Part shown: one piece after another, positions 1 to 64,000 of the stretch
How the letters are laid out: every line of letters begins with the position of its first letter
Numbering within the stretch: the first letter of the stretch is position 1
Source: a virus
Taxonomy: Duplodnaviria; Heunggongvirae; Uroviricota; Caudoviricetes
Virus record (IMG/VR): IMGVR_UViG_3300022468_000286
Length of the DNA stretch: 64,000 bases
Strand: one strand, 5' to 3'
Made by a program: the position numbers and the translations under genes
The notes under the pieces: model-generated
Told to the model about the DNA's origin: nothing
Databases searched by the model: none
Seen by the model: the letters and a program-made list of their open reading frames with translations, nothing else

Positions 1-1
1 T

Positions 2-133
2 GTTGCAGAACGTGCTTACCTGTGGATGTACCGTAATCCAAAGGGCACTCAGATTGACCTTGATGGTGAATTTGACGTTACTCACATGATTCGCCGTCCA
101 CAACTGGTGATCAAGGGTACGACTTCTAACTAA
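2..133 (+). CDS. 3' end of an upstream structural gene (probably the major capsid protein), C-terminal 43 aa only
   Basis: Open frame 2 running off the window start and ending at TAA 131-133. It is followed immediately by a strong intrinsic terminator, and sits upstream of the head-tail joining genes. Confidence 0.3.
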   Translation, partial: VAERAYLWMYRNPKGTQIDLDGEFDVTHMIRRPQLVIKGTTSN

Positions 134-145
134 GAGTCCTACGAT

Positions 146-169
146 AGCCCCTTCGGGGGCTTTCTATTT
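146..169 (+). terminator. Rho-independent terminator (agcccc-UUCG-ggggct + T-run)
   Basis: 6-bp GC stem with UUCG tetraloop followed by tttctattt. Confidence 0.6.
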
Positions 170-214
170 AAGCGCCTTATCTTAGGGTATTTAAATAGAA
201 TAAGGAATAGGAAT

Positions 215-640
215 ATGTCACTAACAAATGTGCAAAAAGTTAAACTTGAAGTAGCTGATATTGATCCTGCTTTCCCGATCTTATCGGATACAGATTATAG
301 TTACTTCCTAGAGAAAAATAATAACAACGTAACCCGTTCAGCTATTGACGCTGCTAGGACTATCCTTTTAGTTCTAAGTCAAAGAACTGATGAAACAGTA
401 GATATCTTTTCAGTGCGTGGAAGTAAAGCTGCTGAACAGTATAGATTGTCCCTTCAGATGTTCCTGCGTGACCCTAGTACTAACCCTGTTTTACAGAATT
501 GCACTGGCTGGGTTGGTGGAGTTAGTCGAGAAGATATTATCGAAAAACTTGCTGATGCTGATGGGTATGCAGTGACCGTGCCTAGCACTTCACCTAATCC
601 TTCTGTTATCTATCCTGCTAACATCAATCCGTACTTCTAA
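215..640 (+). CDS. Head-tail connector/adaptor protein (gp6-like, putative)
   Basis: 141 aa. It is the first of four small ORFs lying between the capsid-gene terminator and the major tail gene. The N-terminal pattern KVKLEVADIDPAFPILSDTDYSYFLE resembles head-tail connector proteins. Confidence 0.3.
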   Translation: MSLTNVQKVKLEVADIDPAFPILSDTDYSYFLEKNNNNVTRSAIDAARTILLVLSQRTDETVDIFSVRGSKAAEQYRLSLQMFLRDPSTNPVLQNCTGWVGGVSREDIIEKLADADGYAVTVPSTSPNPSVIYPANINPYF

Positions 641-648
641 GGAGCCTC

Positions 649-1002
649 ATGAACGCTCTACAGATGACCACCAAGGCCATTGCGCGCCACGGGGTAGACC
701 TACCCTACACAAGTATCGTAACGGGCCTCTATGACCCTGAACAGGCCCGTCCTGCAGTCGTTAAGACTACCTACACCCTAAAGATGTACCCAAAGCAGTT
801 CTTTGCAAATCAGTATAACTTTCCTACATTAGTAGGCAAAGAAAATATACTGTTTTACCTCAGTGCCGAAGGTCTAGGATTTATTCCTAAAGTAAATGAT
901 GAAGTCGAATACAAAGGGAAGAAGTATAAAGTCTATGATGTGCAAGAGCATTTTGCAAACGCATCTGTAGCTCTTTACAAACTAACATCTTCAAGAGGTT
1001 AA
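649..1002 (+). CDS. Head-tail joining protein (putative)
   Basis: 117 aa small ORF in the connector gene block, with tight spacing and an RBS. Confidence 0.25.
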   Translation: MNALQMTTKAIARHGVDLPYTSIVTGLYDPEQARPAVVKTTYTLKMYPKQFFANQYNFPTLVGKENILFYLSAEGLGFIPKVNDEVEYKGKKYKVYDVQEHFANASVALYKLTSSRG

Positions 1003-1003
1003 T

Positions 1004-1489
1004 ATGGTTAGTGCAGATACAGATAAACTTCTGAAAGAACTTCAAGAGTTCTATAAAGAGACAGTTCGCCGTATGGAAAATATGGTGAGAGGTTTTTCTT
1101 ATGAGATTGCTGTAACTGCAATTCAGAATACACCTTTAGGGGACTCTGTGCTGTACCGAGAACTCTATATGTCCCGTCAAGCTCCATTACCTCAAGTTGA
1201 AGGTCTTGCTAGGGGCGGTTGGCAGGTCAGTAACGATGGTACTCTTGAATTTCAATCTGCTCTTTACGGACGAGACTCTGGCAGTGCAGCAGCAAGTGCA
1301 GCAAAGATACACCTTATGAACTACAAGCTAGGTGACGTGGTATTGATTGGTAATAAAGGCCCGTACATTATGGAACTTGAAAAGAACCATAGTGAATATA
1401 CCAAAGGCCAAGGGATTATGCAACCAACCATAAGTTCAATAATGGCTGTACAACAAGCGAGTCTTCTACGGCACTACCAACAAGGATAA
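1004..1489 (+). CDS. Head-tail joining / neck protein (putative)
   Basis: 161 aa. Its start lies 2 nt after the stop of the previous gene, inside the connector block. Confidence 0.25.
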   Translation: MVSADTDKLLKELQEFYKETVRRMENMVRGFSYEIAVTAIQNTPLGDSVLYRELYMSRQAPLPQVEGLARGGWQVSNDGTLEFQSALYGRDSGSAAASAAKIHLMNYKLGDVVLIGNKGPYIMELEKNHSEYTKGQGIMQPTISSIMAVQQASLLRHYQQG

Positions 1490-1495
1490 TAGAAG

Positions 1496-1903
1496 ATGGA
1501 AATATTGAATACAAAGAAAGCGACAGAGAGGTTGCTACTAAGCATCACCCCTTCAGTTCCTACTGGATTTGAAGGTGTGGATTTTGACCCCCCTGTTGAT
1601 GCTCTATACCAGAGGTGCCAGTTCAGGATTGACCCTCCAACTGATCCAGTGTTCCCAGCAGGATACCACAGAGAGAACATGCAGATGCAAGTTTTTATCG
1701 CTGGAATCAAGGGACAAGGTACAGGGGAAGTGATTGCAAGAGCAGAACTTCTACGCCAAACATTCTACAAAGGTTTGACTCTCATTGAGGGGACAACCAG
1801 AATCCATATACTTGAAACTGCACAGATTGGCTCAGTATTTACTGCTCAAGATCGGGTGGTTTTACCTGTGCTTATCTCACTAACCGCAGAAGTATATCAG
1901 TGA
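1496..1903 (+). CDS. Tail terminator / tail completion protein (putative)
   Basis: 135 aa, the last small ORF before the major tail gene. Assignment is by position only. Confidence 0.2.
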   Translation: MEILNTKKATERLLLSITPSVPTGFEGVDFDPPVDALYQRCQFRIDPPTDPVFPAGYHRENMQMQVFIAGIKGQGTGEVIARAELLRQTFYKGLTLIEGTTRIHILETAQIGSVFTAQDRVVLPVLISLTAEVYQ

Positions 1904-1924
1904 CAGTGAACCTGATTCACTTTT

Positions 1925-1946
1925 AGCCTTCGGGCTTGTTTTATTT
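1925..1946 (+). terminator. Intrinsic terminator/attenuator (agcc-UUCG-ggct + T-run)
   Basis: Hairpin with UUCG loop followed by tgttttatttg. Confidence 0.45.
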
Positions 1947-1973
1947 GCAAATAAACAAATTAAGGAAATATAA

Positions 1974-3185
1974 ATGCCAATCGCAAAAGGTGTAAGTAAA
2001 AAAGTTGCTTACAAAAAAGAATCTACATGGGGTACACTAGCTGGCACAACTGGTTCGAAGTACCTGCGTCGTGTTACTGCTAACTTTAACCTGACAAAAG
2101 AAACATATGAGTCTGCTGAAATCCGTACAGATTACCAAGTCGCTGATATGCGTCACGGTGTACGGAGTTCGGAAGGTTCTCTGAACGGTGAACTGTCGCC
2201 TAATACTTATTCGGATTTCATGCAATCTGTGCTGGCCCGTAACTTTACAGCCGGTGGAACAGTTGCTGGTGCTTCGATTACGATTGCAGTATCTGGTCAA
2301 TTCTTCACAGTGACTCGTGCTGCAGGTAGCTGGATTACTGACGGTTTCTATGTCGGTAACGTTGTTCGTCTGACCGGCGCCGGTTTTAACGCAGCTAATA
2401 CTGGCAATAACTTGCTGGTTGTAGCTATTACTGCTCTGGCACTGACCGTTCGTGTACTATCTGCAACTCCAATGGTTGCTGAAGGTCCTATTGCTTCTGC
2501 TGGTGCTTCAGTTGTTGGTAAGCAAACATTTGCTCCACTGACTGGTCACACTGATGACTCATACACTATTGAAGAATGGTATAGCGATATCGCTCAATCA
2601 GAAGTATACACTGGTATGAAGGTCGGTACAATGTCTGTGCAGCTTCCAGCTACAGGACTTGTTACTTGTGATTTCAGCTTCATGGGTAAGAACCTTGAGC
2701 AGAAAGGCACTGCACAGTATTTCACGACTCCTACTGCTGCAGGTACTAATGGTATCTTTGCCGCTGTATCTGGCGCTCTTGTGGTGAATGATGCTCCAGT
2801 TGCTTTGATTACCTCTCTGGACTTCAGTGTAGAGCGCGGTCTTGAAGCTGCTAACGTAGTGGGTTCTAACTTTGCTGCTGACGTATTTACTGGTCGTATT
2901 CGTGCTACTGGTAACTTCAGTACTTACTTCCAAGACGGTACATTCCGTGATTACTTCGATACCGAAGCAACGATCAGCCTTGTGGTTGCTCTGTCTACCG
3001 GTTCGGAAAAGAACGCTGATGTTATCTCGTTCACATTCCCTAAAATCAAGGTTGGCTCTGCAACAAAAGCTGACTCAGAAATGGGTATTGTCCAAGAACA
3101 CAGCTTCACGGCTCTGCTGAATAGCGTAGCTGGAACTGGTCTGGTAGAATCTACCATCATGGTGCAAGACACCGCAGTAGTGTAA
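1974..3185 (+). CDS. Major tail (tube) protein
   Basis: 403 aa, Ala/Gly/Thr/Val-rich beta-type protein. It lies immediately upstream of the chaperone pair and tape measure gene (canonical V-G-GT-H order). It is preceded by an RBS and followed by a terminator. Confidence 0.5.
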   Translation: MPIAKGVSKKVAYKKESTWGTLAGTTGSKYLRRVTANFNLTKETYESAEIRTDYQVADMRHGVRSSEGSLNGELSPNTYSDFMQSVLARNFTAGGTVAGASITIAVSGQFFTVTRAAGSWITDGFYVGNVVRLTGAGFNAANTGNNLLVVAITALALTVRVLSATPMVAEGPIASAGASVVGKQTFAPLTGHTDDSYTIEEWYSDIAQSEVYTGMKVGTMSVQLPATGLVTCDFSFMGKNLEQKGTAQYFTTPTAAGTNGIFAAVSGALVVNDAPVALITSLDFSVERGLEAANVVGSNFAADVFTGRIRATGNFSTYFQDGTFRDYFDTEATISLVVALSTGSEKNADVISFTFPKIKVGSATKADSEMGIVQEHSFTALLNSVAGTGLVESTIMVQDTAVV

Positions 3186-3198
3186 ACTATTGAATTAA

Positions 3199-3232
3199 CC
3201 CCCTTGGAGAAATCCTTGGGGGTTTTCTTTTG
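3199..3232 (+). terminator. Putative intrinsic terminator (ccccc...ggggg + T-run)
   Basis: GC stem with gggggttttcttttg after the major tail gene. Confidence 0.4.
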
Positions 3233-3242
3233 TCGATTTAAC

Positions 3243-3273
3243 TTGATTATACAACATCCGTGTGGTATAATTG
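3243..3273 (+). promoter_or_regulatory. Sigma70-like promoter TTGATT-N17-TATAAT
   Basis: ttgattatacaacatccgtgtggtataat directly read upstream of the chaperone gene. Confidence 0.45.
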
Positions 3274-3322
3274 AGACTTAGATGGAATAAAATCCAAATT
3301 ATTAACCTGAGAAAGGAAAACT

Positions 3323-3727
3323 ATGCTAGACCTTAAAGTAACAAATCTTGCAGAATCTGCCGAAGCTGGCTACGAATTTGAACTCCTACTGCCCGAGTCT
3401 ATGGAAAAGACCGGGGGCTTTATTAAAGTGCGTGGCCGTATGTCCGCACCTGTACGTAATCACGCAAAGCGTAAGTACACAGAATACACCCAACGTGAAA
3501 TGCAAGCCAAGCGTAAGGGTAAAGAACTTGAAGCGATGACCATTGATGAAGCTGAAGACGCTGCAGTAGAAAACGCAATCGTGCGTATTATTAGCTGGCG
3601 TGGTATCGGTAAGGATGGCGTTGAGATTCCTTTCAATAAGGAAAATGCTGATACAGTCCTGCGCGAACATACTTGGATTCGTGACGCAGTGATGGAGGAA
3701 TCAGATAATCTGCTGAACTTTCAATGA
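3323..3727 (+). CDS. Tail assembly chaperone (gpG-like)
   Basis: 134 aa acidic protein immediately upstream of the tape measure gene. The downstream frame is open and overlaps the end of this ORF. Confidence 0.5.
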   Translation: MLDLKVTNLAESAEAGYEFELLLPESMEKTGGFIKVRGRMSAPVRNHAKRKYTEYTQREMQAKRKGKELEAMTIDEAEDAAVENAIVRIISWRGIGKDGVEIPFNKENADTVLREHTWIRDAVMEESDNLLNFQ

Positions 3728-4109
3728 TGAAGACCTTGACGATGCATTAGCTTTTGCTCGTCAAGAGTTTGAATTAGCTGAGAGACAGCAAGATGGCAAA
3801 TCCCTTAGAGAGCATTTACAAGCAGTTGTAAAGCAAGGGATTATGCCTAAGGAGTTAGAAAATCTAGTTAAACTACCAGACAGCCTTTCGCATGTTTGGT
3901 ACTGGTTTCTGGATTTACATAATACTCGGTCTTCTGGTTTTGGTGCTTCCCCTATTACTTACTGCGAAATACAAGCGTACTTTAGTTTACTTGAACTCCA
4001 AGTTGAACCTTGGGAAGTAGACTTAATAAAGCGATTTGACAGAATTGCCCTTGAGGTAACTGCCGAACAGCAAGAGAAGACGGAAAAGAAAAATAAAAGA
4101 AGTAAGTAA
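3717..4109 (+). CDS. Tail assembly chaperone extension (gpT-like). Probably expressed as a frameshift fusion with 3323..3727; the stand-alone ATG is at 3843.
   Basis: The +1 frame is open from 3717 (42 codons) with no ATG, GTG or TTG before 3843. It overlaps the last 3 sense codons plus the stop codon of the upstream chaperone ORF. Confidence 0.4.
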   Translation, partial: TFNDEDLDDALAFARQEFELAERQQDGKSLREHLQAVVKQGIMPKELENLVKLPDSLSHVWYWFLDLHNTRSSGFGASPITYCEIQAYFSLLELQVEPWEVDLIKRFDRIALEVTAEQQEKTEKKNKRSK

Positions 4110-4113
4110 TATT

Positions 4114-4135
4114 AGGCCCTTCGGGGCCTATTTTC
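4114..4135 (+). terminator. Intrinsic terminator (aggccc-UUCG-gggcct + T-run)
   Basis: Perfect 6-bp GC stem with UUCG loop followed by attttct. Confidence 0.55.
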
Positions 4136-4186
4136 TATGTGGCTTACTGAATAGGCTATATAGCAAATAATAAAGAAGGAAATGAA

Positions 4187-7100
4187 ATGCTTAATCTAAG
4201 CGAATTAGCTTTTACAGTTCGGACTGAAGCCCTTGTAGATGCGGCTAATAAAGTAGCGGCTCTTGGGGAGTCCGTAGAGAACCTTGCAGGTTCATTCCAG
4301 AAACTAGAAAAGGCATCTTCAGATGCTGAGAAAACACAATCGCGAAATGCTAAGGCTGCAGCACAAGCTGTAGAAGCTCAAGCTAAGCCAAATAAGGCTC
4401 TAAGTGAAGCTGAATCTGCTGCGCTTAAAACAACCTCTGAACGTACTGATGCTGAAACTAAGAAGGTTAAAGCTCTAAAGGCAACGACACAAGCTGTAGA
4501 TGAAAGTACAGAAAGCGCCAAGAAGAGTTTAAGTATCCTTGAGCGCCAACAAACCATTCTAGAATTCCAAGCTAATGGTTACTCTAAAGGGCAATCCTCA
4601 ATTCTTGCATATGCTAAAGCTGCCGGTGTAGCTTCGGATGAAATTCAAGAAATCGGCAGAGTTCTACAAGCACAGAGAACTCTCATGGGAGGTGATCCGT
4701 TTGATAAAAGTCTAGGAAGCCTTCGCTCACTCCAGAACGAATTTAAATCTCTGAAAGAAGTACAACGTCTTTACACTGCAGAAATACCTTTAACTAGAAA
4801 GCAGATGGAAAATCTGGCTCTCGATAAGATTCGCCTTATCGAAGCTATGAAGATCGAGGGCAAGTCGATGACTGACATTAAAAACGCCATCCGTCAACTT
4901 AATGTAGAGTATATCACAACTGCCGGTAGTATTAATAAAATGATTCAAGCTGAGAACGCAATTGATGCTGCTCATAAAGATGCAGCTAAAGCGGCCTCGT
5001 ACCTTGAACGTGAAATGCAACGTGTAAACTTTGCCCTTCAAGAACAGAACAATGAACTGAACAAAGGTACTGCTAATGCTCTTAATCGTTTTGAACAAAA
5101 CCTGAAGCGTAGTGGACTTACCCTTGATCAGCAAAGAGTAAAGATGGATGAATATCGCAAATCTTTACTTGCTCTGGAAAAGACTAAAGGCGGTGGGAAT
5201 ACGGATTATATTAGTCGTGCCCTTGGTCCACAGATTACTGATATTTTCGTTGGTCTTGCTACAGGACAAAGCCCGTTGACAGTTATGCTTCAACAAGGTG
5301 GTCAACTGCGAGATCAGTTTGCTCTTGCTGGTGTTGCTGCTGCTGATATGGGTGCTACCATGCGTACTGCTGCTAGGGAGATGGTAACATCTGTAGCCGC
5401 TGTTGCTGGTGCCTTTAAGGATTTAATTGTAGGCGCCTTCATTGATACAGGCAAGGGTCTTGTGAACATGGTTGTTCAGTTTACAGGGCTGGCTAATGTA
5501 ATTGAAAAGGCAAGATATCAATTAACTCTGTTTGCAATGTCAGACCCATCTTTTGGTAAACCCCTGCTCGCTTTCTTTGCTGCACTTCGTGTGGCTGTGA
5601 TTGGTTTTGCAGCTACTATGGCCGCTACAGGTATTGGGGCGCTTATAGCTATGGCGGTTGCTATCAAGCAAGTTATCTCTGAAAATAATACTCTAGCGCG
5701 CTCTCTAGCTCTGTCTGGTGGAAGTCTAGCATTAACTCATAGTTCTGCTGTGCAGTTTGTAGAGACACTTTCAAGCATGGGAGTTACAACTGGCGTTGCT
5801 ACTGAAGCTCTGGCTGCAATGGCTAAGGCTGGCGGTTTCACAAGAGATGAAATTCTTATGGTAGGCAAGGCCGCTGCCGAGATGTCTACATATGCTGGCG
5901 TTTCGGTAGAAGATACAGTTAAAGCCTTTGATAAGCTCAAAGATAAGCCTGTAGAAGCCCTTATAGATATTGCCAAATCAACTGGTATGGTTTCTATTGA
6001 AACTATTAAGATGGTTGCTGAATTGCAAAAGGCAGGAAAGACGACAGAAGCTGCTGCGCTGGCTATGAAGACATATGCGGACGTTACTAAAACTCAAGTA
6101 CAGCAAATGAAGGATAACTATAATGGTTTTTCTTTGTTCATGATTAACTTGGGCAAGGGAATTAAGAACTTCTTCTCTGAGACTTTCAAAGTTCTTTTCT
6201 TAGCTAGTGATCCAACTAAGGAACTAGAAAAGCAACTTAGGAATACTCAAACACTGATTAACCAGTATAAAGGCGCTGCCACTTATACCCCTGAGGGTGC
6301 CACTGGAAGACAGGTAAAAATACTGGAAGAGCGTGCTAGAATGATCTCCAGCGAAATTAGCTCACAAGTGAGGCTGAATACTGAAAAAGAGAAACAACTT
6401 CAGCAGCAATCAGAAGAGGCCAAAAACTTTGGAATCGTTTCTGATGTTATGAAAGGTGTTAGCGGCGTGCTTGATAAGCAAATCGAGAAGACTCTTTCAC
6501 TGACAGATTACACTAAAAAGTACATCGCAGAGAAAACAAAAGAAGGCAAGTTCTCAAAAGAACAGCTTGCTAATATTGAAAAAGCCGCAAAGATTGAATG
6601 GGAAGGTCTGCAAAAGAAATCAAGCAATAAAGCTGATCCTCAAGAGAAGTATTTCGAGAGCCTAATGCGTAGTCTAACAAATGAAACAATCAAGGCTACA
6701 ACAGAACAGGACAAGTTAACCAAAGCATATACCAAGATGCTTGAATTAGCTGCCGACCCTCGATTCCAGAAACTTTCTGAACAAGAGAAAGCTAAAGCAT
6801 TTGACCTGCTAAACCAAGCTCATAACGCTGAACTAGCAACTGCTGCTACTGAACGTCAGACCGCAGCCGAAGAACTTAGGAATAAAGTTCTAGGTAAGGC
6901 AGAAGGACTTGGGAAGGAATATTACGATACTCTTGCGAAGATTCAACAGTACAATAAAGACGGTGTGTACTCTGATTCAGAAGTTATTCAACTGACTGAA
7001 GCATTATATAGAGCCACTCCTGCCTATAAAGCAAATATCAAAGCTGTTGAAGAGCTTAACGGCCTTCTTTTGAAATACAAAGAAGCAGCTATGGCAAGCT

Positions 7101-10069
7101 CACAAAGCATTGAGCAAGATAATGCTGCACTTGATCTTAGAATGCAAGTTCTAGGGCAAACAGAGTCTCAACAAGTTGCAATAACTCGTGAGTATGATCG
7201 TCAAGCTAAACTGTCTAGAGTTAATCTTGACCTTGAACTTAAGCGTCTTCAGATCGCTAAAGATTTTGCAGATAATCCAGTTAAACGCTGGGAACTTGAA
7301 GAACAAGCTGAACGTGAAGCTGCAGAGAAACGCAAAGTCATTAATCGTGAAGTTGCTGTTGCGTATGCAGAAGACATGCAGAAGGAATTCGACAGAATTC
7401 GTAACGGAATTACTGACAGTATTGTTACTGCTTTGTTTGAAGGCGGTAAAGCTGGCTCTAAGAAATTGCGTGATTTGGTTGTCGGCGCATTACGTCAGAA
7501 AGTCACCATCGTTGTAGATGCAGTGGTTAATACCTTGCTCGGCAATGTCATCGGTAGCCTTCTTGGCGGTGGTGGAGGCGGCATCGGTGGCGCAGTTGGC
7601 GGAGGTGCTGGCGGTCTAATTAATGCTGGCATGCAAGGCTACAGCCTTTACAGCGGTTTAACAAGCGGCACAGGTATTCTTGGTCGTATCGGTGGGATGA
7701 TTGGACTTGGCGCTTCAGCAGGTACTACTACAACAATTGGTGTAGGAACAAGCCTTGCTAACCCCGGAATGGCTGCAGCAATTAACCCACTAGCCGGTGC
7801 AGGCGCGGGCGCTGGGGGTGGGCTAGGTGCACTGGCTACAGCAGCTCCTTACATTCTCGCCATCGTCGCTATTGCTGCAAGTTGGAAGAAACTCTTTGGT
7901 CGTGAGTTGAAAGACTCTGGTATTCAAGGTCAATTTGGTGGTAAAGAAGGTTTCCAAGGTCAAGCTTATAGATTCTATAAGGGCGGTCTGTTCCGTTCCG
8001 ATAAGACTGAACTGAGTCCAATCGACAAAGCACTTCAGAAACAACTTGGTGACGCATTCACTGCAATGAAGACTCAAGTTACGGATTTTGCTAAGGTGCT
8101 GGGTCTTAATGCTGATAAGCTGAAGAACTTCACGTCAGATATTAAGATTAGTCTTCACGGCATGAACGAGAACGACATTTCTTCAAAGATTCAGGAAGCT
8201 CTGGCTACTGTGAATAATGAAATGGCGCAGGAGATTCTGGGTGAATGGGAAGATAAGACAAGAACTGAACGTAGAGTTGTAGCAGGTACAGGCTCGGGAA
8301 GCTCCGGAAGAGGTGCTGACGATTTTGATTCAAATCCAGCACAATTCGAGGATGTAACTGTAACTGATCGCGTCTATAAAGCAAGTAAGTACGCCAAGGA
8401 GGGTGAAAAAGCAATCGACACTCTAACTCGTCTTGCTACATCTCTTTCTGCAGTCAATCAAGTGTTTGACACACTTGGTGTTAAGCTGTACGAAAGTAGT
8501 CTTGCTGGCGGTGATTTAGCTAGTCAATTGGTTGATCTATTTGGTGGTATTGACAAGTTTGTTCAAAGCACGAACTTCTATTACCAAAACTTCTACTCTG
8601 CAACAGAACGTCAAGCTACGGCTCAACGTCAACTAGAAGCAGAATTTAAGAAGAATGGACTGACACTTCCTAAGACTCGTGAAGAGTACCGTAAGCTTGT
8701 GGAATCACAAGACTTGAGTACAGAAAAGGGTCGGAAGATGTATGCACTGCTGATGCAACTTGCACCAGTATTCGCTGAGATTTCTCAGAGTGCAGAAGAC
8801 ATTGCTGCTGCTGCGAAGGATAAACTTCGTGATGCATTGGAAAGTGCTTACAGTGCTTTAGAGAAAGCTGTGAATGCTCAGAAAGAACTTCTGCAGCAAC
8901 AAGCTCAGACTGCTCAAGAGACTGTTAACCGCTTGAAGGGTATTTTTGACATGCTTTCGAAGAATGTCAGAGAACTCTACATGCAAGTGGATAGTACTGC
9001 AAAGATGCTTGCAAGTCAAGGCCGAGCAGTTATTCAGCAAGCTCTATCTTCAGGTGTACTGCCAGATCAGAAACTACTGGAAGATTCTATCGGTGCTGTC
9101 CGTTCAGATATTGAAAGCACTCAATATGCTACTCAGTTTGAACAAGACAAAGCTAGATTAGAACTTGCTGCTGAACTGCAGATTCTACAAGAACAGGCTG
9201 GTGCACAACTAAGCACTGCTGAACTAATTCTGAAGGGTATCAAGGATCAAATCGAATATCTGGATGGTCTATTAAAGACTGCCAGAGAACAGATTGATGC
9301 TGCTCTTGGAATTACCAACGCTGTGATTAGTGTCGAACAAGCTCTCAAAGACCTAGCAGATATTCTTAAGCCCGCTGCTCCAGATACTGGAACTGTAGGT
9401 AAAGGAAATAATGCAGTCGCAGGTAAGCCTGTGTTTGGTCCTACCGGCCCCGGCCCTAGTGGCCCTGCTCCCAAAGAGTTGAAGCCCGGTGAAAAGACGG
9501 CAGACGGCAAGTACGTGGTCGAAGCTTATCTTGGAAGTTACGGTACAGTTGTCCGTAGTGCTACTGACGAAGAACAATCTAGACTTGCAGCCAAAGAGGA
9601 TGCTTACCGTCAAGCTTGGGCCGTTGGTACAGAATCTGGTGATTTGGCTTCGTTCTTTATTATGGCTCGTGACAGTGGTATTTCTCTACTGGAGCTATCT
9701 GCTCTTGCAGGTTATTACTATGAAGATATGTACAAGGCTGCTACCTCTGTGGGTGTTCAGCGATTCGCTACAGGCGGCGCATTCACTAATGGAATTGTAC
9801 AACGTCCTACTAACTTCAATATGGGTCAGATGGGTGAAGCTGGACCTGAAGCTATTCTTCCGTTGACAAACGTAGGAGGTCGCTTAGGTGTTCACGCTGT
9901 AGGTTCTGGATCAGAAACTGAAGAGAGTTCTGTTCTTTCACGTAGAGTTGACAATATGAGTATTGAACTGCAAGCAATTGCTATAAATACTTCTAAGGTC
10001 GCTAGACTGCTGGAACGTGTAACACGCGACGGTGAATCACTCATTGTCAAAGATGCTGCAACAGTTTAA
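4187..10069 (+). CDS. Tail tape measure protein
   Basis: 1960 aa, with long alpha-helical coiled-coil stretches. There are hydrophobic segments around aa 480-510 and a Gly-rich segment (LLGGGGGGIGGAVGGGAGG) around aa 1125-1220. A conserved C-terminal motif (FATGGAFTNG...GEAGPEAILPL) is present. Position after the chaperone pair fits. Confidence 0.9.
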   Translation: MLNLSELAFTVRTEALVDAANKVAALGESVENLAGSFQKLEKASSDAEKTQSRNAKAAAQAVEAQAKPNKALSEAESAALKTTSERTDAETKKVKALKATTQAVDESTESAKKSLSILERQQTILEFQANGYSKGQSSILAYAKAAGVASDEIQEIGRVLQAQRTLMGGDPFDKSLGSLRSLQNEFKSLKEVQRLYTAEIPLTRKQMENLALDKIRLIEAMKIEGKSMTDIKNAIRQLNVEYITTAGSINKMIQAENAIDAAHKDAAKAASYLEREMQRVNFALQEQNNELNKGTANALNRFEQNLKRSGLTLDQQRVKMDEYRKSLLALEKTKGGGNTDYISRALGPQITDIFVGLATGQSPLTVMLQQGGQLRDQFALAGVAAADMGATMRTAAREMVTSVAAVAGAFKDLIVGAFIDTGKGLVNMVVQFTGLANVIEKARYQLTLFAMSDPSFGKPLLAFFAALRVAVIGFAATMAATGIGALIAMAVAIKQVISENNTLARSLALSGGSLALTHSSAVQFVETLSSMGVTTGVATEALAAMAKAGGFTRDEILMVGKAAAEMSTYAGVSVEDTVKAFDKLKDKPVEALIDIAKSTGMVSIETIKMVAELQKAGKTTEAAALAMKTYADVTKTQVQQMKDNYNGFSLFMINLGKGIKNFFSETFKVLFLASDPTKELEKQLRNTQTLINQYKGAATYTPEGATGRQVKILEERARMISSEISSQVRLNTEKEKQLQQQSEEAKNFGIVSDVMKGVSGVLDKQIEKTLSLTDYTKKYIAEKTKEGKFSKEQLANIEKAAKIEWEGLQKKSSNKADPQEKYFESLMRSLTNETIKATTEQDKLTKAYTKMLELAADPRFQKLSEQEKAKAFDLLNQAHNAELATAATERQTAAEELRNKVLGKAEGLGKEYYDTLAKIQQYNKDGVYSDSEVIQLTEALYRATPAYKANIKAVEELNGLLLKYKEAAMASSQSIEQDNAALDLRMQVLGQTESQQVAITREYDRQAKLSRVNLDLELKRLQIAKDFADNPVKRWELEEQAEREAAEKRKVINREVAVAYAEDMQKEFDRIRNGITDSIVTALFEGGKAGSKKLRDLVVGALRQKVTIVVDAVVNTLLGNVIGSLLGGGGGGIGGAVGGGAGGLINAGMQGYSLYSGLTSGTGILGRIGGMIGLGASAGTTTTIGVGTSLANPGMAAAINPLAGAGAGAGGGLGALATAAPYILAIVAIAASWKKLFGRELKDSGIQGQFGGKEGFQGQAYRFYKGGLFRSDKTELSPIDKALQKQLGDAFTAMKTQVTDFAKVLGLNADKLKNFTSDIKISLHGMNENDISSKIQEALATVNNEMAQEILGEWEDKTRTERRVVAGTGSGSSGRGADDFDSNPAQFEDVTVTDRVYKASKYAKEGEKAIDTLTRLATSLSAVNQVFDTLGVKLYESSLAGGDLASQLVDLFGGIDKFVQSTNFYYQNFYSATERQATAQRQLEAEFKKNGLTLPKTREEYRKLVESQDLSTEKGRKMYALLMQLAPVFAEISQSAEDIAAAAKDKLRDALESAYSALEKAVNAQKELLQQQAQTAQETVNRLKGIFDMLSKNVRELYMQVDSTAKMLASQGRAVIQQALSSGVLPDQKLLEDSIGAVRSDIESTQYATQFEQDKARLELAAELQILQEQAGAQLSTAELILKGIKDQIEYLDGLLKTAREQIDAALGITNAVISVEQALKDLADILKPAAPDTGTVGKGNNAVAGKPVFGPTGPGPSGPAPKELKPGEKTADGKYVVEAYLGSYGTVVRSATDEEQSRLAAKEDAYRQAWAVGTESGDLASFFIMARDSGISLLELSALAGYYYEDMYKAATSVGVQRFATGGAFTNGIVQRPTNFNMGQMGEAGPEAILPLTNVGGRLGVHAVGSGSETEESSVLSRRVDNMSIELQAIAINTSKVARLLERVTRDGESLIVKDAATV

Positions 10070-10090
10070 CTATTGTTGATTAATAAAGGA

Positions 10091-10112
10091 GGGGCTTCGG
10101 CCCCTTTCTTTT
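10091..10112 (+). terminator. Intrinsic terminator (ggggc-UUCG-gcccc + T-run)
   Basis: GC stem with UUCG loop followed by tttcttttaaa. Confidence 0.5.
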
Positions 10113-10122
10113 AAAGGAAATT

Positions 10123-11022
10123 ATGAAAGTAATCAAACCAGTCACTTTTACTGCTGCAATGTTAACTAGCACAAATGCTACAGAAACAGTAGCAGCTTGG
10201 AATAGTGCAACCACTTATGCTAAAGATCAGGAAGTTGATTATGCTAACTCTATTTATGTTAGCTTACAACCCTCTAACTTGAATAAACAACCGGACTTGA
10301 CTGCTAATGCTGCATGGTGGATCAGGAAAAGTTCAAATAATAAATACTCGATGTTTGACGAGTTTGTAAACACTCAAACAACAAGAAACAGTTCCTTGCA
10401 AGTAAAGTTTACCCCCGGAACTATTATTAATTCCTTAGCTCTGTTTAACCTAACAGGAGCTACTTCTTTAAATGTCTCAATTACTGACGGTCCAACTGGA
10501 CCTGTTTATTATGACAAGACAGTTAACCTAGACGATACCAGTATCATTGACTGGTACATGTATTTCTTTGAACCTTATGATGTTTTATCAGAGGTTATCC
10601 TAGACGGAATTCCCCCTTACTCTTCTGGTGTTGTGACTCTTACCTTAACTGGTGGTTCTGGTGCTGTCGGTGTAGGTAATTGCGTATTTGGAAATATGTA
10701 CACTATTGGTCTTACTCAGTATGGTGCTTCTGCTGGTATTCGAGATTACTCAGCTAAAGAGGCTAATCAATTCGGTATTACCAGTCTTGTACGTAGAGCT
10801 TTTAGCAAAAGAATGGAATCAACGATGTTTGTGCCTACGGAGAATATCCGTGTTGTTCGCAAGCTCCTTGAAGACCTCCGTGCAACCCCTGCGGTATGGC
10901 TTGGTACAGATTCTACGGATTATGATTCGCTGAATGTGTACGGGTATTATCGAGATTTTAATATTGAAATTACATATCCTTCTTATAGCCTGTGTAGGCT
11001 TGAAATCGAAGGCTTAATCTAA
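10123..11022 (+). CDS. Minor tail / tail tip protein (putative distal tail protein)
   Basis: 299 aa, the first gene after the tape measure. Assignment is by position; no diagnostic motif recognised. Confidence 0.35.
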   Translation: MKVIKPVTFTAAMLTSTNATETVAAWNSATTYAKDQEVDYANSIYVSLQPSNLNKQPDLTANAAWWIRKSSNNKYSMFDEFVNTQTTRNSSLQVKFTPGTIINSLALFNLTGATSLNVSITDGPTGPVYYDKTVNLDDTSIIDWYMYFFEPYDVLSEVILDGIPPYSSGVVTLTLTGGSGAVGVGNCVFGNMYTIGLTQYGASAGIRDYSAKEANQFGITSLVRRAFSKRMESTMFVPTENIRVVRKLLEDLRATPAVWLGTDSTDYDSLNVYGYYRDFNIEITYPSYSLCRLEIEGLI

Positions 11023-11031
11023 AGGATAAAT

Positions 11032-11703
11032 ATGACAGTCATTACTGCATTACCAATACCACCAACACGTTCTGATCCTAGTACTTTTGCAGCTAGGTCA
11101 GATACTTTCCTTACTGCATTACCTACGTTTGCCACAGAGACTAATCTAGTAGCAGCGGAAGTAAACGCCGATGCCGCCTCCGCTGCTGTATCTGCGACTA
11201 ATGCTAACGCAAGTAAATTAGCAGCACAACAAAGCGAAATAGCCGCTGCTGCATCTGTATCTGCTGCCGCAGCAGCCGCTGGCGCTGTTAAGTGGGTATC
11301 TGGCACTACATATGCTGAGGGAGTTGTTGTATGGAGCCCCTTGACATTTTTCAATTATAGGCGTAAAATAGCAGGAGCTGGTACAACTGATCCTTCGCAG
11401 GACAGTACTAACTGGTTCTTGATTGGTGCGCCGCTGGCAATGCCTCAGCAATATGTCAGTACTAGTATTACAGTATCACCGGGAGTACATTACATCCTGA
11501 CTGCGCCTGTAACCATTACTTTCCCTGCTTCACCACAGGAACGTGACGTGATTATGATCACTGACCTTTCGAATTCAGGCGCTTGCTTGGTTAATCCTAA
11601 TGGTAAAAAGATTCGTAATGATAGCACAGTTATGAAGCTTAACGCTAGGTTCATGCAGAAAGCCTTTTACTATACAACAGATGCTGCACAAGGATGGATT
11701 TAA
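11032..11703 (+). CDS. Tail fibre protein, N-terminal anchor domain
   Basis: 223 aa. The N-terminus ITALPIPPTRSDPSTFAARSDTFLTALPTFATETN is typical of conserved phage tail-fibre N-terminal domains. An Ala-rich coiled segment follows. Confidence 0.5.
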   Translation: MTVITALPIPPTRSDPSTFAARSDTFLTALPTFATETNLVAAEVNADAASAAVSATNANASKLAAQQSEIAAAASVSAAAAAAGAVKWVSGTTYAEGVVVWSPLTFFNYRRKIAGAGTTDPSQDSTNWFLIGAPLAMPQQYVSTSITVSPGVHYILTAPVTITFPASPQERDVIMITDLSNSGACLVNPNGKKIRNDSTVMKLNARFMQKAFYYTTDAAQGWI

Positions 11704-11706
11704 TCT

Positions 11707-12897
11707 ATGAGTAATTTTACTACACTATATAACACTGCAGGATTGCCTACTGGTACGATTGTTCGTGGTCGGATCAACGATCCAACTTGGCTACCTATGA
11801 ATGGTGGGCTGTACCTGAAGGCTGACTATCCTGAGTTAGACACTTCGCAGTATTTGACGTTTGGGAATAATACAGTTCAGACTGCTACTGGCACTGTAAT
11901 TATGCAAGGAACTGACCTTCAATCTTTTGCGCACAATGCAGATTATAGTAGGCTTGTCTTTTGCGATACTTCCGGGAGTGCTTGCAGAAGCACAGACGGA
12001 GGATTGACATGGAGTAATTTTACCGTTTCAGGTATTACTCCAATCTCAGGCATCAGTTTTGTAAACGGTCAGTTTGTAGCTTATAACCAAACATCTTTTG
12101 CTACGTCTACCGATTTAACTACATGGTCAGCCAGTGCGGCTTGGTCTTTCCCGTCTGGTCTACAAACCATTCACATTCTAGAATATTTTAATGGTTTGTA
12201 CATTGTTTTCGGCGTGCCGAACACAACAGGCCAGTTTGGAATTTATACGTCCGCAACTTTAACGGGAGGTTCATTTACCGGTAGATGGTCTGGAATTGAT
12301 CTCGGAACAAATTTTGTACCTTTGGCAAATAATAACCTCCGGAGAGGGGTTGTAAACGGATCGTTGTTGCGCGTCGGGCGTGGTGCTGGCACGCAGATGT
12401 TTGTCAGCACAATGGATGGTATTAATTTTAACTCCAGTTCTTTTCCTGTGACGGCGCCTATTGCGCCAAACAATACAAATATCACATCGTCCGGTTTTTC
12501 TACATCTAAAGATGGAGCTTTAATAGCCTACTCACAAGGCGCAGCAGAGTTCGGAGGGGACACTTTAGTCCGAGTATTTATCCCTTATAACCAGTCACGA
12601 CTGGTTAATTTCGGGAACTTGTTTGCGCACTATGCAGTGGGAGCCACTACTGCAGACCGACTACTTGTGAGTGAATCAAAGTATTATCTTCCTAATGTGT
12701 ATTCAGAAGTTTTACCGGCAGGTTCCAGTGCAGGTCATCGTTGCGCTTTTACGCCTACAAGGCTAATTATTGTTCCATCAAACGGGGCAAGCTCAAACAG
12801 TGTCTACTATCTGAACATTGATACAGCAAGATTCAGATTAGAACGTCCGTTTATTGACGGGCACTTCGTAGATGACGCATATATCAAAGCAGCATAA
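11707..12897 (+). CDS. Tail fibre receptor-binding protein with BNR/Asp-box repeats (sialidase-like beta-propeller)
   Basis: 396 aa. There is a perfect Asp-box STDGGLTWSNF plus degenerate copies (STDLTTWS, SKDGALIAYS). Its start is 4 nt after the fibre N-terminal gene. Confidence 0.5.
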   Translation: MSNFTTLYNTAGLPTGTIVRGRINDPTWLPMNGGLYLKADYPELDTSQYLTFGNNTVQTATGTVIMQGTDLQSFAHNADYSRLVFCDTSGSACRSTDGGLTWSNFTVSGITPISGISFVNGQFVAYNQTSFATSTDLTTWSASAAWSFPSGLQTIHILEYFNGLYIVFGVPNTTGQFGIYTSATLTGGSFTGRWSGIDLGTNFVPLANNNLRRGVVNGSLLRVGRGAGTQMFVSTMDGINFNSSSFPVTAPIAPNNTNITSSGFSTSKDGALIAYSQGAAEFGGDTLVRVFIPYNQSRLVNFGNLFAHYAVGATTADRLLVSESKYYLPNVYSEVLPAGSSAGHRCAFTPTRLIIVPSNGASSNSVYYLNIDTARFRLERPFIDGHFVDDAYIKAA

Positions 12898-12907
12898 AGG
12901 ATAAACA

Positions 12908-13354
12908 ATGGCTTATTATGATAATCAAGGATTCTACACTACTCAAGTGCTAGAAGGAAGATTCACAGAGATTGAACCAGTAGGCGCAGCACCAGAAGGT
13001 TTAGGATGGAACTGGACAGGTTACGAATGGAGGCTGCAAAGCCTTCCTACGCCGCCTGTTCCACCCACACCGGCACCTTGGCATTGGTTGATTGATATTG
13101 GCCCCTTCTTTGACCGTTTTGGTGCTGCCAAGATGGCAGTGCTGACGAGTGCTGATGTGGGTGTTCAGGCAATCCTGAAGGACACTCAAATCCGTAAATG
13201 GCTAGACCTGAAGCTCCCAGAGGTAGCTCAATCTATTGCTTATGTCGGAAGTAAAGTACCAGCAGTTACACCAGCATTGCAGCAAAGTATTCTGAATACT
13301 CCAGTGCAAGATGCTGAGAATCTAGCTTTACGTAAACTATATTTTAACCAATAG
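12908..13354 (+). CDS. Tail fibre assembly/chaperone protein (putative)
   Basis: 148 aa, immediately downstream of the fibre genes. It has a Pro-rich central segment. Assignment is by position. Confidence 0.25.
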   Translation: MAYYDNQGFYTTQVLEGRFTEIEPVGAAPEGLGWNWTGYEWRLQSLPTPPVPPTPAPWHWLIDIGPFFDRFGAAKMAVLTSADVGVQAILKDTQIRKWLDLKLPEVAQSIAYVGSKVPAVTPALQQSILNTPVQDAENLALRKLYFNQ

Positions 13355-13362
13355 GAAATAAA

Positions 13363-13896
13363 ATGAAACTAGCCTCATATAAAGGAATTCGTTCTGGTAT
13401 TATGGGGTTAGGTAGTCACTTGATTCGCTGGAGGCTCAACGATGTATACAGTCATTCTGAAATCATCTTTGAGCCCGGCGATGGGGTTGATCACCTAATG
13501 CCTGATGGAACAACAGAACCACAAGAGGGATATTACTGGGCGGTTAGCAGCACTGGACTTGAAAAGATTCCTAGCTGGTCTAATCGTAGAGCAGGGAAAA
13601 CTGGCGGTGTAAGATTCAAGCGTATTAAGTTTGAAGATGCTAAGTGGGATATTCAAGACTTACCTTCTAAGCATTTTGATGCAGTCAAGGTCGCTAAACT
13701 CGCTCGTAGAATTGAAGGTGCTCTTTATGATTGGCAACTGATTCTGGGATTTATTGCTTTCTTTATTCCTAATAAGAAGAGCAGATTCATGTGCAGCGAA
13801 GTCTGTGCTTATCTTCTGGAATACTCTGCTTCTGAAAGATACGATCCTAGTAATCTCCACAGCTTTACAGATACTCTTCTAAGGTGGCTCAAATGA
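13363..13896 (+). CDS. Hypothetical protein (possible permuted papain-fold peptidase, His...Cys)
   Basis: 177 aa with conserved-looking His (YSHSEIIF) and Cys (CSEVCAYLL) residues. Weak. Confidence 0.2.
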   Translation: MKLASYKGIRSGIMGLGSHLIRWRLNDVYSHSEIIFEPGDGVDHLMPDGTTEPQEGYYWAVSSTGLEKIPSWSNRRAGKTGGVRFKRIKFEDAKWDIQDLPSKHFDAVKVAKLARRIEGALYDWQLILGFIAFFIPNKKSRFMCSEVCAYLLEYSASERYDPSNLHSFTDTLLRWLK

Positions 13897-14642
13897 TTTG
13901 GGTTGCCTTATTAGTATTTTTGCTTTTACTTCCGGGGCTGGTAATCTTTACATTAACTACCATTGCCCTTTACGGTAAAAAGCCCTACGAGCTTCTAGAA
14001 CAAAGTACAATCCCTGAAGAGGATAAGATTAAAGCAAAAGAGAGTTTTAATGAAACCAAACGCAGGTGCAGGAAAATTACATTCTATGATTGTACTGCAC
14101 CTTACGTCATGTTATTTGTACTTCCTTTTGTAAAATGGGAAGCAGAAGAGCTACCTAAGTTCTTTCACAAATGGAACAATGAGTTTAGCCTTAATGGAGA
14201 TAGAACCTACTGGTCAGAAGACGGTAAACGCCTTCGTGTACCTTTAGAGGATACTCCAGAAGCTAGAGCATTGTGCTATTACGCTGAAGGGCATCACCCT
14301 AGAAGTTTCTGGGCCAGATACGTGTGGCTTGGCTGGAGGAATAGAGCAAGCCTAGCATCTTACGAAGAAGGCTTTGAAATGACACCAGAACTAAAAGCTT
14401 CGCATGTTTACTGGGGAGATATCAAAGTAGGTGAAAGAGTGAATGGAGAAATCACAGAGGGAGTGCTTATCCGCAGATGCGGAGAGTATTACGAACTCTA
14501 CAGTATCAAGGTACTGAACAATAAAATTGAACGCATACGCTTCGGGTATAAGATTGGTAATGCAGTTAGCGAGAATTCTGAGTTTAAGCGTGCTATGGTG
14601 GTAGGCATCGGATTGTCGTATAAGAGATATAAGAAAGAATAA
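13884..14642 (+). CDS. Membrane-anchored hypothetical protein
   Basis: 252 aa with an N-terminal ~28-aa hydrophobic segment (IWVALLVFLLLLPGLVIFTLTTIALY). Confidence 0.3.
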   Translation: MAQMIWVALLVFLLLLPGLVIFTLTTIALYGKKPYELLEQSTIPEEDKIKAKESFNETKRRCRKITFYDCTAPYVMLFVLPFVKWEAEELPKFFHKWNNEFSLNGDRTYWSEDGKRLRVPLEDTPEARALCYYAEGHHPRSFWARYVWLGWRNRASLASYEEGFEMTPELKASHVYWGDIKVGERVNGEITEGVLIRRCGEYYELYSIKVLNNKIERIRFGYKIGNAVSENSEFKRAMVVGIGLSYKRYKKE

Positions 14643-14647
14643 GTGTA

Positions 14648-15004
14648 ATGCAAAGAAATGATGATGCTACTATTCAAGTAATCGCAGAACGTATTAATTC
14701 CATGCAGAATGACGTTAGCGACCTTAGAGATACCATGAGGGACAGTATGAAAGAAATGTCTGCTGCAGTTACTAAGCTGGTTCAGATGGAAGAGAGACAG
14801 ATTTACATGAATCAGTCTTACGAACGTCTAGCTAATACTCTTGATAAAATGCAAGCCGGTACTGACGTACTGGAAAAACGTATTGATAACCTTGAAAAAG
14901 AACTTCCACTGATGAAGCAAGCCACTAAATGGGTTTATGCTGCTGTGTGGGCTGTGGTTGCTGCTGCTGCAACTTTTGCTGCCAAAACTATTGGTATTTT
15001 ATAA
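14648..15004 (+). CDS. Holin-like / lysis-associated membrane protein (coiled-coil N-terminus, single C-terminal TMD)
   Basis: 118 aa. The C-terminal TMD is WVYAAVWAVVAAAATFAAKTIGIL. It lies immediately upstream of the endolysin. Confidence 0.35.
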   Translation: MQRNDDATIQVIAERINSMQNDVSDLRDTMRDSMKEMSAAVTKLVQMEERQIYMNQSYERLANTLDKMQAGTDVLEKRIDNLEKELPLMKQATKWVYAAVWAVVAAAATFAAKTIGIL

Positions 15005-15017
15005 TAGGAAACCAGCC

Positions 15018-15557
15018 ATGTCAAAGACTAAATATTTTCCGCACTTGGCTGGTTCTCTAGTACTAGCCGCTGCGGCTGCTACAGGAATTCTACACAAGTG
15101 GGAACCTGATAAATCTTCTCCTGAAGCTCACCTTTATGTTTATGAGGATAAGCTTGCTTCAGGAATCCTCACTGTATGTTCAGGATTAACCAATGCTGTA
15201 AGCTCTAAGAGACTCGTGAAGGGTGATAAGTGGACACAGACAGAATGCGACAAGAACGAAGAAATAGCCCTCAGCGCCTTGCAAGAGAAACTTGCGATGT
15301 GCTTTAAGGTTCTTCCTCCGCAATCAGTCTTTGACGCTGCCACATCCCATGCGTGGAACTTCGGAGTGAATAAGACTTGCGGTTCTGCCGCTATGCTGCA
15401 ATGGAATCAGAAGAACTACGTTCTCGGTTGTCAGCTAATCTCTTATCAGTATGACGGTACGACACCTAATTGGAGTTTTTCAGACGGGAAGTTTAGGATT
15501 GGGCTGCATAACCGCCGTAAAGATGAGACTAGACTTTGTTTGAGAGATGTGCAATGA
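15018..15557 (+). CDS. SAR endolysin, GH24 lysozyme (P21 R-like)
   Basis: 179 aa. The N-terminal SAR-type weakly hydrophobic segment is HLAGSLVLAAAAATGI. The catalytic E-x8-D-x5-T motif is present (EAHLYVYEDKLASGILTVCSGLT). There is an RBS agga upstream of ATG 15018, and the ORF-track start at 14937 is an upstream extension. Confidence 0.75.
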   Translation: MSKTKYFPHLAGSLVLAAAAATGILHKWEPDKSSPEAHLYVYEDKLASGILTVCSGLTNAVSSKRLVKGDKWTQTECDKNEEIALSALQEKLAMCFKVLPPQSVFDAATSHAWNFGVNKTCGSAAMLQWNQKNYVLGCQLISYQYDGTTPNWSFSDGKFRIGLHNRRKDETRLCLRDVQ

Positions 15558-16108
15558 ACGCTTTACTATCCTTTTTAGGAAATTGGCAAGTTAAGTTACT
15601 TCTTGTCTTTGTTCTAGTATTCAGTGCTGGCGTTTGGCACAAAGCTCAGGTAAAGATCGCAGTAAATAAAGCAGTAACTCAAGTAGTTTCTGATATTGAA
15701 ATCCAAAGTGCAAGAGAGCGTTTCAAACTCCTTGACAAAGCTAATGAAGAAAGCATAAGGCTTAAACTTCAATTAGAGAAAAACAAACAGGAAAAAGATT
15801 ATGAAATTCAAATTGCTAATACTAAGTACAGTAATCTTCTTGAGTGGGTGCGGAACTTACCAAGTGAAACCAGCAGTGGCAATAGCACCCTCAGTCCCGG
15901 AGATTCAGAAGCTAGAGCAGAAGAAGTTGTCGCGGAACTTCGTAGACGACATGCAAGTGATCTTGCAAGATATAGTTTTGACGCAGAAGAAGTAAAAGTA
16001 CATCTTGTGCAGTGCTACAAAGATTACGATGCTGCCAAGGCATCTATAGATAAATTCCTCAAAGAGAATGCTTCCAAAAGCCCCTATAAGGCTCAGGAAG
16101 GCTTATAA
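15554..16108 (+). CDS. i-spanin (Rz-like)
   Basis: The N-terminal TMD is followed by a coiled-coil periplasmic domain. It overlaps the endolysin stop (caATGa). An alternative start is 15536. Confidence 0.65.
   Translation: MNALLSFLGNWQVKLLLVFVLVFSAGVWHKAQVKIAVNKAVTQVVSDIEIQSARERFKLLDKANEESIRLKLQLEKNKQEKDYEIQIANTKYSNLLEWVRNLPSETSSGNSTLSPGDSEARAEEVVAELRRRHASDLARYSFDAEEVKVHLVQCYKDYDAAKASIDKFLKENASKSPYKAQEGL
15801..15995 (+). CDS. o-spanin (Rz1-like lipoprotein) embedded in the +1 frame of the i-spanin gene
   Basis: 64 aa with a signal peptide and lipobox LSGC. The mature domain is Pro-rich. It is fully embedded in 15554..16108. Confidence 0.75.
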   Translation: MKFKLLILSTVIFLSGCGTYQVKPAVAIAPSVPEIQKLEQKKLSRNFVDDMQVILQDIVLTQKK

Positions 16109-16144
16109 AAATACAACCCAAGGGCAGTAGTGCTTGGACGTAAT

Positions 16145-16190
16145 AAAACCCCTAGAAGGCCGTTAAAAGCTCTCTAGGGGTTTTTTTATT
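16145..16190. terminator. Bidirectional intrinsic terminator between the convergent + and - modules
   Basis: aaaacccctaga...tctaggggttttttt: an inverted repeat flanked by an A-run and a T-run. Confidence 0.6.
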
Positions 16191-16368
16191 TGATATTCAG
16201 AACGATCATCGGAAAAGTCTCTGTATCTTCTCCGCAAAGATTAGAACTGAAAGGTATCCAGTAGCCTTTATCATCTTTAGCTAGGTAACGCAAGCAGTCG
16301 TTCTTTCTGGTGCATTCTTCGTTTGTACAACGGCAGTAATCAAATGGAAGTAAAGGATTTGTTGTCAT
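16186..16368 (-). CDS. Small Cys-rich hypothetical protein
   Basis: 60 aa with CxC and further Cys residues. Confidence 0.3.
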   Translation of the reverse strand: MTTNPLLPFDYCRCTNEECTRKNDCLRYLAKDDKGYWIPFSSNLCGEDTETFPMIVLNIK

Positions 16369-16589
16369 TCTTTATTTCTCCACCAACCATCTCCTAAGTA
16401 TTCCCAATTCTTATGATAGTTAAAACACCATGCCTCATACATATGCATAAAGTGCAGGCAAGTTTCAGAAGTACCTTTAATGATGGTCATTATTAGAAAT
16501 CCAACAAAAACAATTGGACTTGTAACCCAAAATAGAATTTTCTTTAATTTCTGCATATCAAGTCCAAAGGCAACGGAAGTATTTACCAA
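16365..16589 (-). CDS. Small membrane protein
   Basis: 74 aa with one TMD (ILFWVTSPIVFVGFLIMTIIKG). Confidence 0.3.
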   Translation of the reverse strand: MVNTSVAFGLDMQKLKKILFWVTSPIVFVGFLIMTIIKGTSETCLHFMHMYEAWCFNYHKNWEYLGDGWWRNKE

Positions 16590-17031
16590 ACAGTCTCAAG
16601 GAATTCTTGATGCGTTCATTGTGCTTCTCAAGACCTTCGTAGTCAACGGTGATATTCTTCATCATGCTTGCTAGACTTTCTTGGCACTCAGCATCTTTAT
16701 TTTCATCTTTCCAAGAATAAAACTGCTCTTCAGATTCGAAGTGCGATACCTGTGCCATTCCCCAGATCATTTCTGATACTACAAACTCCCAACGCTGGAA
16801 AAAGAACTCATCCAAGTCCCAAGAGTTTTCCTTGGGTTTAGCTGAAGAACTTCTGATATGTTCGGGAACATCCTCATCATCTACTGATGGGGCACCCTTA
16901 ATCTCTTTCTGGTAAGCACACAATACAGGATGAATGATCCGAGCCAGAGTGTAATCTACGCTCCACAGGTCAGTCTTGCTGACTACAATCTGATCCTTTG
17001 TAGGTTCTTCAATGTCAATATTTACTTGCAT
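16558..17031 (-). CDS. Hypothetical acidic protein
   Basis: 157 aa ORF in the minus-strand operon. Confidence 0.3.
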   Translation of the reverse strand: MQVNIDIEEPTKDQIVVSKTDLWSVDYTLARIIHPVLCAYQKEIKGAPSVDDEDVPEHIRSSSAKPKENSWDLDEFFFQRWEFVVSEMIWGMAQVSHFESEEQFYSWKDENKDAECQESLASMMKNITVDYEGLEKHNERIKNSLRLFGKYFRCLWT

Positions 17032-17040
17032 ATTATCCTT

Positions 17041-17349
17041 TCAGTGAACTTGTCCGTTATAGAGGTGATGGTACTCAGGGAAGAACAATGTTTCGTTAGT
17101 TTTCTGAAACATGAAACCAAAGAAGTCATCCTTCAGTAAAGGGTGAGGAAAAGCATGCGTAGCTCCCTTCTGTACGTAGTACTGCATCTTTACCCACTCT
17201 GATCTGCAGGCACTACACGCTGCAGAGTATACAGCAAATAACTCTTCGGATTTAACTTTCTCGCAGATATCTTTCATGGCCTTGTAGCGTTGAAAGGTAT
17301 GTTCAAGAAATAAGTAATAGTCCGCCAGTATAACTACATCGTTAGTCAT
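17041..17349 (-). CDS. Hypothetical protein
   Basis: 102 aa ORF. Confidence 0.3.
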   Translation of the reverse strand: MTNDVVILADYYLFLEHTFQRYKAMKDICEKVKSEELFAVYSAACSACRSEWVKMQYYVQKGATHAFPHPLLKDDFFGFMFQKTNETLFFPEYHHLYNGQVH

Positions 17350-17372
17350 TAGTCTTCTGTTCCTTTAAGTAT

Positions 17373-18014
17373 TTACCCCCACTGCTCCCCCATAGCTTCA
17401 GCAATCCCTCGGTAGGTTTTTGATCGCTCAAGCCATCGGTTTTCTGATGGTGTTAGTCTGTTCTGTCCACTATCAGTTTGGTTGGCCCACCTCTTGTAGA
17501 CTTTACCATTCTTCTGAATCAATCTAGGCTCTATTATAGTCCCCTTTTGAAGAATTGGCAAGCCTTTTGTTAACCACAATCCTGTAGATTTACTTGCATC
17601 ATCCCCGAATTCCCAAGGTTGTATCACCTGATCTGGTTTTCTGATGGCAGTACTTATAAAAGATGGAGAGGGATTCTCGATACATACAGGGTAAGGTAAG
17701 TCTAGCAAGGCTTGAAAGTTCTCCAGAGCTTCTTTCTGAGCTTGCCTTCTTTCAGCACCCACCAAGGTTCCTTCCTTTACCTTCTGATGGTACGGACCAT
17801 CACCTAGAGCCCAAGCTGCACTTACGGTCAGGTACGTACACATAGGGTGTAGTATAGCCAAGTCCCAATCTTCCGTCAAGACTTCCCAGATATCGCACTG
17901 CAGATGATTAGGCCCATCAGATGCTCGAAGGTCGCAAGTATATGTATCATGCCCTTTGTTCTCAAATGCCTGCCTTGTTATTTGACAGGTTGAATATCCT
18001 ATTAGTACTTTCAT
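17373..18014 (-). CDS. Hypothetical protein with weak cytosine-C5 methyltransferase-like motifs
   Basis: 213 aa. The N-terminus MKVLIGYSTCQ, a PC-like HPMCTYL and an ENV-like CIENPS occur in C5-MTase order, but no FxGxG SAM loop is present. Confidence 0.25.
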   Translation of the reverse strand: MKVLIGYSTCQITRQAFENKGHDTYTCDLRASDGPNHLQCDIWEVLTEDWDLAILHPMCTYLTVSAAWALGDGPYHQKVKEGTLVGAERRQAQKEALENFQALLDLPYPVCIENPSPSFISTAIRKPDQVIQPWEFGDDASKSTGLWLTKGLPILQKGTIIEPRLIQKNGKVYKRWANQTDSGQNRLTPSENRWLERSKTYRGIAEAMGEQWG

Positions 18015-18039
18015 ATTTCTCCTTCAGATAGAGAAAAAC

Positions 18040-18068
18040 CTCCGAGGTATTTCCACGGAGGTTTCTTA
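18040..18068 (-). terminator. Intrinsic terminator (cctccg...cggagg)
   Basis: Hairpin plus T-run downstream of the thioredoxin gene on the minus strand. Confidence 0.45.
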
Positions 18069-18070
18069 GG

Positions 18071-18367
18071 TTAGAGCTTAAGCCAGTCTTTAATCTGCTG
18101 TACTGTCATGGTTCCAGTTCTTCGCAGCAGTTCATTTCCATTTTCATCATATAGAATCATGGTTGGAACTCCCTTGACCCCTAGTGCTTGAAGCTGAGTT
18201 CTCTCTAAGGAATCAATATCGACTTTCTCTAGGTCAATACCATAATCATCGAAGTTAATGCTTTCAAGAGATGCTTCCAGTGACTTGCACGGAGAACACC
18301 AGATGGCTCCGTATTTCTTTAAGTATTTCATAATTTCCTTACCAAGTTTGTTTCCAGAAAGGAACAC
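18071..18367 (-). CDS. Thioredoxin
   Basis: 98 aa with the CxxC active site WCSPC. Confidence 0.7.
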   Translation of the reverse strand: MFLSGNKLGKEIMKYLKKYGAIWCSPCKSLEASLESINFDDYGIDLEKVDIDSLERTQLQALGVKGVPTMILYDENGNELLRRTGTMTVQQIKDWLKL

Positions 18368-18980
18368 TAGGTTCCTTTACTGTGTTAAGCATCCAAAGAT
18401 ACAGCAATCTTATTTCATCAATTGATGCATTCCCTTTCAGCATATTAGCCCTATTAGATATAATCTGTATATTACCTTTCAAATACCCTTTAGTTGGATC
18501 AATACGATCAATTGAATAAGTCCAATCGTGGTCGCCATAGATAAACTCTCTATCAAAAACAGGACATTTTTCAGGTAGAACAATATCCTGCAATTCTAGA
18601 TCAAAATCTATCCCGTTCTTTTTAGCCCTTGATTTAGCCCTATTGTATATGCGCTTTTCGATTGATATCTCGACCCACTGCCTTTCCGACTTTTTACATT
18701 CTTTGCATCTGGAGGTGTCATATCCGGTAATGGTAGATTTATGTTTACTGAAGTGTGTTACAGATTTTTCAAAACCACAATTATTACATCTTAGTTTTGT
18801 TTTTTCACCGACAGGTTTCCTTCGTGTCATTTTACCTCGTAACGGGATATCCTCTAACTCAAGAATTTTATACAGCATATAAGTTGTCAAAGGAGGGGAG
18901 ACTAGCTCCCTGATCTTCAGAATATCCTCACCGGCTGTATAAGCTTGAATTATTTCTTTTCTTACCATGTCACTGAACAT
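18339..18980 (-). CDS. HNH homing endonuclease
   Basis: 213 aa with a Zn-finger CNNCG...CKEC and the HNH core YSIDRIDPTKGYLKGNIQIISNRAN. It is adjacent to the RNR gene. Confidence 0.65.
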   Translation of the reverse strand: MFSDMVRKEIIQAYTAGEDILKIRELVSPPLTTYMLYKILELEDIPLRGKMTRRKPVGEKTKLRCNNCGFEKSVTHFSKHKSTITGYDTSRCKECKKSERQWVEISIEKRIYNRAKSRAKKNGIDFDLELQDIVLPEKCPVFDREFIYGDHDWTYSIDRIDPTKGYLKGNIQIISNRANMLKGNASIDEIRLLYLWMLNTVKEPSVPFWKQTW

Positions 18981-20185
18981 GCACCACCAGCACAGGCTTG
19001 ACTCCCCATAGTATCTACCTCAGTGTATACTTGCTTAGAAAGCTGTGTACTGAAGTCAATATCAATATAACTATTCCTGATAGCTTCCCACTTATGTAGA
19101 TTGAAGCAATCCTTCAAGCAGAAGGTCATCTGCATAATATCTCCATTGAAGAAGTTATTAGCAAACTTAGTGGCACGGCGAATCCAATCACGCTTCAGCA
19201 AGTCCTCAGAATTTTCCGGGTCAATCTTCAGTCCGAATCCAAGTGCAGTATCACATGCCATCCAGAGGTTGTTATTGAACGCATGCAGACCCTCAACTAC
19301 AAGTCCTGATGCAAACATACTTGCCGCACCATATCTCTGTAGAATCTGCTCTGCTGTAAGAACTTCCGTAAATGGAGCTTGAGCATATGCACGATCACCC
19401 ATAGAACTCAACAGAGAAACACCAGCAAACCACTGGCGATTATCGAACAGATATTGTTCAACCTCATCCCAGTCATCTACAGTAATGGTGTTACTGATGT
19501 TGTGCCGGAGGTTTTTATCAACACCCAGATCAACATTTGTACCAGCCTCTACCCAGAATTGTTGTGCCTTCTTGACATACTCAAGTTGCTTAACACCAAG
19601 CAGTTGATCCTTGTAAACAGAACCTTCCTTGCTTGTAATAGGGAAGCTCACAACAACGTCAGTTCCATTTGAACTCCATACAGATTTCTCAACCATCTTC
19701 GGGTTCTTCTCTGCAATAATCTTTGCTACTTCGTCATGCTCATTCATCTGTACATTTCGGAAGTACAGAGGTGAATGCTCACCGTGAATACCAGAAGCCG
19801 TGCCCAGAATAACCGAAGCGTTACCAGAAGGTTTAGCACAAGTAGTACGCGCTGCTGGATTAATTCCAATCAGTGCAGCAATCTCTCGATTAACTTCCTT
19901 GACTAGGTTAGCACCTTCAATCATGTTTTCTTCATTAAAGAGAATGTCAGGGCTATTCATCCATCCAGTAATCGACACACCAATCAATGCTTCACGTTCT
20001 GTAATTCTGCGGGTTGCATCTGTTAGATACTTGAAGTTTGTATATCCAGCTTGCAGAGTACCAAGAATAGCACTAGCGCGGCACATACGCAGGAATGTAG
20101 GAACATCCACACACATCCCGCCATTGCCCTCCGTAAGATTGCAAAATTGAAATCCACTCTCACCGTCTTCTGCTGTTGGCAACAT
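18962..20185 (-). CDS. Ribonucleotide reductase large subunit, 3' exon (C-terminal half)
   Basis: It contains the catalytic-site region FCNLTEG and a C-terminal Cys tail QACAGGACSVTW. The true exon start lies downstream of the listed ATG. Confidence 0.65.
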   Translation of the reverse strand: MLPTAEDGESGFQFCNLTEGNGGMCVDVPTFLRMCRASAILGTLQAGYTNFKYLTDATRRITEREALIGVSITGWMNSPDILFNEENMIEGANLVKEVNREIAALIGINPAARTTCAKPSGNASVILGTASGIHGEHSPLYFRNVQMNEHDEVAKIIAEKNPKMVEKSVWSSNGTDVVVSFPITSKEGSVYKDQLLGVKQLEYVKKAQQFWVEAGTNVDLGVDKNLRHNISNTITVDDWDEVEQYLFDNRQWFAGVSLLSSMGDRAYAQAPFTEVLTAEQILQRYGAASMFASGLVVEGLHAFNNNLWMACDTALGFGLKIDPENSEDLLKRDWIRRATKFANNFFNGDIMQMTFCLKDCFNLHKWEAIRNSYIDIDFSTQLSKQVYTEVDTMGSQACAGGACSVTW

Positions 20186-20995
20186 GCCAATTTCAACACC
20201 TTTATTTGTTACTCTGCTTTCGCAGGGTCAAGTCATTTCTGCTTGACTCTATATATCACTATATAGAACAGACTATATCATCACCCATTTCTGGGGTTTA
20301 TCGTCCGAGCTTATAACTAAAACTTGGCAGGGTGTATTCACCAATAAGAGCATCGAATTTCTCAACATCCCTAGCACGAAGCCTGAGATACCAATAATTG
20401 TTTTGACGGTTAATATTGAATTCAAGACCAAGCTTTTCTTTAATAGCTTGTTTCAGTAATAGATTATCTCCATAACTGAATCCCTTAGTATTCAATGTAA
20501 TGTTTGGTTTAGCATCTGGGGAGCGTTGATCTTGCACCCTACTACCATCTGCCATAAAAATAATTGCTAATGCTTCTGCATCCATAAGGGTAAGCATATG
20601 CGGGTCAATTACTTTCTTACCGTCAATATAAATTCGATTTCTAATTGTTGTTAATTTTGGATGATTTTTAGAACGTAGTGTAATCTGTGGCTTTCTGTTA
20701 AAACCATCGTCAGTTAATTTACGGTCTGAAATTGAACATCCAATCCCTGCCTCTACCAGAGTATCACGTACTTTTTCAACGTAATCGCTATTCTCTTTTT
20801 TCATATTCATGGTAAATGAAGCGTTGGTAGAATTCGCAACTAAGTATAAACCACCATCAAAGGTAGAAAAATAGTATAGTCGCTTAGTTAGTTCTTTACT
20901 CATAGTCGTTGCACCTTCCATATCGGATTGGCACAGGATTATCTCACTGAGACTTCCCCTGTTTTTAGATAAATTATTCATAAGACCTTACGATC
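20186..20995 (-). mobile_element. Group I-type intron with embedded LAGLIDADG HEG interrupting the RNR gene (boundaries approximate)
   Basis: The RNR reading frame is broken by stops on both sides of a free-standing 227-aa HEG ORF with its own RBS. An in-frame intein is excluded. Confidence 0.5.
20298..20981 (-). CDS. LAGLIDADG homing endonuclease (two motifs)
   Basis: The motifs are YYFSTFDGGLYLV and AIIFMADGS, about 100 aa apart. Confidence 0.6.
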   Translation of the reverse strand: MNNLSKNRGSLSEIILCQSDMEGATTMSKELTKRLYYFSTFDGGLYLVANSTNASFTMNMKKENSDYVEKVRDTLVEAGIGCSISDRKLTDDGFNRKPQITLRSKNHPKLTTIRNRIYIDGKKVIDPHMLTLMDAEALAIIFMADGSRVQDQRSPDAKPNITLNTKGFSYGDNLLLKQAIKEKLGLEFNINRQNNYWYLRLRARDVEKFDALIGEYTLPSFSYKLGR

Positions 20996-22006
20996 TTAGG
21001 CCGCTAGTTTTAACGGATTATAGCAGAACTCTTTATTATCAGTAAAGATAAAGCCGGGCTCACCGAAATCCTTCACAGATTTCATAATGTCTCGCCATTC
21101 ATCTCGCGTCAGTTCGTCACGGATAAGCATCACAGAGTTATTGCTGCGACCACGTTGAGGGTTCTTGGCAAACCAGTTACCAGTTTTTGCCTTCAGCATA
21201 TCCTGATCATCTTTATCGAACAGACAGATGGTAGCACTGCGACGTACACCACCAGACAAAACAGCGTCAGACATATGCATAACAAAATCATATGCAACGA
21301 TTGTAGGAATCTTGACTGCTACCTTACTATTTACCACGAGGTCTTGTAAAAGCTTTTCACACTTCACAAGGGATTCACGCAGACCATCAGGGCCGGGAGC
21401 CTTGAAACCTCCAGAAATCATCGCACCTTTTGGTCGAATCAAGCTATAATCAAAGTGAACCTGCACGCCTTGATATTCTGGGAAAGTAGCACCTTCAGTC
21501 AAATAGCTTGAAATAAGTACACCATAAGCATCAGCCCAACCCTCGATAGTGTCAGGTACGGTAAATACCTTTACTCGTTTTTCACTACGTTTCTGAATAC
21601 TTGGGATTTTATTTACATGATGTTTTTGAACTGAGAATCCTACACCGCAACCGCACAGCAGTAGGTACATTGCTTCTTGAAAGAAGGCTGGACGATCACA
21701 ATGCGAAACCGAACAATTATACATTCTAGCATTATGCTTGAATAGTTGTTCACCGCCGAATTGCAAAGCACGTTGTGCACCAAGTACAAGCTTTTCCTTA
21801 TAGGCTTCTTCTGCGTAATCAATAGCTGCAGCCAGAGCAGGAGTCATTTTATCTTTATACTTTTCCCGGTGCATGTTCATCACACGCTGTACAGATTCTA
21901 CCCATGATTCATAACGCTTATCTTCTTCAACCCACCGTGAATAGCCCATATAGAACTTAGATTGAGCCATCATGTCTTTTGTATTTTGTTCAGCTTTAAT
22001 TGTCAT
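20996..22006 (-). CDS. Ribonucleotide reductase large subunit, 5' exon (N-terminal half, no ATP cone)
   Basis: 336 aa ending ...GEPGFIFTDNKEFCYNP, just before the conserved catalytic NxCxE region. A stop follows, then the HEG. Confidence 0.6.
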   Translation of the reverse strand: MTIKAEQNTKDMMAQSKFYMGYSRWVEEDKRYESWVESVQRVMNMHREKYKDKMTPALAAAIDYAEEAYKEKLVLGAQRALQFGGEQLFKHNARMYNCSVSHCDRPAFFQEAMYLLLCGCGVGFSVQKHHVNKIPSIQKRSEKRVKVFTVPDTIEGWADAYGVLISSYLTEGATFPEYQGVQVHFDYSLIRPKGAMISGGFKAPGPDGLRESLVKCEKLLQDLVVNSKVAVKIPTIVAYDFVMHMSDAVLSGGVRRSATICLFDKDDQDMLKAKTGNWFAKNPQRGRSNNSVMLIRDELTRDEWRDIMKSVKDFGEPGFIFTDNKEFCYNPLKLAA

Positions 22007-22016
22007 ATTTTCCTTA

Positions 22017-22349
22017 TTATTCTACTGCCCCGCGAAGACGATACAAGTCCGTCAAGAGCTTTGATCCTGTGGCCTTATCCTTAGCTGCTTGTGTAGCATA
22101 CCCAGAATTTAGCCACTCTTTATCTGTCCGTTCATTACCTACGTACCTGTCACAAGTAACAATCTCTTCGAAACGATTTCGATGCTGAATGTTTTCTTGC
22201 TTTTCGATATTCTGCCGTGTTTCCATACCCAGTTCATGCAGCATTTGTTTAAACTGCTCTGGATTATTATCAATCCAGTCATAAGTGATAGTTGGCCGAA
22301 CCTTGGCAATCTCCGAAATGCTTACAAAGCAAAGTGCTGCAATACGCAT
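22017..22349 (-). CDS. Hypothetical protein
   Basis: 110 aa ORF. Confidence 0.3.
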   Translation of the reverse strand: MRIAALCFVSISEIAKVRPTITYDWIDNNPEQFKQMLHELGMETRQNIEKQENIQHRNRFEEIVTCDRYVGNERTDKEWLNSGYATQAAKDKATGSKLLTDLYRLRGAVE

Positions 22350-22428
22350 TGCTTACCTCCTGTATATGTGAGAGGAAAGACGTAGAACTCAATTGTACCA
22401 TGTCTTTCCTATAAAATCTAGTTAATTA

Positions 22429-23316
22429 TCAGTGCTTCGCATTATTAGGGATTAGCTGGCGGTACTGAATCCAATCTCTGAAATTACCAGACCAATAAAC
22501 ACCTTCTTTGTCACGATGTGTTACACCTTCAGGCCAGTAATATTTATCATCAAAGCACATAGCTTGGTGCTCAACAGGGGATGCATGTACAGGCTCTGAT
22601 TCAATCAATCGACTAAACACAGTTTCTGCTTTCTCCAGAGAAGTATCAGCTTTACGGAAAGAAGCCTGAGCGCAGCAACTTGCAGAGATTTTCAGGGCTT
22701 GCTTAATGGGAATTTGATTATGATTTTCATCGTAGTAAATCCGGCTGCCATCAATTTTAGACAAACCTGTCCCCACATAAGGTATATGCCATTCTCCGCG
22801 TTTGAGAGATAAAGGAATCGAAGCTTCTTCAGCGACTTTCATAGCATAAGCCAGAGCAGCAATCGTAGGGTCAGCATCCTTATGATCTCTCAGCCAATAC
22901 CAATTAGCCTTCTCTGTGGTTGTCATAACGGTACGCATGTGCTGGAAAGGCTCTGTAATGCGATTTACGACCTGCTTGTGTACCTTCATATCATCCATAA
23001 CTCTAGCGATGCTCACAGCCTGCCTAGCGGCTTCTAGCCATAGTGCTTTGACTGCTTCCTTGGCATTCTCATCTAGTTCCTTCTCAGCTTGCATTCCCGG
23101 CTGATTCATTCCCCAGTGAACGGGCATTGCTGGGTCTTTCTCAATCAAGTCCAACATAGCTTTGACTGGAATAGCTCTGGAGCTTGCCGCGTTACGTGAA
23201 AACTGTCGATGAGTCATAAACTCTCCATGAATGATTCTAGGGTAAATCAATTCATAAGTCGTAATTCTAACTCCCCGAGGGTTAATACTGTCTGCAATAA
23301 TCTTTGCTGAAATCAT
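22429..23316 (-). CDS. thyX: Flavin-dependent thymidylate synthase ThyX
   Basis: The ThyX RHRx7-8S signature is present (THRQFSRNAASSRAIP). 295 aa. Confidence 0.8.
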   Translation of the reverse strand: MISAKIIADSINPRGVRITTYELIYPRIIHGEFMTHRQFSRNAASSRAIPVKAMLDLIEKDPAMPVHWGMNQPGMQAEKELDENAKEAVKALWLEAARQAVSIARVMDDMKVHKQVVNRITEPFQHMRTVMTTTEKANWYWLRDHKDADPTIAALAYAMKVAEEASIPLSLKRGEWHIPYVGTGLSKIDGSRIYYDENHNQIPIKQALKISASCCAQASFRKADTSLEKAETVFSRLIESEPVHASPVEHQAMCFDDKYYWPEGVTHRDKEGVYWSGNFRDWIQYRQLIPNNAKH

Positions 23317-23663
23317 TCGTTCTCCTTCTGAATTTCACTTTCAAGCACAATAAAGGAATCAAAGGGTTCATTGAGATTCTTTACATGGTAGCGTTGGTAC
23401 CCAATAACTTCTACAATTTTCACTTGTTTACCTTCGAATCCAAACTCATCACCTTTCTTATATTTAGGTGCATCTATGTCAAGAGCCTCCCAGACAGTGG
23501 CAAATTTTTCGACTGCCTTAACTTGTTTGTCCTTAAACTGAAACTCATCGCCTTTGGCATGGATATTAATTACTTTATCTTTCTTGTTTTGCTTGTTTTG
23601 CATTATTTTCCCTTTCTTCTTCGATCCGAAGCTGGAGTTTAAACAAAAGACTGGAGATTGCAC
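23313..23663 (-). CDS. Hypothetical protein
   Basis: 116 aa. An internal Met (MQNKQ) may be the true start. Confidence 0.25.
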   Translation of the reverse strand: MQSPVFCLNSSFGSKKKGKIMQNKQNKKDKVINIHAKGDEFQFKDKQVKAVEKFATVWEALDIDAPKYKKGDEFGFEGKQVKIVEVIGYQRYHVKNLNEPFDSFIVLESEIQKENE

Positions 23664-24153
23664 AAGCTAGATGGTAGCAATCAGTGCCGCCTTCGCCGTT
23701 ATCAATAAAATCTCCACGCTGATCAGCCCAAAGGTGTCTCTGAGCAGCAGAGAAATATCTTGACTGAGGATTATCAACCAAACGCCAGTTCTCTTGATCA
23801 ATAGGCTCGTTGTACTTTATTGCCCCTTTGGTAAGGACCATCACAACCTCTTCTAGAGCGTCTGCGGGGACTAGGTTATACATAGGCTTACCTGCATCGT
23901 ATTTGCGGCCTTGTAGAGGCTTCTCAGCCTTATCTGTGGGCGTATTAACCTGAGTGATTTCCTCTTTCTGTTCTGACTCTACTTCGCTAAAATAACCTCT
24001 ATAGTAGTTTGTGCAGTTATCAAGTCCTTTATCACAACCTTCACGATCCCCGTTAAAGACGCAAAGATTGCAAGGTTCTTGCCCTTCCTCCGCAACCATC
24101 ATTATGTACTTCTTACCAAGAATCTCATACTGTTCCTGATCCGCTATTTTCAT
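23575..24153 (-). CDS. dNTP pyrophosphohydrolase-like protein (DUF550/MazG-fold type) with N-terminal Cys-rich domain
   Basis: The motif KYDAGKPMYNLVPADALEEVVMVLTKGAIKYNEPIDQENW matches the phage dATP/dGTP pyrophosphohydrolase family pattern. Confidence 0.45.
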   Translation of the reverse strand: MKIADQEQYEILGKKYIMMVAEEGQEPCNLCVFNGDREGCDKGLDNCTNYYRGYFSEVESEQKEEITQVNTPTDKAEKPLQGRKYDAGKPMYNLVPADALEEVVMVLTKGAIKYNEPIDQENWRLVDNPQSRYFSAAQRHLWADQRGDFIDNGEGGTDCYHLACAISSLLFKLQLRIEEERENNAKQAKQER

Positions 24154-24687
24154 TTAACCCCCTTTTGCTTGCTTTAGTATATTGATTGTCAGTAAAGTTT
24201 CCGCCTTAACTTTATCATCTGACCATGACACTAAATCGTTCAACGAAATTTTACCATGCATAAATGCCCAAAGGGTTGCATTTCCAAATTGCTTATGGAG
24301 CCATACATGATCTGCCAGTTTTAAGACTGCTAAGTTGTCTGGAGAATTATTCAGAACATCACAATCTCTGTGATGCACATGATGTCCTTTAGGTATTGAC
24401 TCTAGTTGAAGAATTTCACACGCTACTGCGATATGTAGTTTAATCTTCTTCTTTGAGAGTAATAAGCTCGTTTGCGGACTGAAAATCTGATAACCATCAC
24501 AATCAAAATTTCTATTCTTGTTGTTTGGATTCTTGGTCCCTAGATATGCATTACTTTTAAAGATCGCACTGCACGTAACAGAACAGAAGAAACCAAGGGT
24601 GCGTTTCTCTTTTCTCCGCGAGGGCTTGAGGTAGAAACTTCTACTACACTGCGCGCAGGTCGTATTATTTTCAATATGCTTTTCCAT
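24154..24687 (-). CDS. HNH homing endonuclease
   Basis: There is an N-terminal Zn-finger CAQCSRSF...CSVTC. The HNH core is HHVHHRDCDVLNNSPDNLAVLKLADHVWLH. Confidence 0.6.
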   Translation of the reverse strand: MEKHIENNTTCAQCSRSFYLKPSRRKEKRTLGFFCSVTCSAIFKSNAYLGTKNPNNKNRNFDCDGYQIFSPQTSLLLSKKKIKLHIAVACEILQLESIPKGHHVHHRDCDVLNNSPDNLAVLKLADHVWLHKQFGNATLWAFMHGKISLNDLVSWSDDKVKAETLLTINILKQAKGG

Positions 24688-25063
24688 TTACCTGTAACCT
24701 GTTCTCAATCTTATGATCTTCACGTTTGGCATTGTATTGTCGTTTTTCTTGAATAGCTCCTTCGAGGTCAAGATTCAAAGCCCCGCATAAATCGAGAATA
24801 CGAATAACTGCATCAGCAAGTTCAACTTCAATCATTGGACGATGTGGAAGTTTATCGTCTGGTAGATTCTTACGTGCCCCCTCCATAGCTTCGGATACTT
24901 CGCTATGGATCAGGCAAAGCTTCTCTGCTACGATTGCTTTACCGAGTCGTGTCCCAGTCAGTGCTTCATTGGCTAGGTTAAGCCCTGAATTCAAATCTGT
25001 CCACCACCCCGCTACGGCATTACCGTCGTGAACTTCTTTTTGCAAGTCTTTAATACTCCGCAT
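24671..25063 (-). CDS. MazG-like nucleotide pyrophosphohydrolase
   Basis: It has EKLCLIHSEVSEAMEG and MIEVELADAVIRILDL: an EExxE-type all-alpha NTP-PPase. Confidence 0.6.
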   Translation of the reverse strand: MRSIKDLQKEVHDGNAVAGWWTDLNSGLNLANEALTGTRLGKAIVAEKLCLIHSEVSEAMEGARKNLPDDKLPHRPMIEVELADAVIRILDLCGALNLDLEGAIQEKRQYNAKREDHKIENRLQVNGKAY

Positions 25064-25313
25064 AGTACTTTCCTTTCTTCTTAATACGTAAAATAGTCAT
25101 AACCAAGATGGTCACAATGCACACTAAGCACGCCAATATAATTCCGAAGACTGGTCCGGCATTTGCTAGTAGTGTCATGAATAGCCAAGCAATCAAGGCG
25201 ACGAAAACACAACCTAGAAACAAACCGGCTAAGAATCCTAAAAAGGTATAGTTCATCACATCCTTGGCAGCTTGCCAGTAGTCATACTTAAATTTAATCA
25301 TAGTGAACCTCAC
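25050..25313 (-). CDS. Small membrane protein (2 TMD)
   Basis: 87 aa with two hydrophobic helices. Confidence 0.3.
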   Translation of the reverse strand: MRFTMIKFKYDYWQAAKDVMNYTFLGFLAGLFLGCVFVALIAWLFMTLLANAGPVFGIILACLVCIVTILVMTILRIKKKGKYYAEY

Positions 25314-25438
25314 AATCTTTAATCAAAACAAAATTAAAGCACCTGTACTGATCAAGTTCTCTGCACCAGTACCTGTCAGAGTCAACACGTTCTACGTACA
25401 GAACCTCTCCGATGTGCTTATTGTACCACACTCTGCTG

Positions 25439-25648
25439 TCACTGCAACGAAGAATTTTTATTTTCATACCATTCCTCTGGTGTTACAACTACAAACTCCC
25501 TAGCAACATACTTAATTTCTGTACAATACTTATTGAGTTGTTGCGCTTTTCTTACTGCATCCCCAAACCTTGTGTAGTATTGGCTGGTGCGAAAACCTGT
25601 GTCAGTGCAGACTACACAGCTTACTTTGTCAAACATATAATTCTCCAA
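25439..25648 (-). CDS. Small hypothetical protein
   Basis: 69 aa ORF. Confidence 0.25.
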   Translation of the reverse strand: MENYMFDKVSCVVCTDTGFRTSQYYTRFGDAVRKAQQLNKYCTEIKYVAREFVVVTPEEWYENKNSSLQ

Positions 25649-25658
25649 TAAGAAAAAC

Positions 25659-25682
25659 CCTCAGCTTGCACCGAGGGTTTGG
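25659..25682 (-). terminator. Intrinsic terminator (ccctc...gaggg)
   Basis: aaaccctcggtgcaagctgagggttttt on the minus strand, downstream of gene 25689..26627. Confidence 0.45.
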
Positions 25683-25688
25683 GATCAA

Positions 25689-26627
25689 TTAAGCCTTCGG
25701 TGCGGAAAGCAAATTAGAACGTTTAGTTTTAGAAGTCTGGTTAGACTTGTCACGCTGAACTGTTTCGCATTCTGTACAACGTATCTCATTATATACACCA
25801 GAAGGAGTATACACCTTGCGTCCCGTGGATTCAAACTCATGATGACCGCATGAACGGCAGCGAACAATATCATCATCGTAGTAAAGAGCAGCATTGAAGC
25901 CTGAAACAAGTCCACGACTACGAAGAGCAAGGAATACTTCTACAAGAAGATCAACGTCTTGTTCGCAGTATTCTCGCATTTCTTCCATTGCTTCTTCCTT
26001 ACCTGCCTGCACATCTACCCACAGCTTAATACCGCTGTGACTAACCTTGCGACCGATATTCAGGTACGCGCCGAGAGCGTCCAGTCTATTGCTTGGGAAT
26101 CGAAACTTGCGCTTGGCAATCTCAAGAGTATCAACAACTTGTACTGTAGGTAGTGGAGGAAGGCCATTAGCCATGCATCGCAGTTCCAGCATCTTGATAT
26201 CGAAATTCTTTGCATTGTGTGCTACTACAACATCAGCGTTGGCAAACAAATCCCAGAGCATTGCACAGACAAGGTAGTCTTGATCATTGCGGATTTCAGA
26301 TTTATTATACAGTACAGTGGACTGATTTGCACCCAGCCAACGGTATCCTGCCATAAGAATCTTTCCACCTTCTTTTTCTACAGCATCTTGATTAATGAAT
26401 TGTTTATGCCTGCCAAAGCAGTAAACCAAAGCAGCACTTGTTTCAAGATCGAAGAAGAGTACTTTTGGGCCTGTGGTGGCTGCTGTATTAATAACTGCAG
26501 AGTGTCGCTTCAGAAATTCATTAACGCCACTCTTGCTCAGTCCTAGATGCGTAGCGATACTGCGACCGGAATAGCCGTCCTTGGCTTGTGCAAGGATTTC
26601 CTCTTGTAGTTCTTGGGAATATTTCAT
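25689..26627 (-). CDS. DEDD-type 3'-5' exonuclease with N-terminal HTH and C-terminal Zn-ribbon
   Basis: The exo motifs are FFDLETS, VVAHNAKNFD and YCEQDV. The HTH is GRSIATHLGLSKSGVNEFL. The C-terminus carries CRSCGHH...RCTECE. Confidence 0.55.
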   Translation of the reverse strand: MKYSQELQEEILAQAKDGYSGRSIATHLGLSKSGVNEFLKRHSAVINTAATTGPKVLFFDLETSAALVYCFGRHKQFINQDAVEKEGGKILMAGYRWLGANQSTVLYNKSEIRNDQDYLVCAMLWDLFANADVVVAHNAKNFDIKMLELRCMANGLPPLPTVQVVDTLEIAKRKFRFPSNRLDALGAYLNIGRKVSHSGIKLWVDVQAGKEEAMEEMREYCEQDVDLLVEVFLALRSRGLVSGFNAALYYDDDIVRCRSCGHHEFESTGRKVYTPSGVYNEIRCTECETVQRDKSNQTSKTKRSNLLSAPKA

Positions 26628-27139
26628 TGATTGTCCTTTACTTTCTGTATTACATTCTTGATTATATCAAAACTGAACTTTCGTGTCAATAGTGCTTTCT
26701 GGAATAACGTCTTTCGCTCTTTGGCATTTGAACCTTCAGTTTGATTTAATTCCTGTAGCACCGCTTTCTTCTGCCCTTCAGATAGACCGTTAAACCAAGT
26801 ATTAACTTTCTTCAACCACATATCGTGTCTGAATCTAGTATCGGGAGGTTTCTCTAAGAAGTTTGCAATCTGTCTTAGAGTCTGTGAAAGAGTATAAGGA
26901 CTCCACCATCTCATATATCTGATCCAAGCTCTTTCAATAACACCTAGAAAAGAATTAGCTTGCCTACTTGCTACTCCACGGACAAACATTTCATCGTCAT
27001 GAGCATGCTCTAAGATGTGTTGTTTGTCTTGGATTTCCATGCCAGTAATGATACAGGTATTGTTCTGCTCCTTCGTCAGTAATGCTCGGATGCGGGCCTT
27101 ATCTGCTGCGTTGTACAAGTCTTCAGTTTTACTTGGCAT
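26624..27139 (-). CDS. Endonuclease VII-like (His-Me finger) junction-resolving nuclease
   Basis: The motif CIITGMEIQDKQHILEHAHDDEMFVRGVASRQANSFLG resembles the T4 gp49 core. Confidence 0.45.
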   Translation of the reverse strand: MPSKTEDLYNAADKARIRALLTKEQNNTCIITGMEIQDKQHILEHAHDDEMFVRGVASRQANSFLGVIERAWIRYMRWWSPYTLSQTLRQIANFLEKPPDTRFRHDMWLKKVNTWFNGLSEGQKKAVLQELNQTEGSNAKERKTLFQKALLTRKFSFDIIKNVIQKVKDNQ

Positions 27140-27419
27140 ACAGCTTAGTGACTATCTCACGGTAGGCTGGAGTCTTAAAAAACTCCTTTAGAAATTCTTC
27201 ACTCTCTTTACGTTTCTTCTCTACATCATGCTCATACGCATAAAGGTCTGGGCCTTCAAAGTAATAAGTCATTTCAAAACCAAAACCTTCATAAGTTTCA
27301 TGAGAGAAATTTCCAGTGAACTGACCGGAACTTTCAGAGATCAATTTCGAATGTTTGCGGTCAAAATCTAAAGCATCTTGCACTTTACTGCGCAGTTCAG
27401 CAGTCTTGATAATATTCAT
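27129..27419 (-). CDS. Hypothetical protein
   Basis: 96 aa. Confidence 0.3.
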   Translation of the reverse strand: MNIIKTAELRSKVQDALDFDRKHSKLISESSGQFTGNFSHETYEGFGFEMTYYFEGPDLYAYEHDVEKKRKESEEFLKEFFKTPAYREIVTKLYAK

Positions 27420-28393
27420 AGTTTTACTCCGTACTTATCTAGCATTTCTTTAAAGTCCAGTTTGTCATTCTCATGACTCATCATTCTGGCGCACTTGTAA
27501 TATAAACCAAGAAGAAATTCATGATCTACAAATCTCTTTTCACCAAAACAATCTACATAACTGACTCCATTGCCATACCAGTTCTTGTATTGTCGAATAA
27601 CAATCTCAATGGCTTCTTTTTCATTCTGCGCTGGCTGCAAGAGTTTATACGCTCCCTTTTCGCCAAACTTAGTTCTGGAAAGCTCTGAAGGTTTATAGTC
27701 ATCTGTTGGATCGCCATTCAGCCACTGGAAAGCAAACCAAAGGAATCCAGAGCCTGCAATTTTCTTACCTGTATCGACCAATGAGCCAAAAGAAGGCATG
27801 ACCTCTAGGGTAGGTACCTCCTGTGTGAAATCGTACAGCGTAAGGCCCGTATAAGCCCTAGAGTCCTTATCCTGAGAGGCTAGGATAACGTCATACCCTT
27901 TCTCTAAGTATTCGTACCCCTTGATGATCAGATCGTCGTCAGCTTCTCTATTATTTGCAAGCAAAGAAGGGTGGTTCTTGTATAGGTACATCTTCGCTTC
28001 TTTTAGATTCAAAGGTCGGATATTGTCTACACGATTACCTTTATACTTGGAAGGTAAGGGTAGAGCATCTCTAAAATTCAGTTTTCCACTCAGACAGACA
28101 AGATACTCATCAGCAAATAACAAATCATTGATTTTCTGAATCTGATTTTTCATGATACTGCAGGTATTTGCTATAGGCTCAGGCTCTTGAATATCTTCAA
28201 ACTTATAGATCACAGGATCAAATTCTTTCCCTGCTTTAGTGATAGCTGCTTTACATTCTGTTCGGTTCTTGAATATTTTTGCTTTACCTGAAGGCTCATG
28301 AATGACCTTTACCTTACGTTCTTCTGTAGCTGCTGATGTACGATAGCTTAGTGTATCGCCATCATATATGATTATTGTTTTCTTTGCTGTCAT
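27416..28393 (-). CDS. Flap endonuclease / 5'-3' exonuclease (RNase H family, T4 RNase H / T5 D15-like)
   Basis: It has IIIYDGDTLSYR, EADDDLI and GDPTDDYKP, the FEN signature motifs. Confidence 0.75.
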   Translation of the reverse strand: MTAKKTIIIYDGDTLSYRTSAATEERKVKVIHEPSGKAKIFKNRTECKAAITKAGKEFDPVIYKFEDIQEPEPIANTCSIMKNQIQKINDLLFADEYLVCLSGKLNFRDALPLPSKYKGNRVDNIRPLNLKEAKMYLYKNHPSLLANNREADDDLIIKGYEYLEKGYDVILASQDKDSRAYTGLTLYDFTQEVPTLEVMPSFGSLVDTGKKIAGSGFLWFAFQWLNGDPTDDYKPSELSRTKFGEKGAYKLLQPAQNEKEAIEIVIRQYKNWYGNGVSYVDCFGEKRFVDHEFLLGLYYKCARMMSHENDKLDFKEMLDKYGVKL

Positions 28394-28399
28394 AGTATC

Positions 28400-28435
28400 C
28401 TTTATGCAAAAACCCCAAGGATTTCTCCATTGGGG
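28400..28435. terminator. Bidirectional intrinsic terminator (ccccaagg...ccattgggg)
   Basis: Hairpin flanked by A-runs and T-runs between genes. Confidence 0.4.
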
Positions 28436-28455
28436 TTTCTTTAGAGCTTGAAGAG

Positions 28456-28710
28456 TTATTCGCTTCGGACTTGCTCTGCTAGTTCAATAAAAGCTTCGGA
28501 CTTTTCGATAATCTCGTCAGTCTTAGCTTCAGCCATTGCCTTTGCAAGCTTGGCAAGCATAGTTGCATCGTATCCTGCGGACTTTGCTTCATCCTTGAGT
28601 TCCTTGATATTCTCCATGATGCTTTCGATTTCTGTGAACTCTCGCTGCATTGCACGGACGATTTCGGCTTTAGTCTTTGTTGGCTTACCTTGTGTATTTT
28701 GTGTAGTCAT
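28456..28710 (-). CDS. Small acidic helical protein
   Basis: 84 aa, Glu/Ala/Lys-rich. Confidence 0.3.
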   Translation of the reverse strand: MTTQNTQGKPTKTKAEIVRAMQREFTEIESIMENIKELKDEAKSAGYDATMLAKLAKAMAEAKTDEIIEKSEAFIELAEQVRSE

Positions 28711-28718
28711 ATTACTCC

Positions 28719-28928
28719 TTAATTACCGCTGCGAATTCCGCTGCGAACACCTTCACGGACAATGCCGACACCGATCAGTGACAGCCATGCAACCGAAAGC
28801 CAACTCCAGAAGTTCAGCGCAATCTGCAAACCGAACAAAGCATTGAGACTCAAGATTGTCAGCAGTGGACCAATACCAATCATCACAAGGATGAAAATCA
28901 AAGAAAGAACAAACATCAAATTACTCAT
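28719..28928 (-). CDS. Small membrane protein (2 TMD)
   Basis: 69 aa hydrophobic. Confidence 0.3.
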   Translation of the reverse strand: MSNLMFVLSLIFILVMIGIGPLLTILSLNALFGLQIALNFWSWLSVAWLSLIGVGIVREGVRSGIRSGN

Positions 28929-29113
28929 ACAACTCCTTTATTAAGATATTCAGCGTGCTTTTCTGCTTCAGTACGAAGGAAGTGCAGCTTAACATCCGTA
29001 TACTCTTGATTGTCAAAAACCTTCCAGTAATGATTACTGAACTTGACCGTGTAGCGTGTTTCCTTCATATTATTCCTTTCGCTTAGGCTTGTTAGCCTTG
29101 TTCCACTCAGCAT
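28925..29113 (-). CDS. Small hypothetical protein
   Basis: 62 aa. Confidence 0.25.
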   Translation of the reverse strand: MLSGTRLTSLSERNNMKETRYTVKFSNHYWKVFDNQEYTDVKLHFLRTEAEKHAEYLNKGVV

Positions 29114-29208
29114 TCTTGCGAAGACGCTCTGCAGCAGCCTTCTTTAGATTTTCATTACGTTCCTTTGCTTCAGCACGCATGGCTTCCAGCATTTCATTTT
29201 CGTTCATG
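29071..29208 (-). CDS. Small basic coiled protein (45 aa, not in ORF track)
   Basis: ATG with a strong RBS aaaggagg, encoding MNENEMLEAMRAEAKERNENLKKAAAERLRKNAEWNKANKPKRKE. Confidence 0.25.
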
Positions 29209-29239
29209 TATTCCTCCTTTATTTTCTAGAACCCTTATT

Positions 29240-29315
29240 TGGCGCGTCTGGAGGGATTCGAACCCCCGACAAGTGATGTAGAAGATCACGGCTCTATCCA
29301 CTGAGCTACAGACGC
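29240..29315 (-). tRNA. tRNA-Arg (anticodon UCU)
   Basis: 76-nt cloverleaf read by hand. It has the acceptor stem GCGTCTG/CAGACGC, D-stem GCTC/GAGC, anticodon loop CU-UCU-AC, T-loop GGTTCGAATCC, discriminator G and an encoded CCA. Confidence 0.8.
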
Positions 29316-29407
29316 ATCAATTAAAGGCTCTAGAATGAATTTTCACTAAGGGAAGCACCACTGGTACTTCCTTTAGATTTTCCTAGTCTTCCTGAGCCTC
29401 TGGTGGC

Positions 29408-30022
29408 TTAGAAGGGTGCGTCGTCTTCTTCGAATTCATCCTTGGGCTTTGCAGCAGGCTTTGCAGCTTTGCCCTTAGCCTTCGCAGGAACCTCGACGTT
29501 GTTACCTTCACCGTCATCAGCATTGTCATCATCAAATTCACTGCCGGGTTCGTAAGACGCTGTACGCTCATATTCAACCAGATCAGTGACCAGAATATTC
29601 TGCAGACGAGCATTGCTGCCGTAGTCATTATCATACCGATCAATACTGATTGTACCGTAAGAGCCATTACCTACCAGAGTAGTAGTGGTGATTTCATTCC
29701 GACCCTTATCTGTCTGCAGGTAAACCTTTGGACGATAGAGATCAGGGATAGGATTACCGTTGGCAAGCTTTTCGTTCTTACGTAGAGTAATCACGTAGAG
29801 GTTCTTTTCAGTACCCTCTGGTGGCTTGCACTTGTACTCTTTCTCAAACTCTGAACGCTTCACCTTGCGTGCTGGCTGCTTGGTAAAGATTTCAGCAAAA
29901 GCGTCTGCAGTGTCTTCATCAACAACCACACCAGCCTTGTATTCCTTACCCTTTTCCTTGTCGTAGCAAGGAATAGCCTTGTCAACGCACACATAAACGA
30001 GCATCCCTGTAAGTTTCTTCAT
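29408..30022 (-). CDS. ssb: Single-stranded DNA-binding protein
   Basis: 204 aa with an OB-fold-like N-terminal half. The C-terminal acidic tail ends DEFEEDDAPF, like the SSB DDDIPF tip. Confidence 0.6.
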   Translation of the reverse strand: MKKLTGMLVYVCVDKAIPCYDKEKGKEYKAGVVVDEDTADAFAEIFTKQPARKVKRSEFEKEYKCKPPEGTEKNLYVITLRKNEKLANGNPIPDLYRPKVYLQTDKGRNEITTTTLVGNGSYGTISIDRYDNDYGSNARLQNILVTDLVEYERTASYEPGSEFDDDNADDGEGNNVEVPAKAKGKAAKPAAKPKDEFEEDDAPF

Positions 30023-30083
30023 ATAGTACCTTTCTTTGTTATCTTAAATGTTGCATTTAGTGATTTTGCACAGGTTCACTAAC

Positions 30084-30437
30084 CTATTCTTCTTCAAGAG
30101 AAAGTCCATTCTCTCGAAAGAATTCAATATCTTCCTTGATGCGCTTTGAATTTGCGTCAGATACGATCCGAGCAGACTCGGTGCGCTTACCATCCACGTA
30201 GCGATGGCACATATCACCTTCAAGCAGAACTAGAGTAGGTTTCATTTGATAAGCCCTCGAAAATTCAACATTTTCCCACGAGAGGGCATAGGTTGTTTCG
30301 GGATTGTAATAATCTCCATCTGATACAGAGGATATAAACATACCTGTTGTCACGGCCTCTCTGATAAGCTCTTTCATAAACTCCGGGTCTTCTTTTGCAA
30401 GATCACGCAGTGCTTCTTTCAGTTCCTGTCTGTTCAT
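30084..30437 (-). CDS. Hypothetical protein
   Basis: 117 aa. Confidence 0.3.
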   Translation of the reverse strand: MNRQELKEALRDLAKEDPEFMKELIREAVTTGMFISSVSDGDYYNPETTYALSWENVEFSRAYQMKPTLVLLEGDMCHRYVDGKRTESARIVSDANSKRIKEDIEFFRENGLSLEEE

Positions 30438-30447
30438 ACTAACCCTT

Positions 30448-31395
30448 TCAGTTTTTAAAAGGAAGAATTTTACCTTCAGATAAAGCAGTATTAAACTTCG
30501 TCACGAAGCTTTCATGATAAAGGTCTTGGACCTTATCGTAGTTTTCCCAAGCATACTGCCGGAACGGACCAGAGGTAATGCTGGTGCAGACCTTTTGCAG
30601 AGCAATATCAAAAGCTCGCTTAGGGTCAGTGCCAAATGGAATTATAGCACGTTCTAGAGCAAGAACAAAGCTTTCTTCCAGAACTCCACATAACTTTACA
30701 ATTTCTGGAAGCTCTTTAAACTTCTGCATGTCACACAGAACTTGTTCGCCATCTTTAATGTAATACATGTAGGCTGGCTTGTCAAGCATTTTCACTGCTT
30801 CATGAATCGTATCATGATCGTACTTGTAAGGTACGCTGTCAGTAAAGAATTCTTTCTTGTCTGTATTAAGCTTCGGAAGGTTATTAGTGTACGTTAGTTT
30901 CTGACGCTTTGCAAGCATTAGTTGCAGTTCTGGACTTTCAGTAAATTCCCAGAATGCATCATTCTCGTTAGATTCAAAGTAAAGAATGTCGCTCCTAGTC
31001 TTTAAGAAATGCGGACAGTCTTTCTTAAACTTATGGCTGACCTTCATTAAGTATAGGATAATGACTGGCGCCATCATGGCATTCCCAAAAGATGTTGCAA
31101 TAAGGTTAGGAGAATTTTCTTTACAGTACTCATAAATCTCTTTATTACTCTCCGTAAGGCCACCTTCACCGTCAATATAAGACGCCTCGACAATCAAGGT
31201 TTCACTTTTACGTTGAACCTTGACAATACCTTTGTTCTTCTTAAATGACAACTCTTTGATTTTCCAATCCTTAGAGATAAGGAGCTTAACGCCATTCGTA
31301 AATTCTTCGGCAGTGCAAAACACATCCAAATCCCCCGATGTGCGGTACGGGAAACACGACCAGTAATTTGCTGCTACACTTCCAACTATTAGCAT
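30448..31395 (-). CDS. Pol-beta superfamily nucleotidyltransferase (function unknown)
   Basis: The N-terminal hG[GS]x9-13Dh[DE]h pattern is IVGSVAANYWSCFPYRTSGDLDVF. A candidate third acidic residue lies in VEASYIDGEG. Confidence 0.4.
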   Translation of the reverse strand: MLIVGSVAANYWSCFPYRTSGDLDVFCTAEEFTNGVKLLISKDWKIKELSFKKNKGIVKVQRKSETLIVEASYIDGEGGLTESNKEIYEYCKENSPNLIATSFGNAMMAPVIILYLMKVSHKFKKDCPHFLKTRSDILYFESNENDAFWEFTESPELQLMLAKRQKLTYTNNLPKLNTDKKEFFTDSVPYKYDHDTIHEAVKMLDKPAYMYYIKDGEQVLCDMQKFKELPEIVKLCGVLEESFVLALERAIIPFGTDPKRAFDIALQKVCTSITSGPFRQYAWENYDKVQDLYHESFVTKFNTALSEGKILPFKN

Positions 31396-31423
31396 TATAA
31401 CCCCTTTTCTCTATCAGATCAAA

Positions 31424-31621
31424 TCAACAACCACTATCTTCCCAAGAAGACTGATATTCTTCCTCTGCTTCACTTGGGAGCCAACTGTACAAAGTATTGG
31501 CATCGCTATCAGTTTGCACCTCTTGAAAACTTACACCTTCTGCTAGTGCCCAACTTTGGAACTTGTCAAAATCTTTTTTCAGAATAACTACAGCCTGATG
31601 CTCAGTACTAAAATCAATCAT
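31424..31621 (-). CDS. Small acidic protein
   Basis: 65 aa. Confidence 0.25.
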   Translation of the reverse strand: MIDFSTEHQAVVILKKDFDKFQSWALAEGVSFQEVQTDSDANTLYSWLPSEAEEEYQSSWEDSGC

Positions 31622-31633
31622 ATTATACTCCTT

Positions 31634-31834
31634 TTAAGAACAACTATCAGTACTTGTGTACCACTCGCCTGCACTCTTGCCTAACCAGCTATCATCTTCT
31701 AGAAGCAGCATGCCCATTCCATCAATGTGCAGTTCAAGCTTATGCTCCAGTGCAAAATTCACCAGTGCAATTTCTGCATTATCATAGTCTCTGCGCAGTT
31801 TATCAAACTCTACTTGGATTTCATCTTCTGTCAT
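31634..31834 (-). CDS. Small acidic protein
   Basis: 66 aa. Confidence 0.25.
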   Translation of the reverse strand: MTEDEIQVEFDKLRRDYDNAEIALVNFALEHKLELHIDGMGMLLLEDDSWLGKSAGEWYTSTDSCS

Positions 31835-31843
31835 ATTACTCCT

Positions 31844-32884
31844 TTAGAAATTGTAAGGGCTCTCGCAATCACGAATACGTGCAATGGTGCGACGACTCGT
31901 ATTGTACTTCAGAGCAAGAGAAGTCAACGATGCTCCATCATCAAGCTCACGCCGGATTGCAGGCACAGCGTCCATGATACCGTTTGCAACAGCAGATTGT
32001 ACCACAGGCGTTTCATCTTCAGTGTTATCTTCAGAAAAAACATTAGTATAGCCATCAGGCAGGGCCTGCACAGGAAGTCCACGAGAGCCTTCATTAGTCT
32101 CTAGTTCGCCTACCACTTCATACCGACTGCAACGACCCTTACTGTTATTATAATCCGAAGGGATACTAACAATATCTGCAGGATTGACCTTCACCACAAC
32201 GATACGCTCACCGCCAAAGCTGCTCAGGTATTCATAGCTGCAGAAGTGCAGACCAGTGCTGCAAGTCTGGTTACGATTATCGTTCACAAGATTCCGTGGC
32301 ATAGAAACAACAGTAACACCATTCTCGACAGTGACAAGGACTTCCTTTGTAGCACCCATTGGAGTTCCAAGCAAAGCCTTATCAGCCTCTGTAAGGAGGT
32401 TAGCAGGCTTATTCAGCACACTGCGGCTATGAACATCATAGTAGTCTTCGTTGACGCGCTTATAGGCCAAGAAGCAGCCATCTGGAGTGATAGGCAAGGA
32501 GCAAGCTTCACCAAAGCTTAGAGCTTCGTCAATGGCATGGCTTGCAGGGTTCTGCATCAGATTCTGCAGAAACTTAACCATAGGTTGAATATCCAGTTCC
32601 AGTCGCAGCATTTCAAAGATGCGGGTGCTGATCAAGCCAGTAACCTTTCGGCCACGGTAGGTGATCTCTCCGTCAGTGATTTGCACATCCTGCCCTGCAC
32701 CCTTCAGTGTACTGAGGATGTTCTGCTTTACTTCTAGTGCAGCAAGAACCTGATCTTCATCATTAGTCTTGATTGCATTCAAGACCGAAGGGAAAATCTT
32801 ACTGTCTCGGGTTACGGTATAGGTCTTGGACTTGAGGAATACCGTAATACTGGTAGCTCCAAGAATGTAATTAATTGAAATCAA
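31844..32884 (-). CDS. rIIB: rIIB-like protein
   Basis: 346 aa immediately downstream of rIIA. The central motif FLQNLMQNPASHAIDEALSFGEACSLPITPDGCFLAYKRV resembles the conserved rIIB core. The C-terminus has an HTH-like segment (SLTSLALKYNTSRRTIARI). Confidence 0.55.
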   Translation of the reverse strand: MISINYILGATSITVFLKSKTYTVTRDSKIFPSVLNAIKTNDEDQVLAALEVKQNILSTLKGAGQDVQITDGEITYRGRKVTGLISTRIFEMLRLELDIQPMVKFLQNLMQNPASHAIDEALSFGEACSLPITPDGCFLAYKRVNEDYYDVHSRSVLNKPANLLTEADKALLGTPMGATKEVLVTVENGVTVVSMPRNLVNDNRNQTCSTGLHFCSYEYLSSFGGERIVVVKVNPADIVSIPSDYNNSKGRCSRYEVVGELETNEGSRGLPVQALPDGYTNVFSEDNTEDETPVVQSAVANGIMDAVPAIRRELDDGASLTSLALKYNTSRRTIARIRDCESPYNF

Positions 32885-32895
32885 TTTACTCTCCT

Positions 32896-34971
32896 TTAAA
32901 TGTTAATTGCAGTGGCGTTAGTGAGGTGCTTATTGTACAACGTTTCTACGTAAGATGCAACAGCTTCACGGTCTTCTGTTGTGACTCCACGGAGCTTTTT
33001 AAGCAAAGGGTACTTGCTCAGGAGTTTACCCTCAATCTCTGTAATCTTGCTTACGAACTTACGTTCCTTCAGTTTAAAATCTTCCATCATATTAAGAGCC
33101 TCAGCCTCCTTGATAAGAACACTTGACGGCCCCTTCTGAGAACCTTCAAGAATCTTACCATAGAAAGTTCCAATGTCCGTGTTCGTATCCTTCAAGATTT
33201 CAGCGAACATAGAGTTAACATGTGAGAACACATGCTTGTACCTGTACTTAGAAAGTTCCTTGCGGTTTTCTACAGTATTCAACTCCTTCTTACGCTTCTG
33301 AATATACTCAGAAATCGAAAGAACGCCAGAAGGAATCTTATCCTTTTGAGACAGACGAACACCAATAAGCTTTGGCCTAGAGAAAATATTTCGAAATGCA
33401 GTCAATGCCGAAACATCATAAGAATTTACAATTGCTAGTCGATCAATCAGAATGTACACGTACTCATCTTTAATATCAGAAATCTCGTCTGTGCATTTAT
33501 CCCAGCTAGATGGATCGTAGTAGCCATTATACTCATAATACCGAGGAACCTTATACCCTTTGCGAGACTCTGGAATAGCAGAAGAAGTTGGAATCTCCAC
33601 TTCACTCAAAAGCTTAATAGGGCAATCGCCATACGCAGCCTTAATATCCTTCAGCATTTCATCAGACTTGTGCTCATCCTTGTCAAAATAAATAATAGGA
33701 ATGATCGAACCATGCTGTGACTTGCTTCGTACCAAATCCATACGGATAACAGAACGCTTAGGAGCATCATGCACCAGAATATAAGGCGTAGTCTCAGGAT
33801 TGACGGTATGTGAGCCAATGTACACATCCCAAGGCTTACTCCGAGTACCCACACGCAGTTCCTTGATCTCATACTTCAGTTGCCCTTTAGAGTCCCGTGG
33901 GAGCTTATCAGTCCTAAAGACAAAAGAGCTACTACGCACAGCCATCTTGAACATATTACTTGGTGCAAGAGCTTTAAGGATACTGTGAGAATTAATCTTC
34001 TTTACAGCTTCCCATTCAGTGCTGGCATCCTTGATCTCAGACTCTACGTGAGTCTTAAGATAGCTCATCACAGCTTCAAACTTCTTACGGATGTTCTCTA
34101 CTGTCGTAGGTGTGTACTCTACACCTTCGCGTGATGCAGTTACACCAATGTCCCCGATATTAAACTTAAGGACCAATCCGTAAGTAGATAGGTTTTTAAG
34201 TTGGTGCGCGTCAGCAGTACTCAAGGCATCAGACATTGCTGCATTATCCAAAGGATAGCCTACATTACCTTGCAGGATAATACTGTCAGTTCCGTAGGCT
34301 GCTCTCTTATTCAAAGAGAAATCTTCAGTGTCAAATGCATAGTCATTGCCGGGCCAGATAATCTGACCATTGATAACGTTAGGCTTTACTTTGAAATACT
34401 TCAATTGAGTAATTACTTCGTGGCGAACCTTCAAGAAATCTTGATTCTTAATGCCAAGCTTAATCTCAACACCATTAGGTTCATTGGTTTCCGAAGAAGC
34501 CATCAACTTGTAGTCAGGAACGCCAGAGGCAGTGATGAACATACCATAGATGCTTTTAATGCCATTGAATACGGAAGTAACGGTAAACTGATCCGTATAG
34601 CTGAATGGAGTCTTTGCACCAAGACCGAATGCACCAATGCTGTCATTGGAATTATCCTTAGTGCTTTCAAAGTAAACGGTAAAGACAGTCTTCACAGCTT
34701 CTGGAGATAGGCCAATGCCGTAGTCCTGCACAGCAAACCAAGGTTCAAAGTTATCAGGAAGATGAATCAAGAAAGGAGTATCTTGCTTGCTTACTGCTAC
34801 GTGAGCATCATAAGCATTGCAGGACAGTTCACGGACAATACTACCGATCTTGTTCTGGTACAGCGTGTCAGACAGAACCTTGAAAGCCTTGCCGTTCATA
34901 GCAATGCTGAAAGAGTTACTGCTAGAGCCACCGCTTGTAAGGACTTCGGTAGTGTTTGTATCGAGCTTCAA
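32896..34971 (-). CDS. rIIA: rIIA protein (GHKL/HATPase-like N-terminal domain)
   Basis: 691 aa. The N-terminal motifs are KAFKVLSDTLYQNKIGSIVRELSCNAYDAH and GAFGLGAKTPFSYTDQFTVTS. Confidence 0.75.
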   Translation of the reverse strand: MKLDTNTTEVLTSGGSSSNSFSIAMNGKAFKVLSDTLYQNKIGSIVRELSCNAYDAHVAVSKQDTPFLIHLPDNFEPWFAVQDYGIGLSPEAVKTVFTVYFESTKDNSNDSIGAFGLGAKTPFSYTDQFTVTSVFNGIKSIYGMFITASGVPDYKLMASSETNEPNGVEIKLGIKNQDFLKVRHEVITQLKYFKVKPNVINGQIIWPGNDYAFDTEDFSLNKRAAYGTDSIILQGNVGYPLDNAAMSDALSTADAHQLKNLSTYGLVLKFNIGDIGVTASREGVEYTPTTVENIRKKFEAVMSYLKTHVESEIKDASTEWEAVKKINSHSILKALAPSNMFKMAVRSSSFVFRTDKLPRDSKGQLKYEIKELRVGTRSKPWDVYIGSHTVNPETTPYILVHDAPKRSVIRMDLVRSKSQHGSIIPIIYFDKDEHKSDEMLKDIKAAYGDCPIKLLSEVEIPTSSAIPESRKGYKVPRYYEYNGYYDPSSWDKCTDEISDIKDEYVYILIDRLAIVNSYDVSALTAFRNIFSRPKLIGVRLSQKDKIPSGVLSISEYIQKRKKELNTVENRKELSKYRYKHVFSHVNSMFAEILKDTNTDIGTFYGKILEGSQKGPSSVLIKEAEALNMMEDFKLKERKFVSKITEIEGKLLSKYPLLKKLRGVTTEDREAVASYVETLYNKHLTNATAINI

Positions 34972-34993
34972 GATATTTCCTTTCGTTGATTTG

Positions 34994-35317
34994 TTAGATT
35001 AGATTGTATAGGTCTGGATTGAAGTTGTCAAGGATTAGGGCGTGAGAACCTTTGGTGATTTTTGTAGTCTTTTGAAGTGTTTTCTCAATCTCTTTTGGAG
35101 ACTTGTCAACCCAAACATACTTATCACCTGCATGAATATACTTTTGAAGTTTTGCTTGACCTGCATACGTGGTCTTCCCGTCAAGTATATAGCCCTTGAT
35201 GCCGTCTGGCAAGACTTCACGAACGTGATAAATATCAAAATAAGCAGTTCTTCCTTGCGCTTTAGCGTATGCAATGTAGTCATTCACCTTGATTTCTCGG
35301 TTAAGCTTATCTTTCAT
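34994..35317 (-). CDS. Hypothetical protein
   Basis: 107 aa. Confidence 0.3.
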   Translation of the reverse strand: MKDKLNREIKVNDYIAYAKAQGRTAYFDIYHVREVLPDGIKGYILDGKTTYAGQAKLQKYIHAGDKYVWVDKSPKEIEKTLQKTTKITKGSHALILDNFNPDLYNLI

Positions 35318-35318
35318 A

Positions 35319-35651
35319 TCAATCCTTGTATTTTTCTACTACATTATCTTGCCAGCCACATGCCTCGGGCTGGGGTGCTGCTGCGAGCATGGCGGTCCAC
35401 GCATCTTGAGCATCAAGATCGTCAAAATCTTTAATGACGTTGTAAGTGGCAGCACTCAACATACCTTGTGTCGGCTCAACTGGCACCAGCTTCCATCCGC
35501 TGGGCACTGCCGGGCCCTGTGCTGAGGGCTCGACAACGCGAGCGTGAAGGCGGCGCAGTTCTGCTGCCGCTTGTTTATGACACGCTCTTGTGTGGTAAGC
35601 GTCAAGTTCGTCAGCAAGCCTGATCGCTTCGGGTTGTGTAGTATTCTGCAT
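35319..35651 (-). CDS. Hypothetical protein in a GC-rich island
   Basis: 110 aa. The local GC content is clearly higher than surrounding DNA. Confidence 0.3.
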   Translation of the reverse strand: MQNTTQPEAIRLADELDAYHTRACHKQAAAELRRLHARVVEPSAQGPAVPSGWKLVPVEPTQGMLSAATYNVIKDFDDLDAQDAWTAMLAAAPQPEACGWQDNVVEKYKD

Positions 35652-35699
35652 AACTCTCCTTCAATGAATGTTAGATAGCTTATTGTAACTCTTATCAAA

Positions 35700-35879
35700 T
35701 CAATGTCCAGAGATTTTCATGCAGAACTCGTCTTTTTCTTCATCATGCCTTACATGAATCTCCGGGTTGTCTGCCTCTGCACACAAGGTTGAATTCAGTG
35801 GTCTTACAAAAGTACAATGCATATCGCCGTACTCTTGTAATTCCTTGTACAACTCAACAATCAACTCAGAGAGTAGCAT
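35700..35879 (-). CDS. Small hypothetical protein (59 aa, not in ORF track)
   Basis: Minus-strand ATG ORF encoding MLLSELIVELYKELQEYGDMHCTF... Confidence 0.15.
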   Translation of the reverse strand: MLLSELIVELYKELQEYGDMHCTFVRPLNSTLCAEADNPEIHVRHDEEKDEFCMKISGH

Positions 35880-35881
35880 GT

Positions 35882-36097
35882 TTAGGCTCGCTTGTAAATA
35901 CTATTCTGAGTCTCAAACTCCAGAACTTCGCCAGCCTCATCCAGCACAGACGAAACAACCTTAGATGTGGTAGCAGTACGGCCATTCGTTACATTCTTGG
36001 AGTCCGGATGATCCACTGGGATAACATCCGCGTATGTATCTTTAGTGCCGGGCCAAGTGAACAGTTGAGCCTTGGTAAATTTAACGATCTTCTTCAT
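35882..36097 (-). CDS. Small hypothetical protein
   Basis: 71 aa. Confidence 0.25.
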   Translation of the reverse strand: MKKIVKFTKAQLFTWPGTKDTYADVIPVDHPDSKNVTNGRTATTSKVVSSVLDEAGEVLEFETQNSIYKRA

Positions 36098-36228
36098 GAT
36101 TACTCCTTTTCAAAGATGATTTTCAAACGATTGTCAACAGGACTGTAGTGCCGACGAAGCCGATCATACACTTCTTTTGATATGATGTTCCAATGATTAG
36201 TTGGACGGAACCAGTAAGTTAGTTTCAT

Positions 36229-36516
36229 TTATTCCTCGTACACGTCGTCGTATACAATTCGGTAGCTTGGCTCTTTAATACTGTAAGAGGTTGGGTACAC
36301 CCTAACGTTACCTGTGTGACTAGAATCCCCAGCGGTACACGCCACGGGACCACCTTCACTCAACCACCAGATTTGCTGATTCGCATTTACCCAGCCATCA
36401 CGGACCTTGTACAGAACTCCGTTACTCTCTTTTCGCTTTTGAAGGTACTCTTCCAAAGACTTAATATCGTCCGTGGAGAGTTGTTCAATTTTACTAATAA
36501 CTTCAGTCAGGGACAT
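36229..36516 (-). CDS. Hypothetical protein
   Basis: 95 aa. Confidence 0.3.
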   Translation of the reverse strand: MSLTEVISKIEQLSTDDIKSLEEYLQKRKESNGVLYKVRDGWVNANQQIWWLSEGGPVACTAGDSSHTGNVRVYPTSYSIKEPSYRIVYDDVYEE

Positions 36517-36531
36517 TGTAACTCCTTTCTA

Positions 36532-36618
36532 TGGTGCAACAGGTGAGATTCGAACTCACGGTGGGATTTCTCCACTGGCTTATGAGGCCAGAGCCTGCAA
36601 CCGCACGGCGTCTGTTGC
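36532..36618 (-). tRNA. Type II (long variable arm) tRNA with anticodon CAU and discriminator A
   Basis: 87 nt read by hand. It has the acceptor GCAACAG/CTGTTGC, a 3-bp D-stem, anticodon stem CTGGC/GCCAG with loop CU-CAU-AA, a ~15-nt variable arm, T-arm GTGAG-TTCGAAT-CTCAC and an encoded ACCA. Position 8 is A. Confidence 0.6.
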
Positions 36619-36659
36619 ATGTGTGTATTGTATGACAGCACCTAAGCACTGTCAAGACA

Positions 36660-38801
36660 TTAGTGAACCTCTCTCCACGTCTTACCTACCTTGCCTTCAC
36701 CCACTAGAGGGACCTTGATCTTGAGTGCAGTTCCAGCAGTCGCAATAGACTTCTCAATCAACTTTGCAACCTCTTCTCCGATGCTTTCTTCGCATTCGTA
36801 TTCTAGCTCGTCGTGAAAGTATCCAATGCGACGAACGACACAGCCTTTGTAGAGGTAGTAAGGTCTGCGCTTCTCATCCCAGAGTATACCGCCCAGCCAA
36901 CGATCCATATAGCAGCCTGCGTAGTCCATGATGATACCACCACAACTTTGAAAGATAGTGTTCAGCAAAGCAGATTTCTTACGGGTCAGCAAAATTCTAC
37001 CATCAATTGCAGGAAGGTACTTTTTCTGTCCTTTGGAATTCCAGTAAGCTTCTAGGTTTTCCTTAAGCTCTTTAGTTCCGGGGTTAGCCTCCCAGAATGC
37101 ATCCAGAGCCTTTTTGCCGTACTTTTCTGCAATGCCAAGGGTAGAGGCTACCTTTGGTGCTGCAGCCCCGTACATAATGGCGTAGTACCCGTTCTTGCTC
37201 TTGCTGCGATATGGCTTCCACTTAGGATTATCTTTGTCGAAGTCCGGAGACTTATACAGAGCCGCCACTTCTGCATGAATATCTCCGTAGAAAGCAAAAG
37301 TATTCTTTGAGTGAACATCGCCTTTAAGAAGTTCTTCTGCAGTGGCACCATTATCGTACTTATAGCAGTAATGTCCTTGGACTCGACCTTCAAGAGCAGC
37401 AGCATCGCCAGCAGCGATTACAAATCCATCTTCAGAAGTCCACAATGAACGAAACTCATATCCGAGCAATACTTTAGGGTCAGCTTTAGGGACATTGACT
37501 ACTACTTGGTGTTTCTGTCTGTGAGTAGAAGCAATACCTGTACGGCCTGCTCCAATACGACCATCATAAGCTAGACGTTCATTCCCAAGCCATCCTTCTA
37601 ATACTGAAAGCCTGTTACGCATAGAAAGCCATTTAACCACCTGACGAACAATCTCACCTTCCATTGCTTCTAGGTTCACGCACAGCTTGCCAGCCTCTTG
37701 AATCTTAGGTGATGTAGGAGTTAGCTGCCTAGTAACAGGGTCACGAACGGGCTTACCTGAAGAGTCCTTCTTATAATTCCATAAAGTAGGCTCCCATCCA
37801 GATTCAAGAAACCAATCTTTCATCTGCTCTTGATTTCCCATTTCCATAGGAAGTTCAATATCTAGTATTTGGTTAGCCTTGATTGCATATTTCTTGCCAT
37901 AGAATTCCCACATTTCATTGACCTGCTTGCCGTTGTGTTTTTCTACGAACTTCAGCCATTGAGCAGAGTAATCCCCATTAGCCTTAAATGGCTTGGCGGG
38001 CATCTTATAGTCTTTCTCTTCTGTTTTCTTGAGCTTTCTCGGAGGAAGTTTAGGCTCTACCTCAGCACGAATATCTTCCATCATTTGTTTGATCTTAATA
38101 ACAAGGTCGTTTCCTGCCTTAACATCAAACTTCCATCCTGAAAGGTCTTGGCAACTCATAAGGAAAAAGCTTTTCTGCCCTGCACGGAAACTAGGAATCC
38201 AACCATCCCAAGAGCCATAAATATCAATCCATTCTAAGATCAGGTACTTGAAAGTCTTGTCTGCAATCAAAGTATCTTGCTCGCAGTAATCATCCATGAT
38301 TGGAGTATATTGCTGGAACTCCGCTCCGTCCCCTGCATCTTTTTCAATAATGCCTGCCTCAATACATTCTGCACGGAAATCCATCTTTGGAAATCCAAGG
38401 ACACCACCAAAATAATCAATAGAGTGCCGCATACGATCAGGATTAAGAAACATCGAGAGATAAAACGTATCCACGAAGTTAACCTCAATATCCTCGATAG
38501 TATCAGGGCCTACAGTAAAATCCAAATCAAGGATAAACTTCATTGCAAAAATATCATACCCTAAACCATTATGAAAAATAACATTAGGCTTATCGTAACC
38601 CTCCAGCCACGATAGAAACTTCTGGCGCGCTTTAGGATCATTGAAGGGCTTCAGCTTCAACTTCTCTCCAGTGTCCAAATCCTTGAGGCAAAGCACCCAA
38701 ATCTTCGTAGCTGCAAAGACGAATCCGTTAGCTTCAATGTCCAATGAAAATCCGTTGTACTTCATATTTCTCCTTCCAAATAACAAACGGCAGTCTACCA
38801 T
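36660..38801 (-). CDS. DNA polymerase, family A (with 3'-5' exonuclease domain)
   Basis: Exo I is LDIEANG. Motif B is RSKSKNGYYAIMYG and motif C is FHDELEYE. 713 aa. Confidence 0.85.
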   Translation of the reverse strand: MVDCRLLFGRRNMKYNGFSLDIEANGFVFAATKIWVLCLKDLDTGEKLKLKPFNDPKARQKFLSWLEGYDKPNVIFHNGLGYDIFAMKFILDLDFTVGPDTIEDIEVNFVDTFYLSMFLNPDRMRHSIDYFGGVLGFPKMDFRAECIEAGIIEKDAGDGAEFQQYTPIMDDYCEQDTLIADKTFKYLILEWIDIYGSWDGWIPSFRAGQKSFFLMSCQDLSGWKFDVKAGNDLVIKIKQMMEDIRAEVEPKLPPRKLKKTEEKDYKMPAKPFKANGDYSAQWLKFVEKHNGKQVNEMWEFYGKKYAIKANQILDIELPMEMGNQEQMKDWFLESGWEPTLWNYKKDSSGKPVRDPVTRQLTPTSPKIQEAGKLCVNLEAMEGEIVRQVVKWLSMRNRLSVLEGWLGNERLAYDGRIGAGRTGIASTHRQKHQVVVNVPKADPKVLLGYEFRSLWTSEDGFVIAAGDAAALEGRVQGHYCYKYDNGATAEELLKGDVHSKNTFAFYGDIHAEVAALYKSPDFDKDNPKWKPYRSKSKNGYYAIMYGAAAPKVASTLGIAEKYGKKALDAFWEANPGTKELKENLEAYWNSKGQKKYLPAIDGRILLTRKKSALLNTIFQSCGGIIMDYAGCYMDRWLGGILWDEKRRPYYLYKGCVVRRIGYFHDELEYECEESIGEEVAKLIEKSIATAGTALKIKVPLVGEGKVGKTWREVH

Positions 38802-38825
38802 AAGATAGCTGCCGTTGTCAATGCT

Positions 38826-39398
38826 TTAAGTTTTAAAACTCATCAGTGCATCATACGCTCTAGAATCTAGTTGAGACTTGTATTGTTCAGCAAGAAGCCT
38901 CAATTTCGCAAGTTTAGCTTTAGTGTAAATCTTAAGACAATCTTCCAGTGTGCCGATATGTAGATGGCCTGATTTTCTTTTCCCATTTACAACAGTCGAA
39001 AGCTGTGCCACATATTTACCGTTAGATTTCTTAAAATATACCCCGTGCGGAAGATTTCCGTTTGTCGTTCGGCAGTCTGAAATCAGAGTATTAATTTCGT
39101 TAGGTAGAAAACAGCAAGACATTTCTGAGTATAGCTTACCACAACCCAGTAGGTCTTTATCTAACTGCCAGTTTGGAACAAAGTTTTTCAAATACCATTT
39201 TCTGAAATTTGAATGCAGCAGCCAATCATTTCTGACATGACATCCTTCATAACTTGGCTTCTTTTCTTGATATAACTTGCTATAACATCTTCGAATCATG
39301 CTGTGCCAAACAGCATAAGAGTCTAAGCTTGAACTTAGATCATTAATGCCTTTACCAAAAATCATTAAAATTCTCCTACACCATTGTCTCGCAACCAT
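38826..39398 (-). CDS. Free-standing homing endonuclease (HNH-like N-terminus + AP2 DNA-binding domain)
   Basis: The AP2 domain is GVYFKKSNGKYVAQLSTVVNGKRKSGHLHIGTLEDCLKIY. It is inserted between the polymerase and primase-helicase genes. Confidence 0.5.
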   Translation of the reverse strand: MVARQWCRRILMIFGKGINDLSSSLDSYAVWHSMIRRCYSKLYQEKKPSYEGCHVRNDWLLHSNFRKWYLKNFVPNWQLDKDLLGCGKLYSEMSCCFLPNEINTLISDCRTTNGNLPHGVYFKKSNGKYVAQLSTVVNGKRKSGHLHIGTLEDCLKIYTKAKLAKLRLLAEQYKSQLDSRAYDALMSFKT

Positions 39399-41110
39399 GT
39401 GTCTAGGTTGAACAGTCTTGCCTTTTCATTATCATAGTACAGTGCCCCTGCTGGTCCTGTCAAGCCATATAAACGATTTTTAGTAACAAAAATCTCTGTG
39501 GTGTTTCGCTTGATCGGGTCTTCAGCCATCTTGTCACGCTTTAGCAGAATATTTGCAGAAGCAGATTTAATAATTGTACTCGAACCCATAATGTTCATTT
39601 CACTATCTGCACCTGATTTCCCAGCTTCAACCTTTCGCATATGATTAACAAATACTAGCGTACAACCGTGAGACTTAATAATACCTTTAGCCCATTTAAG
39701 GAAAAGTGCCTGCTCTTCATTTGAAAGACCGTCCAACACATCCTGCAGAACATCGAGAATAATCACCTTACACCCACAGGCTACAACCAGTTCTTCAATT
39801 GTATCTTGAATCTCTTCAACAGAGCCGTCCCGATTATCTAGTAAATAGAAACGTGGTTCCCCGTCCTCCTTTTTGAACAACTCTTCAGCTTTCTTTTTGA
39901 CATAATCACTGCTGAGGTATTTAATACGCTCTTCGGTAGAACCAATAAGTGCCAATTTCCGTTGCAGATATTGGCTCAACATTGCCTCTCCGTATTGTCC
40001 TGCATCAAGTTCCATAGATACAATCCCCAACATATGTGGGGAATTAAAAACCCAGTATTCCAACATAAAGTTTACAAGAGTTGTCTTACCAAGCCCGGTA
40101 TCAGCAGCTACGTTGATGATTGCACCCACAGGAAGCCCGCCGACAAACTTATTATTCAATTCTTCCATTTCAGGTGGGAATGGGATTTTAGGAACCTCGG
40201 CCTGTTCAAGAATGCGAGCATAAAGATCGCTAGAAGGCAGAACCCCAACAGGTACTCTCTTTTCAGCGTTGAAGAAGTCCGAAATAAATTCCTTACTCTT
40301 GCCAGCCTTCAGGTACTCATTAGCGTCTTTAAAGCGCATCTTCATGATCTTGACCTTACCCTTTGGCAAGGACGGAATCAAGGCTTCAATGGCTTCCTGA
40401 CCGGCTTTATCAGCATCATAGCAAAGGATGATATTGTCAAAGCTATCTAGGAACTTGTACTGAGCTTTGATCTGCTTCTTACTCTGAGCGCCAGTAGTGG
40501 GACTGACTACTGCAGTTTCAAAATCCCAGCCCTTAAAAGTGTTATACTCCTTGAGCATCTGGTAGGCAGATAGTTGATCAACTTCCCCTTCAGTAATCAC
40601 TACATATTTACCGCCTCGATTAAATCGAAACTGTCCGAACAGTTCACAATCAGCACCTGTCCTGCCAATGGATCGGAAATTCTTAGGAACTTCTCGGATT
40701 TTATAGCCTACCAGTTGACCTTCTTGAGTGCATGGGTAATACTGTTCTAGGACTTCACCTGTCTCTTCATCAAACGAATGCCGCACACCAAAGTAAGCAA
40801 GCGTCGCATCAGTAAGGCTCCGGAAATTATTAGCTTTGGTGCTTGTCTCGGATTTAATCTCTGCGGCTTCCTCAGTAGTCAAGGCTGGCTTAGTACTCTT
40901 TTGAACTTCTACTTCTGTATCTTGTTTCATTGCTTCCCTTCGTTTCTTTCTTTGAGAACCTGACTTACTTTCTGCAAGTATCTCTTTGTATTCATCACTC
41001 AAGGTAGCAGCTTGGCAAACAAAACAGTATGTACTGCCGTCACTATAAACTGCCTTCCCATCACTGCTGCCGCATTTGCTACATTCTTCGTGCTTAATAA
41101 ATCCAGCCAA
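39365..41110 (-). CDS. Bifunctional primase-helicase (T7 gp4-like: Zn-ribbon + TOPRIM + DnaB-family helicase)
   Basis: The Zn-ribbon is CSKCGSS...CFVCQA, the TOPRIM is YDADKAG, the Walker A is AADTGLGKTT and the Walker B is VIILDVLQD. Confidence 0.85.
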   Translation of the reverse strand: MAGFIKHEECSKCGSSDGKAVYSDGSTYCFVCQAATLSDEYKEILAESKSGSQRKKRREAMKQDTEVEVQKSTKPALTTEEAAEIKSETSTKANNFRSLTDATLAYFGVRHSFDEETGEVLEQYYPCTQEGQLVGYKIREVPKNFRSIGRTGADCELFGQFRFNRGGKYVVITEGEVDQLSAYQMLKEYNTFKGWDFETAVVSPTTGAQSKKQIKAQYKFLDSFDNIILCYDADKAGQEAIEALIPSLPKGKVKIMKMRFKDANEYLKAGKSKEFISDFFNAEKRVPVGVLPSSDLYARILEQAEVPKIPFPPEMEELNNKFVGGLPVGAIINVAADTGLGKTTLVNFMLEYWVFNSPHMLGIVSMELDAGQYGEAMLSQYLQRKLALIGSTEERIKYLSSDYVKKKAEELFKKEDGEPRFYLLDNRDGSVEEIQDTIEELVVACGCKVIILDVLQDVLDGLSNEEQALFLKWAKGIIKSHGCTLVFVNHMRKVEAGKSGADSEMNIMGSSTIIKSASANILLKRDKMAEDPIKRNTTEIFVTKNRLYGLTGPAGALYYDNEKARLFNLDTWLRDNGVGEF

Positions 41111-41296
41111 AATTACCTCACTATTATTAGTCGTACCTTTGCATTAAATCCTTATTCTTTTGGTCTAACTCCTTCAGAAGTTTATCAAGCTTTTTATGGC
41201 CCTTATCTTCTTTGTCGAAGTACAAAGCATAGGATTCACTACCCTTCATCAGTAGTATATCACGATAAGGTACGAATTTGCAACCCTCAGTGTAAG

Positions 41297-41812
41297 TCAT
41301 CCTAGTGTATACCCAAGAGGTTTCATCTTAGTCATGATACGTTCAGCATAGTCTTGGCGGTGAGAGTGATCAATGTTTGTCACCTTAATAACCTTTGTTG
41401 CCTTGGACTCATAGTACTCTACTGTTCCAACAGAATTTTTAGATTCAGTATCGTAATAAACCTGTGAAATACTCAGAGGAAAGCCACTGAGTAACTTATT
41501 CAGGTTATTTACTACAATAATCTGAACCTTTACATGTTTATATTGATACTCGTACACATTCAAAAGGTTGGGATTACCTTGATACTCTGCAGGCAGAGTC
41601 ATATTCTGTGAGTTATACAAATCAAACATATTGTTGAACTGAAACAGCTTACCCTTATAGTCTGTAAAAATATCAATATCCTTGGCAGGCATATTGTGAT
41701 CCCAATCTCTAGGTGCTCCACCAGCAGCAAAAGCAGTGAATCCAGCTTCGTTGATTTTAGATATAAAATACTCTGCTACTTCTTTTTGTTTTTTAATCAA
41801 AACTTCTTTCAT
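41297..41812 (-). CDS. Minimal nucleotidyltransferase with CCA-adding/poly(A) polymerase head-domain signature
   Basis: The motif is GGAPRDWDHNMPAKDIDIFT (GGxxRD...DxD). It is only 171 aa. Confidence 0.5.
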   Translation of the reverse strand: MKEVLIKKQKEVAEYFISKINEAGFTAFAAGGAPRDWDHNMPAKDIDIFTDYKGKLFQFNNMFDLYNSQNMTLPAEYQGNPNLLNVYEYQYKHVKVQIIVVNNLNKLLSGFPLSISQVYYDTESKNSVGTVEYYESKATKVIKVTNIDHSHRQDYAERIMTKMKPLGYTLG

Positions 41813-42024
41813 TATTTCCTCTCAAAGTTAAGCCATTCTGGCGTATCTACAAATAACACATCAAAGTCATCACTCTTATGTCCTGCCTCATGAGCTTCAT
41901 ACCTGTAGTACCACATGCCATCAGGCCACACCAGAATATCTTCTAGATCAAATGTTTTATTATCAATACTTTGCTTCATGCCACTCCTTTGGTGTAAAGG
42001 TACAAGTATAGCAGAAAAGAACAC
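41812..42024 (-). CDS. Small hypothetical protein
   Basis: 70 aa. Confidence 0.25.
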   Translation of the reverse strand: MFFSAILVPLHQRSGMKQSIDNKTFDLEDILVWPDGMWYYRYEAHEAGHKSDDFDVLFVDTPEWLNFERK

Positions 42025-42052
42025 AAGTGCAAGACTTATGTTCCTTCTTAAA

Positions 42053-43123
42053 TCACTCCAGATTGCTCATAAAGAATTCGCGGGCTTTCTTAGAGATCGC
42101 TCCGTTTACATCCTTTGGCTCAATACCTGATGCGATCATGGTAGAAAGCTCTTCCTTGAGGATATCACCTACAACCCAGCGCAGGTAGTCGCCAGTGCTT
42201 CGAACACTGTGTTCTAGGCCCATCTCTGTAAGCTTATCAAGCCCTTGCTTCAGACGGTTTTCAGTACAAGCGTAATCCACGAACTCTTGAACACTCTTAA
42301 CCTTTTCCTCGTCCACTGGAGCAATAGTCTTTACCTTACTAGCACTGTGCTTCTCACCTTTAACCTTGAAGCGAAGATCGCACAGGGTAGTATATAGTTC
42401 CTGTGAAATATCTGGATTATCATCAAGGTTTACTTCGGGCGATACAGACCAAAAAATACCTTCACCAATAAGCTCTCGGGCTTCATCTGGGCCAAGTAGT
42501 TGTCGTGCTACTGGGCAGTCCTTCTCTACACTTTCAGTCAGTGCAACCAGTTGATTTTGCACCAGTGTTGGAGTATCGAAATCAATCTCTACACTATACG
42601 TAGGAAAGTTATGCGAGAAATAAATATTATCAGGACGGCCCCTCTCATCAAAGAAAGATTCCCAACTGCGAGTGGAATGCCATTCCTTCCCTTCTGCATC
42701 TTCACTGAAGCGAATAGCAAAGACTACAAACATCTTTGGAAGATAGGACAGGCCAACACCCTTTTGGATATTACCACCGCACCATTCACCGTAGATTTGA
42801 ACGCACTCTCCGTCCTTGAGGATACCTCCAGAAAGGTCAATAGCTACATTATCCCAGTATTCCTTGTTACCGTATACCCAAGCAGCAAAGCCAGCGTTGT
42901 CGCTCTCAGGAGTGATGATACGTTCACGGCTTTGGCACCACCATTCACCTTTTTGGTTAATTACAACGGCAGCATTAGTGCCGTGCAGCTTTACAGTACC
43001 CTGCAGGCGAACTTTAGGTACAGGCACATTGTGGTACTTAGCTGTAGATTGCACTTGCTTAATAGCATCGCGGAACTGCCCGGTGCTTGGAAACTTAATG
43101 AAGGTATTCTTTTGAACTTGCAT
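42053..43123 (-). CDS. RNA ligase (Rnl2-like)
   Basis: Motif I is VKLHGTNAAV (T4 Rnl2 has KIHGTN). The size of 356 aa is compatible, and later motifs are EWCGGNIQ and ...KVKGEKHSASK. Confidence 0.55.
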   Translation of the reverse strand: MQVQKNTFIKFPSTGQFRDAIKQVQSTAKYHNVPVPKVRLQGTVKLHGTNAAVVINQKGEWWCQSRERIITPESDNAGFAAWVYGNKEYWDNVAIDLSGGILKDGECVQIYGEWCGGNIQKGVGLSYLPKMFVVFAIRFSEDAEGKEWHSTRSWESFFDERGRPDNIYFSHNFPTYSVEIDFDTPTLVQNQLVALTESVEKDCPVARQLLGPDEARELIGEGIFWSVSPEVNLDDNPDISQELYTTLCDLRFKVKGEKHSASKVKTIAPVDEEKVKSVQEFVDYACTENRLKQGLDKLTEMGLEHSVRSTGDYLRWVVGDILKEELSTMIASGIEPKDVNGAISKKAREFFMSNLE

Positions 43124-43125
43124 AT

Positions 43126-43395
43126 TTACTCCTCTACCTCAACCAACTTCATGTTGAGCTTCTTGAATCGAAAGTCTTTTGCCTTGACTGTATTTGTTGA
43201 GAAAACAGTAGATGGTGCATTTAACCAACAACCATAAACTCCATGTTCATCTTTAGGGGAATAGTTTACGACAAACAATATCCATCCAGCATAGTACCCG
43301 TGAGGGTCTGCAACACACTCATAAATCTCTCCAGCTTTCAGGTTCCCCGGCGCTACGTGAATTTTTTGCTCATCCTTAAGTCGTTCAATTTGCAT
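43126..43395 (-). CDS. Hypothetical protein
   Basis: 89 aa. Confidence 0.3.
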   Translation of the reverse strand: MQIERLKDEQKIHVAPGNLKAGEIYECVADPHGYYAGWILFVVNYSPKDEHGVYGCWLNAPSTVFSTNTVKAKDFRFKKLNMKLVEVEE

Positions 43396-43415
43396 ATTTT
43401 TCTCCTTTAGTAAGA

Positions 43416-43877
43416 TTACAACACCCAGCAGGTTTTCTTTACTTGATTCTGTGGGTCACAGTCATTGATGATGGCTTCGATTATATCCCAATCTCCACCA
43501 CCAAGTCCAGCACCAATCTTAGGGAAATGAACTTCTAGGTCAGTTGCCTTTGCCTGACGGAAAACTTCCGTGAAGGCTTTGGCAATGGCTGCATAGTTAA
43601 CATGCCTCCGATCCGTACCGAAATACTCTTGAGTAATTGCATTAGCAATAAAAAGGTTCTTGGAAAAGTCAATACAAAATTCAGGATTAAACCAAACAAC
43701 GCTTCCAAGCGGAAGAGTTTCTTCTTCATAAACCCGGCGATATTCAAGGAAGCATTCAAAGTACTTATTCTTGATTGCAAGTGCTACACCTGAACCCATG
43801 ACACCCTGAGCATTGCAGCCATGCACGATGATGCCAACTTTTACGTCAAGAAGATTGCCGCGTTTATATTCAATCAT
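43416..43877 (-). CDS. Macro-domain protein (ADP-ribose / Appr-1''-p binding or processing)
   Basis: The motifs are GIIVHGCNAQGVMGSGVALAIK and KIGAGLGGGDW. Confidence 0.65.
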   Translation of the reverse strand: MIEYKRGNLLDVKVGIIVHGCNAQGVMGSGVALAIKNKYFECFLEYRRVYEEETLPLGSVVWFNPEFCIDFSKNLFIANAITQEYFGTDRRHVNYAAIAKAFTEVFRQAKATDLEVHFPKIGAGLGGGDWDIIEAIINDCDPQNQVKKTCWVL

Positions 43878-43885
43878 TATTACTC

Positions 43886-44044
43886 CTAATCAAAAACACA
43901 AAGACACAGAGGAATTCCCCAGAGTATGAACAAGGCTATCAATGCTCCAACCCAAAAAGCACTGCCTAGTGCTGCAGAGATTGTACCACCTACGGACACA
44001 AAAAGTACATGCATCCAGAACCAGAATTGAAATTCTCCCTTCAT
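43886..44044 (-). CDS. Small membrane protein (52 aa)
   Basis: ATG at 44044 with RBS aaggag 2 nt after the ligase stop. It encodes MKGEFQFWFWMHVLFVSVGGTISAALGSAFWVGALIALFILWGIPLCLCVFD. Confidence 0.35.
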   Translation of the reverse strand: MKGEFQFWFWMHVLFVSVGGTISAALGSAFWVGALIALFILWGIPLCLCVFD

Positions 44045-44045
44045 A

Positions 44046-44939
44046 CTACTCCTTAAAATCCATAAAATCACGAATGCCTTTGAACACAGGGAATCGAGGA
44101 ACATCATATCCACCAAGGTCAAAGAACTTAACAGTAGCGAACTTTCCGATGAGTGTATCACGGATTGCCCAAAGAGCATCACGAGTCTCATCATCAAACC
44201 CGCTACCACAGCCGAATTCTACACCAGTTTTAGTCTTCAGGTACAATACCCCTAGTGTGTCCAATGGAATCATTCCTGCTTGAGCAGTACTTCGTGAAGT
44301 CCTTCCAAGTTCATTGATCTTCGCTTCGTTTGCATTGTGATACTTACAATCAAATCCGACGATTTCAAATTCCTCGTCCTTGAAAAGCTTCAACTTCAGC
44401 AGCAGACCTTCCTTCAAGGAGCTTCGACCGAACTTATATTTTCCGTCAGGCTTCTTGGTCATTGCCCCTTCATACCCTTGCTTAACATACTGCTTGCGAA
44501 GGGCCTCCAGAGCCTCTGCAGAGTGTACAAGAACTTGAGGTAGTACCGAGGTATTGCTAGGCAAGATACGCGATTCTAGAGCCTTTAGACGATCCTCAAA
44601 GCCTCCTTCAGAAACGATATCAAACGCATAGAAACTGAAATCCTGTACCTTGTCATGTGACATTACAAAACTTGCAGTTTCACGGAAGACATTCTCTGCG
44701 GTAGGGCTACCTACAATGAATTCCCCGTCTACGTTTTCAAGAGCTTGTGCATTTCGCTTGGCCCATTCCTGAATGCTTTTATTAGGGATAGGCTTCAGAC
44801 TGCGTGACAATGCTACACCATTCCGAATAACAGCACGGATACCATCAAGCTTAGGGCTGACGTATACAGGGTACTTGATATCAGCCAGAACATCTACCTG
44901 AGAAGCCAGCATTGGCTTGAATTCTTTGATCTTCGTCAT
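44046..44939 (-). CDS. ATP-dependent DNA ligase
   Basis: Motif I is SPKLDGIRAV (KxDG). 297 aa. Confidence 0.8.
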   Translation of the reverse strand: MTKIKEFKPMLASQVDVLADIKYPVYVSPKLDGIRAVIRNGVALSRSLKPIPNKSIQEWAKRNAQALENVDGEFIVGSPTAENVFRETASFVMSHDKVQDFSFYAFDIVSEGGFEDRLKALESRILPSNTSVLPQVLVHSAEALEALRKQYVKQGYEGAMTKKPDGKYKFGRSSLKEGLLLKLKLFKDEEFEIVGFDCKYHNANEAKINELGRTSRSTAQAGMIPLDTLGVLYLKTKTGVEFGCGSGFDDETRDALWAIRDTLIGKFATVKFFDLGGYDVPRFPVFKGIRDFMDFKE

Positions 44940-45093
44940 ATTACTCCTTAAGCGTCTGGATTACTCAAGACATAAAGCAACGCATTAATACTCTGGATAA
45001 TCAAATGCTGTGCATTCGGTGATAAGTCCTGCCACTTACGGGTATCTCCATATTTTTCGGCAATCTTTTGCCAGTAGATTTCAACGTCTGACA

Positions 45094-45381
45094 TTATGCG
45101 TCGATGCTTTCATTTTGAATTGCTGAGTTCAAAGCATCAACAAAAGCAGAAGCCTTGTCAAAATCCAGATCAGATTCCACTACGGTAATCATGCGGCCCT
45201 TGCTATCAGAGGCAACCACATCAACCAGTCGTGGACTAGACAGGCTGCGACGTAGATTATATTCAGAGACAATCTTAGGGTCAACCTTCTTCACTTTTGT
45301 TTGCTCCTTTTCGACCTTAGCGTCATACATGAAGTCATTACGAATGCTGTGGATTTCTTGAGTGTTTTGATAAGCTTGCAT
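45094..45381 (-). CDS. Hypothetical protein
   Basis: 95 aa. Confidence 0.3.
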   Translation of the reverse strand: MQAYQNTQEIHSIRNDFMYDAKVEKEQTKVKKVDPKIVSEYNLRRSLSSPRLVDVVASDSKGRMITVVESDLDFDKASAFVDALNSAIQNESIDA

Positions 45382-45545
45382 GTGATACCCCCTTTTTTTT
45401 TAGTAATTAATCTTCGAAAACTTCTTCGGACAGGCGACCTTTCAGAGATCGCTGAGGTTGGAGATAGTCCAGTACCTCGTCTACATCCTTGTCTGAATTA
45501 TAGTAGAAAAAATCCTGACTGTCTTCTTTATTTTTGACTTCTTTT

Positions 45546-45881
45546 TTACTTTTTGTTTGCTTCTTTTGACTCATTTGCTCTTTCTGCCTCCCGCATAGTT
45601 TCCTGTAGTTCTTTCTTGAAAGTAATACTTGGCCTGAATTTTACATTGTAACTCTTAGGAAAGTCTACCGTCTTCTTGAGTTGAAAATTATAAGCGGATT
45701 TTGGATTGATGACCTTCAAGGAAAAGAAACCAACACCGGGAAGGTTCACATCTTGCCCTTGCATGATTTCGTCAATGATTGTAGCACGAAGAACACGAAG
45801 CATATCATCGTATTCATACGCATGATACTCTGGGTTGTTCGCGTGCATTGTCCTTGCAAGCTCTCTCTGGGATTTATGCAA
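45546..45881 (-). CDS. HU/IHF-like DNA-binding protein
   Basis: The HU-fold pattern is present (DVNLPGVGFFSLKVINPKSAYNFQLKKTVDFPKSYNVKFRPSITFKKEL), followed by a Lys-rich tail. Confidence 0.55.
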   Translation of the reverse strand: MHKSQRELARTMHANNPEYHAYEYDDMLRVLRATIIDEIMQGQDVNLPGVGFFSLKVINPKSAYNFQLKKTVDFPKSYNVKFRPSITFKKELQETMREAERANESKEANKK

Positions 45882-46448
45882 TTAACGCTCCTTGTGATGA
45901 TCAGTAATGACAAGTTCTTGCCTTGCCATATAATTTGCAATATCGAATTCACTATAAAACCGATGTGAACCGAACTGATTGTAACTGTTGTCAATCCCTA
46001 CGTCAAGCATCTTCCCTGTAGGACTCTTCAGGTTTCCGTGACAGTGCCCATGCAGATGCCAAGAGCCATACCCTTGCTTGTGCCACGCCATAATAGGGAA
46101 GTGAAACAGAACAACAGGATGATCGCCAATCTTGATTTCCTTATACTGCCACCAGTTGTTAATCAGTCCATCCTTTTTAAGCCAATCATATGCAGCCGTG
46201 CTGTCGTGATTACCCTTAATCAGATTAATATTACCATTCAGCCTAGAAACGAACTTCGCAATATCCTCGTACTTACTTGCAAAGGACAGATCACCGAGAT
46301 GCCAAACTTCATCCTGTTCGGCAACATCACGATTCCAGACATTCACCAACCATTCGTCATGGTCTTCTACTGTTGTTTGCCAGCCTCGATTTGTAAATTC
46401 TACAATACGCTTATGGCGGTGGTGTAAATCACTTGTAAAAATCTTCAT
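45882..46448 (-). CDS. Calcineurin-like metallophosphoesterase
   Basis: The motifs are SDLHHRH, GDLS and GNHD. Confidence 0.6.
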   Translation of the reverse strand: MKIFTSDLHHRHKRIVEFTNRGWQTTVEDHDEWLVNVWNRDVAEQDEVWHLGDLSFASKYEDIAKFVSRLNGNINLIKGNHDSTAAYDWLKKDGLINNWWQYKEIKIGDHPVVLFHFPIMAWHKQGYGSWHLHGHCHGNLKSPTGKMLDVGIDNSYNQFGSHRFYSEFDIANYMARQELVITDHHKER

Positions 46449-47309
46449 TTAAACTCCTTTCAACTGTTCAAGAACTGACCTGCGATTAACTTCAGAAAGC
46501 TCTTTCCAGAAACTCAAATCATACACATTAGTAATAAATGCAGGAACATCTTGCCACATTTTAGGCAAGGATTCTGCAAACTTCTGAGGGTTATTGTACA
46601 TGACTTCAGAGTTCTTTGCACTCAAACGCATCAACTTCTTCTTACCTACGTAGTAAGGAGTTTTGATCTTTGCTGGACTAAGACGATCAGGATCATCCTT
46701 TAGATTGTACACCATGAAACCTTCACCTGTATTAACCTCAGCGATTGCAAGGATACCTTTGAGAGTGCCTACGTACATATCCTCTGCTTTGCCGTAAGGG
46801 CCGAATGTACCGTCTACGCTGCGCCGACCAAGATAATGCGCCCCTACAGGCTCATCAACAATATGCGGATCGTCCTTATGAACAATCTCATAAAGCAATG
46901 TGCAGTCAGGAGCCAACCAGTTCAAGTCCGGCAGAAGTTCCTTAGCATATCCAACAAAATCACTCTTAGTGCTTCCTGTGGTGCTTACGATCAGTTCGCC
47001 TTCATGCTTACTGACGCATGCCATGAATCCGTTGTACTTCTTGTAAGCAATCACTGGAGTGTCCAGAGGAACATCCTTCCACCAGCCGTTTTCCAAGTAG
47101 TTAAAGCTCTTACGTGGTGCTGCAACTACAAGCTTGCCGGTGCGATTATCATAAGTCTGTCCACGGCATTCCAGAAGGCGTTCGTCAGTATCCCAGAGGT
47201 AATCAAACATTACACGACGAGCGTACTTGAACGTATCCAAGTGTCCGTTGGTGCTTACGGTCGCCAGCTTGTTAGCAACCAACTCTTGCATTTGTTCGTA
47301 TGTATTCAT
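46449..47309 (-). CDS. Covalent nucleotidyltransferase, RNA-ligase-like (Rnl1-type candidate)
   Basis: Motif I is AYKKYNGFMACV, motif IV EGFMVYN and motif V KIKTPYYVGKKK. 286 aa. Confidence 0.45.
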   Translation of the reverse strand: MNTYEQMQELVANKLATVSTNGHLDTFKYARRVMFDYLWDTDERLLECRGQTYDNRTGKLVVAAPRKSFNYLENGWWKDVPLDTPVIAYKKYNGFMACVSKHEGELIVSTTGSTKSDFVGYAKELLPDLNWLAPDCTLLYEIVHKDDPHIVDEPVGAHYLGRRSVDGTFGPYGKAEDMYVGTLKGILAIAEVNTGEGFMVYNLKDDPDRLSPAKIKTPYYVGKKKLMRLSAKNSEVMYNNPQKFAESLPKMWQDVPAFITNVYDLSFWKELSEVNRRSVLEQLKGV

Positions 47310-47659
47310 TATTTACTCCACTTCTTCGTTTTGTAGTCCCACCCGATTTCCTTGTAGAACTCCCATAAGTTTGGAAGTTCAATCAACGTAGTGTACTCCG
47401 GAGGCGGCTCTTTGCCTAGACTTTTCTTAAAAATTTCTATTGTCTGATAGAAATCATCCACATGCTGGAAATGATACATGAGTTCATAATCGTTCAGTTC
47501 TTTACCTCCCTTCCAGTTTCTTTGTTTTGTACTATGAAAGAAAGCACCAGAGCTTACACGGGAGCGATAACATATAGGATACTTCCCGTCATCCAGATCA
47601 AAAACAAATCTCCGATTGCTACGAGGATTGCGCCTAATTTCAGTAATAATTACTCGCAT
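47309..47659 (-). CDS. Hypothetical protein
   Basis: 116 aa. Confidence 0.3.
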   Translation of the reverse strand: MRVIITEIRRNPRSNRRFVFDLDDGKYPICYRSRVSSGAFFHSTKQRNWKGGKELNDYELMYHFQHVDDFYQTIEIFKKSLGKEPPPEYTTLIELPNLWEFYKEIGWDYKTKKWSK

Positions 47660-47730
47660 AGATTCCTTTCAAAAACAAAAACCCCCAATACAGATAATGT
47701 ACTGGAGGTTTCGTTGCCTGTCAAGGCTTT

Positions 47731-49155
47731 TTACACACTGGCGTTAGCACGTACTTGATCAAAGGTCATAGAGTTCAGCACCTGACCGTTGAGGTAACGG
47801 CAGATGAGAGCCCCGTCAGAGGTATCTTCACGAGTCAGAAGGTTATCCGTCACGTACTCACCGTCATTGCCCCGGAAGAGCCACACAAGGCCCTTCTTGG
47901 ATACCTTGCCCTTATCGGTAACTGGGTCTTTGAACACGTCACGCCAATCAACAGAAGCAAAGAATCCTTCGTCTGAATCAAGCTTTTCGTTATTACCGAC
48001 AGCACTGCACTTCATGGCGTACTTCTGGTCATCCCGTGTAACAGCTTGCAGCAATGCACCGCCTTGGCCGAAGGCGAGCATATCAGCAGAGTACCCGTAA
48101 ATGTCCACAGCAGTACGCAGGATGGTTTCAATGGTGAGCTTAGTAATACCGTCGCCCCAGATCATGCGAACGTTATTCAGAACCTTGTAGCCCTTATCGT
48201 TCGTCACATATCCGAAGTATTGTTCAAGGATTCGCAAGCATGTAGGTACGACCAAAGCAGGATCGCCGCTATCAGGACGGACAACAAGAGTAGCACAGCT
48301 TGCCTTGATTTCCTCTGCAAGTTCACCCCACATATGGCATGCCTTGTAGATATCATACGAATCAGATACGCATGCAAAGATAGCACCGGGCTTGGCAAAT
48401 TTCTTAATCATATTGCGGTAAGCATCCTTTTCACCGTCACGACCCCAAGAGGTAATCGTGCTGTGTTCGCTCGCGCCGATACTGAAAATAACAGGCTCGG
48501 TAGCGTCGTAATACTTAGCAGCAAACAGTTGACCAGTCATAGTGTCAGAGCCCATGAAATTTACGGCATGCGACAGAGAGCCAAGACCAGCAGTTTCAAA
48601 GCTAGAAGCACCACGAGCGCCAAAGTCATGCAGCTTGAAATCCAGACCAGAAACATCTCCGGACTTTTCAAGGTAGCTTTTGATTACCTTCTTGATTTCC
48701 CGAGAGTTAGTAGCGACAGTAGAAGTGTACCATGCAGCGCGAAGGAGAGCAGTTTCAATCCAAGTAGTTGCGAATGGAAATTCAGGGTCAGTATTGACAA
48801 CCACAGCAAGAACATTCTTTGTCTTGACAACAGAGCCATCTGGTACTGCAAATACAGCCACAGGCCAATAACCGTTGTACTTCTTGAACATCTTACGGAT
48901 TTGTTCTTCAGGGAATACACTACCGAAAGCAGGCCAAGTCTTCACTGCAAAGTCAATATCTTCTTCAGTGAAGGGCTTAGACAGATATTCACGGATGAAA
49001 GGCTGGACAAGTCCTGCGACCACTTCATCATAAATCCCACCGCGAGATTCAATGTAAGAGTAAACGTATTGCACATCTTCAGGGTATTGGGCAAACATGC
49101 CTACCTTGTAAGAGTCCGTGTTGAGAAGAATGGATTGTGTGTTGAAATTAGTCAT
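47731..49155 (-). CDS. nadV: Nicotinamide phosphoribosyltransferase (NAMPT/NadV)
   Basis: 474 aa type II PRTase with NAMPT-family organisation and DFGARGASS. Confidence 0.8.
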   Translation of the reverse strand: MTNFNTQSILLNTDSYKVGMFAQYPEDVQYVYSYIESRGGIYDEVVAGLVQPFIREYLSKPFTEEDIDFAVKTWPAFGSVFPEEQIRKMFKKYNGYWPVAVFAVPDGSVVKTKNVLAVVVNTDPEFPFATTWIETALLRAAWYTSTVATNSREIKKVIKSYLEKSGDVSGLDFKLHDFGARGASSFETAGLGSLSHAVNFMGSDTMTGQLFAAKYYDATEPVIFSIGASEHSTITSWGRDGEKDAYRNMIKKFAKPGAIFACVSDSYDIYKACHMWGELAEEIKASCATLVVRPDSGDPALVVPTCLRILEQYFGYVTNDKGYKVLNNVRMIWGDGITKLTIETILRTAVDIYGYSADMLAFGQGGALLQAVTRDDQKYAMKCSAVGNNEKLDSDEGFFASVDWRDVFKDPVTDKGKVSKKGLVWLFRGNDGEYVTDNLLTREDTSDGALICRYLNGQVLNSMTFDQVRANASV

Positions 49156-49165
49156 AGTAAGCTCC

Positions 49166-50194
49166 TTACTTTGGGTTGATAATGAAAGAGTTATAAAAAG
49201 CAGGCAAGGGTTTTGTCTGCGTCATCACCTGAATTATATCAGAATGATCGTCATGCAGTCTATAAGTATTTACTGCATCTGAGATAGGAACCCACTTGCA
49301 CTCTGCTGCGTCGTCAGCACCATTTGCTCTTGGCAACTTACCGTCAGCATCTGGTGCGATCTTGAAGTGTACCACAAAAGTGCTGCGAGGAATACCTGAG
49401 CCGCGTGTAGGGCTATCAAAAAGTTTAGTATTTACGATTGAACCTACCAGAACTTTCTCAGGAACACGAAGATTGGTTTCCTCGAAAGCCTCGCGGATGG
49501 CGCATTCTGTAAAAGTTTCAGTATTATTCTTGAATCCTCCCGGAAGAGCCCAAGTATTACGCCCCGGTGCGTACTTCCGACGAATCAGTAGAATATGTCC
49601 ATTGCATTCAATCAGAGCGTCTGAGCAGACAAAGTTCAAAGTCTCCGGATATGGGTAGTCCTTGAAACGATGATTTTCATTAATGAAATACTTGAAGTCC
49701 TCTACAACATCCTCTGGAAGTGCAAGTCCACTGTGTTCTTTTTGATTAACGAACATGCTCCATCGAATAGTAGTTGCATTGATATTACTTGAGCTTTCGA
49801 TATTATGAAAGCCATATTGCGGGAACCACTTCAGATAATCATTACCCTCTTTATCAAACCCAAAGAGAATCCTCTTGCCGAATGATTTATGCATATTGAC
49901 GATCTCTTGTACATCAAGAATCCACTGAGTATCACTGTACTTATAGTCATTCACAGGGATTACCTGAGCGTCTTCAAAATCCAGACCATTCTTATCTAGA
50001 AAAGCCTGAATCAGTTCCTTGCGCTCGGAGTAAGTCCAAGGGTTTTTGATTGTTCGTGCTACGTTAGCACTACCTACGACGATTAGAAGCTTGTCGCAGA
50101 GCTTCTTAGCCTTCAGGATAATCTCCTTGTGTCCTTCGTGCAGAGGTTGGAATCGACCAATAATGATTCCGAGAGTCTTTGTTTTTTCTTGCAT
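49166..50194 (-). CDS. Bifunctional NMN adenylyltransferase / Nudix hydrolase (NadM-Nudix type)
   Basis: The N-terminal GIIIGRFQPLHEGH nucleotidyltransferase motif is present. The Nudix box is LPGGFKNNTETFTECAIREAFEETNL. Confidence 0.8.
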   Translation of the reverse strand: MQEKTKTLGIIIGRFQPLHEGHKEIILKAKKLCDKLLIVVGSANVARTIKNPWTYSERKELIQAFLDKNGLDFEDAQVIPVNDYKYSDTQWILDVQEIVNMHKSFGKRILFGFDKEGNDYLKWFPQYGFHNIESSSNINATTIRWSMFVNQKEHSGLALPEDVVEDFKYFINENHRFKDYPYPETLNFVCSDALIECNGHILLIRRKYAPGRNTWALPGGFKNNTETFTECAIREAFEETNLRVPEKVLVGSIVNTKLFDSPTRGSGIPRSTFVVHFKIAPDADGKLPRANGADDAAECKWVPISDAVNTYRLHDDHSDIIQVMTQTKPLPAFYNSFIINPK

Positions 50195-50222
50195 ATAAGC
50201 TCCTTAGTATGCGGTTGTTGTC

Positions 50223-50609
50223 TTAGATTTCCTGAACTGCTGCTGACTTGAAGCCTGCCTTGATTTGCAGGACAATAAATATCCTCTCAGAATTCAATCC
50301 AGCAAGACGGGCAGCTTCGGACTTCGCAGAGCTTTCTGTATCGTGCGACAGTGGATTTTGAGATACGCTGAATTTACCAATTGAATCAATACTCCCCACA
50401 ATATACTTACGATCTGCTACCATTTTAGTGTAATCTTTCATTTCATTCTCCTTTTCATCTGTGATTTTTATGAACCTGTGCTTTGAATGCCAAACCCAGA
50501 ATTCACCGTTCCATATATGATATTTATCATCTGTACTTTCTACCGCGAAATAAATCTGGCCGAGAGATAGGAAAATTGAACCAGTTGAATCAACGCATTG
50601 TACTCTCAT
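50223..50609 (-). CDS. Hypothetical protein
   Basis: 128 aa. Confidence 0.3.
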   Translation of the reverse strand: MRVQCVDSTGSIFLSLGQIYFAVESTDDKYHIWNGEFWVWHSKHRFIKITDEKENEMKDYTKMVADRKYIVGSIDSIGKFSVSQNPLSHDTESSAKSEAARLAGLNSERIFIVLQIKAGFKSAAVQEI

Positions 50610-50617
50610 AGTCTACC

Positions 50618-51070
50618 TCAAAGTTTAACCGAAAACCTGTTACGCTGGCGCTGAAGTACAGCATCGGGAACATCATGTACTGACATTGTATCATTACGAT
50701 TCTCAATAATCAAGGACACAAAGTTAGCATTGTATTCTTTTGCAATATCTTGACACACCTTCACTTCCGCTTCGGTAGTGCTGGTGTTAGACACTACGAC
50801 ATTCATACCGTATTTCAGGGCCAAGCCTGTCGTGGCTTGGCACCAAGAATGCGCCTGATGCAGCTTTGATCGGTCAAACGTATAAACTCCGTCATTCATG
50901 AAGTACATATCTGTTTCAATATGCCAAGCACCAATAGCATCGGCAAAAGCCTTAGCAAAGGTACTCTTACCTGCTCCGCTAACGCCGCGAACAAGATAAA
51001 GAGTAGATTTAGTTTTATCAAGCATTGATTTTCTCCTTTTGACTGATCTTGTTGGCAGTAATGACATCAA
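50618..51070 (-). CDS. Polynucleotide 5'-kinase-like P-loop kinase (T4 Pnk kinase-domain-like)
   Basis: The Walker A is GVSGAGKST. The DMYF, VVVSNTST and HDVPDAVLQRQRNRF motifs occur in the same order as the T4 Pnk kinase domain. It is kinase-only, 150 aa. Confidence 0.5.
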   Translation of the reverse strand: MMSLLPTRSVKRRKSMLDKTKSTLYLVRGVSGAGKSTFAKAFADAIGAWHIETDMYFMNDGVYTFDRSKLHQAHSWCQATTGLALKYGMNVVVSNTSTTEAEVKVCQDIAKEYNANFVSLIIENRNDTMSVHDVPDAVLQRQRNRFSVKL

Positions 51071-51332
51071 TAGCTGGCGGTTTCCCGCACTTCCACGTCA
51101 ATGTTTCATCAATTGCATCTTCATCAGGGTTTCCGATAGGTTTCAGTACGCTGTCTTTAATAGATTCATATCGTTCACCTTTTGGGTTATACAGGGCGCC
51201 ATCGTAGTTCCAGAAATGCCCGCGTTGACCTAGATCAAGTGTAGTAATGAAAACAATCTTCCCATAATGTTCAGAACCATACTGACTCGGACGGGTCGTA
51301 ATGATTGCCAACTCGTTACCCTTGCAATTCAT
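51018..51332 (-). CDS. Hypothetical protein (104 aa from MNCKG start)
   Basis: ATG at 51332 with RBS aaaggag. The ORF-track N-extension overlaps the deaminase gene. Confidence 0.3.
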   Translation of the reverse strand: MNCKGNELAIITTRPSQYGSEHYGKIVFITTLDLGQRGHFWNYDGALYNPKGERYESIKDSVLKPIGNPDEDAIDETLTWKCGKPPAIDVITANKISQKEKINA

Positions 51333-51333
51333 A

Positions 51334-51783
51334 CTAATCTCCTTTAAAAATTTCCACAAGTATACCAGCTTCACGAAGCAAGTCAAGACCTTTTGTATCA
51401 CGGTAAGGCTCTTTGTATATCAACCTAGTGATACCAGCATTTATCATCATAGCAGAGCATGGAACGCAGGGCGACAGTGTAACATACATTGCAGACCCAA
51501 GGCAAGAGACTCCTTCACGAGCAGCTTTCATTATACAGTTCAATTCAGCATGAATAACTTCTGGTTTTGTAATAAGTTCTGGAGGGTTCCAGTGTCCCCA
51601 CTTAAAAATCTGATCTTCGCACTCGTTAGAAAGCCCTATAGGCGTTCCATTGAATCCAGCTAGGCATACCCCTTGGCTAGTCACCAAACAGGCCCCTACG
51701 GTGGCTCTACGGGCCTTGCTGAGCTTTGCGTGCAGCATTGCTACACCCATGTATGTACTATCAAGTTCTTTTTGATTAGCCAC
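51334..51783 (-). CDS. dCMP deaminase
   Basis: The zinc motifs are HAELNCIMKAA and SPCVPCSAMMINAGI. Confidence 0.8.
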   Translation of the reverse strand: MANQKELDSTYMGVAMLHAKLSKARRATVGACLVTSQGVCLAGFNGTPIGLSNECEDQIFKWGHWNPPELITKPEVIHAELNCIMKAAREGVSCLGSAMYVTLSPCVPCSAMMINAGITRLIYKEPYRDTKGLDLLREAGILVEIFKGD

Positions 51784-52217
51784 TAAGATTTCTCCAAAGA
51801 TTCAAAAACTTTAAATTTCCTATCCAGTAGCCACAGCAAGCCATCATCCCCGTAATTATAATCATCAGGGATTCTCCAGCAGTGAGCTTTTCTATGCACC
51901 TCATCCAGCAAATCATGATTGGTATTTGCAAGATGCTTGCGGACACTGTATTCATTATCTTCGTTCATGAAGATTATATGGTCAGCCCACCATATCAAAT
52001 TCTCAGAGATAGGAATCAGTGCAAGCTTGAGATTGCTACCGCAAGAGCGAGCGTTATATCCGCGCTTAATAGCCTCTGCTGCAGCCGTAGGACTACGCAG
52101 AAGACCAACAGTGCATACGAAAAGAAGACGCTTGGCTGGACCTTGCGAATGATTATTATAAGGGCAACCATTAGCGAATAGCTTCTCTGTTTTTGTGATA
52201 TACGGCTCTACTGACAC
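51783..52217 (-). CDS. Low-molecular-weight protein tyrosine phosphatase / ArsC-fold phosphatase-like
   Basis: The CX5R(S/T) P-loop is LLFVCTVGLLRSPTAAAEA. 144 aa. Confidence 0.5.
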   Translation of the reverse strand: MSVEPYITKTEKLFANGCPYNNHSQGPAKRLLFVCTVGLLRSPTAAAEAIKRGYNARSCGSNLKLALIPISENLIWWADHIIFMNEDNEYSVRKHLANTNHDLLDEVHRKAHCWRIPDDYNYGDDGLLWLLDRKFKVFESLEKS

Positions 52218-52435
52218 GGAATACCTCCACCATTTTCATTAAGGATTTGCTGAACAGTTGTTTGCCGGGCTACATTGTGAAGATATCCAGCAATGCAGCG
52301 CTGCTCCACTGGTACTTGATATGTGTGCTGCATTGGCTCTTTATTTTGTGGAAAGAGGATTGTAGCTGCGATAGCAACAATCACTATAGCTATCAGCATT
52401 TCAATAAATCCAAATCCTTTTTGTAGGAATTTCAT
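52208..52435 (-). CDS. Type IV pilin / pseudopilin-like protein
   Basis: The class III signal is MKFLQKG|FGFIEMLIAIVIVAIAA, with Glu at +5 and a hydrophobic helix. The C-terminal Cys pair is RCIAGY...IPCQ. 75 aa. Confidence 0.6.
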   Translation of the reverse strand: MKFLQKGFGFIEMLIAIVIVAIAATILFPQNKEPMQHTYQVPVEQRCIAGYLHNVARQTTVQQILNENGGGIPCQ

Positions 52436-52496
52436 ATAACCTCCAAGAATAAACCCTGAGTATACCAGAAGTGTACTCAGGGTTAAGGCTTTAAGA

Positions 52497-53297
52497 TTAC
52501 TTGTTGATATTACCCAGAGCAGTCAGATTGCTAGGGATAATGATCGTCTGTACCTTGCCAGCCTTAACAGCTTCTGCAATCAGCAGTTGAGACTGAGCCT
52601 GCATGTAAGCAATACTTTGACCTGCATTCTCAGACAGAGCCTTTTGGCGCTTTGCTTCGGCTTCAGCAATTGCAATTTCGTTTTGCTTAATCTTCAGTTC
52701 ATTCTGAGACTTCACAAGGTCAGTAGCAGCCTTGAGAATATCAGCATTAGGCTGAATATTCCGAACCTGCACCGCAGACAGAATCAAGGAAGTATCAAGC
52801 TTTTCTTCACGAAGTTGCGCTTGAACTAGATCACGAATCTCAGCTTCAATCTTCACTCGGCTATCAGCGACTTCCAAGGACTTGTAGCCACGGACGGACT
52901 TGTAAACAGCGTTATTGACCAAGGTATTCATGTAATTATACATCAGGTAAACATCCCCGTCAGTTCCCTTCATGTGAAAACTCTTGGCTTTATTCTTGTA
53001 AAGCTCTGCAACAGCAGTAGGAGACACGCTATACACGATGCTTACATCAAAATCCGCCAGAGCAGAGTTATCAGCCGTCAAGGGCTTTGCATCATTAAGA
53101 GGGACAGTCAAATCTCGAATTGGGAATTGCAGAACATCCCCAAACAGAACTTGATGGTATCCAGTGTTGAGTTCATTACCCTCGATAGTACCGCCAGTGG
53201 TAACACGCACACCGATTTCGCCGTCAGTAATCCGTGTGCAACCAGTGCTAAATGCAGCAGCAACAACCAGAGCAGCAATCATAAAAAACTTCTTCAT
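52497..53297 (-). CDS. SPFH/band-7 (stomatin/HflK/C-like) lipoprotein
   Basis: The start MKKFFMIAALVVAAAFSTGC has an RBS aaaggag. The SPFH core and a C-terminal coiled-coil (EAEAKRQKALSE...) follow. The ORF-track start at 53360 is an extension. Confidence 0.55.
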   Translation of the reverse strand: MKKFFMIAALVVAAAFSTGCTRITDGEIGVRVTTGGTIEGNELNTGYHQVLFGDVLQFPIRDLTVPLNDAKPLTADNSALADFDVSIVYSVSPTAVAELYKNKAKSFHMKGTDGDVYLMYNYMNTLVNNAVYKSVRGYKSLEVADSRVKIEAEIRDLVQAQLREEKLDTSLILSAVQVRNIQPNADILKAATDLVKSQNELKIKQNEIAIAEAEAKRQKALSENAGQSIAYMQAQSQLLIAEAVKAGKVQTIIIPSNLTALGNINK

Positions 53298-53307
53298 ATA
53301 AACTCCT

Positions 53308-53505
53308 TTAAAGAAAAATAACAATACACATTGTAGCAAGTGCAGCAAGGATTGCAACACCTACATATAGAAACAAAGCTTTTACTGGAACTTGTGGAAG
53401 GTATTTCTTCACTCCATAGTAAATAAAAACCATTAGTACATATACTAGAGTGAAACTCAGAAGTACTTTAATCAAAGGAAGCATAGTATTATGCGTTGGT
53501 GTCAA
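53308..53505 (-). CDS. Small 2-TMD membrane protein (NfeD-like partner candidate)
   Basis: 65 aa hydrophobic, immediately upstream of the SPFH gene. Confidence 0.35.
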   Translation of the reverse strand: MTPTHNTMLPLIKVLLSFTLVYVLMVFIYYGVKKYLPQVPVKALFLYVGVAILAALATMCIVIFL

Positions 53506-53881
53506 CCAGAATCACACCGCTTTGCATAAAAGCATTTGTCATGTCAGGTGAAGACATAACACAGTGCTTCATGCTGTGCTGGAGTTCAGCCATCTTCTTG
53601 AGCTTGACCTTGAACTTTTCGGCTGACTTGTATAGCGTCGTGGCCCCCTGATGATTGCCGTAACTCTTATACAGGCGCGCAATACCCTGAGCCTCAGCAA
53701 TCATTTTTTCCAGAGCCCTGATAAGTTCCGAATTAAGCTTTCGCTGCAGTTGAACTTCTGCTTCAGTCAGAAGGGCAAAGCGGTGATCAGTGCGAGGCTG
53801 CTTCATAGGGAGAATGACTTGTGAATGTCGCACGGTGAACACCGGATCATGGACGGGTTGTGTTTGGTCTTGGTCTTGCAT
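53489..53881 (-). CDS. Hypothetical protein (start MQDQDQ)
   Basis: RBS GGAG lies 5 nt before ATG 53881. Confidence 0.3.
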   Translation of the reverse strand: MQDQDQTQPVHDPVFTVRHSQVILPMKQPRTDHRFALLTEAEVQLQRKLNSELIRALEKMIAEAQGIARLYKSYGNHQGATTLYKSAEKFKVKLKKMAELQHSMKHCVMSSPDMTNAFMQSGVILVDTNA

Positions 53882-53882
53882 G

Positions 53883-54050
53883 TTAACTCCTTTTTGGTTG
53901 AAATAAAGCACAGGTATTTGTTTGCTTAAGTTGTTTCGATAGAGCGTATTGTACGCCTTTTTGGAAGGCTGTCAACACTTGTTCTTTGTGTGGTGTATTT
54001 GCAACACTATCCAAGATAGCTTGCTTTTCTTTATGTGTAAATTTAATCAT
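53883..54050 (-). CDS. Small hypothetical protein (55 aa, not in ORF track)
   Basis: ATG with RBS gagg, encoding MIKFTHKEKQAILDSVANTPHKEQVLTAFQKGVQYALSKQ... Confidence 0.25.
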   Translation of the reverse strand: MIKFTHKEKQAILDSVANTPHKEQVLTAFQKGVQYALSKQLKQTNTCALFQPKRS

Positions 54051-54057
54051 ATAGACC

Positions 54058-54630
54058 TCAATAGTTCATAGCATCTGCAAGATTCACAAAGAAGTGAATA
54101 CCAGATTCACACTGTCTTTGATTAAAAGAAAAACCATCCTCTGGCGCTACAGAAGTACCAGTAATGTACTGAAATGTATAGTCAAAGCCAGATATAGTTT
54201 TATTCACTTCTTTGTAAAGTTCAGTCTCAAACGCACCGGGACCTGTACCGTCATACATGTGAAATCTTTGACCAACAAGAAACTGTTTATGCACAATAGC
54301 TTCTGATGCACGCATCTTCCGATAATCAATGGAGTCCCGATAATTATTTGAGGCGTAAACAACTGCCCCCTTGGGGATCAGTAAAGCAACAATACAGCGT
54401 TCCATATGTGCGATAGAATTTGTGCGCTTCCAAACTTTAATATCGTTAGTAAGTTTGAAAAAATCCTTCCTATGTGCCTTAACAGAATTCTGCTTGATGT
54501 ATGCCACACATTCTTGCAATGAAAGACATTGAGTTCGGATGATGTTTTTAGACATATTACTCCTTTGACTTGTTAATTGACTTAGCCTTGATTTTAGCTT
54601 GTTCTGTAGCTTCGTCAAGTACTTCTTCAA
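54058..54630 (-). CDS. Hypothetical protein
   Basis: 190 aa. Confidence 0.3.
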   Translation of the reverse strand: MKKYLTKLQNKLKSRLSQLTSQRSNMSKNIIRTQCLSLQECVAYIKQNSVKAHRKDFFKLTNDIKVWKRTNSIAHMERCIVALLIPKGAVVYASNNYRDSIDYRKMRASEAIVHKQFLVGQRFHMYDGTGPGAFETELYKEVNKTISGFDYTFQYITGTSVAPEDGFSFNQRQCESGIHFFVNLADAMNY

Positions 54631-54958
54631 GTTTAATTTCTACAATCTTTCCAAGTTTCTTTGCAGAATCAGAGGTCACAGCCATCTGTCCGACATAAGC
54701 ACCAGCCATCATCCAACCTGTTTTAGAGGTAGGGACAATCGCTGACAGTATTGTAGCCAGAATCAGGACAGGGACTACTCGAAATAGCCACTTCTTCACC
54801 ACAGCGTGGGCATTTGCGTCAGTTCGAGAGTCAAAAGTCACAACAGTAGCAGCAAGAAGAAGTGCAGAAAGAATTGAACTGATAGTAATAAACCCATTCA
54901 ATACAGCATGAATACCCGAGAGAGTCGAGATAAGCCAAACAATCAATGCTAATTCCAT
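54557..54958 (-). CDS. Membrane protein (multi-TMD)
   Basis: 133 aa hydrophobic. Its leader is aacaaacaaaggag. Confidence 0.35.
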   Translation of the reverse strand: MELALIVWLISTLSGIHAVLNGFITISSILSALLLAATVVTFDSRTDANAHAVVKKWLFRVVPVLILATILSAIVPTSKTGWMMAGAYVGQMAVTSDSAKKLGKIVEIKLEEVLDEATEQAKIKAKSINKSKE

Positions 54959-54982
54959 TATAACTCCTTTGTTTGTTCTCTG

Positions 54983-55399
54983 TTACTTCTTGAAAATATT
55001 TTCGGAACCTACTTCGCGGATTTCTTGGATTTGACTTTTCACATGATATTCTCCTAGATTCCCAAAATAAACCTTGTTCTCTGTCTCTTTTTTCACAACC
55101 CTAAGAACACCTTCAGGGAAGCCGGAACTATAGATTACTACAGTTTTGCCTTCAAGTGTAGGGGTAAACGGACGAACTACTGCACCTTCAATCTTAGGCT
55201 CAGAGAAGAATAGTGTACGAGGGAAAGAGGCATATCGCTTCCCATCTTTTGTGAAAGTATCCTGCCCGCGAGTTACGCCAAACGTAACTCGAACAGGGAA
55301 ATCACAGTCCATCTTGTTAGCAACATCCGTTACAAGACCCTTGCCGTAAATAACATCCCAGACCACATCACCGACTTGAAATTCGCTTGCTTTTTCCAT
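54983..55399 (-). CDS. Hypothetical protein
   Basis: 138 aa. Confidence 0.3.
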   Translation of the reverse strand: MEKASEFQVGDVVWDVIYGKGLVTDVANKMDCDFPVRVTFGVTRGQDTFTKDGKRYASFPRTLFFSEPKIEGAVVRPFTPTLEGKTVVIYSSGFPEGVLRVVKKETENKVYFGNLGEYHVKSQIQEIREVGSENIFKK

Positions 55400-55423
55400 G
55401 ATAACTCCTTTGTTTTTTTAAAT

Positions 55424-55621
55424 TTAGAAACTGTAACTGTAACGGTATACTGTTTCTTTACAATGCTGCTCAGGGCACTTGACGGATAGGAAATCGCCGT
55501 CACGATGATCTGTGTTGTATTTATACTCTTCAAACGAAAGAGTAAATACACAACCACATGACTTGCAGGTTTCAGTATACACTTTTGCAAGCTTAGGTGC
55601 CCCGGCTCGGATAATTCGCAT
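55424..55621 (-). CDS. Small Zn-ribbon protein
   Basis: 65 aa with CKSCGC...KCPEQHC. It is the first gene after promoter 55631..55682. Confidence 0.35.
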   Translation of the reverse strand: MRIIRAGAPKLAKVYTETCKSCGCVFTLSFEEYKYNTDHRDGDFLSVKCPEQHCKETVYRYSYSF

Positions 55622-55630
55622 AACTTCTCC

Positions 55631-55682
55631 TTCGTTTGTTTGTTGATGGGTGAATTGTACCTATTCTTCTGAAGAAGTCAAG
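55631..55682 (-). promoter_or_regulatory. Sigma70-type promoter TTGACT-N17-TACAAT with conserved leader (minus strand)
   Basis: The minus-strand read is ttgact-tcttcagaagaataggg-TACAAT-tcacccatcaacaaacaaacgaaggag. Confidence 0.55.
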
Positions 55683-55700
55683 ACTTCCTTCCTACAATTC

Positions 55701-56069
55701 CTACACTTCTTTGGTGAAGGTACAGTCTGCATCATACCATTTCTTGGTCCCATTCTTGAAGTGAACAACTGTCTCATATCCCTCTTGCATCCAACGACTG
55801 GGCCACTTTCGGTTAGATTTTACACCAAGGATTTCACCATAGACCATAGGGACTTTATCGCCGCTGCTATATGCACTGTACCAACGATCACCGCAGCACG
55901 GGCAGTCCCTCATAGACTGGCACCCGTCGAAATAAATACCAATCTCTTCCGCTATTTCGTCTGCCACCCTTGCGCTGTCGGCTTCGATTACAACGTGATG
56001 TGTAATGCCAGCATCTTCGTCAAAGATGAAAGAGCCGCCGGAATTATTTTGTGAATAACGATAGAACAT
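55701..56069 (-). CDS. Hypothetical Cys-containing protein
   Basis: 122 aa. Confidence 0.3.
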   Translation of the reverse strand: MFYRYSQNNSGGSFIFDEDAGITHHVVIEADSARVADEIAEEIGIYFDGCQSMRDCPCCGDRWYSAYSSGDKVPMVYGEILGVKSNRKWPSRWMQEGYETVVHFKNGTKKWYDADCTFTKEV

Positions 56070-56088
56070 ATTTTCTCCTTATTGTTTA

Positions 56089-56472
56089 TTAAGACTTGAT
56101 TTTATTATTTTTCTTGATCTCTTGGATCATCCAGTCCAACCAAGCCTGACGAGTACGTTGAAGCTTACGTTGGTTTTCCTTATTCTTCCAGAAATTCGTA
56201 TCACCATCCCACTTGTCAACACCGCGAACGTAAACATTCACCCAAGTCTTCAATGAGAATTGCGAGGTAAGAAGTTCATTAATCCAATTTTTAAGCGCAA
56301 ACTTAACCATCCTAAATTCCCAATCTGAATAGATGTTTGAAATGTTATCGCAGATGTGGGGAGAGACAGTCCGCTCGTGATCTTCAGGGAGGCGCTTTTT
56401 GACTTCCTTCAGGATTCGGATTGCTTCGATTGCCAGACTCTTATACTTGAATTTCATGGTATGCTCCTTCAC
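56089..56472 (-). CDS. Hypothetical protein
   Basis: 127 aa. Confidence 0.3.
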   Translation of the reverse strand: MKEHTMKFKYKSLAIEAIRILKEVKKRLPEDHERTVSPHICDNISNIYSDWEFRMVKFALKNWINELLTSQFSLKTWVNVYVRGVDKWDGDTNFWKNKENQRKLQRTRQAWLDWMIQEIKKNNKIKS

Positions 56473-56657
56473 TTTGTAACGACGATTTCAGCTTGAATGC
56501 AGGTAGCTTTTACTTGTGTACCGTTCTTAAACGGCAGATTGTTCAGGACATGCTCGCACGTCTGTTGTGTCTTGAAGTGCCCTACTACCGTTGTAGTACC
56601 AATACTGCCGTACCCGTAGCTGACCGAAATCAGCATCCACACCATGACTGTATTCAT
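56469..56657 (-). CDS. Small hydrophobic/secreted protein
   Basis: 62 aa. Confidence 0.25.
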   Translation of the reverse strand: MNTVMVWMLISVSYGYGSIGTTTVVGHFKTQQTCEHVLNNLPFKNGTQVKATCIQAEIVVTK

Positions 56658-56860
56658 TTAACTACCCTTCTCTGAAAGTTATTGCAATAATCCTTCAAAA
56701 CACCGAAGAATACACCATTTTGCTTGTCACTCCAATTCTTCGTACAAGTCATCCAAGGGTATCCATGAATGACACCACTCTGAGAGTGCTTGCAGTCTTC
56801 GCACTTACGTCCATTGGATAAGTCCTTGGTACCACAGCCTGAAAGGATTTCTCTTTTCAT
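56654..56860 (-). CDS. Small Cys-rich protein
   Basis: 68 aa. Confidence 0.25.
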   Translation of the reverse strand: MKREILSGCGTKDLSNGRKCEDCKHSQSGVIHGYPWMTCTKNWSDKQNGVFFGVLKDYCNNFQRRVVK

Positions 56861-57064
56861 TTATTCTCCCGTTAGTTTTTTCATCGGTTCAGCGAAGTGC
56901 TGAAAGACGGATTCTACAAAATTACATTCAAATTCGTCAAGCTCTCGAATTTTATAGTCAAAGTCCCGAGTCTCTTGCTGCCGAGGTTCACTGTACCACA
57001 GTTGCCAGTTATCAGAAGACGATCTTACAAGGTAATGCCGAGAATTCTTCAGATAGACCTTCAT
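56861..57064 (-). CDS. Small hypothetical protein (first gene of promoter-proximal operon)
   Basis: 67 aa with RBS aaaggag. Confidence 0.3.
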   Translation of the reverse strand: MKVYLKNSRHYLVRSSSDNWQLWYSEPRQQETRDFDYKIRELDEFECNFVESVFQHFAEPMKKLTGE

Positions 57065-57070
57065 GGTTTA

Positions 57071-57120
57071 CTCCTTTGTTTGTTGATGGGTGAATTGTAG
57101 CGCATGCATCGTGCATGTCA
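57071..57120 (-). promoter_or_regulatory. Consensus sigma70 promoter TTGACA-N16-TACAAT with conserved leader (minus strand)
   Basis: The minus-strand read is TTGACA-tgcacgatgcatgcgc-TACAAT-tcacccatcaacaaacaaaggag. It is near-identical to 55631..55682. Confidence 0.6.
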
Positions 57121-57324
57121 AGACGTTCGCATCGCCCTTGGTGCTACCAGTACTGTACTAAAGTATTCTATTGGAACTACTTATGTAGTTATATTTATCA
57201 ATGTAGTTTGTATAGAAAGACCAATGAAGTATTATTTAGTGTACTACTGTAGAATTCTAAGGATTGCCTTCGGATTGTACTGCTCTTGAAAATTCTTGTC
57301 AAGCTTTATTTTTGTGCCAAAGAC

Positions 57325-57352
57325 TTGCGCTGTGCCTTCGTTGTGCTACAAT
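57325..57352 (+). promoter_or_regulatory. Candidate + strand promoter TTGCGC-N16-TACAAT
   Basis: ttgcgctgtgccttcgttgtgctacaat. The -10 context gctacaattca is shared with the minus-strand promoters. Confidence 0.35.
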
Positions 57353-57553
57353 TCAGCATTGACTTCACTTCAGGAGCATCTTATGCAATCACAAAACGAA
57401 AATTCTAGCACAGAACTTGACCTGCACCGAGCGGTAGACACCTTGTCTAAGCTCTGGCTTTTTCACGTATGACACCAGAGTATCAGGAAATGTCAGACTA
57501 CGTAGACACTAAGCTTAAGAACAAGATGTGGCTGCAAGGGCAAGAAGGGTCGA

Positions 57554-57730
57554 ATGATGCTTAAGAGAACCAAAAGCCCATACACACACGAAGTGAAGTA
57601 CTGGACGCATTCCAAGATTTCAGGTAAGGTACACTCTTCGTTCAAGACTACCGCTGATGCCGTGAAGTGGCATGTAGAGCAGATGCAAAGAAGTGGTCTA
57701 TGCTTTGATATCGAAGTAAAGAAAATTTAA
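57554..57730 (+). CDS. Small hypothetical protein (58 aa, not in ORF track)
   Basis: ORF MMLKRTKSPYTHEVKYWTHSKISGK... Confidence 0.2.
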   Translation: MMLKRTKSPYTHEVKYWTHSKISGKVHSSFKTTADAVKWHVEQMQRSGLCFDIEVKKI

Positions 57731-57733
57731 ACT

Positions 57734-57907
57734 ATGAATACATTTACAGAAATTCAGGTCAAGAAACTTCTAGAATCCAGACACAAGACGGAAGACGGTA
57801 AGCCGATAGATCAGGTTTGGTTCACCAGAAAAGAAGTTCTAAAAATCCTTGACAACGCTCAAAAAGAATTGCAAAATACCACATCAAACAACATAAGGAG
57901 TAAATCA
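57734..57907 (+). CDS. Small hypothetical protein (57 aa)
   Basis: ORF MNTFTEIQVKKLLESRHKTEDGKPIDQVWF... Confidence 0.2.
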
Positions 57908-58080
57908 TGAGTTTTATTATTTTGATTATTTTGCTGGTGCTTTACTTTGTGCCAAGCATCGTAGGCTACAGCCGTAACCACAAGCAGACTACACCAATCC
58001 TGCTGCTGAACATCTTCCTCGGATGGACTGCACTGGGATGGGTTGCAGCACTGGTGTGGGCCAGCATGAAGCAAGACTAA
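57907..58080 (+). CDS. Superinfection immunity (Imm-like) small membrane protein
   Basis: 57 aa, MSFIILIILLVLYFVPSIVGYSRNHKQTTPILLLNIFLGWTALGWVAALVWA. This matches the LGWT..GW..AL.WA Imm_superinfect pattern. Confidence 0.45.
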   Translation: MSFIILIILLVLYFVPSIVGYSRNHKQTTPILLLNIFLGWTALGWVAALVWASMKQD

Positions 58081-58354
58081 ACACACTACAAGGAAAAATA
58101 AGTGAAGAATTTTGAAATGGAAGTAGGCGGTCGTGTAGCTATGGCAAACCAGCATGGTCAAACAAAGAAGCCTTACCGGCAAGAGAAGCAGAAAGAAAAG
58201 CGCAAGCCTGACTACACTGGTGCGCGCCAGCAGAAGCGAGGTGAATAATAATGAAGAAGCCTAAGATCGTTGTTGTATTTAAGGTGAAGGTAAACTATAA
58301 GTCCGGTATTTCAGAAATTCATCCATCGTAAACAAAGCAACCAAGGAGTAACTT

Positions 58355-58729
58355 ATGAAGAAATTAATCCCTGCAGTACAGAATTTTGCACCAGAAGTCG
58401 GCGATACTATCGTGACTGCTGAACGTGGAGAATATATTTGTGTACCTCTGGATGATCTGGAGTACACCAACTCACCCTCTGCTGCATTCAAAGGTACAAA
58501 TGAGTATGGCTTCTCTCGTTGGAAGTCAAACGGTGTACCTGCCTCAGAAATGGTCTATGACGATCATATAATGCAGGCATACCAAGTAGTGAAGATTATC
58601 AAGAAGAAGAATAACAAATCTCAAAATCCTGTGAGTATTCCTGAAAATAATCTAGAATTCCGTGTACGTGTCCTCGAAAAGGAAAACGAAATTCTTACAC
58701 GTCTTTTGATGAAGGAGGGTAAGCTGTGA
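58355..58729 (+). CDS. Hypothetical protein
   Basis: 124 aa. Confidence 0.3.
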   Translation: MKKLIPAVQNFAPEVGDTIVTAERGEYICVPLDDLEYTNSPSAAFKGTNEYGFSRWKSNGVPASEMVYDDHIMQAYQVVKIIKKKNNKSQNPVSIPENNLEFRVRVLEKENEILTRLLMKEGKL

Positions 58730-58995
58730 GTATGTTTTTGATTGTTTATTTGATCAGTGTTATTCTGATGTTGACTTTTTACTGGATTGATTGCAAGAAC
58801 ACAAAGTACCGAGATATTACATACGGTGATCTTTTGATTTGTTTTGTATCTAGCTTCTTGCCAGTAGTAAATACTTTCTTTGTGGCGCTATGCCTGTGGA
58901 TGTTTATTTATGGTGCAGAGTTCTGGTCCAAGACTGCTATCAAGGGCAAACAGCCCCCTGAGAAGAAACTTTATTTTGATAATGAAGGGTACTGA
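58726..58995 (+). CDS. Small 2-TMD membrane protein (paralogue A)
   Basis: 89 aa containing YWIDCKNTKYRDITYGDLL...FLPVVNTFFVAL. Confidence 0.4.
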   Translation: MSMFLIVYLISVILMLTFYWIDCKNTKYRDITYGDLLICFVSSFLPVVNTFFVALCLWMFIYGAEFWSKTAIKGKQPPEKKLYFDNEGY

Positions 58996-58996
58996 T

Positions 58997-59254
58997 ATGA
59001 GTTTACTGATTATTTCTTTTGTGGTTTATTTCTTGTCTTGTCTTATTATGGCTTCTGGGTTGTACTGGTTCAACCTCCGAGATAACATGCGTGATACCAG
59101 TCTTGGCGGTTTTACTGCGTTTGCGGTATTGGCTTTTACTCCCGTGCTTAATACTCTAATGGTGCTACTAGTTCTTTTCTTGCTATTCGAGCAGTACGTA
59201 TATGAGCCTTACATCCAGCCTGCGATGAAGTGGAAACCATTTGCTAAGGATTAA
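58997..59254 (+). CDS. Small 2-TMD membrane protein (paralogue B)
   Basis: 86 aa containing YWFNLRDNMRDTSLGGF...FTPVLNTLMVLL, the same pattern as 58726..58995. ORF-track 58880 is an N-extension. Confidence 0.4.
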   Translation: MSLLIISFVVYFLSCLIMASGLYWFNLRDNMRDTSLGGFTAFAVLAFTPVLNTLMVLLVLFLLFEQYVYEPYIQPAMKWKPFAKD

Positions 59255-59275
59255 ACTTCCTGCTACAATGCAGGC

Positions 59276-59809
59276 ATGAAAAATCTTAAACAAAAAGCTA
59301 AAGTATTTCTGGGAATCTGTCTAGTGGCACTAACACTGTCGCTGGACAACCCAGAAAATACTCTAAAGACTCGAAGCACTTCTGGATTTGTTGCAAATAT
59401 CCAACACATTGAAACAGAAAAGAAGTGCATCAAGGAAGCTCTTTACTATGAAGCTCGTGGTGAAGGTGAGCAAGGCATGCGTGCCGTACTTGCAGTCATT
59501 CATAACCGTACAAAGGCAAAGGGATTCCCTGAAACTTATTGCAAAGTAATCCACCAGCCTTTACAATTCAGCTATCGCAACGGAACACAGCCCGGCATTC
59601 ACATTGAAATAAAGCCCATTAAAGCCTCTGATAAAGTGGCGTATGACTTAGTATCAATAATTGCTGAAGATGCCGTAAACGGGCGATTAGAGCCCTTGCT
59701 AGGGCCAGATGTATTGTGGTATCATACGAAGGATGTTAAGCCGAGGTGGTCTAGGTTCATGAAGAAAGTGAAGACTATATCTAAGCATCATTTCTTTAGT
59801 AAGGAGTAA
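59276..59809 (+). CDS. Secreted SleB-type cell wall hydrolase (Hydrolase_2 family)
   Basis: A signal peptide is present. The motif is ALYYEARGEGEQGMRAVLAVIHNR. Confidence 0.55.
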   Translation: MKNLKQKAKVFLGICLVALTLSLDNPENTLKTRSTSGFVANIQHIETEKKCIKEALYYEARGEGEQGMRAVLAVIHNRTKAKGFPETYCKVIHQPLQFSYRNGTQPGIHIEIKPIKASDKVAYDLVSIIAEDAVNGRLEPLLGPDVLWYHTKDVKPRWSRFMKKVKTISKHHFFSKE

Positions 59810-59810
59810 T

Positions 59811-60005
59811 ATGAAAGAAGAAACACCAGCGACAACTTGCCAGCATCCGCTGATAACAAGCACTTACTCTGCTGGTGTGCATTGCTATAAGTGCAAAGAA
59901 CCACTTGTTAGCTTTTTCATGCCAATTTCTAGAAAAACACCTGCTGGAGCGGTGATTTATGCAATAATGCGAGACATAGACAAAGGAGAGCCACATCTTT
60001 ATTAA
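59811..60005 (+). CDS. Small Cys-rich protein
   Basis: 64 aa with CQHP...CYKCKEP. Confidence 0.25.
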   Translation: MKEETPATTCQHPLITSTYSAGVHCYKCKEPLVSFFMPISRKTPAGAVIYAIMRDIDKGEPHLY

Positions 60006-60176
60006 GAACACTGAAGCAGTCTGATCCGGCAGATGCTGGAGGCGCTAAAACAGCAGGGTGCTACCCACCATCATCTCAAGCAGCAATCACAGCAGCAAAT
60101 AAACGCCTGAACCCTTGACAGGCTCTGTAGGAAGCTTATAATTCCTTCATCAACAGCAACAACGCAGGAGTTTTAT

Positions 60177-60434
60177 ATGTGGACTAATCATTTCAGGAAC
60201 ACTGGTGAATTCATCGAAAAGGACCATGAGCACTCTTTCACTTACCGCAAGACTGATGATTTCTGGGCAGTCTCTAATGGATTGATTCATGAGATTGATG
60301 TTTATGATGGTATTCGCTTTGGTGTTGTGAAAAAGACTGTAGCGTATGTCTGCACTGACGAGGATGACAACGGCAAACCTGTACTCAACAAGTGGCAGAT
60401 CAAGAAGCACAATATTTATCCTAAAAAGCACTAA
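60177..60434 (+). CDS. Hypothetical protein
   Basis: 85 aa. Confidence 0.3.
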   Translation: MWTNHFRNTGEFIEKDHEHSFTYRKTDDFWAVSNGLIHEIDVYDGIRFGVVKKTVAYVCTDEDDNGKPVLNKWQIKKHNIYPKKH

Positions 60435-60439
60435 AAGTC

Positions 60440-60700
60440 TTGAACAGATTCCTAGAGACTGTACAATCCCTCTATCAACAGCAAAACAGGAATTTTATGA
60501 AGATCACTTGGACACGCTCTTGGCAGAATGAATCATGGGAATATCTCTCTAGCAATGGTGCTAGGGTTTATCGCTATGAAAAGAAGCCTTTCTGCCAAGA
60601 GTGGGGAGTTCAGCTTCCTACATGGAAGACCGGCGACGGTGGTTTTCGTTCGATGAAAGAGGCAAAGGAGTTTGTTCGGAAACTAGCGGAAGAATCCTAA
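60440..60700 (+). CDS. Hypothetical protein
   Basis: 86 aa. Confidence 0.3.
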   Translation: MNRFLETVQSLYQQQNRNFMKITWTRSWQNESWEYLSSNGARVYRYEKKPFCQEWGVQLPTWKTGDGGFRSMKEAKEFVRKLAEES

Positions 60701-60765
60701 AAATCCTAGACAAATTTCCAGAATCTTCTATAATTCAGCAATCATATCTAGACCAAAGGAATATT

Positions 60766-61236
60766 GTGAAAACTGTGAAGCTTGTAACTTGCATTCGCGG
60801 CATTGACTCTGTAAACGCAGATAAAAATGACTGCACAGTTCGTGCGTGGGCTAATCATTTCAATGTCTCTTACCAAGAGGCATATGAATTCTTGAAGTAT
60901 AATGGCAGGAAGGATGGCAAAGGAATGTCTGCAGATGACCTTGAAAGGCTCTATAGGAGCAACGGAGTTCCTTTGTATGCTGTTGGTACTACTCAGCAAG
61001 CTAACCGTCTGCATTACATTCTGCGCCGTCCTAGAATGAAGGGTTGTACACTGGAAAATCTCCTGAAGCGTAAGGAGTTCCAGACGGGCTTGCATTCCGT
61101 TCTGGTGAAGAATCATATCATTGCCATAAAGGATGGAAAGTGCATTGACAAGGTGAATTACTTGCGTGCAGGCACTCGCGTTACTGGGATTTTTACAACT
61201 GCACAAATCCAAGAAGTCTTGACTATATTTTCCTGA
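60766..61236 (+). CDS. Hypothetical protein (probable GTG start)
   Basis: ORF-track 60601..61236 overlaps the previous gene. A GTG at 60766 follows an aaagga RBS. Confidence 0.25.
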   Translation: MKTVKLVTCIRGIDSVNADKNDCTVRAWANHFNVSYQEAYEFLKYNGRKDGKGMSADDLERLYRSNGVPLYAVGTTQQANRLHYILRRPRMKGCTLENLLKRKEFQTGLHSVLVKNHIIAIKDGKCIDKVNYLRAGTRVTGIFTTAQIQEVLTIFS

Positions 61237-61273
61237 GTAGTATAATTCCCTCATTAACAAACGGAGAAATTTT

Positions 61274-61534
61274 ATGCAAAATGCCAAGAGTATTTCGAAA
61301 TTTGAACAACTCGTTAAGCTAGAGTGGACTGCTTCCCGTGCCCTGAACAGCATCAAGGCTTGGGCTGATGCTGATACAAAGAAGGAACTTCAGCAAGCAG
61401 AGTACATTCTGAACTGCGTTCGTGCTGCTGGGCAATTCATGCTGGATGAAAGCATTCCAGAAGAGGATAAGAGGCAGATTATGCAAGACTTGGCTGAAAA
61501 TCTCTATGGAAATGTTTTTGGGACTTTTCTGTAG
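61274..61534 (+). CDS. Hypothetical protein
   Basis: 86 aa. Confidence 0.3.
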   Translation: MQNAKSISKFEQLVKLEWTASRALNSIKAWADADTKKELQQAEYILNCVRAAGQFMLDESIPEEDKRQIMQDLAENLYGNVFGTFL

Positions 61535-61736
61535 GAATTTCGGAATTATTTCAGGAAAAATCCCAAAACATTTACAAACGCAGGTACAATACTCAAAATG
61601 ATTACGATGAGCAAGAAGAATAAAATGCAAGTACCTGCGCTAAAGCCTAGAAATCCCACTAAGGTAAAGCGCAGTACAATCAAGCATAAGAATTCCCGCA
61701 GAGAACAAGAGATCAACCCTCCAAAGGAGATTACTG

Positions 61737-62303
61737 ATGAATGAATGCGAAGATTATAGCAAGCCCCCTTTTGAAGTAGGCGATGAGGCTGCAGAAAGGG
61801 CCACTTGCCGCACTTATACTGTAGAGGCAAAGGAATTTGTTGACGAGCAGTGGCTTATTAAGGTTGGTGGTGAATCTAAGTACTGGGCTTATGCCAACGC
61901 CTTTATGAAAACCATCAAAGTATCTGTTGGGGATGTGATCATCACAAACACTGGGCATAAACTCACCTGCACGGCAAAGACGGAATCAAACATTGCTGGG
62001 TATCATGACGAAACAGCAAAGTACACTCAATGGGATAAATGCGGTAATTACGTAACAGGCGGGCAAGTTGGAAGCATCAAAGAAGTACATAGCCATACGG
62101 AGATTACAGATACAGCAGAACCAGAAGAAAAGAAATACACCTTGAAACAACTTATGGCTGCACTGGAAAGTAAGTTTCCGAATAACGGCTGGGGTAGTAC
62201 AATTGCTCACGATAGTCTTCAAAAAGCCCTAGACACATTGGCTGACCCAGAGTACAATGAATATCTTCGGTTGAAGGCAAAGTTCGATACAAAGAAAGGC
62301 TAA
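61737..62303 (+). CDS. Hypothetical protein
   Basis: 188 aa. Confidence 0.3.
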   Translation: MNECEDYSKPPFEVGDEAAERATCRTYTVEAKEFVDEQWLIKVGGESKYWAYANAFMKTIKVSVGDVIITNTGHKLTCTAKTESNIAGYHDETAKYTQWDKCGNYVTGGQVGSIKEVHSHTEITDTAEPEEKKYTLKQLMAALESKFPNNGWGSTIAHDSLQKALDTLADPEYNEYLRLKAKFDTKKG

Positions 62304-62304
62304 T

Positions 62305-62511
62305 ATGATGCTCAAGTTCAGTGCTCCACAGGCACTTGATATTCACATGCAGTGTACAATGAAGGAACTACAAAACCTTCGTAGCTGTATCGGTAAGATG
62401 AATCGTTTTGATCTTTTCAGAGCAGGCTGTACTATAGAAGAGGTACAGAGTCTTTCGGATTTTCACAATGACCTTACGCTTATCCTGTCACGAACGCAGA
62501 CTGAAGGTTAG
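62305..62511 (+). CDS. Small hypothetical protein
   Basis: 68 aa. Confidence 0.25.
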   Translation: MMLKFSAPQALDIHMQCTMKELQNLRSCIGKMNRFDLFRAGCTIEEVQSLSDFHNDLTLILSRTQTEG

Positions 62512-62626
62512 CCTAGAAATCCGCGTCAGGGCCTGCTGGAATTAAAAAGCCGTGTCGGGTCTTGACCCAAAAATCCACTTTGGGTATTGCTAGATAAGAA
62601 TGCTAAGGATAGGCTGCGACCGGGCA

Positions 62627-62760
62627 GTCACGAATTGAACGTATGAGTCGTGACTGACTAGTATGAGTCACGAATTGAACGTATGAGTCGTGACTGACTA
62701 GTATGAGTCACGAATTGAACGTATGAGTCGTGACTGACTAGTATGAGTCACGAATTGAGT
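62627..62760. repeat. Tandem direct repeat, 40-bp unit x 3.35 (iteron-like) with internal inverted repeats
   Basis: The unit gtcacgaattgaacgtatgagtcgtgactgactagtatga is repeated perfectly. It contains the palindrome arms GTCACGA/TCGTGAC. Confidence 0.9.
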
Positions 62761-63112
62761 GCAGAAGTTATAACCTGGCCGTATTAGTAATATCGGGAAC
62801 GATTCAGTCATAGATTATACCTTGGAGTTTGATTTTAATCTATCTAAGTCACAAAGCAGGCGATAAGGTATTTTCTTAAACGCATGAGTTATGGTGTAGA
62901 CTCTGCAGTCACGGAATTACTGTAGAGTAGTTTCTTAAACGCTATGGTAATAATTTATACTGGCATGTTTTCTGCTTTACAGTAAATCTGGAGTGTTGTT
63001 TTATTGTCAATCCCCAGCAAGGCCGTTTTTAGCCCTTTTGAGCGATTCTAGGTGCTACCCTTCACCCATGCACCTAGAAAAGTTTTCCCGCGATTGTGCG
63101 GCTTTTCACAGC

Positions 63113-63121
63113 TTATCCACA
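63113..63121 (+). promoter_or_regulatory. DnaA box (TTATCCACA), copy 1
   Basis: Exact 9-mer consensus. Confidence 0.4.
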
Positions 63122-63146
63122 ACAGTTTTCATAGGGGAAATACAAC

Positions 63147-63155
63147 TTATCCACA
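63147..63155 (+). promoter_or_regulatory. DnaA box (TTATCCACA), copy 2, same orientation 34 bp downstream
   Basis: Exact 9-mer consensus. Confidence 0.4.
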
Positions 63156-63468
63156 ACCCTGATTCTGGTGCTTAAAATTTAAGCATAGACAAAGCTGGCA
63201 TGGCTTTTGCTACGCGTGCGCATGTTATGTAATAGGAAAGCAGAGCAATGGAGGGGAAAATACTGTATGCAAACACATTAGGGTTTCTCCCTAGCATTAT
63301 TTTCGTTTGTGGTATCAGAACAACACTTTTATCTATAGAATTCATTCCATCGCAAGCAAAAGGGTTCCTTCTACCGATACTAGAAGGACGCAAGGGAACA
63401 AGATGGTCAACTGCCCAGCAAGCGATAAAAGTGTGATAGAATCAAGGCTTAGAAACTAGGAAACGAAA

Positions 63469-63612
63469 ATGTCCGAAAATACCAAACTGATCATCAAGGC
63501 TGCCAAGGGTTGGAAATCGTGGGGTCGGTACGCTGCAGAGCGTTTTGCAATCCGCAATAATCTCGACCTGCGTCTTGTACGTCTGGCGCGTCAATTAGAA
63601 GCATCGAATTAA
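63469..63612 (+). CDS. Small hypothetical protein (47 aa)
   Basis: ORF MSENTKLIIKAAKGWKSWGRYAAERFAIRNNLDLRLVRLARQLEASN. Confidence 0.2.
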   Translation: MSENTKLIIKAAKGWKSWGRYAAERFAIRNNLDLRLVRLARQLEASN

Positions 63613-63636
63613 TTCACACAAAAGGAGGATATACTA

Positions 63637-63720
63637 TGGCAGATAATCGTAAGCAATCAAAGCCTATCCAATCACGGGACCGTAAAGCCGCACGGGAAAA
63701 CAAACGTTTTGCAGGCTAAA
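63637..63720 (+). CDS. Micro-ORF (27 aa) with consensus RBS
   Basis: aaaggagg lies 7 nt before the ATG. It encodes MADNRKQSKPIQSRDRKAARENKRFAG. Confidence 0.25.
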
Positions 63721-63768
63721 TCTGAGTTATAATCAACCTTTCTTTTCTTTCTTCTTTTAGGATATATC

Positions 63769-63990
63769 ATGCAATACGGTAAGACAATTCTGGTTTCTTC
63801 TATCGGTGAATTCAAGGGTATTAAGCCCGGACAATGGGTCCAGATTGAAACGGGATCGCGTGGGCAATATCTCGGGACTACTGATAACGGCGCGGCGGTA
63901 ATTCGCTGGCAAAACCAGAATTTTGCGCGCCGTGATGCTGTCAATAATAAGCACCTGCGACGCTTTGCTAAAACCTACGGTAGCAAATAA
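63769..63990 (+). CDS. Hypothetical protein
   Basis: 73 aa. Confidence 0.3.
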   Translation: MQYGKTILVSSIGEFKGIKPGQWVQIETGSRGQYLGTTDNGAAVIRWQNQNFARRDAVNNKHLRRFAKTYGSK

Positions 63991-64000
63991 TCCGCAGTAA

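What the first reader, a model, noticed from the sequence alone, without database searches (positions are those of the whole stretch)
47731..50194. NAD+ salvage pair (NAMPT + bifunctional NMNAT-Nudix) adjacent to RNA repair genes
NadV-type nicotinamide phosphoribosyltransferase and an NadM-Nudix fusion are encoded back-to-back. This two-enzyme route, as known from vibriophage KVP40-type phages, rebuilds NAD+ from nicotinamide. It has been proposed to counter NAD+-depleting immune effectors (TIR, SIR2 and SEFIR domain systems). Its placement among macro-domain and RNA-repair genes suggests a consolidated counter-defence island.
Basis: partly seen in the sequence, partly recalled or inferred. 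Interest (0 to 1): 0.5.

Follow-up and report, generated by a model that had tools for sequence, protein, structure and literature searches.

The report
Phage NAD+ rebuilding gene pair (NARP2)
An uncultivated freshwater-type phage carries an intact two-gene cassette (NMN adenylyltransferase-Nudix plus nicotinamide phosphoribosyltransferase) of the already described NARP2 kind, which rebuilds NAD+ that bacterial defences destroy; it is a new example of a known system, inserted into an older RNA-repair gene cluster.

Summary
Two minus-strand ORFs, 49166-50194 (NadM-Nudix, 342 aa) and 47731-49155 (NAMPT, 474 aa), lie 10 nt apart. All catalytic motifs are intact and both proteins align full-length with solved enzymes. 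The pair belongs to the known NARP2 kind (KVP40 NadV/NatV), which has been shown experimentally to overcome Thoeris, DSR2 and aRES. NadM-Nudix followed by NAMPT is a conserved cassette in 26 of 30 sampled lineages. Here the genes look translationally coupled and end at a strong intrinsic-terminator-like hairpin.

The "consolidated counter-defence island" reading is only partly supported. The closest cultured relative, Limnohabitans phage DC31, has the kinase and Rnl1 genes 12 nt apart and lacks the NAD pair genome-wide. The pair, plus two small unknown ORFs, therefore looks like an insertion into a pre-existing kinase-Rnl1-phosphoesterase cluster. The macro domain and Rnl2 occupy a second variable slot.

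Across 84 NARP2 loci, RNA-repair genes lie within 10 kb in 8 of 30 lineages and show no clustering toward the pair (p=0.43). A macro domain lies directly adjacent in only 3.

Verdict: new member of a known kind, low-to-moderate interest.

The parts
49166..50194 (-). NadM-Nudix: bifunctional NMN adenylyltransferase (residues ~8-150) plus Nudix ADP-ribose pyrophosphatase-type domain (~190-325); first gene of the cassette
   Evidence: Pfam CTP_transf_like and NUDIX. NCBIfam PRK05379 models give 166-221 bits, below their 354-449 cutoffs. PDB 2qjt and 2qjo match full-length. Motifs GRFQPLHEGH 13-22, NATTIR 139-144, Nudix box G220-x5-E226-x7-R234-E235-x2-E238-E239, FDSPTR 259 and DDH 315 are conserved across 8 homologues.
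47731..49155 (-). NAMPT (NadV-type nicotinamide phosphoribosyltransferase); second gene of the cassette
   Evidence: Residues equivalent to mammalian Y18, F193, R196, D219, H247, R311, D313, G353-D354, G383-G384, R392 and K400 are Y16, F178, R181, D204, H231, R293, D295, G334-D335, G365-G366, R374 and K382 (alignment to 2gvl; positions).
49156..49172 (-). Gene junction: the NadM-Nudix stop codon TAA lies inside the Shine-Dalgarno sequence (AAGTAAGGAGCTTACTATG) of NAMPT; likely translational coupling
   Evidence: Sequence read directly. The repeat finder reports the same RBS context before both genes (D7).
50195..50211 (-). Shine-Dalgarno context (CTAAGGAGCTTATATG) of NadM-Nudix
47667..47712 (-). 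Intrinsic-terminator-like hairpin (15 bp stem, 5-nt loop) followed by UUUUUGUUUUUG, in the 71-nt gap directly after the NAMPT stop codon; a promoter-like TTGACA-17-TACATT (47724..47696) overlaps it
   Evidence: Consensus scan. RNA fold -27.5 kcal/mol, z = -4.33, 0 of 200 shuffles as stable. Single copy in the window.
50223..50609 (-). u128, unknown 128-aa ORF; part of the segment present here but absent between kinase and Rnl1 in phage DC31; not conserved with NARP2 elsewhere
   Evidence: PHROG 17352, unknown function. No homologue in 84 NARP2 loci or in DC31.
47309..47659 (-). u116, unknown 116-aa ORF downstream of the terminator; its stop overlaps the Rnl1 start; part of the inserted segment relative to DC31
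   Evidence: PHROG 9342, weak. Absent from the 84 loci and from DC31.
50618..51025 (-). Context, not part of the cassette: AAA_33 / polynucleotide-kinase-like P-loop kinase, upstream flank of the insertion
   Evidence: Pfam AAA_33 3e-11, PHROG 2071 and 505. Gene call of 135 aa. 49% identical to the DC31 gene that directly abuts Rnl1.
46449..47309 (-). Context: Rnl1-like RNA ligase, downstream flank of the insertion
   Evidence: PHROG 562 4e-31; Pfam RNA_lig_T4_1 5e-4, below cutoff. Homologues are annotated RNA ligase/RnlA in deposited phages. 50% identical to the DC31 homologue.
45882..46448 (-). Context: metallophosphoesterase, candidate end-healing phosphatase
   Evidence: PHROG 547 1.6e-44. 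58% identical to the DC31 homologue. Recurs contiguous with Rnl1 and the kinase in L004, L005 and L036; L075 has the phosphoesterase and kinase together.
43416..43877 (-). Context: macro-domain protein (TARG1/DarG/Poa1p-like), in the second variable slot
   Evidence: Pfam Macro 9.5e-10, NCBIfam DarG 4e-17. PDB 2fg1 8e-13, DarG 1e-8, Poa1p 2.5e-5. Absent from DC31.
42053..43123 (-). Context: Rnl2-like RNA ligase (KLHGTN motif), second variable slot
   Evidence: Pfam RNA_ligase 8.7e-15, PHROG 548 6.8e-64. DC31, L091 and L094 carry a DraRnl-type ligase next to the DNA ligase instead.

Best explanation
This is a NARP2-type NAD+ reconstitution cassette. It is a two-gene, probably translationally coupled unit that closes a transcription unit at an intrinsic terminator. 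NAMPT condenses nicotinamide with PRPP to give NMN. This step is ATP-stimulated through the conserved autophosphorylated histidine, here H231. The N-terminal NadM domain of the upstream protein adenylylates NMN with ATP to give NAD+. The C-terminal Nudix domain most likely splits ADP-ribose into AMP and ribose-5-phosphate. That would clear the other product of NAD+ cleavage and return ribose-5-phosphate to host PRPP synthesis. Expressed during infection, the pair keeps the NAD+ pool up and so blunts host defences that kill by NAD+ depletion (TIR, SIR2, SEFIR and RES-type effectors). In this phage lineage the cassette is an acquired accessory. It was inserted between the kinase and the Rnl1 ligase of an older RNA-repair cluster. 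Shown here: gene structure, domain content, intact catalytic motifs, cassette conservation, and the insertion relative to DC31. Inferred from homologues: the enzymatic activities, from the solved and assayed Francisella, Synechocystis, Xanthomonas, human and KVP40 enzymes. Inferred from the KVP40 experiments: the counter-defence effect.
For: Domains and family scores. Full-length alignment with solved NAMPT and NadM-Nudix enzymes. Catalytic residues and motifs are all present. Nampt rather than Namat: best match is Xcc Nampt at 1.3e-125 against about 1e-43 to 1e-45 for the weakest PDB entries; Xcc Nampt is a PRPP-using Nampt that lacks the Namat adenine clamp; an adjacent Nmnat and no Adps/Prs-like gene among the scanned window ORFs. 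In 84 homologous loci NAMPT is present and co-oriented in 76 (26 of 30 lineages) and directly downstream in 60 of 76. Function of the kind: the KVP40 pair makes NAD+, cancels Thoeris, DSR2 and aRES, and occurs in about 1.1% of phages; NadM-Nudix homologues occur in 478 of 50,697 phage records here. Operon anatomy. Accessory status and insertion.
Against: No experiment exists on these proteins. The NadM-Nudix protein is only 36% identical to KVP40 NatV and scores below the NCBIfam equivalog cutoffs. Substrate preferences, especially of the Nudix domain, are extrapolated. NARP2 makes NAD+ whether or not a defence is active, so a general metabolic benefit cannot be separated from counter-defence by sequence alone. 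The host and its defence repertoire are unknown. About 22 kb of the roughly 86-kb genome lies outside the window.
Confidence: 0.82

Rival explanations
1. The pair is a general auxiliary metabolic module. Any counter-defence effect would be incidental.
For: NARP2 raises NAD+ even in cells without a defence system. The pair sits in the nucleotide-metabolism and replication arm, beside dCMP deaminase, DNA ligase, primase-helicase and ribonucleotide-reductase-like genes.
Against: NARP2 is metabolically costly and toxic when expressed. It is patchy: it is absent from the closest relatives DC31, L089 and L091-L094, which share the same replication module. That pattern is more typical of arms-race cargo than of core metabolism. 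The two readings are not mutually exclusive.
Confidence: 0.3
2. The pair is one arm of an integrated damage-reversal island, functionally coupled to the flanking RNA-repair enzymes and the macro domain. For example, NAD+ might be supplied for an NAD-dependent RNA-repair step, or the macro domain might feed ADP-ribose derivatives to the Nudix domain.
For: The pair, the macro domain and Rnl2 are all accessory relative to DC31, and they lie within 8 kb of one another. A macro domain is directly adjacent to the pair in three independent lineages: L011, where the gene coordinates overlap, L014 and L080. Rnl1 lies within 1 kb of the pair in 4 loci. A macro-domain ADPR-1''-phosphatase is a proven add-on of NARP1.
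Against: The kinase-Rnl1-phosphoesterase cluster predates the pair. A terminator-like hairpin separates the pair from Rnl1. The RNA-repair genes are not concentrated toward the pair in 84 loci: 9 of 22 within 3 kb against 37% expected, p=0.43. Macro domains are common in large phages, 2,235 records. NARP2 alone already defeats aRES. No NAD-consuming RNA-repair enzyme (Tpt1/KptA), ADP-ribosyltransferase or NAD-dependent ligase was found; the DNA ligase is ATP-dependent.
Confidence: 0.15
3. The phosphoribosyltransferase is a Namat (NARP1-type ADPR-PP transferase) and not a Nampt.
For: Namat and Nampt are homologous, and generic NAPRTase profiles hit both.
Against: The best matches are bona fide Nampt enzymes at 1e-125 and 1e-96. 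NCBIfam PRK09198 scores above its cutoff. The partner is an Nmnat, not an Adps. No Prs-like gene was found in the window.
Confidence: 0.02

Closest known systems
NARP2 of Vibrio phage KVP40 (NadV Nampt + NatV Nmnat-Nudix; Osterman et al., bioRxiv 10.1101/2024.02.11.579819; biochemistry by Lee et al. 2017, cited there)
   Same: Same two enzymes with the same domain architecture: NAMPT_N plus NAPRTase, and cytidylyltransferase-like plus Nudix. Same predicted chemistry: nicotinamide + PRPP gives NMN, then NMN + ATP gives NAD+.
   Different: NatV is only 36% identical. In KVP40 the two genes are not adjacent, whereas here they are 10 nt apart and probably translationally coupled. The host phage here is a roughly 86-kb DC31-like phage, not a 245-kb Schizotequatrovirus.
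Adjacent NadM-Nudix/NAMPT cassettes of Acidovorax phage ACP17 and of about 170-kb uncultivated IMG/VR phages
   Same: Same gene order, orientation and tight spacing. These are the closest sequence relatives: 48-58% for NadM-Nudix and 50-58% for NAMPT.
   Different: Unrelated genomic backbone. Neighbours differ; ACP17 has hypothetical proteins and a DarB-like protein.
Bacterial NadM-Nudix (Francisella tularensis 2QJT/2R5W, Synechocystis slr0787 2QJO) and bacterial or mammalian NAMPT (Xanthomonas 7YQO, human and rodent)
   Same: Full-length homology, with all catalytic and substrate-binding motifs conserved.
   Different: Those are cellular housekeeping salvage enzymes. The phage copy has a 12-residue insertion in NAMPT around residues 388-401 relative to Xcc Nampt.
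NARP1 and NARP1-AP (Adps + Namat, with or without macro-domain Adpp phosphatase)
   Same: Same end product and the same strategic logic of rebuilding NAD+ after immune cleavage. Namat is a homologue of Nampt. A macro domain also lies in this window's neighbourhood.
   Different: No Adps is present. The enzyme is Nampt-like and the partner is Nmnat. The macro domain is not in the operon: it lies 3.85 kb away, beyond a terminator.
NARP3 (PnuC transporter + NadR-like RNK-NMNAT; PMC13464706)
   Same: Contains an NMNAT step and rebuilds NAD+ as a counter-defence.
   Different: No PnuC and no ribosylnicotinamide kinase domain here. The starting substrate is nicotinamide plus PRPP, not nicotinamide riboside.

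Membership tests
NARP2 (phage Nampt + Nmnat NAD+ reconstitution pathway) | A Nampt-clade (PRPP-using) nicotinamide phosphoribosyltransferase, not a Namat | tested here: met
   PRK09198 at 503 bits against a 405 cutoff. Xcc Nampt 7yqo at 1.3e-125 and mammalian NAMPT at about 1e-96, against about 1e-44 for the weakest PDB entries. Xcc Nampt is documented as PRPP-specific and clamp-less. The clamp residues themselves were not aligned.
NARP2 (phage Nampt + Nmnat NAD+ reconstitution pathway) | An Nmnat homologous to KVP40 NatV encoded by the same phage | tested here: met
   36% identity over 94% of the length to KVP40 NatV, 5e-58. The gene is adjacent and co-oriented.
NARP2 (phage Nampt + Nmnat NAD+ reconstitution pathway) | No Adps (PRPS-like) partner; no phage is reported to carry both NARP1 and NARP2 | tested here: met
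   No Prs/Adps-like hit among the window ORFs scanned. Caveat: about 22 kb of the genome lies outside the window.
NARP2 (phage Nampt + Nmnat NAD+ reconstitution pathway) | The pair makes NAD+ from nicotinamide, PRPP and ATP | not testable with these tools
   Needs enzyme assays. Only motif conservation is available.
NARP2 (phage Nampt + Nmnat NAD+ reconstitution pathway) | Expression rescues phage from NAD+-depleting defence (Thoeris, DSR, SIR2-HerA, aRES) | not testable with these tools
   Shown only for the KVP40 pair.
NAMPT / NadV enzyme family | Catalytic and substrate residues: Tyr18', Phe193, Arg196, Asp219, His247, Arg311, Asp313, Gly353-Asp354, Gly383-Gly384, Arg392 (mammalian numbering; residue roles from established structural literature) | tested here: met
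   All are conserved as Y16, F178, R181, D204, H231, R293, D295, G334-D335, G365-G366 and R374.
NadM-Nudix bifunctional NMNAT / ADP-ribose pyrophosphatase | Nucleotidyltransferase (H/T)xGH motif and ISxTxxR-type motif | tested here: met
   GRFQPLHEGH 13-22 and NATTIR 139-144. R14, H22, T141 and R144 are invariant in 8 homologues.
NadM-Nudix bifunctional NMNAT / ADP-ribose pyrophosphatase | Nudix box GX5EX7REUXEEXGU | tested here: met
   G220-x5-E226-x7-R234-E235-A-F-E238-E239-T-N-L. The G-to-N change at the penultimate position is shared with the Francisella enzyme (EETNI).
NadM-Nudix bifunctional NMNAT / ADP-ribose pyrophosphatase | Score above the NCBIfam PRK05379 equivalog cutoffs | tested here: not met
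   Best score is 221 bits against a 397 cutoff. It is a divergent member. The Pfam domain cutoffs and the full-length PDB alignments are met.
NARP1 (Adps + Namat) | Adjacent PRPS-like Adps and a Namat with an adenine selectivity clamp | tested here: not met
   No Adps is present. The neighbour is an Nmnat. Sequence affinity is to Nampt.
Macro-extended NAD+ reconstitution operon (as in NARP1-AP) | A macro-domain ADPR-1''-phosphatase encoded inside the operon | tested here: not met
   The macro gene is 3.85 kb downstream, beyond a terminator-like hairpin and five to seven intervening genes. Its similarity to Poa1p is weak (2.5e-5) and no better than to DarG or SCO6735.
NARP3 (PnuC + NadR-like) | A PnuC transporter and a ribosylnicotinamide-kinase domain | tested here: not met
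   Only the NMNAT part matches NadR models weakly (TIGR01526 2e-11, far below cutoff). No PnuC was found.

The most novel reading that the evidence does not exclude
The cassette's landing site is not accidental. In some phages NARP2 has become part of an extended recycling module. In that module a macro-domain enzyme converts ADP-ribose derivatives, such as the ADPR-1''-phosphate made by RES-type NADases or RNA- or DNA-linked ADP-ribose, to free ADP-ribose. The Nudix domain then splits this to AMP and ribose-5-phosphate, which feeds PRPP and hence NAMPT. This would be a closed-loop 'NARP2-AP' analogous to NARP1-AP, co-selected with RNA end-healing and sealing enzymes as one damage-reversal island.
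Probability: 0.15. Interest if true: 0.45.

Novelty: new member of a known kind. Interest (0 to 1): 0.2.

Why it matters
The finding adds a divergent, uncultivated-phage example of NARP2 (at most 58% identity to any phage homologue found). It comes with a clean natural comparison: the related cultured phage DC31 lacks the cassette at the same position. That shows NARP2 moving as a compact two-gene unit into the accessory slots of an otherwise conserved replication and repair module. This is useful for annotating anti-defence cargo and for choosing compact cassettes to arm therapeutic phages. It does not change what is known about how NAD+ reconstitution works.

Tried and rejected
- Megablast of the region against deposited phages found no match.
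- Pseudomonas phage vB_PsaM_M1 (PolA 64% identical) was examined as a possible close relative. It shares only about 8 ORFs with the window and was rejected as a backbone reference.
- An IMG/VR search with the Rnl1-like protein found nothing.
- PDB sequence searches for the kinase, the phosphoesterase and the Rnl1-like protein gave no hits, so their RNA-repair role stays at profile level.
- Rfam over the whole window found only two tRNAs, with no riboswitch or intron near the pair.
- A search for repeats flanking the inserted segment, and for other copies of the terminator hairpin, found nothing beyond the shared RBS context, so there is no clue to the insertion mechanism.
- A composition test for foreign origin was negative: GC, GC3 and skews of both genes are within 2 sd of the window's genes. 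The apparent skew dip is not significant per gene.
- A distance-clustering test of RNA-repair genes around NARP2 in 84 loci was not significant (p=0.43). The macro domain within 1 kb was borderline (p=0.054, n=7).
- A Pfam scan of the small neighbouring ORFs for Tpt1/KptA, ADP-ribosyltransferase, Prs/Adps or PnuC found none.
- Not done: the window NAMPT was not compared directly with KVP40 NadV because that gene was not fetched. The costly whole-database protein searches and structure prediction were not used, because sequence matches to solved structures were already decisive.
Full report
OBSERVATION

One is at 49166..50194 (minus strand, 342 aa) and the other at 47731..49155 (minus strand, 474 aa), 10 nt apart.

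The 474-aa protein matches:
- Pfam NAMPT_N (2e-14) and NAPRTase (3.7e-37).
- The NadV-type NCBIfam model PRK09198, above its cutoff (503 against 405 bits).
- PHROG 448, 'nicotinamide phosphoribosyl transferase' (1e-134).

The 342-aa protein matches:
- Pfam CTP_transf_like (2.7e-12) and NUDIX (1e-17).
- PHROG 395 (4e-59).
- All seven NCBIfam 'bifunctional NMN adenylyltransferase/Nudix' models, but below their equivalog cutoffs (best 221 against 397 bits). It is therefore a divergent member.

Both proteins align end to end with solved enzymes:
- Xanthomonas Nampt 7yqo (1.3e-125) and mammalian NAMPT (about 1e-96).
- Francisella NadM-Nudix 2qjt (1.5e-46) and Synechocystis slr0787 2qjo (1e-44).

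CATALYTIC INTEGRITY

I used the alignment to rodent NAMPT in native numbering and motif positions. The residues that structural work identifies as substrate-binding or catalytic are all conserved:

| Mammalian NAMPT | This protein |
|---|---|
| Tyr18 | Y16 |
| Phe193 | F178 |
| Arg196 | R181 |
| Asp219 | D204 |
| His247 (autophosphorylation site) | H231 |
| Arg311 / Asp313 | R293 / D295 |
| Gly353-Asp354 | G334-D335 |
| Gly383-Gly384 | G365-G366 |
| Arg392 | R374 |
| Lys400 | K382 |

The NadM domain has the GRFQPLHEGH (13-22) and NATTIR (139-144) nucleotidyltransferase motifs. The Nudix box is intact (G220-x5-E226-x7-R234-E235-x2-E238-E239). Its one departure from the canonical consensus (N in place of G) is shared with the Francisella enzyme. 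The downstream FDxPxR and DDH motifs are also conserved across eight homologues. Nothing suggests pseudogenisation.

WHAT KIND OF SYSTEM IT IS

The Nampt plus Nmnat pair of vibriophage KVP40 has been named NARP2. Expressed with type I Thoeris or DSR2, it abolished defence. Knocked into phage SBSphiJ, it raised NAD+ and allowed escape. It is found in about 1.1% of phages, and 94% of phages with a KVP40-type Nampt also encode the Nmnat. It uses PRPP and is metabolically costly (bioRxiv 10.1101/2024.02.11.579819). NARP2 also cancels the RES-domain system aRES, which defeats NARP1 (bioRxiv 10.64898/2026.01.28.702374).

The homologous enzyme of NARP1, Namat, uses ADPR-PP. It differs from Nampt by an adenine 'selectivity clamp', which Xanthomonas and human Nampt lack (PMC12774641). 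The window protein's best structural match is that Xanthomonas Nampt. Its partner is an Nmnat. No Adps/Prs-like gene was found among the window ORFs scanned. It is therefore NARP2-type, not NARP1. It is not NARP3 either, which consists of PnuC plus a NadR-like enzyme (PMC13464706).

THE CASSETTE

I collected 84 loci that encode NadM-Nudix homologues: IMG/VR contigs plus phages ACP17, KVP40 and RHph_I1_18. They fall into 30 lineages at 70% identity.
- NAMPT is present and co-oriented in 76 loci (26 of 30 lineages).
- NAMPT lies directly downstream of NadM-Nudix in 60 of those 76.

KVP40 itself is an exception: natV has no NAMPT within 6 kb.

The nearest homologues are only 48-58% identical, namely Acidovorax phage ACP17 and about 170-kb uncultivated phages. 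There is no megablast match to deposited phages. The exact proteins occur on 10-11 metagenome contigs, the longest 86,463 bp.

In the window both genes are preceded by the same strong ribosome-binding context (TAAGGAGCTTA, then 1-3 nt, then ATG). The NadM-Nudix stop codon lies inside the NAMPT Shine-Dalgarno sequence. A stable hairpin with a U-tract fills the 71-nt gap directly after NAMPT: -27.5 kcal/mol, z = -4.3, and none of 200 shuffles as stable. A promoter-like site overlaps it. The pair therefore probably ends a transcription unit, and the Rnl1 genes downstream probably start another. This rests on consensus scans and folding only.

THE 'ISLAND' CLAIM

The neighbours are as described:
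- An Rnl2-like ligase (42053-43123) and a macro domain (43416-43877).
- An ATP-dependent DNA ligase (44046-44939) and HU (45546-45881).
- A metallophosphoesterase (45882-46448) and an Rnl1-like ligase (46449-47309).
- On the other side of the pair, an AAA_33/PNK-like kinase (50618-51025) and a dCMP deaminase (51334-51783).

The kinase, phosphoesterase and Rnl1-like assignments rest on profiles and on annotation of homologues only. None has a PDB sequence hit.

The decisive comparison is with Limnohabitans phage DC31 (PQ492658.1, 76 kb), which emerged as the closest cultured relative. Of the window's 107 ORFs, 29 have DC31 homologues in conserved order. Identities are primase-helicase 63%, dCMP deaminase 69%, phosphoesterase 58%, Rnl1 50%, kinase 49% and DNA ligase 46%.

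In DC31 the kinase and Rnl1 genes are 12 nt apart. In the window they are separated by 3.3 kb holding u128, NadM-Nudix, NAMPT and u116. The complete DC31 genome has no homologue of NAMPT, NadM-Nudix, the macro domain, Rnl2, HU or the nucleotidyltransferase.

Metagenomic relatives with about 70% identical DNA ligase (L089, L091-L094) also lack all of these genes.

So the RNA-repair cluster is older in this lineage, and the NAD pair was inserted into it. The macro domain and Rnl2 sit in a second variable slot between the DNA ligase and the primase-helicase. DC31 holds a DraRnl-type RNA ligase in that slot, and L091 and L094 carry the same ligase type immediately upstream of their DNA ligase.

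This supports 'accessory cargo in variable slots'. It does not show functional consolidation.

Across the 84 NARP2 loci:
- At least one of Rnl1, phosphoesterase or kinase lies within 10 kb in 22 loci (8 of 30 lineages).
- A macro domain lies within 10 kb in 7 loci (6 lineages).
- The repair genes are not concentrated toward the pair: 9 of 22 within 3 kb, against 37% expected (p=0.43).
- Macro domains are directly adjacent in three independent lineages (L011, where the gene coordinates overlap; L014; L080), giving 3 of 7 within 1 kb against 13% expected (p=0.054).
- Rnl1 is within 1 kb of the pair in 4 of 9 loci.

These last numbers are small and the tests are post hoc. Macro domains of this type occur in 2,235 phage records.

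The window's macro domain resembles BT1257, SCO6735 and DarG-type hydrolases at least as well as it resembles the Poa1p ADPR-1''-phosphatase that typifies the NARP1-associated Adpp. I found no NAD-consuming enzyme in the window that would tie NAD+ supply to RNA repair. No flanking repeats or compositional anomaly mark the insertion.

MECHANISM

Most likely, with about 0.8 confidence overall:
1. NAMPT makes NMN from nicotinamide and PRPP.
2. The NadM domain makes NAD+ from NMN and ATP.
3. The Nudix domain hydrolyses ADP-ribose to AMP and ribose-5-phosphate, as in the Francisella and Synechocystis enzymes. This activity is cited from established biochemistry and was not tested here. It would return carbon to host PRPP synthesis.
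4. The net effect is to hold up the NAD+ pool during infection, including against TIR, SIR2, SEFIR and RES effectors.

The enzyme identities are near certain. The counter-defence role is inferred from the KVP40 experiments and from the patchy, accessory distribution. A general metabolic benefit is a compatible rival.

VERDICT

The core interpretation is correct but describes a known system. The island interpretation is only partly supported, and is better stated as an insertion of a mobile NARP2 cassette into a pre-existing RNA-repair cluster. This is a new member of a known kind, with interest about 0.2.

Noticed in passing
window 43416-43877 (-); L011 7446-7907; L014 ~8797; L080 ~12634: The macro-domain protein is of the TARG1/DarG/Poa1p-like type. 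Homologues lie immediately next to the NadM-Nudix/NAMPT pair in three unrelated phage lineages; in Rhizobium phage RHph_I1_18 the gene coordinates overlap those of NAMPT. This hints at a macro-extended NARP2 analogous to the published NARP1-AP.
   Followed up: partly
window 41297-43877 versus DC31 record 38776-39879, L091 8941-9978, L094 1859-2905: Non-orthologous replacement of the RNA ligase kept beside the DNA ligase. DC31 carries a DraRnl-type ligase (OB-fold PF21189 plus PF09414) between its DNA ligase and primase-helicase, and L091 and L094 carry the same type immediately upstream of the DNA ligase. The window instead carries Macro-u89-Rnl2-u70-nucleotidyltransferase between the ligase and the primase-helicase.
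   Followed up: partly
window 50618-51025, 46449-47309, 45882-46448; L004 4978-6757; L005 3245-5013; L036 2897-5400; DC31 locus L124 9479-11927: A kinase, an Rnl1-like ligase and a metallophosphoesterase recur as a contiguous trio in several phage lineages. Their domain content resembles a split bacterial Pnkp (kinase-phosphoesterase-ligase). None has a sequence-level match to a solved structure.
   Followed up: partly
window 51783-52217 (-): A 144-aa protein has a CX5R(S) P-loop (VCTVGLLRS) and a downstream DD-Y motif typical of low-molecular-weight phosphatases (Pfam LMWPc only 0.019). Homologues lie within 5-7 kb of the NAD pair in L054 (49%) and L082 (32%). It is absent from DC31.
   Followed up: no
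window 36660-38801 (-), 38826-39398 (-): The family A DNA polymerase is 64% identical to that of Pseudomonas phage vB_PsaM_M1 (Ounavirinae). It has no detectable homologue in DC31, although the adjacent primase-helicase is 63% identical to DC31's. This suggests a polymerase module swap. An HNH endonuclease gene sits between the polymerase and the primase-helicase.
   Followed up: partly
window 18962-23316 (-): A 336-aa ORF carries only fragments of class II ribonucleotide reductase (RNR-II insertion domain and N-terminal alpha domain). It is flanked by 407-aa and 295-aa ORFs without Pfam hits, so it may be a split or highly divergent RNR. DC31 encodes a two-subunit class I RNR instead.
   Followed up: no
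window 29240-29315 (-), 36532-36618 (-): Two tRNA genes, tRNA-Arg(TCT) and tRNA-Met(CAT), were found by both ARAGORN and Rfam. The tRNA-Met lies just downstream of the polymerase gene.
   Followed up: yes
window 52497-53360 (-): A Band_7/SPFH-family protein with an N-terminal hydrophobic segment. Homologues (38-56%) lie within 2-8 kb of the NAD pair in five IMG/VR loci of one lineage (L008, L019, L020, L026, L045). It is absent from DC31.
   Followed up: no
L026, L028, L036, L052, L055 (between NadM-Nudix and NAMPT): In a few related loci the two genes are separated by 1.5-2.5 kb of inserted sequence. The cassette can therefore be split without losing either gene.
   Followed up: no
window 32896-34971 (-): A 691-aa protein has only a weak GHKL ATPase match (HATPase_c_3, 4e-5) and no DC31 homologue. 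Its function is unknown.
   Followed up: no

Follow-up and report, generated by a model that had tools for sequence, protein, structure and literature searches.

Four consecutive minus-strand genes of a phage raise the question of whether they act as one system at the host envelope. The window, which is the whole stretch of 64,000 nucleotides analyzed here, carries these open reading frames (ORFs) in a row at 51783-53505, as first listed. None of them is a chance ORF, because each has many protein-level homologues. A preliminary description had read them as a single envelope-targeted module for host manipulation or exclusion. The locus has the following features:

53948..53975, minus strand: sigma-70-like promoter match (TTGACA-16-TACAAT, 11/12; consensus match only)
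53308..53484, minus strand: TM58, 58 aa, two transmembrane (TM) segments, start ATG at 53484
53297..52497, minus strand: SPFH/Band_7 protein of 266 aa, probably a lipoprotein; ribosome-binding site AGGAG
52445..52484, minus strand: strong stem-loop (52484-52452) in the SPFH-pilin intergenic region, with UAUUCUU after it
52208..52435, minus strand: mini type IV pilin-like protein, 75 aa (N_methyl, TIGR02532)
51783..52217, minus strand: protein of the LMW-PTP superfamily, 144 aa, start GTG at 52217

We lean toward reading the region from TM58 to the phosphatase-like gene as a juxtaposition of several units rather than a single system. Its core is a cassette of two genes, TM58 and SPFH, which are 10 nt apart.

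The four gene products and their locus

TM58 was originally described as a 65-aa protein with two TM segments. Both segments were recovered, but the length was not: ATG 53484 (58 aa) is most likely the start, rather than TTG 53505 (65 aa). The aligned relatives (n = 16) are all 54 to 58 aa long, most of them exactly 58. The sequence consists of two hydrophobic segments and a K/R-rich loop of 12 residues, which is probably cytoplasmic. The best Pfam match was DUF4750 (E = 0.14), and no family was matched in NCBIfam or PHROG. An NfeD identity was rejected, as TM58 has no Pfam NfeD match and no C-terminal soluble domain. Since the two TM segments and the short loop fill all 58 residues, a soluble domain cannot fit.

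The second product was indeed an SPFH/band-7 protein. Pfam Band_7 (PF01145) matched residues 23-216 (4e-18; 66.5 bits, cutoff 23.6), phrog_200 "lipoprotein" matched at 4e-35, and PF01145 was present in 120/120 SPFH homologues among the matches listed. At the N-terminus (MKKFFMIAALVVAAAFSTG-C), a signal-like hydrophobic stretch is followed by Cys20. All of 15 diverse and 40 closer homologues have this Cys, with G or A before it; position -3 of the lipobox is atypical (Ser). Export and lipid anchoring at Cys20 are probable. The residue after Cys20 is Thr. According to the E. coli sorting rules, Thr after the lipid-modified Cys leads to the outer membrane; under these rules, the SPFH protein would be located there, apart from TM58 and the pilin.

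The SPFH structure model, a monomer prediction of moderate confidence (pLDDT 67), has strands at 20-91 and 171-183, helices at 96-164, and a long helix at 185-245. This topology fits an SPFH alpha/beta domain with a long coiled-coil helix behind it, as known from cage-forming members of the family. In a Foldseek search of the PDB, HflK/C was the best match (9cz2, 2e-11), followed by prohibitin, erlin, stomatin, and QmcA, and the alignments to these proteins and to flotillin spanned about 250 columns. The sequence profile had a single match in the PDB, QmcA, which was weak. SPFH relatives number at least 549 in IMG/VR, and the protein database has 1116 clusters of them. When 185,579 species genomes were scanned with a degenerate DNA pattern encoding the peptide IETGEVGVRV, there was one true match, on a 5-kb MAG contig; by this narrow pattern, the cassette looks phage-only.

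The assignment of the third product as prepilin-like was also supported, with matches above cutoff to Pfam N_methyl (PF07963; 6e-7, 29.2 bits, cutoff 21.2) and TIGR02532 (1.4e-6, 27.9 bits, cutoff 16.3). A short leader ends in the motif KG-FGFIE, with Gly-1 and Glu+5, and is followed by the hydrophobic alpha1-N helix. The mature protein has about 68 aa, of which about 46 follow the hydrophobic helix, 28 of them within a Cys47-Cys74 loop that ends in NENGGGIPC; these two Cys are the only ones. The globular alpha-beta pilin domain is absent, and no equivalog pilin model matched at its cutoff. Since Glu+5 and the site for prepilin peptidase are retained, processing of the mini-pilin by the host PilD/GspO is probable.

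The mini-pilin family has 44 representatives, which combine the prepilin signal with a disulfide loop of 21-28 residues; it has no family name. In alignment A1, Gly-1 and Glu+5 were present in 39/41 and exactly two Cys in 34/41 mini-pilins. The N-terminal part of the profile matched type IVa major pilins in the PDB (2e-11 to 7e-8), and the loop (C..GY.H...Q.LNENGGGIPC) had no match in Pfam, NCBIfam, or the PDB profile search. Ten representatives that were looked up were nameless and located on metagenome contigs only. In GenBank phages, tblastn with the pilin, in which the BLAST low-complexity filter probably masks the hydrophobic N-terminus, returned only Acidovorax phage ACP17, one weak Aeromonas match, and BUCT-ZZ01. 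The ACP17 homologue has no prepilin signal.

The fourth product had been described as an LMW-PTP-like CX5R phosphatase. The loop, the Asp, and the fold were substantiated; the Pfam model LMWPc (PF01451) was not, as it scored 15.6 bits (cutoff 23.2) and covered the P-loop stretch alone. NCBIfam gave no match, and the profile had weak matches in the PDB (YwlE, 0.005). However, C35-x5-R41-S42-P43 and D118 are invariant in the alignment of 40 homologues. For the AlphaFold2 model (pLDDT 95.3), the best 35 Foldseek matches in the PDB were all LMW-PTP, arginine phosphatase, or ArsC (probability 0.99-1.0, TM 0.43-0.61), and we confidently assign the modeled protein to the LMW-PTP fold. The family has no precomputed Pfam domain, and its sole source name (JGI) is "predicted protein tyrosine phosphatase." With no signal peptide, TM, or hydrophobic segment, the protein is predicted to be soluble and cytoplasmic. 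The coding sequence begins with a 10-nt overlap of the pilin stop and ends with a 1-nt overlap of the dCMP deaminase start. By the latter junction, it is translationally coupled to dCMP deaminase in the window.

The cassette lies within a minus-strand block of replication and nucleotide genes and is best read as early expressed. The promoter match, upstream of a 140-aa gene preceding TM58, may mark where the transcription unit begins. In the gap that separates the pilin gene from SPFH, RNA folding predicted a hairpin of -26.5 kcal/mol (z = -5.7), and 0/200 shuffles were equally stable. This hairpin, which was absent from the output of a simple terminator scan, may serve in intrinsic termination or attenuation or may stabilize the mRNA. 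A lysis role of the cassette was set aside: the endolysin and holin-like genes are located about 5 kb away on the opposite strand. The window also encodes rIIA, and it already has a T4 Imm-type superinfection immunity gene (57907-58080). Megablast and blastn against GenBank phages detected no DNA-level relatives, the dCMP deaminase gene alone giving a match. PADLOC-DB defense models had zero matches to the four proteins at E <= 1.

Co-occurrence of the genes in other phages

We analyzed 80 viral loci chosen by SPFH alone, which correspond to 33 clusters at 90% identity. Directly upstream of SPFH, a TM58 homologue was present at 70/80 loci and in 25/33 clusters, and the gap between the two genes was 10-17 nt at these 70 loci. 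All members of the window's phage clade have this arrangement. In Acinetobacter phages Bphi-R2919 and Minot, the TM58 position is occupied by longer 2-TM proteins. The pairing of the TM and SPFH genes pointed out earlier is real and strongly conserved, but the likeness to NfeD/SPFH operons does not extend to TM58, which is no NfeD.

Downstream of SPFH, gene content was highly variable, with 49 gene families among 79 loci. A pilin was adjacent to SPFH in 1/33 clusters; the core pair clearly works without it. Mini-pilin loci were collected in a viral scan with a smaller alignment (A2). At 21 of these 39 pilin-selected loci, and in 17/34 non-redundant clusters, SPFH was directly upstream of the pilin, in contrast to 0/76 control loci selected by the phosphatase (Fisher p ~1e-12). 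The surroundings of the SPFH-pilin pairs are of at least 11 different kinds, the SPFH proteins are as little as 41% identical, and at four loci the stop and start overlap (L041, L043, L056, and L060). The other half of the mini-pilins have different locations, such as behind an AAA ATPase or RecA. BUCT-ZZ01 encodes both SPFH and pilin, about 12 kb apart. We conclude that the association of the pilin with the TM58-SPFH pair is genuine but optional.

The phosphatase was analyzed at 76 viral loci selected by this gene (589 kb). SPFH, pilin, and TM58 were found in 0/76 of them, and none of the 39 pilin-selected loci has the phosphatase. In the window's clade, all four combinations of pilin and phosphatase presence and absence exist (L026, L029, and L074-L077), and close relatives differ in gene order around the cassette. 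The four genes did not co-occur as a set in relatives; pilin and phosphatase vary independently. UvdE is directly upstream of the phosphatase in 27/77 loci, and its further neighbors include dATP/dGTP diphosphohydrolase, RNA ligase, dCMP deaminase, and nucleotide enzymes. We conclude that the phosphatase is a separate accessory gene of a nucleotide-metabolism/repair neighborhood. A role in RNA 3'-end healing, considered from its location beside an RNA ligase and a P-loop kinase (L079, L080, and ACP17), is a weak lead only, since an RNA ligase is near 9/78 loci and UvdE is commoner.

Several observations speak for a single module that targets the envelope for host manipulation or exclusion. The four genes follow one another on the same strand of the window, and their junctions are short or overlapping. 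Furthermore, in L026 and ACP17, a pilin-domain homologue and the phosphatase are a few kilobases apart, and in L172, the phosphatase is 2.2 kb upstream of SPFH. However, the complete separation in the phosphatase- and pilin-selected sets, the shuffled combinations and gene orders in close relatives, and a soluble phosphatase coupled to dCMP deaminase argue against it. The co-occurrence data largely refute the single module, which we now regard as very improbable. Since the phosphatase goes with genes of nucleotide metabolism and repair, expressing the whole "cluster" as a unit would be the wrong experiment.

Possible function of the SPFH cassette

Our preferred reading, which we consider somewhat probable, is that SPFH is an early-expressed scaffold facing the periplasm, that it has a membrane partner and, optionally, a pilin-like accessory, and that the phosphatase is separate. 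We infer that the SPFH protein is lipid modified and that, on the membrane in which it resides, it oligomerizes to a periplasm-facing ring or cage. Oligomerization is probable because the fold and the long C-terminal helix match those of HflK/C, prohibitin, erlin, and QmcA. TM58 would be the integral-membrane partner or client of SPFH, and both together could fence off a patch of the envelope early in infection. We further infer that the mini-pilin is cleaved by the host PilD/GspO; it would then reside in the inner membrane as pilin subunits do, with its small disulfide loop facing the periplasm. As the most likely outcome, we tentatively suggest interference with the assembly of type IV pili or the type II secretion system or with the entry of a second phage, amounting to superinfection exclusion or envelope takeover. 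Small early exclusion proteins directed at the envelope or pilus are T4 Imm/Sp and the type IV pilus blockers Tip and Aqs1 of Pseudomonas phages. They are the functional analogy that we favor, and they have no sequence or fold relation to the cassette.

Counting against the scaffold reading are the phage's own Imm-type gene, the hairpin between SPFH and pilin, and the half of the pilins that are located elsewhere. The same applies to the pLDDT of 67 of the SPFH model, the Thr after Cys20, the presence of a pilin beside 1/33 SPFH clusters, and the missing prepilin signal of the ACP17 homologue.

A more specific version of the mechanism appears unlikely to us. In it, a minimal pilin supplied by the phage would enter the host prepilin pathway, and a periplasmic SPFH cage seated on TM58 would trap or misassemble the subunits. 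Pili, type II secretion, or DNA uptake would be shut down and rival phages excluded. If true, the SPFH lipoproteins that are so common in phages would gain their first function, and this scaffold would be the first of the SPFH type shown to act on the pilus machinery.

To this version we give the same low weight as to an explanation in which TM58-SPFH is the sole functional unit and the mini-pilin acts alone, for instance, as a poison subunit or PilD competitor. Its place beside SPFH would then only reflect that both are small early "moron" genes landing in a shared permissive spot. The scarcity of pilins at SPFH clusters, the pilins encoded elsewhere, and the varied families downstream of SPFH are in line with such independence, as are the intervening hairpin in the window and the distant genes in BUCT-ZZ01. 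However, half of the non-redundant pilins directly follow SPFH, in many contexts and in part with stop/start overlaps, and a distantly related pair of SPFH and mini-pilin is present in a T4-like Aeromonas phage. Adjacency of 50% versus 0/76 in the controls is unlike chance landing.

Less likely still is that the SPFH cassette mimics HflK/C and cages or titrates the host FtsH protease, so that phage or host membrane proteins escape or undergo degradation; the pilin would have no part in this. In its favor, the structure best matches HflK/C in complex with FtsH, the predicted periplasmic placement corresponds to the HflK/C topology, and this role is routinely proposed for phage SPFH genes in genome papers (PMC10269572, PMC4936722). 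However, prohibitin, erlin, stomatin, and QmcA match nearly as well, and the sequence profile reaches QmcA, weakly. Moreover, there is a single gene instead of an HflK/HflC pair, a lipid anchor replaces the N-terminal TM helix, and a connection between the cassette and FtsH is absent from the present data. We consider it improbable, to a further degree, that the cassette stabilizes the host membrane or sets lysis timing, by keeping the proton-motive force and stopping premature holin triggering or abortive-infection pores. Such a mode has been proposed for rII or Psp-type functions. SPFH proteins organize membrane microdomains and respond to membrane stress, the same phage encodes rIIA, and the cassette is located within the early block. 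However, the lysis genes are distant and on the other strand, the SPFH domain is predicted to be periplasmic, and the association with the pilin would be left unexplained.

In large lytic phages, SPFH "lipoprotein" genes rank among the more common ones whose role is unexplained. The cassette offers experimental handles: a 58-aa membrane partner that is nearly always present, a mini-pilin family that is preferentially located behind SPFH, and an SPFH protein that is built like the cage-forming HflK/C and prohibitin and yet is predicted to be exported. If the pilin link is functional, it would represent a new phage route to tamper with pilus or secretion machinery.

Comparison with known systems

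E. coli QmcA-YbbJ (SPFH-NfeD operon, PDB 8z5g) and archaeal stomatin-NfeD are likewise pairs of an SPFH gene and a small-membrane-protein gene. QmcA and the phage SPFH protein are alike in fold and long coiled-coil helix (Foldseek 8e-8). However, TM58 differs from YbbJ/NfeD in having no NfeD domain or any other soluble domain. Furthermore, QmcA faces the cytoplasm, whereas the phage protein is predicted to be exported, probably lipid anchored, and periplasm facing. With HflK/HflC-FtsH (PDB 9cz2, 7wi3), the best structural match, it shares the periplasmic SPFH domain and the architecture of a cage former. In contrast to the K/C pair with its N-terminal TM helix, the phage has one gene with a lipobox Cys, and the identity is 14-19%.

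Closer homologues are the phrog_200 SPFH "lipoproteins" (25-41% identity) of Acinetobacter phages (Straboviridae, Obolenskvirus, and others), Erwinia Vi01-like phages, Bacillus phages AR9/PBS1, and cyanophages. In Bphi-R2919 and Minot, a 2-TM gene is directly upstream of SPFH, as in the window, and no mini-pilin is among the flanking ORFs. Similarly, pilin tblastn of phrog_200-type annotated phage genomes detected no mini-pilin. According to a 2026 paper, why an SPFH gene sits in a phage genome "remains unclear" (PMC13239085). In the full-text literature, in which few subscription journals are covered, we found no paper describing the TM58-SPFH pair or the triad with the pilin.

The T4-like example is Aeromonas phage 44RR2.8t, in which ORF098c (a membrane-anchored SPFH protein) is directly followed by ORF097c, a 72-aa mini-pilin. 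Like the pilin of the window, ORF097c has the signal (MKGFTLIE) and two Cys; its C-terminal part is unrelated in sequence. ORF098c has 307 aa and a TM anchor, in contrast to the 266-aa lipoprotein, and the gene upstream of it is no TM58 homologue. A 2006 paper on 44RR2.8t gave both Pfam matches separately and did not discuss the pairing.

The phage mini-pilins have the class III signal, Gly-1, Phe+1, Glu+5, and the alpha1-N helix in common with Geobacter PilA-N (61 aa) and type IVa major pilins (PilA, PilE), and their C-terminal disulfide loop recalls the pilin D-region. Unlike type IVa pilins, they lack the globular alpha-beta domain, are encoded on lytic-phage contigs, and are not beside pilus-assembly genes.

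The phosphatase has its fold in common with the LMW phosphatases Wzb, YwlE, YfkJ, and MPtpA and with ArsC (probability 1.0, TM 0.5-0.6). As in LMW-PTPs, the first turn from strand to helix holds a C-x5-R-(S/T) P-loop, and an invariant Asp precedes the last helix. However, its loop is C-[ST]-[VA]-G-[LM]-L-R-S-P rather than the C-x-G-N-x-C-R-S of LMW-PTPs, and below the Pfam LMWPc cutoff, it represents a family of its own.

Gene order and the TM58-SPFH pair

ORF calling and reading of the DNA bore out four successive minus-strand ORFs at 51783-53505:

53308-53484, minus strand, TM58, a two-TM protein (58 aa)
52497-53297, minus strand, SPFH, a Band_7 probable lipoprotein (266 aa)
52445-52484, minus strand, SPFH-pilin intergenic hairpin, very stable, with U-rich tail
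52208-52435, minus strand, mini-pilin, a type IV pilin-like protein (75 aa)
51783-52217, minus strand, LMW-PTP-like phosphatase (144 aa)

The small TM protein, previously read as 65 aa from TTG 53505, most likely starts at ATG 53484 and has 58 aa, since all 16 aligned relatives are 54 to 58 aa long, most of them exactly 58. The SPFH gene starts at ATG 53297, preceded by AGGAG and 10 nt past the TM58 stop. The stem-loop 3' of its stop (52484-52452; -26.5 kcal/mol, z = -5.7, U-rich tail) was not listed by a simple terminator scan because its loop is interrupted. The mini-pilin starts at 52435 with GGAGG ahead, the phosphatase start (GTG 52217) overlaps the pilin stop by 10 nt, and the phosphatase stop and dCMP deaminase start share 1 nt. 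Together, spacings, overlaps and hairpin indicate physical coupling in the window of TM58 with SPFH and, beyond the hairpin, of pilin, phosphatase and deaminase.

The SPFH assignment was confirmed by Pfam Band_7 (66.5 bits; cutoff, 23.6); in PHROG, the protein matched phrog_200, "lipoprotein" (4e-35). Cys20, directly past a signal-like segment, was conserved without exception among 15 diverse and 40 closer homologues. An AlphaFold2 model of moderate confidence (pLDDT 67) had the expected strands and helices and one long C-terminal helix, and Foldseek matched it over approximately 250 of 266 residues with cage- or ring-forming SPFH proteins: HflK/C (2e-11), prohibitin, erlin, stomatin, QmcA and flotillin. 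A narrow DNA-pattern scan for the SPFH motif in bacteria (one genome per species) gave a single match, on a small MAG contig, which fits a phage-borne gene.

TM58 has two TM segments, separated by a 12-residue loop with three Lys, and matched no family in Pfam, PHROG or NCBIfam. The preliminary description had likened the pair to NfeD/SPFH operons, a comparison that did not hold: there was no NfeD match in any of these databases. None of the four proteins matched a PADLOC defence model.

Co-occurrence of the four genes

Loci were chosen in three independent ways (by SPFH, mini-pilin or phosphatase) and scored with HMMs built here. This showed that TM58-SPFH is a tightly linked, phage-wide cassette, that the mini-pilin is often present as a third gene without being obligatory, and that the phosphatase is independent of the cassette. 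Among the SPFH-selected loci (the best 80 out of 549 or more relatives in IMG/VR, falling into 33 clusters at 90% identity), a TM58 homologue stood directly upstream of SPFH in 70, representing 25 clusters. The mini-pilin was directly downstream of SPFH in 3 of the 80 (1 cluster), and the phosphatase lay within 3 kb of SPFH in 1. The next gene past SPFH was otherwise highly variable (49 families in 79 loci).

When 39 loci were selected by mini-pilin, a same-strand SPFH gene was directly upstream in 19 and downstream in 2 more; after removal of redundancy, 17 of 34 mini-pilins adjoined SPFH. The four genes had been thought to act as one module. They do not travel as one set: the phosphatase occurred in 0 of the 39 pilin-selected loci, and SPFH, pilin and TM58 were all absent from the 76 phosphatase-selected loci (589 kb; for SPFH, 21/39 versus 0/76, Fisher p ~1e-12). 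Genes usually next to the phosphatase were those for UvdE (directly upstream in 27 of 77), dATP/dGTP diphosphohydrolase, RNA ligase (in 9 loci) and dCMP deaminase (in 7).

SPFH-pilin adjacency is kept across different genomic settings, since the 20 SPFH-pilin loci had at least 11 distinct flanking-gene sets, SPFH identity fell to 41%, and SPFH stop and pilin start overlapped in several. For Aeromonas phage 44RR2.8t, the Pfam hits of both an SPFH and an N-terminal methylation-motif protein were listed in a 2006 comparison of T4-like genomes (PMC1524935). Its ORF098c is a TM-anchored SPFH protein, directly followed by ORF097c (72 aa, MKGFTLIE start, two Cys). The C terminus of ORF097c is unrelated to that of the mini-pilin, and the two ORFs are a distant, analogous SPFH-pilin pair.

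Within the window's clade (contigs whose SPFH protein shares at least 63% identity with that of the window), TM58-SPFH did not change, and gene turnover affected the stretch reaching to dCMP deaminase.

Genes after TM58-SPFH in the clade
Window: pilin, phosphatase
L026: four genes, pilin, three genes (the last dCMP deaminase), phosphatase
L029: HNH, two genes, phosphatase; without pilin
L077: two genes, phosphatase; without pilin
L075, L076: one gene, pilin; without phosphatase
L074: without pilin, without phosphatase
L026:3504-3845, L074:2107-2472, L077:4845-5186: second short cytidine-deaminase-like gene (113-121 aa) besides dCMP deaminase

All four combinations of pilin and phosphatase presence and absence occurred; the region is variable, and the contiguous four-gene arrangement of the window is one of its states. 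The extra cytidine-deaminase-like genes, together with HNH endonuclease insertions in the same stretch of relatives of the window phage, mark a gene-turnover hot spot there.

Mini-pilin, phosphatase and possible function

The prepilin-like assignment was upheld, with N_methyl and TIGR02532 both above cutoffs (motif KG|FGFIE). An exhaustive HMMER search gave 44 family representatives at 50% identity, nearly all of 66 to 104 aa; those looked up were on metagenome contigs only, without names. Gly-1 and Glu+5 were kept in 39 of 41 aligned mini-pilins and Phe+1 in 32, and leaders were short. Exactly two Cys were present in 34 of the 41, with 21 to 28 residues between them (mode, 26) and a conserved loop pattern, C-I-x-G-Y-x-H ... 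Q-x-L-N-E-N-G-G-G-I-P-C. The N-terminal part matched solved type IVa major pilins (PilA, 2e-11; Geobacter PilA-N, 4e-11; PilE, 2.5e-8) better than GspG (8e-5). Since Glu+5 is dispensable for mere membrane anchoring, its retention suggests that mini-pilins are handled as pilins. The homologue in Acidovorax phage ACP17 keeps the Cys-loop with an ordinary hydrophobic N terminus and no prepilin signal; probably, therefore, the protein works through this loop, which faces the periplasm.

In SPFH-less loci (L032, L033, L040, L042, L063; ~4900-6300), the pilin often comes right after an AAA-type ATPase (335-344 aa, phrog_1250). A further small two-TM gene (54-66 aa, motif GAVYLVAGLVNLF), without a family match, often lies between SPFH and mini-pilin or just past the pilin, and may, in some phages, belong to the cassette as a fourth gene:

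L034:5798-5998
L037-L039:5807-6007
L044:2554-2754
L061:2808-2972
L036:6264-6740

The phosphatase scored below the Pfam LMWPc cutoff (15.6 versus 23.2 bits), but its LMW-PTP-like character stood in catalytic loop and fold. C35-x5-R41-S42-P43 and D118 were invariant in 40 homologues, and the best 35 PDB matches of the model (pLDDT 95) were all LMW-PTPs, arginine phosphatases or ArsC, which points to a divergent member of the LMW-PTP fold superfamily. In JGI annotation, the homologues are called "predicted protein tyrosine phosphatase." Since it has no hydrophobic segment, it should be cytoplasmic. The following genes and the phosphatase hinted at an RNA end-healing set, but co-occurrence backed this weakly:

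50618-51070, minus strand, P-loop kinase (150 aa) without phosphatase domain (AAA_33; phrog_505 polynucleotide kinase, 1e-11)
42053-43123, RNA ligase
46449-47309, RNA ligase

An unannotated 134-aa ORF of ACP17 (KY979132.2, ~154634-155038; L030:6635-7039) is a clear phosphatase homologue (4e-34, HMM built here); the mini-pilin Cys-loop homologue lies ~1.6 kb downstream, across the record ends.

What stands of the proposed envelope module is a real cassette of two, sometimes three, genes; it is neither a four-gene nor an NfeD-like unit, and the phosphatase is a bystander. In the cassette, an SPFH protein is joined by a small membrane partner and by a pilin accessory that is unusual and undescribed. 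Exported and probably anchored by lipid, the SPFH protein would assemble, as its structural relatives do, into a ring or cage facing the periplasm, with TM58 as putative membrane partner, and the mini-pilin would reach the inner membrane via the host prepilin peptidase. Our preferred outcome, put forward tentatively, is that these proteins would interfere with how pili or secretion systems assemble or with how other phages enter.

A rival is HflK/C-like action on FtsH; phage genome papers noting SPFH lipoproteins invoke HflK/C and lambda CII (PMC10269572, PMC4936722), and a 2026 paper calls the reason for the phage SPFH gene unclear (PMC13239085). An SPFH protein also appears in a proteomics table for a Vi01-like phage, which covers gene products detected by mass spectrometry (PMC10892097). 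Membrane stabilization or lysis timing is another rival. In the window, the cassette sits in the early replication/nucleotide block, ~5 kb from the lysis genes. The mini-pilin could also act alone: the hairpin separates it from SPFH in the window and the majority of cassettes are without pilin, both weak points of the cassette model. Further weak points are the moderate confidence of the SPFH structure prediction and the +2 residue, Thr, which under E. coli rules would place the protein in the outer membrane. In the literature, incompletely covered, we found neither the TM58 partner nor the mini-pilin family nor a linkage between them described.

Genome setting

The window phage has no close GenBank relative: megablast against GenBank phages gave 0 matches, and blastn matched the dCMP deaminase alone. 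SPFH genes 83-89% identical to the window's were on metagenomic contigs of 84-88 kb. Gene content includes a PolA-type polymerase, a T7-type primase-helicase, rIIA, several ligases and the following:

1974-3185, plus strand, minor tail protein gene (phrog_290)
4187-10069, plus strand, 1960-aa ORF in the same plus-strand block
29240-29315, minus strand, tRNA-Arg(TCT) gene
36532-36618, minus strand, tRNA-Met(CAT) gene
47731-50194, minus strand, NAD-salvage pair, NAMPT (NAPRTase + NAMPT_N) and fused NMN adenylyltransferase/Nudix
57907-58080, plus strand, T4 Imm-family superinfection immunity protein (PF14373, 2e-18)
58726-59809, plus strand, two multi-TM proteins, then SleB-type hydrolase, downstream of the Imm-family gene
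59276-59809, plus strand, the SleB-type cell-wall hydrolase, with hydrophobic N terminus

The Imm-family gene, multi-TM proteins and SleB-type hydrolase are likely a lysis block, on the strand opposite to the cassette. The NAD-salvage pair adjoins the AAA_33 kinase and dCMP deaminase and was kept in all relatives examined. By SPFH protein, the closest GenBank phage is Synechococcus phage BUCT-ZZ01 (ON615601.1; 41% identity). This phage encodes TM58, NAMPT and a TM133 homologue as well, carries a mini-pilin gene ~12 kb from SPFH, and is similar in gene content to the window phage and related phages.
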